Shown piece by piece: positions 1 to 64,000 of a stretch of DNA of 64,000 bases. A program made the translations under genes and the position numbers. Numbering within the stretch: the first letter of the stretch is position 1; every line of letters starts with the position of its first letter. The DNA is taken from positions 6,944,001 through 7,008,000 of the forward strand of contig JBHGNT010000016.1 of NCBI GenBank assembly GCA_043228905.1, written 5' to 3'. Below the pieces are notes generated by a model. The model saw nothing but the letters and a program-made list of their open reading frames with translations. It made no database searches and had not been told where the DNA came from. The stretch is from Azolla caroliniana. Its lineage: Eukaryota > Plantae > Polypodiophyta.

Positions 1-2378
1 CGAGATGAGCATTGGAGTTTTTCATTTGTTGTGGCAATTACTTTCTTTACACCAGGTGTCCTCATGATGGGTACATCGAAGCCACCAAACTCACTATCGA
101 GTGAGTGAGTCAATTCGTTGTTGTCGAAGTGATCGTCTTCATATTCTAGCATTTTGGCCTAGCCTTTGTCAATCTTCGGACTTGGCCGAGATGTGCTTTG
201 GTCGCTGGGGGGCTCTTGTGGCCCACTGAGCCTTGTTGTGATTGGATTTTCTTTGAACATATGCCTCAATTGACCTTCGTCTTCTATCTCTTGGTTGGCC
301 AAGTTCGGGTTGACTGGAAATGATTCGGGAGGAGTCGGTTCAAGTTCGTACCATGACGTTGATTCGTCAAAGACGACATCCCGATTTACACGAACCTTCC
401 GAGTAGAGGGGTTGAAGCACTTGTACCCTGTTTTGCTACAATGAGTACCCTACCAGGATACACTTCTCCGACTTGGGATCTAGCTTTTGCCGCTTTTCGT
501 CGAGAATGTGTACATATGCAAGTGAGTCGAATATCCTTATATGGGATAGATCCGACTTCTTCCCATAGTACTTCTTGTGAGGGGTAAGTTCGTGCGCTCC
601 GGATGTTGTGCACCAGTTCCTGAGGTAAACGACATTGTTTCTTGCTTCGGCCCAATATGACTTCGACATGTGCTTCTCGTTTAGCATGACACATGCTACT
701 TTGAGGTTGTGCCGATTTTTGCGTTTGGCTACTCCGTTCTATTTTGGTGTATGTCGACATGAAAATTCTCGTCGAATTCCTTCTTATTGAAGGTATGTCA
801 TGAATGCATCGGAGAAGTATTCCTTGCCTCCTTCTAACCGAAGACATCATACATGTTGGCCTATGGCTTTCTCGACTTCATTCTTAAAATTTTGGAAGTG
901 TCCTCTCCTTCGGGAACGGGTACCGGTGTTGCTTGCCGAATTGGCAAGCTGCACATACGCCTTCAATCTCTTTCTCTTTGAAGGTTGGGAGCCCGATGAA
1001 GACTCCTTTTGATTGCATCCCCTTGAGCTTTTGGAGGTTGATATGGCCGATTCTCTTATGCCATAGCTCTATGTCGATGTCGTCTTTGGTGCCTTTTGCA
1101 AACATGGCCAATTTCATCTCGTGCGAATCGAGAATGAACATTCGGCCTTCCCTTTGACCGCGAGCGATGAGTCGACCTTCCTTCTCGATGAAGCAACCAA
1201 CTTGGTTGAAGAGGACTTGCATGCCTTGCTCTACAATTTGGCCAACTGAGACCAAATTATTCGTGATGGTCAGTACATGCAAGACATTCTTAATGTATGT
1301 TTTGTTTCCTTCGTTCCTGAATGGGACATTACTGATGTGCCGAATTGGATGAGTAGTGTCGTCTCCGGTCTCGATATAGCCAGGTCGGTCCAACTCTTGC
1401 AAGTCTTGGAAGCATTCTTCATGAGATGTCATATGATTCGAAGCACGGGAGTTGACGAACCATACGTCTTCCGAACATGAGGCACTAGTTGAAGTAGAAG
1501 CCAACATCACGAACATTCCACCATGGTCTTCAATCGGAGTTGGTAGCGTAATTGGTGAGTTATCGGCTTGTAGAAGTCAACTCACGCTTCTTCTTTTGGT
1601 ACTCTTCTTCGTGGTGGCCGATTTTGCCGCAATATCTGCACTCGATTGAGTTTTGTTGGTTTGGACCAGCATGGAAGCCCCCCCTTCTTCCGAACATTCC
1701 TCTATTGTTTCCGCCGAAATTGGGAGTTATTTTCATAGGTTGGACCCCATCCACGTAGTCCTCGGACGAATTGGCCTCTTCTTGCTTGATCGCATCCTCT
1801 TCCTCCGTTTGAGTGTATGTAGAGCATGTGGCCTTCTGAGGTGTTGCTCCTTGTTCAAACATGGTTTTCTTCAACCAACAACATTGATTGAAGATCGAAG
1901 AAAGAGGGAGGATTCTACATTGCTAAGACAACGGTTCTCATCGCGCCCAACCGTGGTGCGAGGCCGCCTAGGCATATTTGCACCATCTCATCATCCTCCA
2001 CGTTGACGCTTATTGAGCCGAGCGAGTCACAAAGCTCCTTGATCTTCAAGGTGTAGCTTGTGATGGACATGTCCTTTTGTTGAATGTTGTTCAACTCTTG
2101 GTGGCAAATATCTTCTTGAGATTTTCCCAAGCTTCTTTCAATGTCTTGGCTTCCCGAATGTAACCAAGCATGTGGTCATGGACACATGTCGCCAAGCAAT
2201 ACATCACTCGGCTTGCCAATTTCTCCCATGTTGAGTATTCGACGTCCTTCAGGTTGGGTTTGTTTTCTTGTGCTCCTTGAATGTAGCCCTAATAGCCTTG
2301 GTCGACATGTGTGTATATGTGAGTTGATTGTTTTGTGTGTGTATGTGTGAGAGAAAAGAGAGGAGAGAAGAGAAACAT
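1..2378 (-). mobile_element. Ty1/Copia element A: degenerate gag-PR-GAG-pre-integrase-integrase region plus the inner part of its 5' LTR; the element continues beyond the left window edge
   Basis: Broken minus-strand ORFs carry a zinc knuckle (CRYCGKIGHHEEE), protease-like WFVNSRASNHMT, LWHKRIGH...CAACQFGKQ and integrase ML.EKHMSKSYWAEA / KLDPKSEKCILVGY. LTR-like CT/CA-rich sequence at ~2310-2378 is fused directly to gag, so the PBS and gag start appear deleted. Confidence 0.9.
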
Positions 2379-2710
2379 TGTTGAATGCGGGTCTCTAATG
2401 GACGTATTCACACAGTCTCCCTTAAATGTACACACTAGGTTTAGGATATTTATGTAAATAGTGAGAAGAGTAGTTGCCCTAAGTTAGTTAGTATATAAAT
2501 TGACCTTGTAACCTAGTTTAAGGTTGGTTGAAAGTGGGTGAAATATAATTTACCTTGTACCCAATCTTTTCTCTCTCTTGCGTTATTGATTGATCTTGTT
2601 GATTGATTTGGTCTCTAGTTGCCATCAATATTCGTCATTGCTTCTATTAACTATCTCCTCACGGAAGAGTGTTGAGTTTGTTCCGCAATTAGAAGGCCAC
2701 GTCCTCAACA
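2379..2710 (+). repeat. Element B 5' LTR
   Basis: Direct repeat of 26302-26630 with roughly 20 differences by eye; TGTTGA...TCAACA termini. Confidence 0.95.
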
Positions 2711-2712
2711 TC

Positions 2713-2724
2713 TGGTATCAGAGC
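2713..2724 (+). promoter_or_regulatory. Primer-binding site (tRNA-iMet) of element B
   Basis: TGGTATCAGAGC 2 nt after the LTR end, complementary to the 3' end of plant initiator tRNA-Met. Confidence 0.92.
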
Positions 2725-3399
2725 TTGGCTCTCTCGATTCTATTGTCACTGTCTACTTTGTCTCCATCAGCAACTCCTCCTCTATACACCGTGAAGATCT
2801 TGGTTGGCAACCCTCTACAATATCGTTTTTCACGAAGAGAAACACCGGCAAAATCTGCACTCCATTGTTCTAAATCGCCATTGAAGTGAGCCAATTGGCT
2901 GCACTTCACTCCTGAAATTGTAGCCGCTCGAAATGAGATTCGCTTCACAAGCTATGCCTTAGCCGTACTACATTGGATTAGACAACAATCGAGTAGGTCA
3001 CCTGACGCTAGGCAATCGCTCGTCGTAATGACTCGTAGTAGTCTGGGCTCCAGGAACAACCCCTTTCTTTGCTTCATTCGGCTAGACAACATTCAAAAAG
3101 ATTTAGCTGAATCTGTTCTTCTCATTGTCGTAGTCACCTGAAGTAGGATTGGCCTGGATAATCAGGACATACGTTGTGTTTGAAAATCTCAAAAATCGAC
3201 ATTCAAAATCGAATCGACATACTCGGGTCCAACTCGACTAGGCTAGTCAACCGTAGTCACTTCGGATCGATCTCCCGAATTTCAAATTAGATTAGGCGTG
3301 TGTTCAAACTCGGCTAGAACAAATTCGGGTGAGCAATTTTGTTGCACCCAACCACTGTTCGTAGCCAACCCCGAACAAAGCCTCCCAAATTCGACACAG

Positions 3400-6300
3400 A
3401 TGGCATCAACATCCGGCTCGTCAAAGATGAGTCTAAGGAAGTTCGATGGATCAAACTTCAACTTCTGGAAGGAGTTGATGCAAGACTATTTAATAGTCAA
3501 GGGGCAAATTGACCCCATCGAAAACGAAAATGCTCCAAAAGGATACGAGCCCCTTGAATGGGAGAAGCACGACAGAATTGTCCAAGCTACTTTTCAGATG
3601 CACCTATCGGAGTTCGTGTACTTTACGGTGCAATCGTGTCCGACTGCTTTCCAATTATTGAAGACACTTTCGGACACTTATGAAAAGAAGATTTCCGTCA
3701 CGAAGATATATTTGATATGGCGCCTCTATAACCTTCAGATGAAAGAATCTGATTCGGTCCAGGCACACCTCAACGAGTACGAAAGTCTGAGCTACCAATT
3801 TCGGCTCAGGGGACGACTATCGAGGACGAACTAAGAGCAATGTTGCTTATGAGTACTCTCCCCCCTTCGTGGGAAACTTTCGTCACAACCGTGTGCAACG
3901 CATCGACTACGACTGTTAAATACTCCTCAGTCACGAGCGCAATTATGACTGAAGCAGCTCGGAGGAAATCATTTGCAAATGATTCGGCCAATAACGTGTA
4001 TGTAGTACAAGGTTCGACCAACCGATCGAACAACCGAGGAAGAGGTTCTTCACGACAGTCAAACAACCAGCGAAGTCGGAACAAGTTCCGGGATAATCGA
4101 GTCTGCAACTATTGCAAGAAACCGAACACATCAAAGATAGTTGTCGTGCGCTCAATGCCAGAAACGATAAGGCTCAACGAGCGGATCATAAGAGTGACCA
4201 GCATAAGGAGGTCAACTACGTCGGCTCTTTAACCGAAGTATTGTCGAACGACCCGAACATTCTATCCATTGAAAACCCAGTCGAATCAGAAATTCTGCTT
4301 ACGATTGAGGAATCGATCACATGGCTCTTGGATTCGGGTGCATCCTTTCATGTGACCCCTCATCAATCCCAATTTTGGCAATACTCAACCCGACACTCCG
4401 ACTCAGTTCGAGTCGGAAATTCGCAACATTGCGCGATTATTGGAATCGGCACAATAGAGCTCAACCTTCCGGGTGGCTCATTGGTACTACACAATGTCCG
4501 ACATGTACCTGAGCTCTCAAGACCCTTGATCTCAGTCGGACAACTGGATGAAGACGACATCGTGCCGGATTCTCATCATGAGGGTGGACACTCCACGAGG
4601 GGAACATCCTACTTGATCGAGGACCGAAAGTGCACTGATTGTACCAATTATATGTAACACTCAAAAAGGGTGACTTGTTCTTGGTAGACATTACCGTGTC
4701 ATCACTTTGGCATAGAGGACTCGGACACCTCAGCAAGGCCGGCATCACGCATTTATCTAGAGTCAGATACATCCCTAAACTCTCTTTCTCTGATCATCAA
4801 TTTGGCGAGCACTGCCAGTATGGCAAACAAATCGCAACCTCACACCCGACATCAGCACCGCGAGAATCGAGTCCGCTCGATTTGGTCCAGTCGGACATCT
4901 GTGGTCCCATGCCACATCAATCTCTCGGCGGTGCCTTGTATTTCGTTAGCTTTATTGACGACTCCACTTGGAAGGTGTGGGCGTACCCGAAAAAGACCAA
5001 AGATTGAGTGTTCTCGATTTTCTCCGATTGGCTCGCTATGGTCGAGAATCAGTCCGGCCGGAAACTGAAATGCTTTCGGACCGATAATGGAGGAGAGTTT
5101 AAATCTGAAGAATTCGTCAGATTCTGCCGACAACGCGGCATACGATGTGAATATACAGCACCCCACAGTCCGGAGCAGAATGGAATTGCCGAGTGGATGA
5201 ATCAGACAATTCAAGAAAGGATACTTTCCATGCTCCAACACTCCGGACTATCAGATGGCTTCTGGGCAGAGGCACTACTTACGACAATACACATAATCAA
5301 TATGTCGCCAAGTAGGCCTCTAGGACTTCGGATACCTCAAGAACTATGGAACGGTAGCAAGCCGAATTACGACAAGCTGAGGATTTTCGAGTGCGAGGCA
5401 TACACCCTCATACCAAAAGATGATCGCCGCAAACTTGCACCAAGGTCCAGGAAATGCATTTTCCTAGGTTATGGACCAGATGGAGAAATCGGCTACCGAC
5501 TTTGGGACCCCGAGCACAAATAGATCGTCCGAAGTTCAGACGTAGTGTTCAATGAGTCAGCCATGCATCAATCGGCCGAAAAACCGATCGAAGTCCAAAG
5601 GGTAATTTTTTCGGATGTGCCAACCCTTCGCGATGGCCCATCACACAACACAAGGTCAGCTTCACAGGTAGTCGAAACCTCTAATACCGACTCGGTAGCA
5701 CCCGACTCGGCACAACCGAATGTTTCGGCTTTGGACCATCCGACTTCGACACCCGATGCGACCAGTCCAGTCATACCTCGAAGATCCAAGAGATTGTCGC
5801 AACCCCCGGAGAGATACTCTCCTAGTATCTTCTTTACAAACGTTGGAGAACCAACGGCATACGAAGAAGCATCGGCATCAGCCGACTTGGCCACTTGGCA
5901 TCTGGCAATGGAGTTTGAAATGAACTCCATCAACGCAAACAAAACTTGGGACCTAGTCGAATTACCGAAGAATTGAAGTGCTCTTTCGTGCAAATGGGTC
6001 TATAGAATTAAAGAGATGTCTGATTCTGCCACCCCTAAATTCAAGGCCAGATTAGTTGCGAAAGGGTTTCGACAAGAATATGGCGTCGATTTCGACGAAA
6101 TTTTTTCACCAGTGATGAAAACGACAACCCTCCGCTTTATGCTCGGCCTCGTGGCAACCGAGAACTTGGGAGTTGATTCAGCTAGATGTCAAAACGACTT
6201 TCCTCCATGGTGATCTTAAGGAGGAAATTTATATGCAGCAGCCGAAAGGCTTTGTGGTATCCGGCCAAGAACATCTAGTCTACCGACTCAAGAAGAGTCT

Positions 6301-7257
6301 TTACGGCCTGAAACAGGCACCACAATGGTGGTATAAGAAGTTCGATGACTTCATTCAGTTGGTCAGCTTCTCGAAGAGCGATGAGGACCATTGTCTCTTC
6401 ACGAAAACAGCTTGAGATGGGTCATCCATCTTCCTCATCATCTACGTGGACGACATGCTTATCTCCGATCAGCAAGCCGGAGAGCTTGCTGAACTCGTTC
6501 GGCAACTATGGTTGAAGTTTGCCATAAAGGACCTCAGTCCGGCAAGACACATTCTCGGCATGAATATTAGTCTAAATCGAAATCGCAAACAATTGTTTCC
6601 GTCCCAATCCAACTATTTTGCCTGTGTCCTTGAACACTTCAACATGCAATCGGCTAAACCTGCTTCGACCCAGCTCCTCATTAGCCTTCAGGTGTCTCAG
6701 CGAGACTACCCAACATCCGGTTCAAAGGGGGACATTATGAAATCGGTACTGTATGCACCGGCAATTGGCTCCTTGATGTACGCGATGGTCGCAACACAGC
6801 CTGACATTGCTCACGTCGTAGGAGTCGTCAGCAGATTCATGCACAATCCCGGACGATCACAATGGAACACAGTAAAGCATGTGTTCAGATATCGGGTGGG
6901 CACATAAGACCTTGGCATTCTATTTGGCCCGAACGACATTGCAGGCATGGTCGGATACACCGACTCGGATTTTGCCGATTGTGTGGACAGTCGAAGATCG
7001 ACAACTGGATACTACTTTAAGTTCGGCAATGGAGCAATCTCGTGGAAATTGAAACTTCAGGAGTACACTGCCACATCAACGACTGAGGCAGAATACGTAG
7101 CTGCGTCCGATGCGGTGAAAGAGGCCTTATGGCTCGGTCGGTTGGCTTACACATTTCGACAAGTCAAATCCGACTCTGCTCTAGTTGTCTATAGTGATAG
7201 TCAGGGTGTTGTCGCTCTATCGAAAAATCTGGTCCATCACAACGCTTCGAACTACAT
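3400..7257 (+). pseudogene. Element B gag-pol pseudogene (gag, PR, IN, RT, RNase H); RNase H tail resumes at 25922-~26070
   Basis: KFDGSNFNFWK, CNYCKKP, WLLDSGASFH, RTDNGGEF, PEQNGIAE, KARLVAKGF, QLDVKTTFLHG, YVDDML, YTDSDFA; many stops and frameshifts. HNASNYI|DVRYH is split by the C insertion. Confidence 0.93.
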
Positions 7258-7355
7258 TGTTGAGAGACAAGCTCAACATTGGGAGCGTAAACAGGTGCGT
7301 AACCTAGTGCATAGACTGGGTGCATAAAACCGTGCGCTAAATATGGTCGTAGCGG

Positions 7356-7800
7356 TGTCGCGGTATTCCACAAGTACGTGTAAGATCTTAGGCGGGACCG
7401 CGGGGGTCTTGGACTAGGGAGTAGAGGGGGAATGGAAGCTTAGCTCGAGAGGAGAGGAGAAAGAATAGGACATAAACATAGAATGGATGGAGGCAAGATA
7501 CACAAACGAGTTATATTAAGAAACACCAAACGCTTTACAACCATGGTTGCATAGGCCGAACGAAAACATTATATGGAACCCTAACCGGATAAGTAAAGTA
7601 AAGAAGATGATGAAGAAGAAACCCTAAGAGAAACCCTAAACCTGAAATGGTATGAAGAAGAAGAAGAACAGTAAAACCCTAGACGAAACCCTAAAACCGA
7701 AATAGAAACCCTCGACCTAAGTGGTATACCTCTCTCACTCAAAATAGGCAACCCCCTCACAAGAGACCCCTCCCTTCCTTTTATAGCCCAAGGAGGGAGG
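7356..7800 (-). mobile_element. Truncated LTR fragment F inserted into C's 5' LTR; a deletion removed the rest of F, C's PBS and most of C's gag
   Basis: C's 5' LTR matches its 3' LTR only to ~7355. An unrelated sequence then begins TGTCGCGG, has a minus-strand TATA (CTATAAAA near 7780-7787) and AAACCCTA repeats, and joins abruptly to C's zinc knuckle at ~7801. Confidence 0.55.
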
Positions 7801-10148
7801 GAATGCTGGTATTGTAGCAAAAAAGGCCACATGGAGAGCGTGTGCTGGAAGAAGAGAGCCGATTCAGCTTTGTAGAAGAGACGCAAGAAGGCGTCAGAAA
7901 TCGCACTACGTTGAAGGCTCCGAACAAGTTGGAATTGGATCAGGCCCAGCCTTCGTAATGAAGCACAAGGTTAATTCGATGAACGTGAATACTTCAAAAT
8001 CGAACGAGGTGTGGTATGTTGATTCCGAAGCATCAAATCATATGACGAGTCATGAGGAATGGTTCTCGTACTCGGAGAAACCGGAAATGCAAGGAGTGGT
8101 CGAAACGGGAGACGACACTCCGCATACCATTGAACATGTCGGAGAAGTTCCTCTCAGTCACGTCGGGCAGAACGGGAAACTTATGAACGTGTTGCACGTC
8201 CCGACAATAACTAAGAACCTTTGACAAGGGGATGCAACTTTGATTCATGCACCTCGGGTGCTACATCGAAGAAGAAGGCAAAGTAATCACGCAAGGGCGT
8301 CGTGAAGGGAGGATGTTCATCCTCGACACCAACCAAGTCGGAACCCCACTGTTTGTGAAAGGACAGAAGGTCGAATCGGACATCGACCTGTGGCACAAGC
8401 GGTTCAGCCACGTTAACTTCCCACGGCTTGTGAAATGTAGACGAAGAATATTTTTTTCTAATTGCCGAAATTTCGGGGCCGTAATGGCCAAGTCTACGAA
8501 GCCTGCCAACTAGGGAAGCAGCACCAACTTCCATTCCCCAATGAGCGTAATCGTAGTCGAAATCCGTTGGATGTGATCCATTCTTATGTGTGGGAACCGG
8601 CACAGAACGTGAGTCTCGATGGAAGCCGTTACTTTGTAACCTTCATCGATGAGTTCAGTCGGCATACCTAGGCATGTACGATCGCAAAGAAGAGCGAAAT
8701 CTTCGCATGTTTCCTGAAGGTAAAGAACCTTGTAAAAAGGGAAACAAGACGTAGGATCAAATGCCTACGGTCCGATGGCAGGAACGAGTACTTCTCCGAC
8801 CAGTTCACGGGTTAGCTATAGAAGGAAGGAATTCGATGTGAATTCTCGTGTAGATACACGCCACAGCAGAACAGCGTGGCCGAGCGGAAGAATCGGACGA
8901 TCGAAGAAGCCGTCAGGGCAATGCTTGAAGAGAAGCATATGCCAAAGTTTTACTAGGTTGAAGCCGTAAAGACGGTTGTTTACTTGCATAATCGAACCTC
9001 TGCCAATGGAGGAGTGTCGCCACATGACCTGTATTTCGAAAAGAAGCCGAACTTGGCACACTTGAGGATTTTCAGCAGCATTGCATATGTGCATGTGCCG
9101 AAGCAGAAGAGGAGGAAGCTGGACTCCAAAGCCGAGAAGTGTATCTTGGTCGGCTATTCGGACAAGTAGAAGGGGTATAAGTGCTATAACCCCCGAACAA
9201 AGGAAGTTCGCGTATGCCGAGATGTCATGTTCGACGAGTCCGCTTCATGGTACTTTGCCTTCACCTCCAATACCTCATGATTCCATTCTGAATTCTGAAG
9301 AAGAGTTCAACGAGGCTGATATGCCTCTGCGTGATGAGGATATAGGATCTCTAAGAGAGAGTCCGATCTCATTTCGGCTAAGTGGGCCGAATGAGGGGTT
9401 GGGCTGAGATGGCCAACCAAATGAAGAATAGGCGAGTAGTGGAGACTCGACCGTGTTGTCCCCGCGTAAAGAACCAAGGAGACGGTTTATGCGTAAGAAA
9501 AAGGGACGTACAAAGTGTTAGAATACGATTTCGGCAGTGCCGAGTTAGATTGGAGCGAATCTGACTTTGGGCCAATCGAGAAGGAACCTCCATGGAAGGG
9601 GTCGAAATCGACCGAAAAGATTGTGAAATCGGGTGATCACGAATTACGTCGATCTACCCGCTTGAAGAACCCCGTAAAAAGATACGGGTACAATGAATAC
9701 ATGGCGCACCATTATGCCTACATGACACGAGTGGTGGAAGTGCGTGAGCCGGAGAGCTACGCAGAAGCGGCGGAAGACGCAAACGAGCGTGCCACGATGG
9801 AGGAAGGGATGTGTGCATTATCGGACAACGAAACTTTGGACCTGGTTGACGCACCTAAAGGTGTTAAGCCGATCGGATGCAGATGGGTTTTTAAGGTGAA
9901 ATACAACATAAACGGCTCGGTCAACCGATATAAGGCCCGGTTGGTTGCGAAAGGCTACGCGCAGAAGCACGACGTAGATTATGACGAGACCTTCGCCCCG
10001 GTCACGAAGATGACTACCGTGCGAGTTCTGCTAGCCGTAGCTACTGTCATGAACAGTACTGAGACAGAGAAGGAATTAGTACTAAACGAAGGATTAGTAC
10101 TATGAGAGGTGTGGAACTTCTTCGAGAGAAGGAAGAAGTGAGCGAGAC

Positions 10149-10201
<53 letters not shown>

Positions 10202-10488
10202 TGATAAGAAAGATATTTATTATATGAAGAGAATATACAACGGTGGCTAAAAGGCTTAAGACTGGCGTTGAACCAATTTGGTTCAACATAATGCCTAGTG
10301 CCCTCTTTTATAGTGTTTTCAGGAGTAATCCTGAAGCTTCTAGAATGTTCCAGAGAAATCTGGAATATACACTAATTTCCTATAATAAAATGTAAATGAA
10401 AATAATATCCTACGTATTACAATAGATGGTCTAATGGTCAAGAGCTCGACCCATATAACCTAAGGTCATGGGTTCGAGTCTTGCCATA

Positions 10489-13400
10489 TCATGACACTAT
10501 CCCCCCTTTAAAACGACGAGTGTCACGAGTCGTCTTGGATTGAGGACCCGGTTTGTGTGGATATTGACGATGGAAGTCTTCAAGAAGAGCACGAGCATTG
10601 GTTACATTCTCGATCGGTTCCCAAGTACGTTCGCTGGGACTATAGCCTAGCCAATCGACTAGATAGTAGAGCTTGTTGCGAACAATCTTGGAATCAAGAA
10701 TGGCGGCAACCTCGTACTCCGGCCCATCTTCAAGCTCGATCGGGGGTGGAGGTTGGATAAGACGTTCTGGGATGGTGCTCTCGTGGTAGGGTTCGAAGAG
10801 AGAACTATGAAACACCGGATGTATCCGAAGTTGAGGAGGTAGATCGAGACGAAAAGCAACATCATTAATCTTTCCAATAATACGGAAAGGACCTAATCGC
10901 CGATAATCCAACTTCTCACATGGGCGAGTAGTCTTGATGTGTCGTCGTAGCAACCACACCCGATCTCCAATATTAAAACTAGATGGAAGTTGATGACGAT
11001 CCGCGTAGACCTTGTGTGTTTGTTGAGCTTGCTGGAGATGAGTAGATAAATCCGCTTGTATCTTGCGTAACCGCTCCAAATGATCCTCTGCGCACGGATT
11101 TGTGGACACCTCTGGGGTTTCAAGTACACTCCACTGGGGGTGACATCCCGTATAAGCATAAAATGGCGTAACTTTAGTGGATGCGTGGATAGAGTTGTTA
11201 TAGGCAAATTCGGCGAAGTGGAGAATATCTGCCCAGTCATCCTGATGATAGCTGAGAAAGCACCGCAGATACTGCTCCAACGTTTGATTTGTTCGTTCAG
11301 CTTGGCCGTCAGTTTGTGGGTGGTAGCCGGAAGAGAGGTTACAAGTGACCTTGAGCATGTTAAAAAGGTGCTTCCAGAATTTTGACACGAACTGGGGTCC
11401 ACGGTCGCTGATGATACTATCGGGGAGTCCATGATGCCGACATACTTCACGCATGACAATTTCGGCAGTGTCTTCACTGGAGATCTCCTTAGTACATGGC
11501 AAGAAATGAGCCATCTTCGTATATCGATCGACCACCGTTAGAATCGCATTGAACCCCTTAGAGACTGGAAGATCTGTGATGAATTCTAGAGCAATGGATT
11601 GCCACGGCTTGCTTGGAATTGATAATGGTTCTAATAAACCATATGGATGATGCCTTGGCATTTTCGCTCTGCAACATGTATCACAAGTCCGAACAAAATC
11701 CTCGACAAATTGTCGCATACAAGGCCACCAAAATGATCGTTGTACTAAATGTAATGTTTTAGTACTACCAAAATGCCCAGCTGTATATGTGTCATGACAG
11801 TTTTGTACTACTCGAAGGCGGCAAGAACCATTAGGAACATACAAAATTTCTTTAAAGAAGAGTAATCCATCATGGTATTTGAATTGCCGATAGTCCGTAC
11901 CTGGTGGTTGCGACTGTGAACACGACGCTCGAGAGGGGTCAATTTGTGCTAGTATAGCTTGGGCGAACGCATCTGTCTTCAAGTCTTCACGTATGGTATC
12001 GATAACGCGGGAATCCATAGGCATGTCAAATATTTGTGTTGCTTGTAATCGTGCCGGTCCCAAGATGACTTGTTTTTGGTTATCGAAAGCTGGCTCGCCA
12101 GGACGGGGTGCTAGATACGAACGTCGTGATAATGCATCTGCCTTCCCTTGGTGCCTCCCCGGACGATATGTAATTTTGAAGTCGAAACGCGTGAGGAAGT
12201 GGGCCCACCAAGCTTGACGTCGATTCAACACACGAGCATCCTGAAAGTAGCCAAGATTCTTGTGGTCACTAAATACGGTGACTGGATGAGAGGATCCCTC
12301 CAGAAAATGCCTCCATTGCATAAAAGAATCCACTATTGCCAATAGCTCCTTATCATGGATTTCGTAGTTGATGTCGGCGGCATCAAACTTGCGTGAGTGA
12401 AAAGCCACAGGATGTAGCTTTTCATCATTCCCCTGTTGTGACAGAATGCTCCCTAATGCAAAATCCGATGCGTCAGCTTCGATAATGAATGATTTCTCCG
12501 GATCGACATGAGCTAGAATTGGAGCCGATGTAAATGCTTTTTTAAGACTCTCGAAAGCCATGTCCGTTTCTTCAGACCAGATGAACGGTTGTCCCTTCCT
12601 GGTAAGTTGTGTGAGAGGTAGAACGATCTTTGAGTAATCATGTATGAACTTCCAGTAAAAATTGGCAAAGCCTAAGAAGCATTGCACATCCCGTACCGAA
12701 CGCAAAGTCTGCCATTCTACCACCGTTCTGACCTTAGCTGGGTCCATGGAGATGCCTTCTGACGAAATGATGTAGCCGAGAAATTCCACTTGGTTGCACC
12801 CGAAACTACATTTTTCTAGCTTTGCATACAGACCATGTTCTCGAAGTCGTTTTAGTACTAATAGTACATGAGAATCATGTTCTTCTTGGGTCTTTGAATA
12901 AACCAGTAGATCATCCAAATAGATGATCAAACAATCATCCAATAGATCTCGGAATATATCATTATCCATGTGCTGGAAGACTGCCGGCGCATTAGTGAGG
13001 CCGAACGGCATGACAGTATACTCGAAGTGCCCATATCTGGTGCGAAACGCGGTCTTCCATTCGTCTCCTGGTCGGATCCGTACGAGGTTATATGCTCCCC
13101 GTAAGTCGATCTTCGTGAAGAACCTGGCACCATTGATCCGTTCTAAAAGACTTGAGATAAGGGGAAGAGCATACCTATTCCTGATTGTAACCTTATTCAA
13201 GCCACGGTAATCTACAACGAGACGAAGCGATCCATCTTTTTTCTTGACGAAGAAAATGGGCGCACCGGTTGGAGATTTCGAATGCCGAATGAAACCATTT
13301 TCCAAATTCTCCTCTATATAGGCCCGAAGGACTTCCAGCTCGGTTGGTGACAAATTGTAGATCGGTCCCCATGGCGGCTCTTTTCCCGGTTGTAAATCGA

Positions 13401-14085
13401 TGGGGCAATCGTACGGTCGATGATGAGGAAGTGTGTTGGCTTGTACTTTATCGAACACATCGGTGTAATGGCGATACTTCTCGGGAAGTTGAACGGTGGA
13501 TTCTTCTTTAGTGGTGTTGGAGGGGTTTACTGATATTGCAAAGAGGAACATTTCCTCCTTGTGCCCTTCTTTACGCAACTGACGTAGCGAAATGGTTGCC
13601 ATCTTCTGAGTTGACCCTTGGGTTTGTCGACACCGGATTTCTCTTGTTCTCCAATCTATGTCAGGGTTATGTAACTCGAACCACGGTAGTCCTAAAACTA
13701 TAGGATGTTCTGGGATACTAATAATATTAAATGATACTACACATACTAAGTTATCTAGGACAATATTAATGGGCTCTGACTCTTCTAGGATATTTCCGGA
13801 AGCAATGGGACGTCCATCAATGACTACTACAGAGGCTGAACACTGGAGTTTTCTTAGGGATATCTTATGAGCTTGAGCAAATTTCTTATCCATAAAGCAA
13901 GAGTTAGCTCCGGAATCTAGGAGTGCTAGGACATGTATTGGAGGGGTACTTTTAGTACTAACTATTACTTGGGCTACGAACACATCACTAACTTGCTTAG
14001 AGGGAATGGAACCACTAATGGGCTGCACAGATCTAGGGTTGTCCAACCAAACGGCTCCTATTTTGGCTGGACTTAGTCGTTTAAC
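10489..14085 (-). CDS. pol: Element D pol (PR-RT-RNase H-IN-chromodomain), entered by a -1 frameshift
   Basis: Uninterrupted 1185-aa ORF with LLDSGA, MPFGLTNAP, YLDDLL, EADASD, HHCC zinc finger, SDRG, QTDGQAER, GPF and chromodomain YEVAAIL...YLVDWLGY...TWEP. Confidence 0.95.
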   Translation of the reverse strand, partial: VKRLSPAKIGAVWLDNPRSVQPISGSIPSKQVSDVFVAQVIVSTKSTPPIHVLALLDSGANSCFMDKKFAQAHKISLRKLQCSASVVVIDGRPIASGNILEESEPINIVLDNLVCVVSFNIISIPEHPIVLGLPWFELHNPDIDWRTREIRCRQTQGSTQKMATISLRQLRKEGHKEEMFLFAISVNPSNTTKEESTVQLPEKYRHYTDVFDKVQANTLPHHRPYDCPIDLQPGKEPPWGPIYNLSPTELEVLRAYIEENLENGFIRHSKSPTGAPIFFVKKKDGSLRLVVDYRGLNKVTIRNRYALPLISSLLERINGARFFTKIDLRGAYNLVRIRPGDEWKTAFRTRYGHFEYTVMPFGLTNAPAVFQHMDNDIFRDLLDDCLIIYLDDLLVYSKTQEEHDSHVLLVLKRLREHGLYAKLEKCSFGCNQVEFLGYIISSEGISMDPAKVRTVVEWQTLRSVRDVQCFLGFANFYWKFIHDYSKIVLPLTQLTRKGQPFIWSEETDMAFESLKKAFTSAPILAHVDPEKSFIIEADASDFALGSILSQQGNDEKLHPVAFHSRKFDAADINYEIHDKELLAIVDSFMQWRHFLEGSSHPVTVFSDHKNLGYFQDARVLNRRQAWWAHFLTRFDFKITYRPGRHQGKADALSRRSYLAPRPGEPAFDNQKQVILGPARLQATQIFDMPMDSRVIDTIREDLKTDAFAQAILAQIDPSRASCSQSQPPGTDYRQFKYHDGLLFFKEILYVPNGSCRLRVVQNCHDTYTAGHFGSTKTLHLVQRSFWWPCMRQFVEDFVRTCDTCCRAKMPRHHPYGLLEPLSIPSKPWQSIALEFITDLPVSKGFNAILTVVDRYTKMAHFLPCTKEISSEDTAEIVMREVCRHHGLPDSIISDRGPQFVSKFWKHLFNMLKVTCNLSSGYHPQTDGQAERTNQTLEQYLRCFLSYHQDDWADILHFAEFAYNNSIHASTKVTPFYAYTGCHPQWSVLETPEVSTNPCAEDHLERLRKIQADLSTHLQQAQQTHKVYADRHQLPSSFNIGDRVWLLRRHIKTTRPCEKLDYRRLGPFRIIGKINDVAFRLDLPPQLRIHPVFHSSLFEPYHESTIPERLIQPPPPIELEDGPEYEVAAILDSKIVRNKLYYLVDWLGYSPSERTWEPIENVTNARALLEDFHRQYPHKPGPQSKTTRDTRRFKGGIVS

Positions 14086-16223
14086 TCTTCTTCTAACTGA
14101 CTAAGGACATCAAATTTGTTTGCTAGATCTGGGATATTAGTACTATTAGGACTATCAGATATCCCTACTGAAATAGGCTCGGATTTAGTACAATTAGAAC
14201 TAGCGACTATTTGGTTTACCTGTCTTCTTGGCCTATGGGGGCAATTTATTGCGATATGTCCTGGTCCACCGCAGTAAAGACATAGTCGATTTGTACGGCG
14301 TCGCTGCTTTTCTTCTTCGGATAATGGCCCTCGACGACGTGTAGTGTCAATCTCCATCGGAGTCGGAGTATTCGCTGGAGACGAATTATATGACTCCCTC
14401 GGAAAAGGTCTTGCTACCACTGAGGCGTAGGTGGGCTCTGATCTTGCCCTCGGCATCTGTAACTGTCGTTCCGAACGTCGCTCAAAGAGGCGGTTGTCAC
14501 ATCTCACCGCGCGACTGATTGCTTCTGTTAAGGACTTTGGCTCTTCGGGGAAGGTCAAGAGTAAATCCTTGACGTCGTTGCGTAAACCATAACGGAATTG
14601 CTCCATCAACGCTTGATCATCCCAATGGATATCGGCGGCCAGTAGGCGAAAATCTGCAGCGTATGCGGAGGCTGGACGGTCACCTTGGCGTAATCGCCGG
14701 ATTTTGTTGATTGCGGTCCTGATGCTGTCAGTATCTCCGAAACATGCTTTAAACTCACCTAGAAACTCTTCAAAATTGTTGAGTAACGGAGATTCCTTTT
14801 CTAATAGTGGAGCGAACCATGACAACGCTGAGCCACTTAACAAAGTGCCTACTAAACCCACTCGTGATGCATCGGTGGGATATCGGGAAGGATGCATTTG
14901 AATAACTAATCGTACCTGGTTAAGGAACCCTCTAAACTGCGATCGCGTTCCATCGAACTTCGTGGGAAGGCCAATCTTAGGTTCTTTATGAATCCCTTGT
15001 GTTCCAGGCCCATGTTGTTGCATCGCTACGATGGTGGCTTCGAGTTGTTGCACGCTGTCGTGACGTGGCTCGCCTAGAAGCGTAGCGTTGCGCACACAAA
15101 GGATAACGTGAAAGTGAGGAAGGAATCACAGGGATTATGGACGGAAGAGACGAAAGAGTAGAGATAGAGTGAATAGAGATCAATAAGATATGACAAAATA
15201 GGATTTTTAAGGAATATAAGATAAGACAAGATAAGATATAAAATAATATATGAGAAAGTGTATGAAATTTGTAATCATTTTCATGAAAGAGTTACAAAAT
15301 GATTGTGCACGTCGTTGAACCTCCGAACTTTGTCTTGCAAGGTAATCGCTCTTCTCTTTCTTGATCGTAGACCACTACAATCTTCACTTCAATATTTTGA
15401 TGAAGATAAGGCTCGAACTGCCTCCCTCTTGTTGAGAGTTGACCACCACGACCGCCAAGCTAGAGCTCCACCTTTATCTTGAACTTCTTCCTTTCTTTCT
15501 CTATTTTATGGTATCTCTTATGTAATATATATTTGATTGATATCTCATACCTATCTCCCTTTGATCTTCTCTTTCACCATTTAAATAGGTGCCCCCATGC
15601 ATATGATGCATTGGAGGGTACAAATCATGCATGTAGTGCATGAAATGCATGTGATGCATGATCGCCATTTGGCGTTCATGTATTACATGTGATGCATGAT
15701 AAACATCTCGCTCATTTGAGCTTTTATGTATGAAACAATATATGCAATAACAATAAACATGAAAACATAATCTTAAAGAGAAAGGGCCTATCCTAATGGT
15801 AGGTGTGTCAACTTTGGTGTATGAGGTTGTGGGTTTGAGTCTCAAAATGCTATTGAATACAACATACAACTTTATTTTTATATCATGAAGCAAATCCTTT
15901 ATGTAATATAAAGTATATATAAAGTATGCTTTATTTTATGTATATTACTAGTATAGAGTAAATGGTAAGATTTGAGAGTCATAGGGTGGGGTTATTGGTT
16001 CAAGTCCTCTCTTGTTCGTGTAATATAATATATTTATCTATATATATATATTATTTTTCTTTACATATATATAATATTATCATATGTGTTGTTAACATTA
16101 TATAAAACATTATCAAATGTTATTTTAGTTACGTATTTATCTTATTGTAGACTTTTAATGTGAAGCTTTCGTACTTCACGACATCCACCCCCTCTAGACC
16201 TGCACATCCTCCGGCATGTGCCA

Positions 16224-16808
16224 CTATCTTTCATCTTCATGTTGATCTATTTGAGGAGGTTCAAGCTCAAACCTTTTCTTAAATACTTTTATCCTCTTTC
16301 CAGCTACCACGTTTAGGATTAGTGTCCCATCCAATTCACTAAGCTTATAAGTAAAGTTATCATATACTTTTCTTACTATATAAGGCCCAAACCATCTTTC
16401 AGCGAACTTGCGGACGGTGCTATGTTGATTATCTAAACTGCTATCATACACGAGTACCCAATCTCCTTCTTCTATTTTCTTAGGTCGAATTCTATGACTT
16501 TTATCAAAACGGATTTTATTCTTTAGTCGAGCCTCCTTCAATCGTTGGGCTGCTATTTCTATATCTTCAGGTCGACGCTCTAATTGTTGAATTCGCAAAG
16601 CAAGCAATTCTTCTCTGCTCACCTCTTCTCTCCATGGAATAGATATCCATGACATAATTGATTCTTCTATCGGCATGATGGGCTTTTGGCCAAGTATCAA
16701 TTCAGCTGGCATGTATCCTGTTACTGAACTATGAGTTGTTCGATCCGCCCATAGTGCATAAGGTAGCATGCGTGGCCAATCTCTTATTTTACCTTTACAG
16801 CTTTTCAC
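16224..16808 (-). pseudogene. Element E integrase C-terminal part, out of frame because of a short deletion
   Basis: WPRMLPYALWADRTT...WFGPY; frame break at ERGHSPI|VKSC. Confidence 0.85.
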
Positions 16809-19678
16809 CTTATTGGGCTATGTCCTCTTTCAATCTTTCCATTGGCTTCTGGATTATACGCAGTTGTAAGTGATAATTTGACCCCTATTCGGCTGAAGAA
16901 TTCTCTAGCTTCATCAGAATCGAGTTCTCCTCTATCTGCAATTATTTTACCAACACACCCGTAACGACATATTACATCTTCTAACAAAAATTTACATACA
17001 GCTCTAGTTGTTTTTTGTCGTAGTGGTCTTCCTTCTACTTGGTTTGTAAGGTCTTCTCTTGCTAGTACTAAATATCGCATTTGACCTTCCCCAAGTGGCA
17101 TTGTCACTAAATCAACCATCCATTTATAATGCATTGATGATGAATATGTTGGTTTTAGCTCATCTCGATACCGGATAGTTGAATATCTCTGGCAAACCTC
17201 ACAGGTTTCCACAAATTTCGTTACATCTTTATACATATGTGGCCACCAATACTTTTCTTTCAACTTCATAAATGTCGCCCATATGCCTCTATGTCCTGCC
17301 CACAAACTATCATGGAATTCATTAAATAATTTTCTCTTAATGTCATCCTTACAAATGACTCGAAGAGGATTCTCGATTGGCCTTTTTGGACGCCTCCATA
17401 AATGCCCTTCATGTAAAAAAAACTTGAATGCTCGTCTTCGAAATTCATTTAATTGTTTCTTTGACCATGATGGGTTGGCTTCTTGAGTCTTTAGAAAATT
17501 TCCTATTTCTAACCATTGACCTTCATACTCTGTGTCTTTGAACATTATACTTACATAAAACTCATCATGAGGCGTAATAGATTCTTGATGAGCAAATTGA
17601 TGGCTTGTAGTTGCCCAGTACTTATCTTCAGTTTGCATCACCTTTTCATTTATGAACCTTGCCCTTGACAGCATATCTGCAACTGGGTTGTCTTTTCCTT
17701 TTATATGCCGCAATTCTGGGTTCATGGTTCTGATGTATGCAATCCACCGAAGCATTGCAATATCTGGTGTCGTGCAACTTGCTATCATTCCAATGAGTGG
17801 CAAACAATCTGTTTCAACCACTACATCTGCTCCGATCAAGTAATCTCTATCTGTTTTTAATGCAGTAAGCAAACCCCACAATTCTCGTTTAACTTGTGCA
17901 TAGTTTCTTTGTCTTTCATTTAATATCTTTGCTCCAAATCTGATAGCATATCGATGTTGGTCTTCATCTTCTTGGTTGATAACCCAACCGATCCCGATTG
18001 GGCTAGTATCAACTGTTACTATAATTGGTCTTTCACCTTTGTAGTCTGGTTGACGAAGAACTGGTGCTTTCAGTAATTCTTCTTTCAACTGTTGAACAAC
18101 TTGTGTATGTTCATCAGTCCAAATAAACTTCTTTCCTTTTCTTAAAAGTTGGTAGAGAGGATCTGAGACATGTGCAAAGTGTGGTAACCAAATATGATAA
18201 AACACACATGCACCCAAAAATCTTCTCACCTCTGTTACCGAGTCGCAAACTTCCTTCATATTTTGTATTGCGTTAATTTTGATCGGTGAAGGCTTCCTCC
18301 CATACCACCCACACATATGACCAACTATTAGAACTTCGTTTTGCCCAAAGCAAGACTTTGTTCCTGATAGTGTCAAATGTACCTGCTCAAGCTTATTTAA
18401 AATACTTTCACAGTCATTAATGTGATCCATCACAAACTTTCTGCAACCATTTCCAACCATAGTCTCATCTTTCTCTCTTTCTAAGCATCCCTTTATAGGA
18501 ATATCATCTAAAAATGGCATAGTTACCTTTGGGATGTATTCATGTAGAACTTTGTTCATTGCATTCATCATATGAGCAACTGAATTCGTCGCACCTTGAG
18601 GTAGAGTGCACATTCGAACCAACCCAATTGGTGTTTTCATTGTTGTGATGTTGCGACTATCAATTGCTAGTTGAAATTGGTCGTATCCTGAATATAGGTC
18701 TCCCATAGAGTAAATCGCTCTTCCAGCAAACGCTTCCGCAAATTCATCAACGATCGGTCCGATTCCCACATTTCGGATTGTGACTTTGTTGACTGGTTGT
18801 AGATCTTGAATGAATCTTAGAGAACCATCTTTCTTTGGAACTGTGAACCATCTATTGGAGTATGGTGCATTTGAAGGCTCTAAAATCTTCATCTTGACTT
18901 TATCCTTCAACAGCTCCAACAATTGAGGTAATCGAGCTCTCGGTACTGCAATAGGTTTAAAATTCCAAGGAATATGAGGGATAGTAAATATTACCATTGG
19001 CGTCACCACCTTTGGATTTACACAACCAATCTCCTCAGCTTTGAATGCGAACGCTTTCCCATGCCTAAAGATCATTTCTTTGAAAGTTGCGATCTCTGAT
19101 TGCAGAAGAAATTCACCCCTTCCGATTCTCAAGTTATTTATTGTCTCCGAAGTGAAGTGATGTCCAATCTTCTCTATTGGTCGAAGCATAGGCTCAGTTG
19201 CTGCTGCCTCCATCTTCTCTTCACTACCAATAGGTAATGGTACTGCAGCAGGTTTGACCTTTTTATCTATTGTTTTGTATTTTGTATTACATAAACTTTC
19301 TACTTCTTCATATTTACAATTATACCTATCAATCTCATAATACATATCAATTGAGTTTACATGTATCTTTCTAACATTCTCATCATCTTCTTTCAAATAC
19401 ATTTCTAACTCTTCTAAAGTATTTGCAAAAGAAATTTCTTCCATAACACTTTCAATCTGCTCTTCCATTTCAAGTACTCCATTATCCTTCAATGCCTGCT
19501 GAAACAGATTAGCATTCTTTTTCAAGTTCCTCTTGCATTCATACATCCTAGTCACACATATAGCACCACTTTCAGAAACATGAAATGACTTATTCATATG
19601 TTGTAATGCCCTATATGAGGGTCTTTTAATAATGGGACTATTGCAACCCTCACGCGCAACAGTCCTAGTCAAAAACCT
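16805..19678 (-). CDS. pol: Element E RT-RNase H-integrase ORF (+1/-2 frame relative to gag-PR)
   Basis: LPQGATNS, FLDDI, VDTSP, HHCC zinc finger, WMVDLV, IADRGE, EANGKIERGH. Confidence 0.9.
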   Translation of the reverse strand, partial: RFLTRTVAREGCNSPIIKRPSYRALQHMNKSFHVSESGAICVTRMYECKRNLKKNANLFQQALKDNGVLEMEEQIESVMEEISFANTLEELEMYLKEDDENVRKIHVNSIDMYYEIDRYNCKYEEVESLCNTKYKTIDKKVKPAAVPLPIGSEEKMEAAATEPMLRPIEKIGHHFTSETINNLRIGRGEFLLQSEIATFKEMIFRHGKAFAFKAEEIGCVNPKVVTPMVIFTIPHIPWNFKPIAVPRARLPQLLELLKDKVKMKILEPSNAPYSNRWFTVPKKDGSLRFIQDLQPVNKVTIRNVGIGPIVDEFAEAFAGRAIYSMGDLYSGYDQFQLAIDSRNITTMKTPIGLVRMCTLPQGATNSVAHMMNAMNKVLHEYIPKVTMPFLDDIPIKGCLEREKDETMVGNGCRKFVMDHINDCESILNKLEQVHLTLSGTKSCFGQNEVLIVGHMCGWYGRKPSPIKINAIQNMKEVCDSVTEVRRFLGACVFYHIWLPHFAHVSDPLYQLLRKGKKFIWTDEHTQVVQQLKEELLKAPVLRQPDYKGERPIIVTVDTSPIGIGWVINQEDEDQHRYAIRFGAKILNERQRNYAQVKRELWGLLTALKTDRDYLIGADVVVETDCLPLIGMIASCTTPDIAMLRWIAYIRTMNPELRHIKGKDNPVADMLSRARFINEKVMQTEDKYWATTSHQFAHQESITPHDEFYVSIMFKDTEYEGQWLEIGNFLKTQEANPSWSKKQLNEFRRRAFKFFLHEGHLWRRPKRPIENPLRVICKDDIKRKLFNEFHDSLWAGHRGIWATFMKLKEKYWWPHMYKDVTKFVETCEVCQRYSTIRYRDELKPTYSSSMHYKWMVDLVTMPLGEGQMRYLVLAREDLTNQVEGRPLRQKTTRAVCKFLLEDVICRYGCVGKIIADRGELDSDEAREFFSRIGVKLSLTTAYNPEANGKIERGHSPIR

Positions 19679-21839
19679 GATTATCAAAATCATCACAGTC
19701 TTTTGGTATTAAATGATCACGAAGCTCTTGCTTGTTCCTCTCATGATTTGGGCGAACTGTCATAAATTGTACAGTTCGTCGTCCATCTTGGCTACGGATT
19801 TTCGCATAGGCAGAACCATTGTCGAGGACTTTGGTCTCCATTCGTACCGCTGTAATGTATGGTTGCCCTAGGATTATTGGATAGGTAGATCCTTCCTGCA
19901 CAAAGAAATGTTGATCTACCTCTATATCACCAATAGTAACCTTTACATTTGGGCATGCACCAAATAAATCTTCTGTGACTGATGTGGCAGCTTTTACTCG
20001 CCAACCATGTTGAGTATCAATTGGCCATCTACCTTTCCTGTAAAAATCAGCACTCATTATATTTATTTCAGAACCATGATCAATAAGTGCCATCACGGGG
20101 TCTGGAACATTTCCAATCTTCACATGATGCTCAGTAGTGGCTCTTGCCCAACATTTGCGAGAGTAATGGCTTCTTACATCTGTTGAATTTATCATTGAGG
20201 TTGATGCATGTTGAGAGTCAACAACGATATTGTTTGACTCGTTGCTCACCACTTCATATGCCACCTTCGGATTTGTCTCTTTAACCTGCTCATTTACTTG
20301 CTTCTTTCTTCGCACAATATCAATTATTTCATCATGAAATTCCTTTTTTGCAATACCTAACACTTCTCTTAGTGTAAATTCTACTCGACTGTCTAGTATT
20401 CTTGTTTCTAAAACTTTCTTTAAATCTGTATCCTTTTCAATATCAGACATTAATTTGAATGAAGGACCAGATTTACCTTTTTCAACTTTTGCGTCCATCT
20501 CTTTTCTTTTGCTTTCTCTTGTTTCATGCTTTTTGGTTGAGCCAATCTCATCATCCGATCTTTTCCTTTTTTCTTCCACTATCACCTCATGCTCTTGGTG
20601 TTCTGCCATCTGAGCATAGACCGTCATAGCATCTACTGGAACATCCCATCCAGTGTTTTTCCTTACAGAATCTCCGGCAACACGAAGGTCTTCCATCTTC
20701 ATCTTTTGCTTTTGTGCGGTACTTACAACCTTCTCCCAGAATGGTGATCGGGATGGCATGTCATCGAGGCGCACCCCTGCCGTTGCCGAGTAGTACATTG
20801 CGGAAGCCTTCTTTGCTTCAGCTTCTTCAAATTTAACCTTAACACCACCATCACCAAAGTTCTTTGTAAGTGGACTTCTAGTTTCAGTTAAATAAATGTT
20901 ACCATTTTTCCAATACACCAAGTCTCGATTTTCCATGTCTTTATATTCCGCACAATCACGTAATCGATGTTCGAGGCTATCACACCACATGCATCGAGGT
21001 CGAAATGGTTCCCTTGACCTCGAAGTCTGACCATTCTCAAGCTTTGCCACTTTAATTGTTAGATCTTTCATACTTTGAACTAAATCATCAAGCAAAGACT
21101 CACTCTTAGTTTCGATCATTTCTCGTGGTTGATGGACCATTTCGTGTGATGGTTCTTGACCAAGTCTTTGAACTTCGATGTTTTGCTCAAGCCGATTTGT
21201 GATTCCCACATGTGGTATTTGTAGCATTGCACCATTCCTTTGCATTCTTTTCATAAATTTATTACAAGCATTTGTTACCTCATTCCAATCTGCAGTTATA
21301 CCATCCTCAGTATTTGGTACTTCAAGCATGAATTCCAATTCTTTTCTATATCTCTTGTCAACTGCCTGCAAAAATAAAGCAACCTTTTGCCAAGACAAAG
21401 AATTTCTTTCTTCTGGCTTTAGGTGTCCATACATCCTATCAAACTCTTTTTTTGTGTCAGACACAGATAACCCTTTATCTTCTTTTAAGATCCATTCATG
21501 AAATGAACGCATAGTAACTCGAGAGAAATCCTCACGAGCATATTCAGACACAAGTGCTTCTTTGAATGCATTCCAATCCAAACTATGCAATGCTTGTATT
21601 TCATGAATTCTATCTCTTAATTCCATGTCCACTAATTTATAAAAGTTTGCTATCATATTGACATCATTTATACCAAACATTTCCATTTCATCATAATATA
21701 TATTCACATACTTCGAAATATTTGTGCCATCAAACATACCAATCTTCTCTCGGACTTCTCGTAAGGCATGAAATAATCGATCTTGATTCAACTTTTCAAT
21801 AAACAACATTACCGGATCCATTGTACTCGTACTTGCCAT
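19665..21839 (-). CDS. gag: Element E gag-protease ORF
   Basis: Open ~725-codon ORF with FDGTNIS, knuckle CMWCDSLEHRLRDC and aspartic protease-like ALIDHGSEINIM...IILGQP. Confidence 0.9.
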   Translation of the reverse strand: MASTSTMDPVMLFIEKLNQDRLFHALREVREKIGMFDGTNISKYVNIYYDEMEMFGINDVNMIANFYKLVDMELRDRIHEIQALHSLDWNAFKEALVSEYAREDFSRVTMRSFHEWILKEDKGLSVSDTKKEFDRMYGHLKPEERNSLSWQKVALFLQAVDKRYRKELEFMLEVPNTEDGITADWNEVTNACNKFMKRMQRNGAMLQIPHVGITNRLEQNIEVQRLGQEPSHEMVHQPREMIETKSESLLDDLVQSMKDLTIKVAKLENGQTSRSREPFRPRCMWCDSLEHRLRDCAEYKDMENRDLVYWKNGNIYLTETRSPLTKNFGDGGVKVKFEEAEAKKASAMYYSATAGVRLDDMPSRSPFWEKVVSTAQKQKMKMEDLRVAGDSVRKNTGWDVPVDAMTVYAQMAEHQEHEVIVEEKRKRSDDEIGSTKKHETRESKRKEMDAKVEKGKSGPSFKLMSDIEKDTDLKKVLETRILDSRVEFTLREVLGIAKKEFHDEIIDIVRRKKQVNEQVKETNPKVAYEVVSNESNNIVVDSQHASTSMINSTDVRSHYSRKCWARATTEHHVKIGNVPDPVMALIDHGSEINIMSADFYRKGRWPIDTQHGWRVKAATSVTEDLFGACPNVKVTIGDIEVDQHFFVQEGSTYPIILGQPYITAVRMETKVLDNGSAYAKIRSQDGRRTVQFMTVRPNHERNKQELRDHLIPKDCDDFDNQVFD

Positions 21840-21883
21840 GTTGATGTTGATCTTCACTTTAGATGTCTCTTCTACTTCCCCGT

Positions 21884-21901
21884 TTCACGTCGGGTTCACC
21901 A
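21884..21901 (-). promoter_or_regulatory. Primer-binding site (tRNA-Trp) of element E
   Basis: The plus strand reads TTCACGTCGGGTTCACCA, matching the 3' 18 nt of plant cytosolic tRNA-Trp(CCA) as recalled; 5-nt spacer to the LTR. Confidence 0.85.
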
Positions 21902-24900
21902 AATTGTGTCGTGACGTGGCTCGCCTAGAAGCGTAGCGTTGCGCACACAAAGGATAACGTGAAAGTGAGGAAGGAATCACAGGGATTATGGACGGAAGAG
22001 ACGAAAGAGTAGAGATAGAGTGAATAGAGATCAATAAGATATGACAAAATAGGATTTTTAAGGAATATAAGATAAGACAAGATAAGATATAAAATAATAT
22101 ATGAGAAAGTGTATGAAATTTGTAATCATTTTCATGAAAGAGTTACAAAATGATTGTGCACGTCGTTGAACCTCCGAACTTTGTCTTGCAAGGTAATCGC
22201 TCTTCTCTTTCTTGATCGTAGACCACTACAATCTTCACTTCAATATTTTGATGAAGATAAGGCTCGAACTGCCTCCCTCTTGTTGAGAGTTGACCACCAC
22301 GACCGCCAAGCTAGAGCTCCACCTTTATCTTGAACTTCTTCCTTTCTTTCTCTATTTTATGGTATCTCTTATGTAATATATATTTGATTGATATCTCATA
22401 CCTATCTCCCTTTGATCTTCTCTTTCACCATTTAAATAGGTGCCCCCATGCATATGATGCATTGGAGGGTACAAATCATGCATGTAGTGCATGAAATGCA
22501 TGTGATGCATGATCGCCATTTGGCGTTCATGTATTACATGTGATGCATGATAAACATCTCGCTCATTTGAGCTTTTATGTATGAAACAATATATGCAATA
22601 ACAATAAACATGAAAACATAATCTTAAAGAGAAAGGGCCTATCCTAATGGTAGGTGTGTCAACTTTGGTGTATGAGGTTGTGGGTTTGAGTCTCAAAATG
22701 CTATTGAATACAACATACAACTTTATTTTTATATCATGAAGCAAATCCTTTATGTAATATAAAGTATATATAAAGTATGCTTTATTTTATGTATATTACT
22801 AGTATAGAGTAAATGGTAAGATTTGAGAGTCATAGGGTGGGGTTATTGGTTCAAGTCCTCTCTTGTTCGTGTAATATAATATATTTATCTATATATATAT
22901 ATTATTTTTCTTTACATATATATAATATTATCATATGTGTTGTTAACATTATATAAAACATTATCAAATGTTATTTTAGTTACGTATTTATCTTATTGTA
23001 GACTTTTAATGTGAAGCTTTCGTACTTCACGACAACGCGTAACGCAAGTTCCCCATGTTGTTGTTGCGTTTGCTGCTTTTCTAAGGAGATTTGTTGAAGA
23101 TCCCCCAGCAACCGTTGGTTTTCTTGTTCCAAAGCATGGAACTTCTCCTTCAAGCATTGGAATTCCGAGAAAACAGATTGATATTCTTCAGCGCTAACAG
23201 TGGCCATGGGATGAAAGAAAAGAGGAATAAAAGATTAGTAGGAAATGAGAGAGACAGAAGGTAGGCAAATTGGTTCAAACTGTCATGAACAGTACTGAGA
23301 CAGAGAAGGAATTAGTACTAAACGAAGGATTAGTACTATGAGAGGTGTGGAACTTCTTCGAGAGAAGGAAGAAGTGAGCGAGACAGAGAGAAAGAGAGAG
23401 AGAGAGAGTGTGTGTGTGTGTGTGTGTGATGATAAGAAAGATATTTATTATATGAAGAGAATATACAACGGTGGCTAAAAGGCTTAAGACTGGCATTGAA
23501 CCAATTTGGTTCAACATAATGCCTAGTGCCCTCTTTTATAGTGTTTTCAGGAGTAATCCTGAAGCTTCTAGAATGTTCCAAAGAAATCTAGATTATACAC
23601 TAATTTCCTATAATAAAATGTAAATGAAAATAATATTCTACGTATTACAATAGATGGTCTAATGGTCAAGAGCTCGACCCATATAACCTAAGGTCATGGG
23701 TTCGAGTCTTGCCATATCATGACAGCTACGGCGAAGGGGTGGAATCTACATCTGATGGATGTAAAGAATGCTTCCTGCAAGGTGATCTTGAGGAACAGGT
23801 GTACATGGTACAACCCCCCTGATTTTTATCCGAACAGAACACTTCGGCAGTCTGCCGATTGAAGAAGGCATTATATAGACTTAAGCAAGCCCCACGAGCT
23901 TGGAACATGAAGATTACCCAATGGTTGTGTAGAATGCGGTTTACGACGTCCAAATTTGACTCTTTGTTGTTCGTTCGGCAAGGTCGACATGGACCGGTTT
24001 GTCTTTTACTTTATGTTGATGATTTAGTCATCGTTGGTGCCGACCTGGAATAAATCTGCCATGTCAAGTCTCAGCTCGCGGCGTCTTTCGAAATGAAGGA
24101 TCTTGGAGACCTTCATTACTTCCTCGGGATTGAAGTGATCCATTCCCCCAAACGCATATTCATCAGTTAGCGTCATTACGGGCTAAATATGTTCTTCAAA
24201 TTCGGGATGGCAGATTGTAAGCCCATCTCGACCCCTTTGGATAGAAATGTAAAGCTTTGCCGAGATTCGGGAAAGGCGTGCGACCCGACACGGTTTCGAC
24301 TGATTGTTGGAAGCCTCATCTACTTGACGATCACTCGGCCAGACTTGAGCTATCTGGTCGGAATGGTCAGTCAATTTATTTCACAACCCATGACTAAACA
24401 CCTTCAGTGCACGCAAAGGATATTACAATATGTCAGCGGCACAAAAGACATGGCGTTGTTGTATCGTGCAAACGTAGCTGAGCAGTCGGTCAGCTACATG
24501 GATGTCGATTGGGCCGGAAATGCCCACGATCATAGGTCCACATCCGGATACGCATTCTCATTGGGAAGTGTGGCGATTGCGTGAACCAGTAAGAAGCAGC
24601 TGACAATAGTGTTGTCGAGCACGGAAGCCGAATATCGAGGGGCGACTGTCACTACGTGCGAAGTCATTTGGCTAAAACGGCTATTACAGGATCTACAAGT
24701 AGAAGTGTCCGATCCAACGACAATCTACTACGACAACCTCAGCAGCATCCACCTTTCGAAAAACCCTGTATACCATGCTCGGACCAAGCACATTGAGGTG
24801 CACTACCATTTTGTTTGCGAGCGTGTCCTTTCTGGTGAAGTCGAACTGGCATATGTTCTGACATGTCGGTAGCTTGCCGACATCTTCACCAAGCCCCTTG

Positions 24901-26301
24901 GTCTTGACAAGTTACGACATTTCTCGGTTGGGCTAGGTTTGTGGCACCTCGACATGCCAAACTTGAAGGGGAGACAGGAACAGGAATAGGAGCATGAAAG
25001 GAGTAGTAGTAACCACGATGCCGAATCAGATGAAGAATTCGATTTTGGGCCGGTTGAAGAAGCCGAAGAAGAAAACAGGGGTCGTAATCACAAGGAAGAG
25101 CCTAAGACAGCCGAACAAAGGGGAAACAAAGCCAAGAAAGGCGTAAAGGCCAACACTAAGACATGGTCAGACGTAGTTAAGGGCCTAAAGACAGAAGATG
25201 AATTGGAGACAGCCAATTCGGGTGAAAGCGAGAATGAATCGGAAATGTTCGATTCGATCTTAATGATCGATTCGGAAAGGCTGAATCAATTGAGGGCCAA
25301 GTGGGGAAAAGGGCAACGAAAGAGGCGCCAACACCACGACAGAAGGGGAGCTGAGAAAGGCCGCATGAGCAGACAAGCTGACCGGAAGGGTCGAAGCTCG
25401 CGGAATCGAAAGGGTTGAGGAGCGCAAGCGAGGCGTGAAGCCAGGAGAGGCTGGAGCGAAGATCCGGAGAAGCATATGGAACCTCAAATTGAGCTTGAGG
25501 GGGAGTGTTGAGAGACAAGCTCAACATTGGGAGCGTAAACGGGTGCGTAACCCAATGCGTAGACTAGGTGCGTAAAACCGTGCATAGCAGTATGTAAACC
25601 AAGAGGCCGTTAGAATGTTATTCCTTGTCAGGAATAAATTTAGGGGTAAGTGTAGGATGCTCGTTTATGAGCAGTAAGGTATTGTAAATACTTGTGTCAG
25701 CCCGATAGTCGGAGCTTGTATAAAAGGTGCTCATTGAGCACCAAGCATGTACACAGAGAGAATATACAGAGAAGTATTTTTTAATATAGTTATGAATTCT
25801 GCTCTCTCTCTCTCCCTCTCTTTCTCTGTGATTATTGTGTTTTACCGAACTGTCATACTTCCGAACCGTGTACTCTATGTCCTTCGCATACGCTTCCGCA
25901 CACGTATTCTTTTAGATACATCGACGTTCGATATCACATTGTTCGGGACTACGTCATTTCAAGGAAATTGGCCTCGAGAAGATATCTACAACCGATAATG
26001 TCGCAGATGGAATGACCAAGTGTCTTTCGGCGGATCGATTCTGATCCCTTCAGCACTAGATGGGCGTAATGAAGAATCAATTCAATTAAGTCGGACACTT
26101 AGGATGTTTTTCAAACAATCGACTTCGACAGTTCGAAGTTCGCCTTTAACTTCCCCAATCTCGGATAGTTTGGCCTTTAGTTTTTTCGAAGTTCACCAAC
26201 TTGAACGAAATTTCGATTTGCTCAAAAACCTTGTATCATTCTGTATTGTACATTCATTTTGATTTACAAATTTTCAATGTATATGCGCCATTACAGGGGA
26301 G

Positions 26302-26630
26302 TGTTGAATGAGGGTCTCTAATGGACGTATTCACACTGTCTCCCTTTGTACACAGTAAGTTTAGGCTATTTATGTAAATAGTGAGAAGGGCAGTTGTCCT
26401 AAGTTAGTCAGTATATAAACTGACCTTGTAACCTAGTTTAAGGTTGGTTAAAAGTGGGTGAAATATAATTTGCCTTGTGCCCAATCGTTTCTCTCTCTTG
26501 CGTTATTGATTGATCTTGTTGATTGGTTCGGTCTCTAGTTGCCATCAATATTCTTCATTACTTCTGTTAACGATCTCCTCATGGAAGAGTGTTGAGTTTG
26601 TTCCGCACTTAGACGGCTACGTCCTCAACA
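26302..26630 (+). repeat. Element B 3' LTR
   Basis: Repeat of 2379-2710, preceded by the PPT. Confidence 0.95.
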
Positions 26631-26635
26631 AACAC

Positions 26636-27018
26636 AAGATAGACAAAAGAGAAAATGAAGTACTCAAGAAGAAGGTGTATATTAACAAGGAGAATATGTA
26701 GTACAAAAATGTAGCATTACAAGGAGCAACAACCGACACTATATGAAGTAGGAGGAGGGTGCTTTATATAAGGTCACCCTCTGTCTTCATTAAACACCCA
26801 CACTCTCTCTAGAGCTATAAAAGCTCATAGGTCATGGGGAATGTAGAAACTCATTAGTTATGTGGAATATGGAACTCATTAGTTATGTGTCATAGAATAT
26901 GATTCTATGACACATAGTTAATGTGTAGAGAGTAGTGGTGACCTTTGACCTTTGAGTGCTCATAGGTTCTCAAAGGGTGTGTTCACACACTAGATTAGGT
27001 TGAGCTTGATTCTCAACA
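26636..27018 (-). repeat. Outer (U3) part of Copia A 5' LTR, split from its inner part by insertion of element B
   Basis: Minus strand starts TGTTGAGAATCAAGCTCAAC at 27018. The sequence is homologous to the solo LTR at 48300-49271 and resumes right after B's TSD. Confidence 0.8.
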
Positions 27019-27049
27019 GGAACTTTCATGTCTTCTGAATGTCTGAATG

Positions 27050-28950
27050 CAATATGATTGCAATTTTCTATTCTTGGCATCCTTGTCGGTTTTGATTGTG
27101 GTTGCATCTAAAAGGCATGATTCCATGTCTGTCTTGAGCAAGTTAACTCAAGTAGTGTGTCTATATTCCATCTCTTAAACAATTTATGTGTATTGTGACA
27201 CCATGAAGAAGTTATTGTTGCCTTTGTTTATCTTGTGTGTTGTATTGCTAACAACCATATCCTTTAGTGGATCGTGGCTCATAAAATCCTCTAGTTCAAT
27301 GCGTCTCATCAAATATCACTAAGCATGGAATGATTTTCTTGATCCCAAGGTGACATAGTAAGATCAATATGTGTACCTATTAAATGTCATTCTATCCAAA
27401 GAATGTGTATACTTCCTCTATAAAAACTCCATGCACTATATAAGTATCAAGGTTTCTTATGCACTAAAGTGCCTGACCTGAGTCTATGAAGATTATTGAG
27501 TTGGCCTGAAAATTAGTCTTAACATGACATTCATTAATTCCAAAACAAAGACATAGATGTTGAGTTTAAGGATGCTTTTTTTCAATGGTCTCCATGGAAT
27601 TCCACAATTCATACATAGGGTGAAAGGAGATTTTCGTTTGGTAGTTCTCTCCACAAACCTCTATGAGTACCTTGGCTATAAAATCAAGTTTTGTTTATGT
27701 TCATCTACCTTGCAACACTTTGAGAGTAGGAAAGGGATAGTATTTTCTTGTTATTTTGATTTCTTAACTACTTAGAGTACATGTTTTTTATTTTCCTAAA
27801 CAAGATATCCTTCCATTAGTTTTAAAAAGCATATCTGCTACAAAATACAACCAATAGCTCAACGATGCTGCTTCCAACAACACCTTTGTTACAAAAGACT
27901 TCAAAAGCTTCCTTTAGAGCCTTGTGAAAGAGGGAATGATGTACAAAGCATTACTCACATATTGCAGATATTTATCATGCAATTCAAACACATTCCATAC
28001 AAATGTCTGGTCTGATCCAGTTACAACATCCTTCTTCTCAGCCTTTTTATTGCTTGTTGTATCTTCTGCTTGCTTTACCAATTTCATTCCTTCATCGGTG
28101 ATATGCTTCTTGAAAATGTTTGCAATGGGATTAGAGACCTTTCGTTATTTTACAAAATAACCGATACATCCTTAACAGCTCCTCCTCCTTGACATCTCTC
28201 CACAATGCATGGCATCCTGAATGCTCCTTTTCCAATAGTTGTTGCTCATATTGGGTAAGCAACTCAATATGTTTGTAGCCCAATTGGTAAGGTTATGCAT
28301 TCAAACCCCACATTCCACAATAGTACCTAGTAAATTAAGTGGGTAAAAGAGGTGTGCTAGTTTTGCCTTGAACCCAAGGACTTAGTGTATAACAATTTAC
28401 CACTAGGATATGGTACTTCTTAAAAAAGCAATAAAGATAGAGGTGAGTATCCTAAAGTTCCCTAATCATTACCTTAACAAATACATTTGGCTTATGGGTT
28501 GGACATGGTGACCAATTATTTCCATAATTTGGTGAGGATATGTCCATGTACCTTATATTGTGGTATTTGTGGTCTCCATTCTTGATGGCATTCCTTTGCC
28601 AGCTCTATGTTGACTCCTTCTAAAGGTAAAAAGCTCCATGAGATGGATAGATTTTATTATCGTCTTCGGAAATTCATGTTTGACCTATGGGACAAAGATA
28701 TAACATTTTCACGTCATGCATGTGGAAGTGAGTAGCGACTCTTAATGTTCAAGAACTTTCTAATGAATGTCACAACTGAAAGTGCACATTGGGAGAAAGT
28801 TGTGCAAGGATTGGGCTTGGTCGAAAATTTGTGGAAAGCATAGTCAAATGTGATCAAAGGCAAAGTATTGTATCAATGTGTGATACTCAAGCTCCATAAC
28901 TTGTTTAATGCAAAATGTCCATAATTGACTACTCTCATCGTCTGTGCCCC
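27050..28950 (-). pseudogene. Decayed hAT (DUF659-like) transposase remnant
   Basis: Scattered degenerate motifs on the minus strand (MPCIV near 28210, FLNP-like near 27565, dimerisation-like near 27200); no intact ORF. Boundaries are approximate. Confidence 0.4.
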
Positions 28951-31900
28951 AATGGCCCATCTCGTCGAAGTGAGTGTGAACTAAGTTCAGAGAGAGAGAG
29001 AGAGAGAGAGAGAATTTGACATTGAGGTTAAATTTAAATTTATATGATGGAAATAAAATGAAGAATTAGCATGTGGTATGTGTGACATCTGTAAATGACT
29101 CTCAATGTTCAAGTACTTACCAATGACTTTTCTAGTTGATAATGCACACTGTGATAAGGAGATAAATCTTGGTAGGTTCATCCAATAGAAAGCACAGCAA
29201 AGTTTAATGCATTCAATTCCTACATTGCCAATTATGTCATTCAATAAATTAGTGCATTTAGGAAGACTTGAACCACATTCATTTGTTAATACAAGCATAG
29301 GTTACTACTAACTAGCTACTAGAAATGCAAAATGAACCCTCCTAAACAAAAATGTGACTTTAACTAGAATGTGTGTGACAGAGTATTTGAGCTCTTATTT
29401 CATGAAAATAAAGTAGTAATTTGACTTTAATTCTCATCATGTTTTTTTATTATAGTTTATCCTTTCAAATTTAGTATCAGGGCTAAAAGTTTGTATCACA
29501 TTATCAATCATGATATTCAAAAACATGGTTGAAAATTTTTATTAGAATATTTCTTAGCATATATGTTATGAACAAATGGGAGGTTATGAAAATGCTCTTT
29601 TTTTAAAGGACACAAGGTAGTGAATTCAAAGCCCTAATTTCATCCATCTTTGTACACCATATTTCACTTCTCCTACTCTACATGCCACATCATGTATCTC
29701 CTTTCTCTACAATTTTCCAATTAATGCCGAATGGGAGGTAATTTACATATAGACAGAGAATGGAAGAAATACTTTTGAGTATTTTGGGACTTTGACAAAT
29801 GAAAAGAGTGAGTGGAAAATGGGACGGATAGATACGGATATGTCAGTAATAGGTAATAGTTTTTTTTCGAGGGTTTATAAGAATTCGGTTAAACATGTAG
29901 TGGTGTTTTGGTTATTAATATGTACCTGGGAAAGAGAGGCTATTTAAAGGTTCTCAAAACATAATGTCGTGCAATATAAATAAGGAAACACATGTTTGTT
30001 TCTTGTCTGGTGATGGTGCATTTGTGGAGCATGTCTCCCACCACCCATGTGGTCTTCATTGGAACTCATTTACTTGCAAATTATATTTTATGCAAGAAGT
30101 AAATGTCCCCTAGTATTTTGATCTTCTTTTGTATCCTAAAACAAAGACTTGAATTCTATAGAAAAAACATCAAAGTCACGCAAGGAGATAAAGGTTTTAA
30201 ATTATCTACCTTGAGAATGTACATCTAATAGCTTCAAGTTGAAGTCATGATGTATTAACTACTTTGCCAATTGACTGCAAGGCAACTTTATACCAGAAGG
30301 GAACACACCACTTCACCTGTAAAAAACACACGAGAGTGAAAAATATATCCCTTTATCCCACCATTGCAACTAGAATAGAAAGATTGCTTGCAAAAGCACA
30401 ACAATGCATTTATATACATCATATAGGAGACTTGCAATGTTTCTTCAAATGATTCCTCAGCCAACTTATTCATATTCTAAAATTCGAACAAGTAATAAAG
30501 CTTATGCTTTGCAACATTGTGGTTGTAGTTTGAAGTCTACAACGAGGGGTTTAATGTTGCATTTTCTTTGATAAAAATGGCTTTACAACACTGAAGTCTG
30601 ACATAGACTTTCTTTTCTACGACACAAGGATCGTGGCAATAACACTTTGCTCCTTGAAAGTGACTTTCCAACATTGACATTGATGTTCTTTTCCACAACA
30701 CAATGAGTGAAAAAGATAGCATTCCCCTTCTAAATGCAAATGAATACTAACAAATTTCACAATGTAAATGAATTTGTCATTAAAAGATACATGGAGAAGT
30801 TTCTATTACATTAGTTAAAGATCACGACAACAATTTACTCCTAGAAAATTGGCTTTACAATATTGACATAGACATTCTTTTCCCTAGCACAAAGGAGTGA
30901 AACCAAACAGATATGCTTACAAGTTACACCATAAATATATGTAAGAAATTGAAATGAGAACTTCCAATTCCATTCACTAATACAAAGAACTAAATACAAA
31001 AATTAGGTCATGTGTAATTGTTTTTATTCAATGACTCTTGTAACATAATAATATTTTAATGATAAGGTTTACATTTAGACAACTATTCATGTTGACCTCA
31101 TGTTAACTTCAATAAAGGGGAAATCAAATAAGTTATTATTTCTAAAGCAATACCATGTTTAGCATTTCAAGTCTTAATCCAAATACTAAATGAGGAGAGA
31201 ACTAGAAGAGAGGAACCTCCAATGAGCTTCAGATTAAGTTCCAAACATAGATTTAAGATCATCTTCTCAATGCTTGCCATGGACTTGATTATTTTATTAG
31301 AAAGTATATCACGACATTGATTTCAAGTTTTTATCTAAGAGCATATTTGTTTCAAGATCGACATTGTGTCATTCATAAGATAATGCACATATTTTATTGG
31401 AAAGTTAGGGGTTATGGTGTTATTCATACCAATCAAGTCATGGAACAAAACATTTTCTCCATGTGGATAATTAAATCGGTCATCAAAAAGTTCATTAAGT
31501 TATGGAATAACACATTACCTTGCATGTACAATTGATAGTATGTAAATAGAGCTCAATGAATCAATTTATTATGCAAGATTGGTTTTTGGTGAAACACCAT
31601 TTATGACATTGATTTGATTGTTTTTTTCTTCTAGGTCAATATGGGCATGCAAAAGACTAATTTATTGATTTCAAGTGTACATTCTTTCATTTTTTGTTTG
31701 ATTCAATTCTCTATAGTAGAGGTTTGTTGATTGTTGCATATTGAATGTTTGTGATTGAGTGGCGAAAGTGAAAGGAACTGTAAAAATCGGCCTACCAATC
31801 AATTATGGTGGTACGTTAGGTTGGTCCACAAAATAGTCAAGTCTACAAAATTTGGCATTAATGTTATGTAGCAAACTAGATTCGTAATACAAGAAAAAAA

Positions 31901-33059
31901 GATTGTGTCAATGAGCTTATGTAAGAATATGTTTTTCCCCCTCATTCAAGATTTCATACAATTAGGGGGATCATTGACACATTGTTCAATCGATCAAACT
32001 TAAACACCTTTATAATTCACATTTTAAACACGCAACATTATATTACAAGTGGGAAGCAGGGATGAGGAGTTCTCGTAATTCAATAAAGTAAGACAAATGG
32101 GCATAGACATTATTTGGTATATCAATAGAAATATAACAAACATGCAAAGATTATCACAATGATTTCCAGAAGTTAGTACATGGATTATCATGCACATGGC
32201 CCTAGACTTTGCCAACCTCTACACCACATTTAATCTCAAAACATCACGGTCTAAAGAAAGCACTGAAACTAGAATGGGTCCTAAAAACATACTATCGTGC
32301 TCAACCATCAACAAACATCACACCCACACCTCCAGAGTAAGCCACTCACGAAGGTAAAACTACGGAATGGGTTAACGGTGCACAAAGACATAGCTAAAGG
32401 AAAGGATAAGGGCATTGAGATCGTGTGGCTAGTCAAGAAACAACCGACAAAAACTCAAGGGTGGGACAAGGGGACCATATAGTTTTGGTTTTGTAAGCAT
32501 AGTTGAGTACATAGGCTAACTAAACCAACACAGACTACGTAGCAAAAACACACATCTCATACAAGTCTACATCTATGGTTTCAAAAACCTCAACATTTCA
32601 TTGAAAAATGGGTTCCAAAACATGTATTTTTCCCCTTTTGAAAATGAGGCCATTGATGGATGGTTGTTAAGTATTTGACACCGAAGACACTGGTTGTAGA
32701 GATTGTGGCACCAACAAGGGACACCAAGCTTAACTAACTATAGGAAAAGGGAGATAGAACAAACCAATTAGGAAGCAATCTAAGCCAATGGGCAATGGTC
32801 TAATGTGAGAGGAACTCACTTACCTTGTAAAAAACTATAAAAGTGACTTTTGTAGCTCTTCTCCAATCTTAGGTTTTCTCATTCTTATTAGTGCATTAGA
32901 GCTCTTGCTCTATCCCCTTAATCTCCCATTAGAGTTAAGAGAGATTATGGTTAAGAGCTAAGTAAGCCAAAGCCCTCTCCTCCTCTTCTATGGTGCTAAA
33001 CTTTTGTAATAAGAAAGTGGTGCATTATTCGTATATCTTCTTTGTCTTTGCATTCGCAT

Positions 33060-33062
<3 letters not shown>

Positions 33063-33142
<80 letters not shown>

Positions 33143-33199
33143 CATAGCACAAGTACTAATAACCCAAAAGAGAGAGAGAGAGAGAGAGAATGTGAGAGA

Positions 33200-33248
<49 letters not shown>
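33063..33248. repeat. (GT)n/(GA)n compound microsatellite; a (GT)n+GACATAGCA.AAGTACTAA unit is duplicated
   Basis: Seen directly in the sequence. Confidence 0.95.
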
Positions 33249-33250
<2 letters not shown>

Positions 33251-35399
33251 ACATAGCATAAGTACTAAAGTTAATAACCCAAAGTTAAGTAAACTAGTAG
33301 CTCCAAGGTGCTCGACAACCATGCCGGTCCGGTTTGCCACCAAAAGGGTATACACTGGTCTAAATCCTAGGCCAACGCCATCGACGGAAAGTATAACTTC
33401 ATCAATTCATTGACATGTTATAGTGATGCACACAGAAACCACACAATGGCCAAGGAACGCCTAGATTAAAATGAATGTCGCATCCTTGTATAGTAAAATG
33501 TCCCCATGGAGTCACCTAGGCCAAACAACCTCAACAATTTAACCCCCCACTACTTTCGCGTTAATGACTTAATGGCTCTTGAGTTTAGCCCCCCTAAAAT
33601 CCCCCTCACAAAGGTTTCCATCTATGTAGTATTCATGTTACTTCAGCTCATGGATGTACAATGTATAGGTTGTGTACGTATACAATTTTTGTTGCATAGT
33701 ATAAGTTGTATATAAGTTACATATTCTACCTCAAACTCTATAACTCCCCCTTTATGCATAATCACTTAAAAGACAAATCTTGGTTCGTTGTTTTTTGTTG
33801 TTTTTCCTCACAAATAGAAGACACGAGACAAGCTAGCAAAGAAGCACCCTTGAAAAGTGCACACAACATGATCATTAGAAGCAAACAACCCAAGAAAGGC
33901 AATACCTGACGAGAGCTTGCGAATCGATGGAACAAAGCGACACATCATCACCCTCCCCATCCTCCTTGTCACCAACAACATAACACTTCCACTAACAACT
34001 AATTGAACAAAAAAAGTAATAATAATACCAATGCCCTAAATGCATAAATAAATAAATACATGCATAAACTAATTAATTGACTACTTTAAAAATAATATTA
34101 AATATAAATTAACAATTAAAAAAATTAATAATCAATCAATCAATTTTAAAAAAACAGCCCCTCACCATTGCCTTCATCATCACCAACAATAACCACCACT
34201 CATGCCTCCCCCTTGTACCCCTCACCCATAACCTTCACCTATACCCGCCAGCCTGTCATGAAGTCTCTCACCATCATTATCGTCTATCCACCATCCATAC
34301 CCATCCACCCACATCTTGTATCCGTCCTTCACCAACATACTACTCCTTCCTTTCGTGTCACTTGTCAACTCTTCAGTCATCCCCCCACCTCTCACAAATT
34401 GTATCAAATCTTCTCACCCACTCCCCAATGTTGACCTCCCTTGGCCCCTTGAATTTTTTGGATGATCGGCACAACATCCACCTTATGAGAATATTATCAA
34501 CACCCACCTGCATAATTAAGTTTTTGTTGCAACTTGTGTAAGACATTTGAAGTCAACTTCGGAAGTTATCTATGCTCTAGTTTTTAAGGGCATTGCTACA
34601 ACCTTCTTTCCCAAAAAATAAGATTCAAAAAATACATAAAAGCAAAATTTTGTGTTTTAGTAGGATGCAATATATAGGAAAATGGATTGTTTGCTTTATG
34701 ATGCATCGATAGAATCTTCTACAAATGAGACCTTTTTGTAAAATGCCAATGTATCAAGTTTTGAGGAAAATGTGGAGGCCCATACTTCACACATTATACT
34801 ATATGTTGCATTTAACTAGAAAATCATATTCTTCTCCAAACAGGTAACTGCACACATATTAATACGTGTTAGAATCTATCTTGTTGTCTATCATACAAAC
34901 CATTACATCCCTACAAGTTAAGCTAAGTTAGAATCCAATGTGATATAAGATGTTGGGGTTGAGACTAGACTATGCACATTTTTATCTAAATACGTTTGGG
35001 ATTCTAAGTATCACATTTTGATACAATTTTTTGCCTTTGATCACATTTGACGATGCTTTCATACATCTTCAACCAAACCCAATCCTTTCACATGCTCTAT
35101 AAATTAGGAAAGTTCTTGAACATCAAGAGTCACTACTCCATTTCACATGATGTCATGAAAACCTTGTATGTTTGGTTTCATAGGTCATCTTTAACCTCCG
35201 AAGTTAATAATCTCTCTCAGTCTCTTTGTCTTGAGTTTGAAACCCAATATTCCCACTTCTATTACTTTATACATATTCTCATAATTTCGTAGATGCCATT
35301 GTGGAATGTCAAGGTTGAACCCATGACCTTCTAGTCTTCATTGGGCAACCTTACCATCTAGGTCTCTCTTTTTTTGGTGAAAACACATAATTATAATAA

Positions 35400-36450
35400 T
35401 AAATGTGTGTGGAAAACAGTACTTACAATGGGTGTCACAACAGACTATGGTCACCCAATAACTACATGGGTAGTGAATTGCCAATAGGCAAGACAAACAC
35501 TCCACTGAGGAAAGAATTTTCACTTGGTCCAATAAAGAGAATTGTCACATTAGTGCTCCCTTCAACTTTCGTGCTCATGCTTTCACTCCATGCAGATCCC
35601 AATTATGACGCAATTCCCAGTACCTCAAAAATAGGAAAACAATCTCCATTTCTAACGTGAGTTAATCTATTTAAATTGTGCAAACACCCACTGTCTAGGC
35701 ATCAAATAACATAGTGATAAAAGTTGCCAATTTTGAGAAATGTAACTCCAAATCTGAGAAGCAATCGAACATTGTATAAAACCATGAGTATTATCTTCTA
35801 TTTGAACAGTGCAAAAGAAGCAATTGTTTATCGCTAGTCCATGGCACTTTAGAGCTAATTCCAAAAGCAGGCCCCCAATCAAAACTCTCTAGATGAAGAC
35901 CTTTGTTACAAATGGCAATTTAGAATGCCAACTATGTTTTAAGATCTACCTCCACCCATAATAGATTTGTATATTTTCTATTCTTCTTCAACCTTAGATA
36001 ATAGTCATCCAAGTGACTCAACCGAGCAATGATACAAAAGATTAGTAGTCACTTGTAAAAACGACGTTTAACCCCATAAACACTTATCAATCCACGATTT
36101 TTCTCATAACTAGGCAATACATAGCTAGAGTTTAGTGTGTATTTTTTGCTAGATAAACTCATAATTAGGTAGGATGTGTAATAATTGTTACGCTTCAACA
36201 AACTCCAAAATTCTTTGAGATGGAGCCTCAACCATAGCTCCCACCTCTTTGACCCCCAAACGAAACAAACGATTAAATTGATAATGCAATCTCTCCTTTT
36301 CGGGCCAACATAGTAACCAAGAAAATACAAGTAACTCGTTTTGCAAAGAATTACAATGCTCTCTACTAGATGATGGTTTCCATACACATAACAAGAGTGC
36401 TTCTTGCCATGAGATAACCAAGTGTTGAGCACATGAAGAGCTAGGCATCT
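35400..36450 (-). mobile_element. Degenerate L1-type LINE ORF2 3' remnant (zf-RVT)
   Basis: CFFCTVQIEDNTHGFIQCSIASQIW in ORF 35667-35882. Confidence 0.55.
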
Positions 36451-37797
36451 TATGTGAAATACATTTGTTCAGTAATTACCACCATGAAGACTTAATCGTT
36501 GTTCTCCCATGTGTTCTCAATGAAATATTGAACAATAGACATCCATTGTTGTGTCTAACAAACAAGAAGGGGATGCAAAAAAAGCACATGTCTTATAATA
36601 ATGAAATTTTACAAAGTATCATATGAATAGATGAGTCCAACATTCTAGCTCCCCCCAAGCACTTAGGGGTTGCTAGATGATTCCACACAACCTAGGTGAT
36701 TCCCATCTTATCCCTCTTCCTCCACAACAAATATCAAAGAGGTTGGAAAATACAATGCAATGCCTTCTTTGTCCATGACAACAATGGCAAGTAATATAAT
36801 ATCATGGGTTCATAATACATTGTCAAGCATACATGAAATATAAGGGCATTCTTACAACATAGACCACTCATGTAAGAGAGTGAGGACACTAGCCAAAATA
36901 ACTTTGCTCAAGGCATTCTCAAGCTTCAAAGCACACAAGAATATATTTACTAGCCCATGGTACAACAACGTATCCACATTTTTTGTCATAGGGTGACGTG
37001 CCCACACACAAGGTGCCAAGTAGGCACCATTGATGAGCATAGAATTGTGGATGACATCAGAAGCACATGTTCATCATTTCCCATTGTGTTTGAACAACCC
37101 TAGAACACCCATATACAATTAGTGAATTCATCAAACACCAGCAGTCATCTCCACCCATAGCAATTATGCATTTCATGCTTGTCCTTCAATTTATCTACAC
37201 GTCTTGAATGATCCAACATATTAGCTTCAAGCCTAAAAGGCCAGGTGAATATTTGTAATAATATTCTAAACACAATTTTATTGAAATGGTAGAGACAAGC
37301 CTGAACCATAAACAAAATCCACATTCAATATTAAAAAAAGGTCATTCGAGGTTTTGGAAAACAAGCTTGACTCAGCTCTTGGGGCGGTTTAACTTCTCAA
37401 ACAATAACTTCACAGCCAACACTATCATATATCACCCATGGGTCAGGTCAATATTTGACATACAAATAAATTCATCAAAATTTAAGTACAGAACCTTCAT
37501 CATCAAATTTGGTAAGGGATATAAAGAAATGATACCTTCTAATCAGAGTCCTCACTCAAATATCTCCTTTATGTAAAGACTCTGTTATTAATGCACTTTA
37601 TATGGTCTTCTAATCTTGTATGTTTCTTTAGTAAATATCAACCAAAAATACTAGCTTCAGTATATGAATGTGATTCTCATATTGTGCATGCAAGTTCTTG
37701 CAATGCAGCACAGCTTAATGTGCTCCTAATGAGCTCGACTTGACAATACCATCTTGAATCAACACTACTAAAAATCAGGTGGCACAAACTGGCTTAG

Positions 37798-45819
<8,022 letters not shown>

Positions 45820-46680
45820 GGCAAATCACTCGCCTATTTCTGCATATCAATCTCAGCCTAATTGTGAAATATATCACGAGGGCACTTGAAGAAAACCTAG
45901 CAAGAACAGATTCCTTTCAATCGTCAATTCCATCTATAAGAGTTGAAAAATGTAAAGGAATCAGGGAATCCATGGAATGTTCGGTGCAACCGATGATACT
46001 TACCATTAGCACGTAGCTATCTGATGTATCTCTGAGGCTTAAATTTAATCTGAAGACATCAGGAGGCAGCAATCCTCTCTCTTACACACAGAAAACCTAG
46101 CCAGAGCAGATTCTTTTACATCATCAATGCCATTTCTAAGAGCGAAAGAATCGAAGATCAAAGATGTATGTAGAGTTCAGTTGCAGCACCCTAACTAGCA
46201 AGAGAGAATCACTATACTTACCATAGTTATAAGCAGGTCCAATTTGTCTAAACCTAATCTAACGTGAAGATATCATAATGCAGAAATCCTCTGGCTCACA
46301 GAAAACCTAGCAAAAACAGAATTTTTTCCACTGTCAACCATCCAAAAACTTAAGGAAATCAGCTGAATCAGATGTATAGTTCAAATGCAAAAACCTAGAT
46401 TGATTGGAGAAGAGCACTATGATACGTGACGTTTCCAAAAGCTCAAAAATATTGCAGAAAACCTCTATTATCATAGAAAGCCGAGCAAGCCTACATTTTG
46501 TCACAACCAACACAATCAAGCATGAGAAATGTGAAGGGATCTGTAGAGAAGGCCAGAATTAATCAGAGAGAGACGCTGATGTACATACCATGTCTTGAAG
46601 CAGAGGTGGCGGAGGAAGCCGGTGAGACGTTGACACAGAAGTTAACGTGGTTAGGGTTAGGGTTAGGGTTAGGGTTAGAG
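45820..46680 (-). promoter_or_regulatory. Predicted spliced 5' UTR of the NDR gene: exons ~46680-46589, 46306-46222, 46096-46004 and 45896-45820
   Basis: Repeated acceptors (..TGCTAG|GTTTTC) and strong donors ATG|GTATGT and ATG|GTAAGT; ~200-bp tandem duplicated units. Confidence 0.7.
46651..46678 (+). repeat. (TTAGGG)4 telomere-like tract
   Basis: Seen directly in the sequence. Confidence 0.95.
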
Positions 46681-46724
46681 CTTCTTTCTTTTCGAGTATT
46701 GCTTGCATGTATGAATTCAAGCAT

Positions 46725-47342
46725 ATGTATGTATGTATGCTATGTATGTGTGTTATGTATGTATGTGTTTATGTTATGTGTGTAATGTATGTATCTACAT
46801 ATGTGTCTATGTATGTATGTATCTATCTATCTATCTATCTATCTATGTGATGTATGTATGTATGTATCTATTTATCTATCTATGTGATGTATGTATGTAT
46901 CTATTTATCTATCTATGTGATGTATGTGTGTGTATGTATGTATGTGTGTGTGTATGTTATGTGTGTAATGTATGTATCTATGTGTCTATGTATGTATGTA
47001 TCTAAATATGTATCTATCTATGTGATGTATGTGTGTGTGTATGTATGTATGTGTGTGTGTATGTTATGTGTGTAATGTATGTATCTATGTGTCTATGTAT
47101 GTATGTATCTAAATATGTATCTTTGTATGTATCTAAATATGTATTTTGTATGTATCTATGTATCTATCTATCCATGTGATGTATGTATGTATCTATCTAT
47201 GTGATGTATGTATGTATCTATCTATCTATCTATGTGATGTATGTACAGTATGTATGTATCTATCTATGTGATGTATGTATCTATCTATCTATGTGATGTA
47301 TGTATCTATGTATGTGTCTATGCGTCTATGTATGTATCTATG
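46725..47342. repeat. Compound TATG/TATC/TG microsatellite
   Basis: Seen directly in the sequence; source of spurious Cys/Tyr/Val ORFs. Confidence 0.95.
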
Positions 47343-47799
47343 CCATCGTGGAATTACTGAGTAGTACCATTGTATGCTCCATTCAGAACCTCCATTCTCC
47401 TCCAATCCATTTTTCATCAAGTTAGGGTCTCACTACCACTTGAAGTGGTGCATAACATTTTGGATGGACGTGCTATGTACTTTTTAAGGATAGTGGGATG
47501 GTTTTATTGGGGATTCATATGATAAATTTGCTCAACATCTCCCTGTCTAGAAAGATGCTCTAGTTTTGTCCTTCAAAGATGGTTGTTTCCTCTGTTGGTC
47601 CCTTTGAGAATCACATATCTATGTATGTTTTTCTTTTCCTTTTTCAAGAAAAAATATCCTTTCATTAGTATAAACAATTTACAAGATTTCGAACTCTATG
47701 TGATCAATAGAGGTAACAACCATTTTGGAGGTTGGAAGTGCCAAAAAGGAGTGCCATTCTTGGAGGTCATGAATGGAGTGGTTGTCCACACGCTAAGAA

Positions 47800-48030
47800 A
47801 CTCACGAAGTTGAGTTGTTTTAGCATCAGAATCTCCAACTATACCATTGCATTAACCCTTCAAAGTATGAACTGTGTCCATCCAAATATTTGTAACCAAT
47901 TTAGTTGGTGATGCTTTAACTTTATGGAAAACGAGAGAGCACCGAGCCTTCCAGATGTTATATGCAATTGTACTACTCAACATCTCCCATGCTGGCTGGA
48001 TTTCCTTCCTTATCCCTGGAACAGTAATGG
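47800..48030 (-). mobile_element. L1-type LINE 3' remnant
   Basis: IAYNIWKARCSLVF on the minus strand near 47930-47970. Confidence 0.5.
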
Positions 48031-48321
48031 CAATGCGCGAACACTTCTAGATGTAGTGTAAAATCCATAGTATGGTATCTATGTATGTTTGTTTATACTA
48101 ACGAATGGATATCTACAATAAAAAAGGGTGTTCATTTGGTTCAAAACTTCTTGAAGAGTTGGAAGGAAATATTGCAATATATGTAAAATGGAGAGAACGG
48201 AACTCGAAATCGAGGGACTATCACAATTGAATAAGCTTACATTATGGTGGTACTACATTTCCACTCCGTTAGTTGTTTGATAACATGGCATGTCATTATT
48301 GTTGAGAATCAAACTCAACTT

Positions 48322-48944
48322 TAACAATCGACAATGGTTTGGTTTGGTTTGGTTTGATAGGGTCATCAAACCAAACCGAACCAAACTACGAAACCGTTAA
48401 AATCGCGGTTTCATGGTTCGGTTTCGGTTTTTAACTTAGGTCAAATTTTAAAATATTTCATTATTTTAAATTGTTAAAATTTTAAAAATGTTCCTAAAAT
48501 GTGAGAATAAGGTCTGAAAATGAAAATATTGCTTAAAACAATTTTAAATTTTTTACAAATTTTTTTCCCCAAAAAAAGATATTACATTAGTATTAGAAAA
48601 CGCCATAAGGACAAACATACAAGATATCCACATATCCCCTATATTTTTCTAAATTCTAACCATCGGCTTAAATAAATATGTACTTTGGTGTTGAGTAAAA
48701 CCACTCTACCTTATCAAAAAGCCGTCTATAAATTATACCTATTTCCCAAATGGCATAAAACTCTAAATGTTTAAGCTCCACTTGGTGCATATTACCAAAT
48801 TTTTAATAAATAAAATTTTAAAAAAAAACGTTAAACTGTTTAAACCACGGTTTTTTACTGTTGAAACCAAACCGAACCGTGTAAACCATTAAGTCGCGGT
48901 TTTTCAGTTCAATTCGGTTCAAACCGAACCGTTGCCGATTGTTA
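48322..48944. mobile_element. hAT-type MITE
   Basis: TIRs TAACAATCG(A/G)CAA(T/C)GGTT(T/C)GGTTTG; 8-bp TSD CTCAACTT (48314-48321 / 48945-48952); subterminal AACCG repeats. Confidence 0.9.
48560..48800 (-). mobile_element. 5'-truncated L1 3'-end fragment inside the MITE
   Basis: Homologous to ~53010-53230 (CATTAGTATTA..., AACCACTC.ACCTTATCA, ATGGCAT.AAACTC, TGCATATTA); T-rich stretch on the tail side. Confidence 0.6.
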
Positions 48945-51295
48945 CTCAACTTCCCTAGTGTGGGAACACACCTTAGGGATAGCCAAGTGTGTGAACACCC
49001 ACTACTTTGTATCATAACTAATGTGTCATAGAAGTTAGTCCTATGACACATAGCTAGTAGATAGTTAGGTCTCTACCTCTTTCTCAAGAGGTAGTTGTAG
49101 TGAGAGAGTATAAAGAGAAGGTGATTGCATAAGCACCTTCTCCTCTTCTTTGTAATTGTTGGTTGTTCATTATTGTTAATATAGTTTTCTAGTTTTCTGT
49201 ATATCTGTGTGTGTGTGTCTCTCTCATACACACACACTTCCATTGCACATAATCACACTCGATTCTTTACAATTATAATATCAAGCGAACATCATCAAAT
49301 TGCATGGAATCAAATGTGAAATATTCGGTGTGTACCCCCATGACAATACCTAGGCTTCCTCTACATAGAGATCACGAGATTCATGATTGGGTGTTGAAAG
49401 AAGACAATATATGTTATCCCAATGAAATAAGTTTAACAACACACTATTGTACAGGTTGATACAAAACTCCTATGGTTTCAAGTACATGCAAATGTTTTGT
49501 GGCACTCACACAAACCATTGTCTCTTTGAGAAATACAATCTTATTAGTACATGTAGGTTTGTTCTTCCGCTAAGTAAAGGGTATTCCGATCGAGATGCAT
49601 AATGGGTGTGCTTTGCATTGGGTTGAATCTCCAAAAGAGAAAGATTAGCTTTTTTTGCATTGTGCATGATGTGATGGAGAATAAGAAACAATCTCACTGT
49701 TATTAAAGGACATCCTCGTTCGCTAAAGCATTTGCTTGCAAAAAAAGTACATCATATAACATTTACCTGTATTCTTGGGCAAAGGTTTGGGAAAAACTTT
49801 TGGTTGTTTTGATGGGTTTCATTAGCCAATGAAGGGATACTTATTCCATCCAATAGAGAAGGTTTTGGGCACTTTGGATTATCTGCATGGCTCTGAATGG
49901 TAAAGTCTTTTGTCAAAAAGTAGCTATGGGAAGTGAGTTTCTCCAAGCAATCCTTGGTTAATTGTCTATTATTGAGAGACCACTTCAAACCTACATTCAC
50001 TTCTTTTGAGTGCTTCCAAGCACTTGAATGTTTACTTGACACCTTGTATGTTTCTCTTCGTTATTTTGTGGGTTTTCACGTTACTTTGAGGTTTCTAATA
50101 TGCATACACACACACACACACATGGATATCTAGTTTTCTAAAATATATTTGCAATTCTTCTATGTCATATAGGATCTTAGAGGTTACTTCATATTTGAGT
50201 GAATCTACAAATAGGACATCGTTGGTTGCATCACATTGTGCTCATTCCCAAAGAAAAATATTTTGGAGAGGTTTCACCAAAATACTCTAGATTCCCCTTT
50301 TCCCACAATCCCATCATTCCAAAATTCCCCCAAAATACCCTTCATGATTCATGGAATATCCGTTTTGCTCTAGAATTCATTGTCTCAATCCACACATGAA
50401 ATTTGATTTTATTCTAAATCTTGACATTTTTTGGAAATCAATGTAACAAGTTCTATGAGGCCGTTTTGACAAAGTTAAGTGGGATATTGGTTAGCATGAG
50501 TTTGAATCCTACATGGCCACCTTTCAAACACACTATCTTCCGAGGGACCTCCTAATTAAGAAGGATATAGGTTTTCTCAACCATCAATAATGTATGTGCT
50601 ATCTAAAAGTATTACACATTTGCCTTTTTATTTCAAACTACGCGAGAGGCATTTATGCCTTTGATACATTCTGTGTCTTTATCAACCTTTGGACAAAGTC
50701 ATGTTTTTTATTATGTTTAGAAAGATGAGGATTTGATTTTCCAATCAATAGTGATATAACATCACATGAAGAAATGCACGTGATTGAAATTAAGAGAGTA
50801 GAAGGGAAGAAAAACAAGATGTTTACATAAGGGCAAAAAGTACAATGTAAAACATATATTATATCATCATATGAAGAGACTCTTAAGACATCCCTAGACC
50901 ACATCAAATTGGTTGTAATAGATTTTTGCTTGCATTACAATTGATGGATACACTTTTCTAAAAATTTGTTCAATCCCAAGCAATATGAATTGGCAATGGT
51001 TTGGTTTCGACTTAACTTATTTGGCCTTCTTTAAGCCAAAACAATTAAGCCTTACCCAATTAGGAACCAGTTTAGTCGAGCTGATTAAGCCTTTATCGGT
51101 TTGGTAACTGGTTTAACCAATACGGTTCGGCTCGGTTCGAACCATCCCAAACCAAGCTCAAACCAATTAAGGAAGCTCAAGCATGAACTGACCCAAACCA
51201 AATTAGCGAACCATTTCAAATGGTTTGACGACTTGGTTCATGCTTGAGCTGAGCCATTTGCCAACTCCTACACAGTGAACAAAGGATAGTATGGC

Positions 51296-52217
51296 CATGG
51301 GCATAGATTGAAATATTCTCATTCGTGGGGCCTGCCCCACGAATCCATACGAATAGGAATACGAATACATGTAAATATATTTGTTTTCTTCTTTTTTTTG
51401 AAATTAAAAAAAAATAAAAATAAAAAATTGTGTTTTATTTACGAGCGAGTGAACAGTGGCCAACAGGAAGCGAAGACGCCTCACCCTACTCCCTCTACGT
51501 GCTACTTACACCCTCGCTTCCCTCTATATCCTGTTCTCGGCCAGAAATTAGGGTTTCGACAAAAAACCCTAATTTCTGTCATAATCCTAATTTCAACAAA
51601 ATTTCTTCTTTTCGGCCTGCGTCATCGACTCCCTCTCATGCTCTACCTAATCCTACATCTTGTTGTCCGCTGCAAATTTAGAGTTTCACTAAAACCCTAA
51701 GTTTTGCCAAAGCCCTAATTAATTAATTATTAATGCATTAATTAACTAATATTTTCCAATGAATTAATTAATGTGTTAATGAATTAAGATACGTATTTGT
51801 AAATTAATTAATGTATTAGTGAATCAATTAATGTTTAAGTGAATTAATTAGTTAATAGTAAATTAATTATTATATTAATGAGTTAATTAATTATTGATGT
51901 ATGTATGTGTACACATATATGTATGTGTGTGTATATGTATCTATGTATGTGTGTGTATATGTATCTATGTATGTGTGTATATATGTATCTATGTATGTGT
52001 GTGTATATGTATCTATGTATGTGTGTGTATATGTATATATATGTTTGTGTATGTGTGTATATATGTATGTGTATGTATGTATGTGTGTATATGTATATGT
52101 ATATGTAAATGAATGGTTTTATAATATTCTTAGGGCCATTTTCTATTCTCGAATACCACAAATATTACGGATGTCGAATCTCAAGAATATCACGCATGGA
52201 TCAATCTATGGCCATGG
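51296..52217. mobile_element. TIR-bounded non-autonomous element containing telo-boxes, AATT repeats and a TATG microsatellite
   Basis: CCATGGGCATAGATTGA at the left end and TCAATCTATGGCCATGG at the right end; no TSD identified. Confidence 0.5.
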
Positions 52218-52994
52218 GTTTAATGTCACATTCACTGCAAAATTCCTTAGTTTGAGATCATGTACACTAGTTGTTTGCTCCTCAAAACATGACCTCATTC
52301 ATTCACTTTCCAACCATTTTGTACCGACTTTGCTTGCTTACAATTGTTAAGTTTAAGCATATAATTATGAAAATGTTGTCATAAACATTGTTTGTCTTAG
52401 GTCTTGAGCAATGGATTTGATGTTATGTTTAACTAGAAAGAAATATTCTTCGTTTTTGTTCAAGATCATTCACACTAAGAGCTTATTCCTAATACAATTA
52501 CTTCCATGACCTAGGTAATGGGAAACATATATTTACTCATATTTGCGATAAACCACCTAAACCACAAGCATAGAGGCATCAAAGAGCAAGGTGGAGTGAG
52601 GGCAATACACATTTTTAATCACCATTTGCTCTTCTTTTTTATGGACATTTCTTGACGACGATGTCTCACGTTCTCAATTGTTTCACACCTAGATATTTGT
52701 ACATGAATTATGACTTTGAACATCTTTTTATAGTGCACACGTAACGTCTTGGAATTTGAATATATATATTTTAACAAAATTGTCAAAGGTTTTGGTGGGG
52801 ACACAACGTGTCTCAAAAAGTAAGAAAATCGGTTACATTAAACAATTTATCTTCTTGATTTCAAAAGAGCATTATGCTATTGTCTCATGAAATTTTGTGC
52901 ATCTATTCCCTAACACCATATGGCATAACCTTCTTGTTTTCACTCACTCCTTTTAGACAAGAACATATGTATATGTATGTAATACGTATGAATG

Positions 52995-54450
52995 CATTTT
53001 ATTTTTTCAGGATACCACATTAGTATTAAGAAAAACACCCTATGGTTATACATGAAATATGGACATTTAGGTTATGACCCCCATGCTAAGTTCTAATTGT
53101 CAATGTAAATAAATTATTCGGCGTAGAGTGGAACCACTCCACCTTATCAGAAGTCTGCTTATAAAATATTCCTTTTTCCCATATGGCATGAAACTCCAAT
53201 CGTTGTAACTCCGCCCATTGCATATTAGCTTTTATATTATCCAATGGACCTTTAAGATTATGCACAATCTCTATCTAAACCCCAAATTTTATTTGGGCAG
53301 GTCTTTTGGTCACATTTTGCAATACCTTCAAACATTTAGCCTTCCAAATATTCCAAATTGTGATACTATTTCATGTTTATCAATCTCTATATGAGGATTC
53401 AAATGTATAATTGATTTTTGCTTCATACCATGTCTCATAACAAGAGGATTTGCCACATTCTCTTATTCATATACCATTGGTTTATCATGTACCGTTGTCC
53501 ATGATATTGCCCCCCATGTATACACTGTTTGAGGATAGACTGGTATAAATTATGTTATTATCCTTTTCCACATTTCCATCACAAATTCACAATTCCACTA
53601 ACAATGCTTAGTAGTCTCCACTAGATTTGTACAAAAATGGCACATATTGTTTGCATTCATCCCTTTTCATCAACCATTATCTGGTATAGCTTTGTGAACC
53701 AACAACTATCAAGAACAACTAATTTTTTGACTCATTTTTATGCCCCACAACTATTTCCAAATTTGATTGAGATGTTGTGAGGAAAGTCCATTTCTCTCCA
53801 AAACACATTTGCAGTCAGTTCCTTCCACGATCTAGCACCGAATATTTTCCTACCAATATTCATAGAATATTGAAAAAAGGCACATGTTTTATTTGAGTTT
53901 GAACCGACACTTTCCAATATAGTTCTCCAGAATCCCAAGTTAATCAAGATACTTGTCTCTTTTCCAAAATCCAAAACTTCCAAAAAAGAATCACCTTTTA
54001 GTGGATATGGATCTAAGATCCAATTTGATCCATCATTTGCGACCGCCCTCACTTCTTTATGCAAATAAAAACCAAACAAATTTGTTTCCAACTTTTCATA
54101 TGTGTGAAAGTTAACCTTATATGTCTTGTACATCAAAAGTCTTGTACAAGATGTCTTTCCCAAACATACATCAAAACGTAGAATACACGGTTTTTAATCA
54201 TCTTGTACATCAAAAGTCATAAAAGTGTCTTTCCCAATGTAGGCTTTTACTCCAATCAAAACATCTAATGGACTAAATAAACCTATCCACTTATGTGTAG
54301 AAGGCCCAAATTGCATTTGAATATTGGAAAGAATGGCTTGTATTGCATAATGCATTGTCTTTCCGCTCCTTATATTATTAAGCATTAACATTCTTTGGTC
54401 TATAGATGTAGACAGAAATGTTGTCCAAGAACCTATAGTCTATGTTGGCC
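52995..54450 (-). mobile_element. Degenerate L1-type LINE 3' half
   Basis: LLVHKAIP and SITIWNIWKA (zf-RVT region) on the minus strand; T-rich tail near 52997-53007. Confidence 0.6.
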
Positions 54451-55479
54451 CCCAATCTAATTCTACCTGTGTGCATGAGTATGCTGTTGCGCAAGAGTTT
54501 GTCTCTCAAAAACCTAGCACAATGCGTCTAGAAACACACAAAGCACATCATCATAGGGCACTATAACAACATCTATGAGTTTAAGAAAGACCATAAACAC
54601 AAAAGGAGATGAATGGGTATGACAAAGAAAATCAATGAAGAAACATGAGAGGGGAAGATCTAAATCAAGAGCTGATAATATTATGTACATATAAACTCAC
54701 TCCATGAAAGAGGGTTCATAATATTTTATGGGTAACAATGATAATCATCCAAGTATAGCAAATAAGGGATTGTAAGTGACAAAGATATACAGTAGTATAA
54801 TCTATGAGAGAGGAAAGGAGAATGAACATAGAGTAGATTAACAAGGTGGAGATAAAAAACTCACACTACATCAAGAGAGATATTCTAAGGCTATCCTCAA
54901 ACCTCCCACACTTATACTTATATACAATAGGGGCTTCATTGTTTAGTGCTTGCATGTATCTTGCCATGTGTCGCACATGTAACACTTCATCCACTTTCCT
55001 TTGATTGCAACCAATAGACCTTCTATTTTGGGTATGAAGACGGTTGATTCTATTCACGACCCCTTCTAAACATTTGTAGCACGCCGAACAAGCTTTCCAA
55101 AGAACGTTTATTTATTAAAATCCAATATACTCTTGAAATATTATGACCAAAACATTAACTGCCTATTGTAAAGGCACTCTTTGACTATGTCACACCAATT
55201 CACCTTGATTCTTCAAATCTACCTTCGACGAAAGCATCCATCATCATGCTTAAAGTGTCATAACCAGCTTGTATCCATATTTTACTATCTTTTAACCCCT
55301 TTGTTGAGCACAAGTATCTACAACACGACAACGCCTTCCCAACATGTCCTGTATGGTTGGTGAAAATCGGATCCAAATCAAGCGTTGTGTTCAAAATTCA
55401 GCTTTTGTTTTTGGAGATATCTTAATTAAATGAAGAGAGACATCTTTCCATGAATTGCACAAGTTTTGTCCCAAAATTG

Positions 55480-56210
55480 GTGGAGAGTGAGGTGATTCTC
55501 TATTTCAAGATAAGTAAGACAAGGATGTCCACTTGCTCCTTTTCTATTTTTAAGTATCTGAAGCGTTTGTTGTACATTTAAATTCTCAATATGTTAATAT
55601 CAAAGGTTTAGCATTACCATTTGCAGATGTTGATGTTGACTGTAGTCTATGAGTTTGCCAATGATACAACTCTTTACGTTCACGCCTCACAATTTAACTT
55701 GTTGCAGGTTCAAAAAGATGAGGATGACTTCTCAGATGCATCGGGTGCACTAATTAATTAGGATAAATCATGAGGTTTTTGGGTGGCTTCGGGAGATCCG
55801 CCATTTAATGTACCTAGCGTAGGATTCACATGGATCCCTAAAGGGCACTCCATTAGGTATTTAGGATGTAGAGTGGGGTTAGGATTAAGTGTACAAGATA
55901 TGATTGCGCCCTTGTTGTTAAGATTAAGGAATAAGCTAATATATTGGAATAGGGAAAAGTTATCCCTAGTAGGACGTGTAGTTGTTGCTAATTATGTGCT
56001 TTTGTCCTCCATTTGGTATATAGCGTCTACATGGTTGTTTTCTAGGTCAGTAATGCTTAAAGTTCAATTGCTAGTGCGGAATTTTACTTGGGGGAATGCT
56101 ATTGTAGACAATATTATAACAAAGGTAGCTTAGTCGGTTCTTATACAGCCTAAATAGAAAGGAGATTTAAGTTTGATTGATCCCTTTATGCAAATTAAAG
56201 CATTACTTGC
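55480..56210 (+). mobile_element. L1-type LINE RT remnant, cut by an LTR at 56211
   Basis: VRQGCPLAPFLF, FANDTT, SGALIN, IRYLG, KLSLVGRVVVANYVLLSSIWY. Confidence 0.8.
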
Positions 56211-56549
56211 TGTAAAAAGTAGTGTGTGGAAGCTTGCAGACGAAAGTGACTTAACCATAGAGCAACAGAGAATACACACAGGTTTAATGGAAAGCTTAAT
56301 CACAGAGAGAGAGTACGTGGGAGAGACAGAGAGAGCAGAATAGTAAACTCAATTCAAAATAATAACACTATGTACATACAATGTCCTACATAATACTTTT
56401 TATACAAGTCCTTAAAAGGACGGATAGAAGTAGTGACATGTACTTCAATGCTCATACGTGCGACTAACACAAACTCCCAAATGCCTATGGTTAAGAATTA
56501 GATGATTAATTACAGGTTAATTAGTTGATAAGCAGAAGATTAAGTGATA

Positions 56550-56597
<48 letters not shown>

Positions 56598-57230
56598 AGT
56601 TAACACTTATGAACAACACAAGATGGGGGATGATTAACTCTATATTAAATTAGCATTATCATCATCATCAAAAACAAAAATACCCACAATGAGGTATATA
56701 TACATCTCATGTGCAAAGGTGCACATGTGTGAGTAGAATATAGGTACCAATTTATAAGTCCTCTATTAAATGTACTTAGGAGTGGAGGATCTAGAATATC
56801 CCACTTAAGCACAAGGTCCTATTTAAGGCGTTATAGTCAACACTTCTAACTAGATTCTATCTAGGTAACTACGAAGTTACATGGTTGACTAAATAACTAA
56901 ACTAAGTTGAGCTTGATCTCTTAACACGCCCCCTCAAGCTCAAGTGTGAGGCATCCGACATCCGCTTTAGCTTTCGTCGGCTTCGTGTGCTTCCGTACGG
57001 CCTTCGGCTTTCTTCGTCGTGGCAATCTCGGTTCCTCTCCCTCAAGCCGGTGACGAAGGCTTTTAGTGTGTGGGTGAAGGTCGACTACTTCCACCCATCA
57101 TGGGTTACGAGCTGCTTCGGTGGAGCTCTTGGGCTTTTGTTCGGCCGATACTGCTTCTTTGTGGTTTGTTATAGGTTATCATGGCTAGAGCCATTGTAAT
57201 GTTTTCCACCTAAACATTCGACATGTATGC
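56211..57230 (-). mobile_element. Truncated Copia (A/C-related): 3' LTR 56211-56926 plus PPT and 3' internal remnant
   Basis: The minus-strand LTR starts TGTTAAGAGATCAAGCTCAAC after PPT GAGGGGGCG and ends TTTACA at 56211. Confidence 0.75.
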
Positions 57231-57299
57231 AGAAGTTCTACTAATGAAGAATAATATTTTTTGGAAAAAAATAAATTGGTGGAGAGTGGTAGCCAGTTC

Positions 57300-58700
57300 T
57301 CGATAACAAAATAGAAGACAATAAGTTGGTCATTTCCACAAAATGGGAAGACAAATTTGTTTGAATGAATACATTTTATTGTTCTTTATCTTGCGTAACT
57401 TTGCATACTTGTAACTTTTAAATATTTAGTACGATTTTATGCTCAATTAGTTTCAATATTAGCTATAATAATCATGACTCATAACATTATAACACAACAT
57501 AATGACATCATAACATTACCTATAATTACAAAATAATGAAACATTTGTTGTTTAATTGACCATCTCATTTGTTACGTTCTCTCCTTTTTTTTATTGTGAA
57601 GGAAAAACAAGAAATCCTAAAAGATTGTGTAGATTATGTGAGAAGTTTCTTTGTAGCTCTTACCATTGTGTCAGACATTTCCCATTTAGAATCAAGTTCT
57701 TTTCATGATACTACAATTACACAAAGCACTCCTGTAGAATTAGAATGCTCAGCACGAATACCCTATGTTCACAATGGATCTCATGTCCTCATCCTTGTTT
57801 TGGATGTTATTTCAATGGGATTGTTATCACAACTTGACCTAGATCAAATCAAGTGGTTGTACAATTTGTCTAGAATGCGGTTAAGATATGAACTTTATGA
57901 AGACCCAATGTGTTGATGACGACACAAAGAGAATAGAATTAAAAAGTAGTTTACTATTGTTTCACAAAACAGCAAAAAAGAAGTTGCCCAAAGGGACAAC
58001 AAAATTATTGCCAAGATGGCTGACTAATTCAAAGGGATCACTAACAGTGTGAAATGCAAAAATATCTGCAATTGTGTATTACAAAAAGCTACAAAGATGC
58101 ATTCAACTATGTAACTTATCTAGAGGCTGATCTTAGGATAGTAGAAAACTTCTTGATGTGCACTTGATGATAACATAAAGAAAGAGAACACCACCCCACT
58201 ACATTTTTTCTTTTAATTGGCATCACACCTAACAAATGAATCATTATTTTTACCCAAAAAAGAAATAAAGATACAACAAAAAAATGGCTTACAAACATAT
58301 GAGCTTTGTCCATTCTCGAGGGGAGAACAATGCATTCATGAGAAATACCGTCATCAATTAGAGAAAAACCAAGAAAGCCTTGTGTGAACGCATGCAACAT
58401 GTTGAAAAGATCAAAGCAGACAAGAAATGAGCAAAATATGAGCATTATAGCATGGGTTGAGATTATGAAAGACAACGCTCAAAGTGTTTTCATGGGTCGA
58501 CAAAATTTCCATTACAAAACTTGATATAATGTATCCCGAAAACCACCAAGACGCCGAATATAAGCTATTGATGAAGAGAACAATGAGTTTGTCGTTGGGA
58601 CTTCCATCACTGAATCAAGGAAATAAGACTCTTAGTTCACTTCTACAAGGAGTCAAAAGCATAGAACATATTCATTGAAGTTGAAATCAGTCTTCAACAT
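57300..58700 (-). pseudogene. Possible decayed hAT (ZBED/SPIN-like) transposase
   Basis: SDGSPN (~58590-58612) and GISHECIV (~58325-58350) resemble the TDGAPAM and HCIIH motifs; heavily degraded. Confidence 0.3.
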
Positions 58701-58894
58701 CGCACTGCCATTATGATTCTACCACATACTATTTTACAATTTTCGAAAGAATATTCTCTGAATGCCTTCTTGTACAGCAGGTTCTACCTCTACCATATGA
58801 ATGAGGGTATCATGGGTTGGTAGTTTGTTGAACACAAATAGCAGCAGCAAGAGAGCAAAAATCGATTTTAAAAAAAACCCCTCAATGAAGCTTT

Positions 58895-61800
58895 TCACTT
58901 AATCAAGGTTTCCCAAATGCTTTTCATATACACGACCAAAGACCAGAGTGCCAATCCAGCTGAAATGTAAAGCAACGTAACTCCGACCCCGACAAGTAAA
59001 TAAGCAATTCCAGCCTCACTGCGAAACAGAAGAAAAATGAATGGAGATGAATTAAGCAGTTATAAATGGCATGGAATTCCAGAACCTCATTTATACACTA
59101 TATATATGTATATATAGTACCTGGTGAAACTCCTAGTTGTTAGAAGAGTTGTAATGGCGATCAATTGAGATGCTGTTTTCCATTTACCAAGATTATTCAC
59201 TGCAACGGCCTGCATCAATACCAGCAGTTAAGATAAGAGTGTCAAATGCGCATTCGTACGTGTGGGCTTCAAATTTCCATTCAATGAGAAACAATGGTGG
59301 GAATAACTCTTGATCTATTGTTATCATAGGGGAAGGGCCCAAAACACTAAGTAGGCCAACCACCTTCCCTGCCAAAGATCTATTGTTTTTGAAAATAGGG
59401 AACAACTCCAAAACACCTCTAAATTTATCATTATGTCCTGAAATGCCCCTAGGTTCACAAATCTTTTATTTCCCATGTTTATGTGTGTGTGTGTGTGTAG
59501 AGAGAGAGAGAGAAATGGGGAGTGATACAGAGAGATAGATTTTATTATCATCCTCAAAGCTCAGATATTACCTATGGAGACAATGACTAAGGACATTTCA
59601 AGGTATTTCAGAGTTTTCCCCCTTTGAAAACAAATCACAAGGAGATTAGAAATCAGGAATCAGCTTACAGCTTGCAAGTCCTCGCCTTGGCTAGCAGCCC
59701 ATTCACGAACCGCTGACATTGTTATCTGAAAGAGCAATTGGCCAATCCAATACAGGCTCAGACAATCGAGCAATCAATCAATATACAAGATTGCAAATGG
59801 CCAAATACAGGGACAAGACACTAAATTCCTAACTTTAACTAACCTACTCTTGCCTAGGCACACCAAGAACCCCTCTGTAGATTAAAGGTGAAAATACCAT
59901 AGGGGTAAGCTGGCAAGTTTTGAAAATTGATTAGGGATATTCCAGTAAATATCCAACAATTAGGTGAATTGTGGTGTTTTGTCCCTAGGAATATCCTTCC
60001 CTACCTCTCGCCCAATAATTGCTGTCGATGGCACTGGAATCAACCATGGAAGTCCTGCTGCCCATGATACATGGATTGGCTTCGTACATAAGAGAACCAA
60101 TGTAGTTGCAACCATTAACTGCAAAGAGTTAGGAGTTTTAATTTAATGTTGAATCAGTTTTGATGGTGGATATCTCAATTTACATCTCATTAGTTTTTGC
60201 TTCTACAGCGATCTCAGAGTTTGAAATTCCAAATTAGCAAAGAAACAAACAAATGAAAAGAAACCCAGCTCAAGAACTGGATGATCAACTTGCGTCCTGA
60301 TTCATGCATAAGATCCTTATTTGAGTACTAAAGATGTCCATAACATCATACATACAAATAGTTTATTTTCTGATATTATATGCAAGAACACCTGCCACAG
60401 CTTAATCATCTCAAGACTTCAAAAATAATATCTATGCATACATTACATACTTCAGCTACATAACATGTTTTCTTACCTTGTCTGCAACTGGGTCCAAAAA
60501 TGCTCCGAACGCAGAGTTAGAACCCATCTGCATCCCACATTGAAATGATTACTTCTTGGTGCATGCATAATATGCATCTGTCAACAAATATCTTCAAATG
60601 AACAAAATTTGTTGCAAAACCTTTCGCGCCAGAAACCCATCTAGCCAATCTGTGGCAGCGGCGAGCACAAATATACAAGTTACAGTGGTTGTCGCCCACC
60701 ATTCAGTTGAGTAGAACACTGAAAATAAAATATAAGCATTAACCATAAAGAACAAACAAGATTCCACAAAGAATAACAAATATTTAGCCCATCCTTTATG
60801 TATTGTACACTTTGAGTACAATACTAAAAGAACATTTTGTTATTCATACCACATGGTACAGGAACTGAGTAATTCAGAATTAACCATTGTGAAAATATTA
60901 AAGGTTTTCAGTATTCACTTCCTTAATGAAATAATCCTGTACTATTAGAGAATACTGATACAGAAAAGATCCTTGGATAAAGTGTGCCAATCTCAATTGA
61001 GATATTGGTAAAGCTGTGATTTATGAATAGCCTAATTACGTTTTGGTAGATCAATGGGAGGTATACTGTATCCCATATGGAACATGTGTGAAAATCAGTC
61101 AAAGCTCCTTGAGATTCCCCACCTGTATGAGATATTCTTGGTAAATGAGATGGTAGCTCAGTGGTTCAGGCCAGTGTAAATCAGTTTGCATGTTTTCAAG
61201 CTCTTTCCATCAACTTGAATGTGTCCTCTAAAGATTCTATGTAATAACCCTTTGTGAAAATTACTAGCTCCTCTATAAGGAAAATAATTTCAATGATAAA
61301 AGAACATATTGCAGTAATTTCTACAAGGAAAATAGTCCTCACTTAATCACTAGCTTTTCTTCACACTATCAACTGCAGGCATAGGAGCACATTGTAGTTA
61401 TTTCTCACTTTATCAACTAGATTTTCTTCACACTGTCAAAAGCATCCTCTAAAATGTCTAGTCATTCTGTTAAAATTGAACAACCCACACTGAAAGAACC
61501 AACTATTCTTCACACCAGGAATGGTAGGCATAGCATTTCAGGGTGGATATTTTCCTGGAAAATAATACTCCTACTACTCCTACTATTACTAATAACATTC
61601 AGAATGTATAGCGTACAAGACTGTCGTATTCATATGTAAAACAATAGCAATCCTCTACTCAAACTACCAGTTTATTGTTCACATCATCAATTTGAGGCAC
61701 TTGAGAGCATTGTAATCCCCTCTAAAAATGTCATTTACACTAATGGCTATTGTTCACACCATCAATGACAGGCATAGCATAGTAGATAAGTATTGTCATT

Positions 61801-62833
61801 ACAATCCTTGCTTCAACTACTAGTTCTAGTGGAACTCTTTGAAGTCCACATTGTCGATGGTAAAGGCTCACTGAATCTATGTGGCCATGTGAGAACATAG
61901 TAGCCATATCTAAAAATGATAATAATGCCCACTCAATCTAAGTAATCTTTTGCACTGTCAAGTGCAAAGGCATAGAATAGGAGCGCATTTAGTCATTTCT
62001 GGAAGACAACAGTCCTCATTTAAATTACATCAAAATCTCAAGCAGCATGGCCATATTATATGAGCTTAAAATCCAGGGCACTAAACAAAGAAAGGAGACA
62101 TATATCACGAAAAAACAAGCTACAGTGGGATTGGTAGATCAGATCACATGATCTAACTTAACATATAGAGCTAAACAAGAAGAAGAAAGACAATTTAAGA
62201 TAATTGCATTATAGAGAGTAGAACCGCTTTGTAACATAAATAGCTAAAACAAAACAAAGAAGAAAACAGAAAATTAAGAGAAGTAGAAAACAAATACATT
62301 ATATAGTAGACGACTAGTGATAAAAGAATTTTACCACAGAGCAAAACCGGTATAGAAGCGACCCGAGCAAGTGTAAGAAGAGTTGGAAGGGTAAGAATCT
62401 TATTAGCATTAGGGTTTAGCGGATGTTTTTCTTCTGGCTTATTATGCATTTCTCCATAGCCACTGCCATCACCACCATCATCCTCGTTAACAATAAGCTC
62501 ACCATTCAGAAGCATGATTTCTTCTGTGAATGACGGAGCTCTTTCCCCTTCTAATGCTTGGATAGGTGTAAGGGTTTTATTCTTGTGAACGATGTTCTTT
62601 TCTGCAGGTATTAGGGATTTCCTTGCGCGAATTAGCGTTTTTGCAGAGAAGAAGCAGGGGGGTGAGGGTGCAGAGGAGCCATGGAAAGCTTGATTTGATC
62701 TGTATTGGAGATGTTTTGCAACAATTGAGGAAGAAGGAGGAGGAGAAGGAGAAGGACAGAGGAGGAAGAAATGGGTCTTTCTTCTCCCTCTTCTGAAGAG
62801 AGATGGTGCTGCTGAAAGCTGGAGCAACACCAT
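58895..62833 (-). CDS. PGPS1: CDP-diacylglycerol--glycerol-3-phosphate 3-phosphatidyltransferase (PGP synthase), 343 aa with a probable organellar transit peptide. Exons: 62335-62833, 60621-60718, 60477-60527, 60005-60118, 59669-59725, 59121-59209, 58895-59018
   Basis: TLPTLLTLARV, CDP-alcohol phosphotransferase motif TDWLDGFLARK|MGSNSAFGAFLDPVADK, IIGREITMSAVREW, AVNNLGKWKTA. All GT-AG phases are consistent (1032 nt); Ser/Pro/Arg-rich N terminus. Confidence 0.93.
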
Positions 62834-62959
62834 GGCTTCTTCTTCTTCTTCTTCTTCTTCTTCCTTCCTCTTCTTCCTTCTTCCTTCTTCTTCTCTTTCT
62901 GATCTTCTTGTTTCCATTATTTGCAAATATGTCCCCTTCCCATTTTTACTATCGCCCAT

Positions 62960-63370
62960 GTGTGATTAAGCCTCCTTTGTCTCCACTCCAGTTTTAACTG
63001 CGTAATTAACCTACTTAATCTCCCATTAGCCGAGTCATTAATCTTGTTAATATCCTGATTATTGTGTGATCAGACTCTTTAATCTCCCAATAACTATGTG
63101 ATTAAACCTCCTTAATCCCCCCCCCCCCCCAATCGAGTAAGTGACTAGCTTCTTTAATCTCCCATATTACGTGGGTGATTAGTCTACTTAATTTGTAGTT
63201 AAATTAATTTGTTGATTGATGTGCTTACTATCTAGTTAAGAGAATTGGTGATTAGCCTCCTCATATCTAGTTAAATTAATTAGGTGGTTAGCCTCCACTT
63301 GATTAAGCAAGCAACCTCCTTAACCCTTTCCCCCCATTAATTATGTGATTAACCTCTCTAATCTCCCATC
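62960..63370. repeat. Degenerate ~35-45-bp tandem repeat upstream of PGPS
   Basis: Recurrent GTGATTA(A/G)..CTCC and TTAATCTCCCA units, about 8-9 copies. Confidence 0.7.
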
Positions 63371-64000
63371 CACATTGATTCATTCGCACATCCATCTAAT
63401 TTCTAAGAGTCACTTACATGAGTGCAGAAATCCCGATTAATTGCTTACCGATGATGTATCTAAAATGTTGGGCATTTGGGGTACTTTGCATAAGAATGAA
63501 GTGGAGCATGTCCTAGGCCCTAGTACTTTGGAAGAAAGCCGAGCAATGTTGTGGTAATATAGGGGTGCATGGTTCCTCGTAACTTCCTCAATGTGGGTAG
63601 GCGTCTCCTTTACTTTATTGCCCTATATAACCGCATCGAATTCCATTTGTGTTAAAGCGGCATGGAGTCACTATGAAGCCGAAGAACCCTACCCACTACA
63701 AAGGGGGACCATTCGCATTACATGTGCACTACTCGTTTATCAAAGAACATACGGGAACTTTATCAAAGAACTTTATCCGACAATCTACTTTGATGTTCAA
63801 GGGGAACAAAAATACAATGTTCATTGGTTCTTCGGCCCTAGAACTACGGTGTGCACCCAACCGACGATAGAGAGACCAATGCCAAAGTTTTTTTTTTTTT
63901 TTCTCGCACACCCGGATCAGGAAGTTGCGAGGAGCAAATACAGATATATTAAGCAATCATCGAGCTGCCAGATCAGATCATTCCTTTTACATCCCCTTAG

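Follow-up and report, generated by a model that had tools for sequence, protein, structure and literature searches.

Paired A and B boxes of tRNA type recur within the LTRs (long terminal repeats) of many families in two distant Gypsy lineages of the Azolla caroliniana genome, nearly always antisense to the element and towards the 5' end of the LTR, on its U3 side. These modules are a real and recurrent feature, narrower than the general retrotransposon strategy put forward in the original prediction, since they are absent from several other lineages. On our analysis, a module would be a tRNA-derived A/B-box pair that binds TFIIIC/TFIIIB at the DNA level and acts as a chromatin barrier outside the Pol II promoter of the element, a reading that has about an even chance of being correct.

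Element E and its three modules

The window (the whole stretch of 64,000 nucleotides that was analysed) contains a nested set of elements, in which Copia-type coding remnants are split by element D and D is itself split by element E. The genome amounts to 523 Mb. The two Gypsy elements are laid out as follows:

10045..23724, minus strand: host element D, a chromodomain Gypsy, with E inside its gag
10045-10496 and 23281-23724, minus strand: LTRs of D, 95% identical
23270-23280, minus strand: self-priming site of D
15056..16183, minus strand: 3' LTR of E, 1128 nt, target-site duplication (TSD) ACGC
21907..23034, minus strand: 5' LTR of E, 1128 nt
21886..21901, minus strand: primer-binding site (PBS) of E, complementary to the 3' end of a nuclear tRNA-Trp(CCA) found in this genome
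16224..21884, minus strand: coding region of E, with a gag-like ORF (19665-21884) and pol (16805-19708; RT, RNase H, integrase)
16224-16817, minus strand: 197-aa ORF overlapping the end of E pol, with no Pfam match

The LTRs of E are 100% identical across 1128 nt, and the element has a total length of 7,979 bp with a 4-bp TSD. No chromodomain was found in its coding region by Pfam; of 16 other E flanks, 14 have NCGN at their end. By these features and its Trp primer, E fits the moss Ty3/gypsy lineage Phygy, for which the absence of a chromodomain, a 4-bp NCGN site and a Trp primer are described in passages of Neumann 2019 (PMC6317226). D encodes RT, RNase H, integrase and a chromodomain (Pfam Chromo, E 4e-14), is flanked by a 5-bp TSD (GCTAC) and, instead of a tRNA PBS, has TTGGTTCAA of its LTR repeated after the 5' LTR in a self-priming arrangement; by chromodomain and self-priming it fits Tcn1, as described in passages of the same source. 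The U3/R/U5 borders of E referred to below were placed by inference. Contigs of run X1 have indels at 16796-16810, near the overlap of the 197-aa ORF with pol, and this ORF may therefore belong to the integrase C-terminus in relatives. Elsewhere in the window, long compound TA/TG/TC microsatellite arrays lie at 46744-47330 and 51878-52130.

Three modules were found in the E LTR, two antisense (E1 and E2) and one sense (E3), where only E1 had been predicted:

15954..16007, plus strand: E1 in the 3' LTR, antisense to E; A box TAGAGTAAATGG (15954-15965), B box GGTTCAAGTCC (15997-16007)
22805..22858, plus strand: E1 in the 5' LTR, pointing out of the element; A box starts at 22805, B box at 22848
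15789..15842, plus strand: E2 in the 3' LTR, antisense, homologous to the module of sister families; C56T in the B box and G10T in the A box
22640..22693, plus strand: E2 in the 5' LTR (identical LTRs)
15410..15462, minus strand: E3 in the 3' LTR, sense to E; A box 15462-15452, B box 15419-15410
22261..22313, minus strand: E3 in the 5' LTR
15580..15587, minus strand: candidate TATA-like box of the E LTR, picked by eye, with similar boxes in related LTRs; E3 is downstream of it
15900..16183, minus strand: 5' add-on of the E U3, 284 nt, holding E1; not present in the sister family (G000:C6:14.279 Mb)

For E1, the boxes lie exactly where they had been reported, 43 nt apart from start to start with TCATA between them, and the second copy is likewise present in the 5' LTR. 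The module is on the plus strand and is antisense because E runs on the minus strand. It also forms the described GC-richer island, with 41% GC against 19% and 16% in the flanks. A fixed weight model, built from the consensus of tRNA boxes, was employed to score A+B pairs. E1 scored 22.8 bits and the D module 27.1 bits, with A-to-B spacings at tRNA distance (43 and 44 nt, respectively), and both scores fall inside the range of tRNA genes called by ARAGORN in this genome under the same model (12.4-28.5 bits, most above 21).

None of 2000 dinucleotide shuffles of the E LTR reached 22.8 bits on either strand. A sample of 864 kb, comprising the window, five larger stretches and three of 20 kb, several of them chosen as element-rich and so non-random, gave 26 hits of at least 22 bits, many of them copies of the same families, against 1-3 in shuffles. 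Genome-wide, one tight A+B pattern matched 4,268 times, its reversed control once. The frequency of the motif in LTRs is therefore far above chance expectation. At a threshold of at least 19 bits, shuffled DNA still gave 11-18 hits per 864 kb, so weak hits are unreliable; such hits are what would favour chance matches in AT-rich DNA, an explanation that is refuted for E1 and D and scarcely credible in general.

The E1 module is not a tRNA gene. No tRNA gene was found at the modules by ARAGORN, no tRNA match was returned by Rfam at E<=10, and a relaxed ARAGORN search of the modules gave noise only. E1 folds no better than shuffles (z +1.1) and forms 0 of 7 acceptor pairs and 1 of 5 anticodon-stem pairs. 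Among 17 representative LTR modules, which were picked by box score, conservation of the boxes is partly circular; the tRNA variable-loop letters, which stand outside the scoring model, are also conserved among them (A44 in 15/17, G45 in 15/17, G46 in 17/17 and T47 in 14/17). Pairing in the anticodon stem was at chance, with 1.94 of 5 pairs in the 17 modules compared with 1.79 for the null and 4.34 in 41 tRNAs; acceptor and T stems paired slightly above chance. The part between the boxes was nearer to a real tRNA than shuffles were, at P<=0.05, in 9 of 19 modules. With the boxes and the variable-loop AGGT kept while cloverleaf pairing is lost, the modules look like DNA promoter elements rather than tRNA genes. 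In practice they deserve attention because false calls of tRNAs or SINEs can arise from them.

The stretch between the E1 boxes was nearest to plastid-type tRNA-Met(CAT) among 54 tRNAs (P 0.004 against shuffles), a tRNA that joined the panel after its likeness to E1 was noticed; the panel is without many nuclear isotypes and includes organellar genes, and isotype calls made with it are weak. The earlier remark on TCATA in the anticodon position fits this likeness. Organelle-type tRNA genes occur on chromosome-scale contigs at L361 (G000 C17:1.9437 Mb), L113, L208 and L209, and the plastid-type tRNA-Met best matching E1 is among them. A pattern for the B-box side of E1 had 261 matches genome-wide, with the CpG-free form GTTCAA in 97 of the first 100.

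Other copies of the E LTR were compared next to those in the window (n = 29, mostly chosen as perfect E1 matches). The E2 B box reads CG in 17 of them, TG (C56T) in 9, CA in 2 and GG in 1, and the B-box CpG of E3 is retained as CG in 27 of 28 scored. Copies with C56T are scattered on the LTR tree, and a single E sub-lineage with inactive E2 was rejected on that ground; both LTRs of E in the window carry C56T, which tells only that the 3' LTR of the parent had it. Positions 285-617 of the E LTR align at 82% to positions 8-343 of the sister LTR, that is, to its start; the 284 nt before this point, which contain E1, are therefore an add-on, and of the two modules E2 is older. Among the DNA examined, positions 1-280 of this add-on matched nothing clearly except other members of the E family. 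A tandem duplication of E2 as the origin of E1 was rejected, as the two do not self-align. Contigs of runs X1 and X2 (type uncertain) cover parts of D and E, mostly at 80-95% likeness, with the E1 A box uncovered, and were given no weight for or against expression; one loose end in X1 beside 15845 resembles an E2-type B box, as a hint only.

Distribution and conservation among Gypsy families

The original prediction had rested on the presence of the same module in D, which is placed as follows:

10427..10480, plus strand: D module in the 3' LTR, antisense, abutting the LTR terminus; 27.1 bits
23655..23708, plus strand: D module in the 5' LTR

As had been claimed, D and E differ in TSD length (5 and 4 bp), in primer and in chromodomain. 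LTRs that share modules are otherwise unalignable; the E LTR gives no blastn hit to that of D, nor to L063 or L087. Orientation is the same in the two elements, but the claim of an equal position stands only loosely, the B box lying 26 nt from the LTR 5' end in D but 187 nt from it in E.

Every self-primed chromodomain (Tcn1-like) family sampled has antisense modules, and so do the AT-rich Trp-primed (Phygy-like) families. Four of five intact self-primed elements carry one in the 5' LTR, the fifth having its module in the other LTR, and in diverged Tcn1-like relatives the module adjoins the LTR terminus. In the AT-rich Trp-primed families its place is upstream of the TATA-like box, sometimes in two copies, and one such relative also has a downstream sense module. 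Within the largest AT-rich Trp-primed group, a set anchored on the PBS and not chosen by score, a homologous antisense module was present in 22 of 26 LTRs.

No antisense module was seen in 13 intact Met-primed elements (presumed Copia), in 30 Met-PBS loci (a single hit there, at 18.2, was sense) or in any of five LTR pairs that represent two other Gypsy lineages. The GC-rich Trp-primed families account for 26 of the first 30 among 5,585 Trp-PBS matches and had no antisense hit scoring at least 19 within 800 nt of the PBS at any of 26 loci. These absences argue against a general strategy, and also against the suggested link with copy number, because the most abundant Trp-primed clade is the one without the antisense module. 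On an RT tree of 40 rows, built from elements of this genome only, the GC-rich families group together in a single clade (100/100), which is placed inside the module-bearing families; deeper nodes are moderately supported (90/73-93/91). The simplest reading is ancestral presence of the module and one loss, in the most successful clade, and the module is thus dispensable for amplification. In GC-rich Trp-primed LTRs (e.g. L073, L084 and L089), a sense B-box-like site with a weak A box lies 59 nt before the LTR end; at 18-19 bits (P 0.03-0.12) it was not counted as a module and may be part of a U5 hairpin.

The D module (window 10420-10493) forms one long hairpin on folding (z -4.5), and its inner inverted repeat recurs, weaker, in related families. 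Together with the position of the module in Tcn1-like families, where it abuts the LTR terminus beside the polypurine tract, this strong inverted repeat would suit a replication structure or protein site of tRNA descent (a hairpin at the U3 end, or a signal for integrase or RT) as the feature being conserved. Phygy-like modules, in contrast, lie approximately 60-490 nt from the LTR terminus and share no common fold, and E insertion flanks fell near modules in 0 of 16 cases against 30 of 1231 background windows, a comparison of low power. We regard a replication structure as very improbable. Self-targeting of E insertions to modules was likewise not seen in that comparison.

Decay of the B box was followed through its CpG. 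The first 100 of 3,678 matches to a Phygy-type B-box pattern comprised, by our own count, 47 CG, 26 CA, 24 TG and 3 TA. Loss of the CpG after insertion is heavy and symmetric on both strands, and CG is the source state across families. Since the CpG is often lost in copies yet remains the common state across families, we infer selection on the boxes in replicating lineages, which, like TFIIIC binding and a barrier role, has the standing of a prediction.

The distance from the modules to the first T4 run varies from 10 to 1379 nt and is not conserved, so a role as DNA fits better than a defined RNA. This bears on the alternative of active Pol III promoters, in which short or read-through antisense RNAs made from the modules would adjust the element or its silencing, much as in foamy viruses. 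E1 has an AT-rich, TATA-like upstream region and a T run 57 nt past its B box; the corresponding distances are 43 nt for E2 and, for a T4 run after sense E3, 120 nt. The long hairpin of D would also suit such an RNA, as would the 909 nt without T4 that follow the B box of the D 3' LTR on the antisense strand (window 10480-11380; 12/2000 synonymous resamplings, post hoc); long T-free stretches occur in two relatives of D too, with other relatives lacking them. The terminator spacing is inconsistent between families, however, and T runs are expected in AT-rich DNA. Moreover, E1, E2 and E3 fold no better than shuffles, z falls below -2 in 2 of 17 LTR modules, with D and one relative alone folding strongly, and the D hairpin has no terminator inside the LTR. 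Pol III transcription of this kind appears rather unlikely.

Possible donors and routes of capture

The first 30 of the 4,268 genome-wide A+B matches were 9 of Phygy type, 8 of Tcn1 type and 13 in non-LTR repeats (SINE-like or related). One copy of a SINE-like repeat lies in the window:

35229..35431, minus strand: SINE-like non-LTR repeat copy with a related tRNA-type module

This repeat, also found at L231, L233 and L250, is approximately 190 nt long, sits in (GA)n tracts and has a tRNA-type head, an A-rich end and a second, opposed (convergent) module. Two LTR-like remnants, which are of Tcn1 type by architecture only, have a module with 84-88% identity to this head. Convergent or exchanged capture of Pol III promoters, as originally supposed, receives some support from this sharing and from the absence of the E1 add-on in the sister family.

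Capture from a primer tRNA is suggested by four loci, at which the PBS after an LTR-type end runs on through the T loop of tRNA-Trp, corresponding to an antisense B box:

L373, G000 C10:10.4466 Mb: extended PBS
L374, G000 C11:10.4763 Mb: extended PBS
L375, G000 C6:16.3096 Mb: extended PBS
L376, G000 C12:10.4334 Mb: extended PBS

Three of these match an L063-type LTR and one matched no reference, and two are joined to an inverted LTR end. They are likely traces of primer read-through and template switching, and they suggest that copying of the primer by reverse transcriptase occasionally goes beyond the usual stopping point. Read-through of this kind would lay the B box antisense, so the antisense bias may be partly mechanical. 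Origin of the modules from the Trp primer was rejected, as nuclear tRNA-Trp was, within the panel of 54, the best match of 0 of 19 modules, though with a tie for E2.

SINE heads or primer-tRNA read-through copies caught in LTRs could also be neutral passengers, copied along with successful families. The shared SINE-like head and the extended-PBS loci would be expected in that case, as would the loss of the module by a large clade and the decay of E2. Against it, the boxes, the AGGT motif and a decay-prone CpG persist across families whose LTRs cannot be aligned, a second module was acquired by E on the side and strand of the first, and nuclear tRNA-Trp is not the best match of any module. A purely passive history is accordingly judged unlikely.

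This genome also has tRNA genes (Arg, Lys/Asn, Trp, Ile) in long tandem arrays, in which variant copies are numerous:

G000 C1:25.11-25.14 Mb: tRNA array
G000 C5:17.99 Mb: tRNA array
G000 C8:17.80-17.82 Mb: tRNA array
G000 C16:4.99-5.11 Mb: tRNA array
G000 C2:20.11 Mb: tRNA array

Predicted barrier role and comparison with known systems

Under the preferred barrier reading, TFIIIC/TFIIIB are predicted to bind the modules, which flank the Pol II promoter of the element on its outer side, and a bound module would serve as a barrier or open-chromatin anchor shielding that promoter. Antisense orientation would prevent read-through by Pol III from the 5' LTR into the element; it may also follow from entry as a tRNA copy, as RT copies of the primer tRNA land antisense. 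In E and one relative, the promoter would have a module on either side, the sense one lying downstream of the TATA-like box. Several observations count against a barrier: the most abundant Trp-primed clade is without the module, 9 of 29 other E LTRs carry C56T in E2, and related modules are abundant in non-LTR repeats (13 of 30 hits, the first ones listed), so that donors for passive capture are plentiful. We advance only tentatively, as possible but on balance doubtful, the wider proposal that two distant autonomous Gypsy lineages repeatedly captured tRNA promoters as portable TFIIIC insulators that bracket the Pol II promoter and leave it usable in heterochromatin.

Were this insulator proposal true, thousands of sites for the Pol III machinery would have been seeded genome-wide, with RT read-through of tRNA and the SINE-like repeat as donors. 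If TFIIIC is bound, the families would carry an anti-silencing or insulator device, and the thousands of candidate TFIIIC sites would be far above what tRNA genes suggest. Natural contrasts are provided by module-bearing and module-free Phygy-like clades and by intact and C56T copies of E2.

The model for the proposed function is the tRNA-gene/TFIIIC barrier of yeast, where A/B-box DNA acts on chromatin beside silenced domains. There, barrier function depends on the A and B boxes (PMC7990762), and the barriers seem to need the full Pol III apparatus (PMC7990762), which counts against the barrier reading. The yeast barriers are host tRNA genes, demonstrated by deletion and not carried on a mobile element (PMC7990762), whereas the role proposed here is a prediction.

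Foamy-virus LTRs provide another case of A/B-box units inside the LTR of an autonomous retroelement, and their Pol III cassettes have been shown experimentally to make hairpin miRNA precursors with defined terminators (PMC3993851). The modules described here differ in that E1-E3 are without a stable hairpin, terminator spacing is unconserved and the D hairpin lacks a terminator inside the LTR. Cassandra and Ajax likewise have an internal Pol III promoter in a plant or animal LTR; they are 5S-derived TRIMp3, non-coding mini-elements in which the promoter drives the element's own RNA (PMC10886601, PMC12786077), and their promoter is of 5S type, unlike the modules here.

In the full-text literature searched, to which Repbase, subscription papers and supplements (Helenus Table S1, REXdb) did not belong, no description of such modules in autonomous moss-type Gypsy LTRs was found. 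PMC7466625 has 0 hits for tRNA, polymerase III or SINE, the excerpts of PMC2864245 do not mention tRNA-type LTR modules, and the accounts of Phygy and Tcn1 in the passages of PMC6317226 cited above do not mention tRNA-like LTR modules.

The closest likeness is to Helenus (TRIMp3; Kojima 2024, PMC10886601), in which tRNA-derived LTR sequence is kept at boxes A and B and is non-functional as a tRNA, as in the modules here. Its proposed origin is capture of a SINE, and 'not a few' Repbase LTRs are said to hold tRNA-like sequence (PMC10886601). Helenus elements are non-autonomous and 311-1263 bp long, with a promoter proposed to make the template RNA and a sole plant family from Selaginella, and autonomous elements are expected to use Pol II (PMC10886601). 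E, in contrast, is 7,979 bp long with a gag-like ORF and pol, D has RT, RNase H, integrase and a chromodomain, and the modules are mostly antisense and number up to three per LTR. They are not placed to make template RNA, as E1, E2 and D are antisense and sense E3 meets T4 after 120 nt. Size, coding capacity and orientation therefore all place E and D outside TRIMp3. In plant LTRs, Pol III promoters are described for tiny non-coding elements, in which they make the element's RNA; here, Pol III-type boxes sit in large protein-coding families, mostly facing outward, and have been gained, duplicated and lost.

Follow-up and report, generated by a model that had tools for sequence, protein, structure and literature searches.

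The stretch of DNA analysed here, a window of 64 kb, carries a Gypsy element of 7979 bp at 15056-23034, with identical LTRs and a GCGT target duplication. Its parts are listed below in the order in which the minus strand is read; L001 and L002 are sister loci from independent assemblies.

23035..23038, minus strand: target-site duplication GCGT, 4 bp, NCGN type (second copy at 15052-15055)
21907..23034, minus strand: 5' LTR, 1128 bp, TG...CA, 100% identical to the 3' LTR over 1128 nt
21885..21901, minus strand: primer-binding site, starting TGG, 5 nt past the LTR
19665..21839, minus strand: ORF1, gag (DUF4100) and aspartic protease (DHGSEIN), 724 aa from the first ATG, ending QVFD-stop
19671..19678, minus strand: slippery octamer AG_GUU_UUU, identical in L001 and L002
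19666..19670, minus strand: spacer GACUA, 5 nt (6 nt in relatives with pol in the -1 frame)
19635..19665, minus strand: pseudoknot stem 1 region, enclosing loop 1 and the stem-2 5' strand (19652-19646)
19616..19634, minus strand: loop 3 (19634-19623, 12 nt) and the stem-2 3' strand (19622-19616)
16805..19672, minus strand: pol in the -2/+1 frame, comprising a linker of ~130 aa, RT, RNase H and the N-part of integrase
16224..16817, minus strand: C-part of integrase, in another frame in the window copy
16184..16195, minus strand: polypurine tract
15056..16183, minus strand: 3' LTR, pair of the 5' LTR, 100% identical

We identified the element as a young, Phygy-type Ty3/Gypsy retrotransposon. The DUF4100 match in ORF1 scored 26.8 bits, slightly below the Pfam cut-off of 27.9, and the protease was assigned by its D-x-G motif; a stored protein, P0004, is likewise 724 aa long. 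Pfam profiles matched RVT_1, RT_RNaseH, Integrase_H2C2 and rve (the last below its cut-off) in pol, and the profile search found no Chromo match in P0002 or P0003. The pol frame of the window copy is broken near 16,810, inside integrase; in L001 it is single and unbroken. The TGG-starting primer-binding site may be of the tRNA-Trp type, the one listed for Phygy, and no tRNA gene lies within the 64-kb window. Close named homologs occur in Physcomitrium, whose proteins match at about 60% identity across the protease region. According to the available text and supplement of PMC6317226 (Neumann 2019), Phygy is a clade of non-chromovirus Ty3/Gypsy elements, and the window element shares with it the 4-bp NCGN duplication, a length within 7656-9968 bp and the PR-RT-RH-IN order without a chromodomain. 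The same sections give the ORF organisation of Phygy as not determined and the clade as specific to Physcomitrella, whereas here the order is GAG-PROT / frameshift / RT-RH-INT and homologs come also from Riccia and Adiantum.

Between protease and pol, the minus strand reads CAG GUU UUU GAC UAG. The spacer contains the G and A of a -1-frame UGA (19671-19669) together with the U and A that begin the ORF1 UAG, and it leads into a predicted H-type pseudoknot. Stem 1 pairs GGACUGUUGCG (19665-19655) with UGCAAUAGUCC (19645-19635) over 11 bp including two G-U pairs, loop 1 is CG, and stem 2 pairs UGAGGGU (19652-19646) with ACCCUCA (19622-19616). The pseudoknot search scored the window junction at 44, compared with at most 34 at 529 random positions drawn from these loci; the stem-1 hairpin gave folding z values of -2.7 and -3.1 in two short windows and only -1.3 in a 141-nt window. 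A slippery heptamer with a 3' pseudoknot at 5-9 nt, the canonical arrangement for -1 frameshifting, is thus present. The canonical downstream ORF in the -1 frame, however, is found at 43 sister junctions and not in the window, where the -1 frame runs immediately into UGA. Readthrough of UAG was rejected, as it would add only 4 codons before a further UGA. Between the shift site and the start of RT, the -2/+1 frame contains 0 stops, where the two remaining frames have 11 and 25. Re-reading the minus strand therefore reproduced the junction, the pseudoknot coordinates and the frames put forward in an earlier note on this DNA, including its claim that only the -2/+1 frame is open. Counted from the shift site, the pol of L001 extends for 1152 aa and that of L002 for 1099 aa. 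Across the 131 codons of the linker, the window and L002 differ at 49, 21 and 19 sites in codon positions 3, 1 and 2 of the -2 frame, and the linker aligns, starting at its first codon, to the pol of relatives that use the -1 frame. Because of this third-position bias and this alignment, we regard the linker as coding in the -2 frame.

The AG_GUU_UUU site is not an assembly error. In a comparison of contigs, which lose rare variants, the U5 run is spanned in 8 sequencing runs from several organisms, at depths of 600-2400 in several of them, and nowhere carries an indel. L001 and L002 share the pol frame of the window, and the QVFD ending recurs in six further stored proteins (P0004 and five cluster members), with QVFY in two and KVFD in one. 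It is an old change, fixed in both of two families whose DNA identity is 77%. Although a second frame break in the integrase of the window copy might favour a sequencing or assembly error, or a mutation private to this copy, that reading is effectively refuted by the agreement among runs, loci and proteins. In the sister copies, for which run contigs and metagenome loci were the source, U5 and the -2/+1 frame are unchanged; among the substitutions listed for these copies, those within the structure are G-U to A-U at 19655, U-A to U-G at 19616 and changes in loop 1. The last stem-1 pair is open in runs X16 and X20 and in L001, and a low-depth subfamily in X16 (depth 46 versus 2431) has AUU in place of GUU and two stem-1 mismatches. 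Run X20 was flagged as probably DNA.

Judged by sequence, the gag-protease/RT junction of the relatives has textbook -1 frameshift anatomy: a heptamer that is mostly G_GAU_UUU, then 6 nt of spacer, then an H-type pseudoknot. Among 80 fetched loci, 64 contained both the protease and the RT start, with pol in the -1 frame in 61 and in the +1/-2 frame in 3 (L001, L002 and L064); L064 was left out as decayed, its frame opening up no earlier than 202 nt after the stop, and L066 lacks the heptamer. This gave 47 distinct junctions including the window, 43 of them in the -1 frame, with the heptamers G_GAU_UUU (38), G_GAU_UUC (2), G_GGU_UUU (2) and G_GUU_UUC (1, L041). All three G_GUU_UUU junctions (window, L001 and L002) have -2/+1 pol and a 5-nt spacer. 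In alignment A2, stem 1 starts six bases past the heptamer in 32/32 -1 rows. Both stems covary across the clade: in stem 1, both sides change in 10/12 pairs, with a score of 0.384 versus 0.228 when shuffled (0/500; maximum 0.158 in slid controls), and in stem 2 the mean helix score is 16.1 versus 13.6 with swapped partners (0/300), in shuffles that take no account of relatedness. A relaxed search found the pseudoknot in 40/46 junctions, and 5 of the 6 missed (L015, L032 and L040 in A2) belong to types whose stems show in alignments. Of 398 stored proteins screened, near-duplicates included, 308 carry a protease tail motif, and these end in [DGN]F (164), [DG]F plus 1-9 residues (64) or VF plus 0-2 residues (11), with 35 running on and 34 other. 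A scan of viral contigs for relatives yielded 8 stretches matching the pattern, of which 0 were confirmed. The position of the signal after protease, to which the earlier note had drawn attention, is a trait of the whole clade and not of the window site.

In a quick RT tree, midpoint-rooted without an outgroup and with 11/46 distinct junctions dropped for short RT, the window, L001 and L002 form one branch (SH-aLRT 100), within which L002 stands at 77% DNA identity; the -2 families found number two that are independent. In this midpoint-rooted tree the branch joins at a basal fork that is left open, so its derivation from -1 is argued by parsimony. Under that derivation, the G_GAU_UUU/6-nt/pseudoknot signal of the clade would have become one base shorter on balance, with the A of GAU replaced by U (or deleted). 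The earlier note had cautioned that a U lost from a U6 run, by mutation or error, could turn an ordinary -1 signal into this site; the site does look derived by a net one-base loss, whereas the ancestral site is G_GAU_UUU, not U6, and no error is involved.

The frame layout and the fact that two families conserve it, the shorter spacer and the stem covariation are observed; the steps taken by the ribosome we infer. We propose, with a probability of roughly 0.7, that the Gag-protease-Pol fusion is made by a -2 frameshift which the pseudoknot drives and whose signal evolved from one for -1. Ribosomes would pause on AG_GUU_UUU, held up by the predicted pseudoknot that starts 5 nt further on. Most would stop at UAG, releasing Gag-PR with its QVFD ending, while a minority, with tRNA-Val on GUU and tRNA-Phe on UUU, would slip two bases back into pol. 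After such a slip, tRNA-Phe would be fully re-paired on UUU, which is possible at -2 because GUU replaces GAU, and tRNA-Val would be unpaired on AGG. The product would read QVF-LTRTV..., in the register of DF-LxRTI... in the -1 relatives. A -1 slip would meet a stop immediately (window, L001) or after 5 codons (L002), giving a nearly normal Gag-PR. The -2 reading of the earlier note is supported, its own tests having failed to refute it.

Among the closest known parallels is the arterivirus nsp2TF shift. As described in the portions available of PMC7618472, PMC4937337 and PMC11818727, it shares RG_GUU_UUU with the window site, as well as a -1-frame stop after the site and a -2-frame product. 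In PRRSV, AG_GUU_UUU or GG_GUU_UUU gives 20% -2 and 7% -1 with an immediate stop (PMC7618472, PMC4937337, in part), in agreement with the earlier note, which had named RG_GUU_UUU as the PRRSV -2 site. PRRSV uses no RNA structure in these accounts but relies on nsp1beta/PCBP and a CCCANCUCC motif lying about 10 nt past the site; the C-rich CCCANCUCC motif is absent at that distance from the window site, where stem 1 sits. The window instead has a covarying predicted pseudoknot 5 nt downstream, and its product is the essential retrotransposon Pol. By itself, G_GUU_UUU is also a -1 site in cardioviruses. The note's further claim that short spacers favour -2 agrees with engineered reporters, in which -2 works best when the spacer is 1-2 nt shorter than the -1 optimum, likewise with a pseudoknot (Lin, Gilbert and Brierley 2012, PMC3458567, in part). 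That U6A system, with a stem-loop or the IBV pseudoknot, also shows structure-driven backward slip, and the spacers here are 5 nt versus 6 nt in the sisters; it is, however, artificial and assayed in reticulocyte lysate, whereas the window site is natural, U5 and from a plant. Trichomonas vaginalis virus 1 (TVV1), a dsRNA virus, makes its capsid-polymerase fusion by -2 on an xUU_UUU site, C_CUU_UUU, while its sisters TVV2-4 use -1 on G_GGC_CCY; the available part of PMC3622925 names no pseudoknot, whereas the window branch keeps the same stimulator across the switch. Canonical retroviral-type -1 signals share the heptamer, spacer and H-type pseudoknot anatomy of the 43 sister junctions. The window pseudoknot is the same element as that of the sisters; unlike in the canonical case, the shift falls after protease, so that Gag-PR is the main product, and in the window branch pol is not in -1. 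Some of these comparisons count against -2: changing the first U of U6A inhibits -2 (PMC3458567, in part) and the window site has only U5, and PRRSV -2, in the accounts available, needs a protein complex without RNA structure. The broken integrase frame of the window copy is a further point against it, as are the -1 use of G_GUU_UUU in cardioviruses and of G_GUU_UUC in L041, the loss of P-site pairing after a -2 slip, the AUU and stem-1 mismatches of the X16 subfamily, and the open last stem-1 pair in X16, X20 and L001.

The frame of the fusion alone fits both -2 and +1, because both shifts reach the same frame; a +1 product would have one residue fewer, and the direction is one that we infer from the sequence. 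P-site tRNA-Val would keep 2/3 of its pairing at +1 (UUU), as at -1 (GGU), and 0/3 at -2, and L002 has UUU_U, a perfect +1 re-pair. Antizyme changes between +1 and -2 by host and spacer (PMC3458567, in part), and split gag/pol plant elements known in 2003 had +1 pol (PMC5009743, in part). The high-copy window family, however, has UUU_G, on which tRNA-Phe would sit on UUG, and the A-site offers neither a stop nor an obvious hungry codon. Moreover, UAG extends into stem 1, and a ribosome reading that codon would already have opened the knot; the stimulator and geometry appear inherited from a backward-slip signal, and a -2 product stays in the F-L-x-R-T register seen in the relatives. We therefore consider +1 unlikely.

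Slimmer is the chance that Pol is made separately, from a pol-frame AUG located shortly before the Gag-PR stop and used by internal initiation or by termination-reinitiation. Such an AUG lies at 19693 in the window and about 17 nt before the stop in L002, but the positions differ and AUGs of this kind arise easily from xAU-G in Asp/Asn-rich tails. The retention of G_GUU_UUU and the pseudoknot would be left unexplained, and a Pol made without fusion would be cut off from its usual way of entering the particle. Joining of the frames at the RNA level, by splicing from AG/GUUUUU as in Ogre or by transcriptional slippage on the U run, seems more doubtful again. While AG/GU resembles a 5' splice site, the linker is open throughout, its pol-frame reading evolves as a protein would, and its homolog in the -1 relatives is the N-terminus of their pol. 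In Ogre a non-coding intron lies between the two ORFs, whereas the window ORFs overlap and the linker is coding; U5 is short for transcriptional slippage. Contig joints at 19618-19686 (X13) and 19666-19699 (X16), considered as splicing, were rejected as low-depth divergent DNA contigs without GT-AG ends. We find it very improbable that this is a dead -1 site in a family that produces no Pol of its own and relies on -1 relatives for copying in trans. The window copy does combine a broken integrase with identical LTRs, and some copies may move in trans; against this stand the long pol of L001 and L002, the third-position bias in the linker between families so diverged in DNA, and the fact that both stems are kept or compensated.

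A 2016 review, in the part available, names three natural -2 frameshifts, those of phage Mu, arteriviruses and TVV1; in the sources available, the arterivirus case is protein-driven, and structure-driven -2 is shown only in engineered or foreign-host settings. The papers searched contained neither a -2 signal in any retrotransposon nor a clade-wide -1 signal of Phygy-type elements. We lean towards regarding the pseudoknot-driven -2 frameshift proposed here as the first natural one of its kind and the first -2 shift in any retrotransposon, a -1 signal retuned in a moss/fern Gypsy branch. Retuning would probably have consisted of bringing the same pseudoknot one base closer and changing G_GAU_UUU to AG_GUU_UUU, against an undescribed clade-wide -1 background. 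If so, the retuned branch would be a natural test of the mRNA-tension model. With its -1 sisters, the element makes up a natural pair that is matched, with the same pseudoknot, spacers of 6 versus 5 nt and GAU versus GUU, and the determinant of slip direction is therefore testable by a two-change swap. Annotation pipelines would mis-score such frameshifts as decay. A mode not listed for plant retrotransposons in the available parts of reviews, a classical -1 signal placed after protease, is our proposed route of Pol expression for Phygy.

On re-reading the minus strand, the octamer, spacer, stem and loop layout that the earlier note had proposed at 19616..19678 matched exactly, with the junction mRNA reading CAG GUU UUU GAC UAG. 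The element and its junction comprise the following features:

15056-23034, minus strand: Gypsy element (LTR comparison)
19678-19671, minus strand: slippery octamer AG_GUU_UUU (sequence)
Directly after the octamer, minus strand: 5-nt spacer (sequence)
19667-19665, minus strand: stop of ORF1, gag-protease (sequence)
19665-19655 with 19645-19635, minus strand: pseudoknot stem 1 (predicted pairing)
Between the 5' strands of stems 1 and 2, minus strand: 2-nt loop (predicted pairing)
19652-19646 with 19622-19616, minus strand: pseudoknot stem 2 (predicted pairing)
Loop 3, minus strand: 12 nt (predicted pairing)

The frames were likewise as the note had described them: the −1 frame meets UGA at once, and the long ORF with RT, RNase H and integrase (pol) lies in the +1/−2 frame, overlapping ORF1. 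Stop readthrough was rejected, as the ORF closes again after four codons. From the frame of pol alone, ribosomes would have to shift +1 or −2. Compared with shuffles, the hairpin part was more stable in two short windows (z = −2.7 and −3.1) but not in a 141-nt window (z = −1.3).

The element has 1128-bp LTRs that are 100% identical to each other and a GCGT target duplication, and it interrupts the gag of another Gypsy element, one that bears a chromodomain. In size, in its NCGN duplication and in having no chromodomain it agrees with the Phygy clade of Neumann et al. 2019 (PMC6317226), in whose supplement the Phygy ORF layout is entered as not determined; the named homologs are from Physcomitrium, Riccia and Adiantum. 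The host chromovirus has a Tcn1-like domain layout (LTRs at 10043-10496 and 23279-23724, 95% identical), and its pol lies in the −1 frame with respect to gag (14085-14030, minus strand). There, G_UUA_AAC immediately precedes the gag stop. After a 6-nt spacer comes an 11-bp hairpin, and its UAGG loop might form pairs with a downstream CCUA; this junction is likely a second −1 frameshift signal, and a term look-up bearing on it found no 'frameshift' in PMC2864245. Nested insertions span 2379-26630, where a repeat pair (2379-2710 and 26302-26630, 92% identical) surrounds both Gypsy elements as well as remnants of copia-like type (3247-10105).

In integrase, near 16,810 on the minus strand, the window copy carries a second frame break, which the related metagenome locus L001 lacks. 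The earlier note's caveat that a U might have been lost from a U6 run by mutation or assembly error therefore needed testing. We compared the site with contigs from 8 of 22 listed sequencing runs: four with 178, 328, 288 and 71 contigs (thresholds of 85% likeness and 3% share) and four, from organisms C-F, with 23, 10, 20 and 3 (80% and 1%). Among the variants listed for these assembled contigs, which lose rare variants, the sole indel in the first four runs affected a single base, 19468, in just one contig, the second four had no small indels, and none fell at the U run. One contig of run X7 (record 22) covers 19418-19803 with two substitutions and no gap, and single contigs from organisms C-F cross the site gap-free at depths of 624, 2431, 705 and 37. 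The main variants within the structure were loop 1 changes, G-U to A-U (19655), U-A to U-G (19616) and loss of the final stem-1 pair (19645 with 19655). In a contig of run X16 with low depth, GUU is replaced by AUU and GAC by UAC, and stem 1 has two mismatches, with the frame intact. The junction is no error. The integrase break, in a copy whose LTRs are identical, would be either a local error or the mark of a defective copy that inserted very recently.

Most homologous Gag-PR proteins terminate in DF, alone or with a few further residues, at a distance of 27-48 residues past a fixed protease motif. An alignment of 49 such homologs was searched against metagenome contigs, and the best 80 of 172 relatives were kept; 64 contained both protease and RT start, with pol in −1 in 61 and in +1 in three (L001, L002 and the decayed L064). 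After duplicate removal, the 43 distinct −1 junctions comprised 38 G_GAU_UUU, two G_GAU_UUC, two G_GGU_UUU and one G_GUU_UUC. In an alignment of 35 junctions, the spacer to stem 1 was 6 nt in 32/32 −1 rows and 5 nt in 3/3 −2 rows. Both sides of stem 1 vary in 10 of 12 pairs, with covariation of 0.384 vs 0.228 shuffled (0/500) and at most 0.158 in slid controls, and stem 2 scored 16.1 on average vs 13.6 with swapped partners (0/300), although none of these controls takes account of relatedness among junctions. A pseudoknot search recovered 40 of 46 junctions (median score 37; window 44), against a best score of 34 at 529 random positions. Among the L003-L080 junctions, the predicted clade-wide −1 signal (G_GAU_UUU, 6 nt, covarying pseudoknot) is located after protease.

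A quick tree built from 35 rows, which omits 11 short-RT rows and L064 and has no outgroup, groups the window copy, L001 and L002, the latter two sharing its CAG GUU UUU [G/U]AC UAG, as a single branch with SH-aLRT 100 and places it at an open basal fork. Across 5.6 kb, L002 and the window have 77% DNA identity, so there are two independent −2 families and no more. From the shift site, pol extends 1152 residues in L001 and 1099 in L002. Ahead of RT, the −2 frame is the only open frame of a linker whose differences fall 49 times at third positions vs 21 and 19 elsewhere (131 codons), and which aligns with pol of −1 relatives from codon one (LTRTV...GCNSP vs LDRTI...GYNSP). These properties indicate that pol is selected as a protein beginning at the junction. 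The ~130-residue linker (window 19600-19290) carries clade-conserved motifs GA, EExSFxxT and VNSxxMY and has no Pfam match. As judged from sequence comparison, the junction is a real, conserved recoding signal.

We favor a −2 frameshift at the window-branch junction, with a probability of about 0.68. The octamer is that of PRRSV, where the −1 frame meets a stop at once and shifting amounts to 20% for −2 and 7% for −1 (PMC7618472 and PMC4937337). Where the clade has GAU, this branch has GUU, which would permit the A-site tRNA-Phe to re-pair on UUU after slipping back two bases. As stimulator the branch has the backward-slip pseudoknot of the clade, shifted nearer by one base, which may redirect the slip from −1 to −2; in engineered U6A reporters, shortening the spacer by 1-2 nt has this effect, including with a pseudoknot (PMC3458567, available portion). 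Against a −2 shift, the P-site tRNA-Val would have zero pairing on AGG, PRRSV requires proteins for the same slip, the reporters carry a U6 run but the window site U5, and cardioviruses use G_GUU_UUU for −1. A +1 frameshift would reach the same pol frame but is unlikely, since the G following UUU in the high-copy window family spoils its re-pairing and is neutral for −2. Reinitiation as the source of Pol is less probable again, and joining of the frames by splicing or slippage still less so, the selection on pol from the junction arguing against an intron. A dead signal, against which the same selection also argues, is the least credible of these explanations.

The −2 signal would work like a retroviral pseudoknot frameshift, yet falls outside the −1 class because pol is off the −1 frame; with arteriviruses the window branch has the site in common, but the stimulator differs. 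In the portions available, a 2016 review (PMC5009743) attributes −2 shifting to Mu, arteriviruses and TVV1 and states that only two plant element types with split gag and pol were known in 2003, both +1; a 2025 review (PMC11818727) lists −2 in arteriviruses and in antizyme in yeast. The literature searched, which includes few subscription papers, contained no report of Phygy frameshifting or retrotransposon −2 shifting and no match for the clade-wide −1 signal, which may have been noticed earlier; 'frameshift' is absent from PMC10508981 by term look-up.

We infer that the −2 signal derived from a −1 signal. TVV1 is a −2 user whose sisters use −1 (PMC3622925, in part). By one route, A-to-U would come first, followed by loss of one spacer base; L041 (1253-1326), a relative outside the tree because its RT is too short, has pol in −1 with G_GUU_UUC and a 6-nt spacer and is a possible model of the intermediate. 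By another, loss of the A of GAU from a junction like that of L077, another relative, would create the new heptamer, 5-nt spacer and new frame in a single step. The predicted post-protease −1 signal across Phygy-type elements is a finding in its own right.

What the first reader, a model, noticed from the sequence alone, without database searches (positions are those of the whole stretch)
45820..46591. Splice-assembled uORF cassette: every 5'-UTR exon of the NDR kinase ends in ATG
Seen: tandemly duplicated ~200-bp intron-exon units upstream of the kinase ATG. The donors are GACATG|GTATGT (46589), ACTATG|GTAAGT (46222) and CTAATG|GTAAGT (46004). Every acceptor is CTAG|GTTTT (46306, 46096, 45896, plus a possible one near 46394). 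Splicing therefore always creates ATG-GTT-TTY with +4 G, giving uORFs MVFCEPEDFCIMISSR*, MVFCV* and MVFFKCPRDIFHN*. Because the junctions are interchangeable, any exon-skipping pattern keeps a uORF but changes uORF number and identity. Inference: a modular translational dial for NDR, built by exon-intron duplication.
Basis: partly seen in the sequence, partly recalled or inferred. Interest (0 to 1): 0.72.

Follow-up and report, generated by a model that had tools for sequence, protein, structure and literature searches.

The report
Duplicated 5' UTR intron-exon units
The untranslated leader of this NDR kinase gene is made of four tandemly duplicated, spliced intron-exon units; the ATGs at three exon ends are likely leftover copies of one ancestral ATG, and close relatives have lost several of them, so this is probably an ordinary dampening leader and not a splicing-controlled dial.

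Summary
The repeats are real and are spliced, but the 'dial' is not supported. Spliced contigs from 6 of 8 runs laid show four 5'-UTR introns, not three. So 3 of 4 exons end in ATG and 2 of 4 junctions read ATG|GTT. The junction behind MVFCEPEDFCIMISSR was not seen, and no exon-skipping joint appeared. Each ATG lies wholly inside its exon, and the +4 G is already there unspliced. The units are homologous (z about 5), so the shared junctions descend from one. Relatives about 92-95% identical keep all four introns but read GTG or ACG at exon 1 and ATT at exon 3; one shifts the frame of the last uORF. The leader has 7 uATGs against 8.3 expected by shuffling. Best reading: tandem duplication of one ATG|GT...AG|GTT intron, with uATGs now decaying, probably giving ordinary uORF dampening. 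Translation was not tested.

The parts
46589..46670 (-). 5'-UTR exon 1 (5' end approximate); ends in ATG (46591-46589)
   Evidence: Joint 46489/46588 in X14 and 46489/46594 in X8; X5 contig has 102 letters beyond 46468
46491..46588 (-). 5'-UTR intron 1, 98 nt, GT-AG; most diverged unit
   Evidence: homology z 1.9-3.5 to the other introns
46395..46490 (-).
   Evidence: Covered by spliced contigs of X1, X14, X4, X5, X8; alignment to exon 3 z=2.8 without ends, 4.6 with ends
46307..46394 (-).
   Evidence: Joint 46301/46390 (cut +5, CT..AC) in X1 and X14; X8, X4, X5
46222..46306 (-). 5'-UTR exon 3, 85 nt; ends in ATG (ATT in X4/X5); internal uATG at 46276
46097..46221 (-). 5'-UTR intron 3, 125 nt
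   Evidence: Joint in X1; X4, X5, X8
46004..46096 (-). 5'-UTR exon 4, 93 nt; ends in ATG; holds the 5-codon uORF from exon 3 and an internal uATG at 46059
45897..46003 (-). 5'-UTR intron 4, 107 nt
   Evidence: Joint in X1, X2, X14 and X5; loose ends in X4, X8
45554..45896 (-). Exon 5: last 77 nt of the leader (body of the 13-codon uORF, internal uATG at 45845) and first coding part; main ATG at 45819-45817 in GCCATGG context
   Evidence: N-terminal region matches four paralogues
37943..45819 (-). NDR (STK38/Cbk1-type) kinase coding region; the lower end is taken from ORF fragments only
   Evidence: five coding introns supported by contigs

Best explanation
The NDR kinase leader has four spliced, homologous intron-exon units that likely arose by repeated tandem duplication of one 5'-UTR intron whose donor exon happened to end in ATG, so the matching junctions are likely inherited copies rather than a selected design. 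Shown: five exons, four GT-AG introns, the same intron positions in relatives, three exon-end ATGs and four internal ATGs in this genome, and loss of exon-end ATGs in relatives. Inferred: one ancestral ATG|GT...AG|GTTTT intron was copied three times; the first internal exon then lost both inherited splice sites and took new ones (acceptor 9 nt upstream, donor about 30 nt downstream); single uATGs then decayed lineage by lineage. Inferred, untested: the 433-nt leader lowers kinase translation constitutively through leaky scanning and reinitiation past short uORFs (3-37 codons, all ending before the main ATG), as many plant regulatory genes do.
For: Homology of units. All four introns spliced, in runs of 5 studies. 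Exon-1 end reads ATG here, GTG in X5 and ACG in X8, so ATG is the parsimonious ancestor and was lost twice; exon-3 end reads ATT in X4/X5; X8 has a 1-nt insertion at 45879 that cuts the 13-codon uORF to 8 codons; internal uATG 46474 is absent in X5 (my reading of tables 4, 5c and 7). Three losses in 6 comparisons against 0.9-1.3 expected. uATG count 7 vs 8.28 +/- 2.22 in shuffles; strong-context uATGs 2 vs 0.59, P=0.11. The unit has no dispersed copy and no match in four paralogue loci. A paralogue carries its own tandem array of eight degenerate exon-end/donor copies, so this genome makes such duplications at exon borders.
Against: All four introns persist in every relative covered, so something may favour the multi-intron leader. 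The exon-4 ATG is kept where it could be read (X4; in X8 only the G is readable). A second, ~92% identical copy in X1 and X14 retains intron 1 and uses a junction 4 nt upstream of donor 2 that forms an ATG across the joint, so some alternative splicing exists (low depth, 3.9 and 4.4). Only two relative haplotypes were read, and 2 of the 6 triplet comparisons are incomplete. Contigs hide rare isoforms. The source of the copied ATG was not resolved.
Confidence: 0.75

Rival explanations
1. Splicing-controlled translational dial: regulated skipping or retention of interchangeable units sets the number of uORFs and so the NDR level.
For: Two junctions read ATG|GTT and would be interchangeable. uORF control by alternative 5'-UTR splicing is common in Arabidopsis (594 uORFs in 399 genes; PMC10896292, passages). 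Intron-1 retention and an alternative donor occur in a second copy in two runs.
Against: No skipping joint among 20 listed joints. Exon 2 breaks the pattern. Junction ATGs and uORF frames are not conserved. Skipping exons 3 and 4 would create a 55-codon uORF overlapping the main start, so the units are not equivalent.
Confidence: 0.08
2. The exon-end ATGs are copies of the kinase's own start codon: duplication used the 5-nt CATGG microhomology shared by the exon-1 donor and the main start, so each copy of intron plus leader ends in an old start codon.
For: All three ATGs lie 77-90 nt after their acceptors, the main one included; exon-1 end and main start share CATGG. The 5' part of exon 5 aligns weakly with exons 3 and 4 (local, P=0.046 each).
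Against: The global exon-body test of exon 5 against exons 3 and 4 is not significant (z -0.1 and 1.2). The 25 nt before the ATGs match neither exon 1 (P 0.16, 0.74) nor the main start (P 0.45, 0.46). This is a variant of the best explanation, differing only in the breakpoint.
Confidence: 0.15
3. The introns, not the ATGs, are what is kept: several short leader introns raise expression or export, and the uATGs are a cost that lineages are purging.
For: Introns conserved 4 of 4 while ATGs are lost 3 of 6, above the neutral expectation at P 0.04-0.13. Purifying selection against uAUGs is the general rule (PMC7889888, section 7 read).
Against: The excess of losses is not robustly significant. The leader is not depleted of ATG (7 vs 8.3). 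Short introns persist over this distance without selection (own knowledge).
Confidence: 0.2

Closest known systems
Intron gain by tandem genomic duplication (listed in PMC3296678; passages seen)
   Same: [quoted passage not shown]
   Different: Here a whole existing intron with parts of both flanking exons appears copied, making new internal exons, and it happened in a 5' UTR.
Plant uORFs changed by alternative 5'-UTR splicing: HCS1, PIF3, TOPLESS cassette exon (PMC10896292; passages seen)
   Same: Multi-exon leader with short AUG uORFs, some spanning junctions.
   Different: Those have shown isoforms and Ribo-seq support; here no skipping isoform was seen and translation is untested. A repeat origin is not mentioned in the passages seen.
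Multi-uORF leaders such as ARF6 (PMC10896292, figure legend seen)
   Same: Several short uORFs upstream of a regulatory gene.
   Different: uATG number here equals the shuffle expectation, and three are duplication copies.
Conserved-peptide uORFs (CPuORFs, e.g. CIPK6, bZIP11, SAMDC2; named in PMC10896292)
   Same: uORF upstream of a kinase.
   Different: The peptides here are 3-37 codons and their starts and frames vary between relatives that are 92-95% identical.

Membership tests
NDR (STK38/Cbk1) kinase | Kinase domain closest to NDR/LATS members | tested here: met
   One 96-aa stretch: STK38 E=4.3e-32, Cbk1 5.2e-29, next DMPK 2.1e-21; Pfam Pkinase
NDR (STK38/Cbk1) kinase | MOB-binding N-terminal region and C-terminal hydrophobic motif | tested here: inconclusive
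   N-terminal block is shared with four paralogues but had no Pfam hit; the C-terminal motif was not tested
Tandem intron-exon duplication | Adjacent units homologous beyond splice motifs | tested here: met
   3 of 12 pairs at 0 of 1000 shuffles (z 4.8-5.1), 4 more at z 2.8-3.5
Tandem intron-exon duplication | New introns are spliced | tested here: met
Tandem intron-exon duplication | Outgroup with the single-unit state | not testable with these tools
   No relative genome is held; paralogue leaders do not align
uORF regulated by alternative splicing | Isoforms that differ in uORF content | tested here: inconclusive
   No skipping joint; intron-1 retention and an alternative donor only in a second copy at low depth; contigs hide rare forms
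uORF regulated by alternative splicing | uORFs are translated and change main-ORF output | not testable with these tools
   Needs Ribo-seq or reporters
Conserved-peptide uORF | Start codon, frame and peptide conserved across species | tested here: not met
   ATG to GTG, ACG or ATT, and a frameshifting insertion, in close relatives

The most novel reading that the evidence does not exclude
Tandem copying of one ATG-ended intron-exon unit multiplied uORFs in a growth-control kinase leader, and lineages now tune NDR output by keeping, weakening (GTG, ACG, ATT) or splicing around single copies, including a 4-nt donor shift that builds an ATG across the junction: a uORF copy-number rheostat.
Probability: 0.1. 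Interest if true: 0.55.

Novelty: new member of a known kind. Interest (0 to 1): 0.2.

Why it matters
As read here it is a tidy local example of how tandem duplication adds UTR introns and multiplies uATGs, which then decay. The natural series of leaders (3, 2 and 1 exon-end ATGs) is a ready-made test of whether duplicated uORFs matter. It would matter more only if regulated splicing of the units were shown to change kinase output.

Tried and rejected
No holder was on record as RNA; the RNA nature of X1, X2, X14, X4, X5 and X8 is inferred from contigs that skip GT-AG introns (coding introns too for X1, X2, X14). 8 of 15 listed runs were laid. X3 behaved as DNA; X13 laid nothing, which is no evidence. 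One search hid 94 rows of table 3, 17 of table 7 and 33 of table 8. No exon-skipping joint was found, but contigs show presence, not absence. Transposon origin of the unit: no other match in G000 (lower-bound searches). Shared leader with paralogues: best blastn E=0.37 in four loci, and no ATG|GTR donor-like site near their starts apart from one coding hit and two far upstream. Origin of the ATG from exon 1 or from the main start: neither significant. That the replaced codons GTG, ACG and ATT are near-cognate starts is not evidence of tuning: any single change of ATG gives a near-cognate codon, and two of the three are transitions. Literature: 'NDR kinase'+'uORF' gave 2 unrelated papers; 'tandem duplication, UTR exons, uORF, duplicated exon' gave 2 unrelated; some searches gave background only, seen as listings. 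Earlier scan findings were not available. No protein homologue search was run, so the plant group was not determined.

Full report
Setting. The gene lies on the minus strand of a 523-Mb eukaryotic genome. One kinase exon hits human STK38 (E=4.3e-32) and yeast Cbk1 (5.2e-29) best, so the NDR label holds. The main ATG is 45819 in a GCCATGG context, and its N-terminal block matches four paralogues. That the organism is a land plant is my inference from gene style and recalled plant NDR N-termini; it was not tested.

What is in the DNA. The region is a tandem array of about 200-bp units. With splice motifs removed, exon 3 vs exon 4 (z=4.8), intron 3 vs intron 4 (z=5.1) and the intron-2 homologue vs intron 3 (z=5.1) beat all 1000 shuffles; four more of the 12 pairs reach z 2.8-3.5, and five do not pass z 2. 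The unit has no other copy found in the genome and none in paralogue leaders.

What is spliced. I laid 8 of 15 listed runs. Six carry intron-free contigs, from five studies; X3 is DNA of a relative and X13 laid nothing. They show four leader introns: 46588-46491 (X14, X8; X5 by loose end), 46394-46307 (X1, X14, X8, X4, X5), 46221-46097 (X1, X4, X5, X8) and 46003-45897 (X1, X2, X14, X5; X4 and X8 by loose ends). Single contigs of X1 (1820 nt) and X5 (2537 nt) link the leader exons to the coding exons, so transcription starts upstream of the units. By alignment it is a fourth exon copy whose inherited acceptor and donor have decayed and been replaced nearby (inference). Thus 3 of 4 exons end in ATG and 2 of 4 junctions are ATG|GTT. 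None of the 20 listed joints skips a leader exon; contigs drop rare forms, so skipping is unseen, not excluded.

uORFs. The supported 433-nt leader has seven uATGs giving uORFs of 16, 37, 5, 5, 4, 13 and 3 codons, all ending before the main ATG. MVFCV and MVFFKCPRDIFHN are among them; MVFCEPEDFCIMISSR needs exon-2 skipping. Splicing does not create these ATGs or their +4 G: unspliced they read ATG GTA. Only two of the three have a purine at -3. Seven is what composition predicts (8.28 +/- 2.22). None of five contig-supported coding donors ends in ATG, so ATG donors are not a gene-wide habit; three homologous ones count as one event.

Relatives. Two haplotypes about 92-95% identical in leader exons (X4/X5 and X8) keep all four introns. 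From tables 4, 5c and 7, read by hand: exon 1 ends in GTG (X5) and ACG (X8); exon 2 in GAG (X4/X5) and TAG (X8); exon 3 in ATT (X4/X5), with only the G readable in X8; exon 4 keeps ATG in X4, with only the G readable in X8. X8 has a 1-nt insertion at 45879 that ends the 13-codon uORF after 8 codons, and X5 lacks the internal uATG 46474. Three losses in six comparisons compare with 0.9-1.3 expected at 5-8% divergence (P of three or more 0.04-0.13). The junction ATGs are therefore not protected. No DNA run of those individuals was laid, but these differences sit among many ordinary substitutions.

Against my reading. The introns persist, the exon-4 ATG persists where readable, and a second ~92% copy in X1 and X14 retains intron 1 and joins 46399 to 46306, which forms an ATG across the joint (depth 3.9 and 4.4). 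That is the only truly splice-assembled ATG seen, and it is not in this genome's copy.

Mechanism. Most likely one 5'-UTR intron with an ATG|GT donor and AG|GTTTT acceptor was duplicated three times in tandem. Each internal exon is then a join of the downstream exon's start and the upstream exon's end, which makes all junctions alike without any selection. The copied ATG may come from exon 1 or from the main start through a CATGG microhomology; tests did not separate these. A paralogue shows a similar array of eight exon-end/donor copies in its first coding intron. Functionally the leader probably dampens translation by leaky scanning and reinitiation, which is established for short plant uORFs (PMC10896292, abstract and passages) but untested here.

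Comparison. Tandem genomic duplication is a listed route of intron gain (PMC3296678, passages). Splicing-dependent uORFs are common in Arabidopsis (594 in 399 genes). uAUGs are mostly under purifying selection (PMC7889888, abstract and section 7). Searches found no report of an NDR uORF or of a duplicated uORF-exon array; the library lacks most subscription papers, and no supplements were read.

Verdict. Real structure, wrongly counted and over-interpreted. New member of a known kind; interest 0.2.

Noticed in passing
L005:1561-2560 (G000:C15 NDR paralogue, first coding intron): Tandem array of eight degenerate copies of the 3' end of the first coding exon plus its donor, about 80-280 nt apart; splicing of these copies is unknown.
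   Followed up: partly
window 46649-46678: Five copies of TTAGGG on the plus strand (telo-box-like on the transcribed strand) at the 5' end of exon 1, next to a 620-bp TATG array at 46724-47342.
   Followed up: no
window 43581-43666: An 86-nt GC-AG intron in the kinase coding region, supported by contigs of three runs.
   Followed up: partly
window 15056-23034: LTR-retrotransposon-like element with two 100% identical 1128-nt terminal repeats (TG...CA) and long minus-strand ORFs, apparently nested in an older element whose repeats at 10043-10496 and 23279-23724 are 95% identical.
   Followed up: partly
runs X1 and X14 over window 46294-46615: A second ~92% identical copy of the leader at low depth, with intron 1 retained and a junction 4 nt upstream of donor 2 that forms an ATG across the joint; suggests a homeologue or mixed sample.
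   Followed up: partly
L006:1020-1365, L005:1280-1375, L007 and L008 upstream regions: The other NDR paralogues also have ATGs upstream of their likely starts, some in strong context; their leaders were not resolved with RNA.
   Followed up: no
window 27914-28300: Broken ORF fragments that look cullin-like (label recalled; no Pfam hit).
   Followed up: partly
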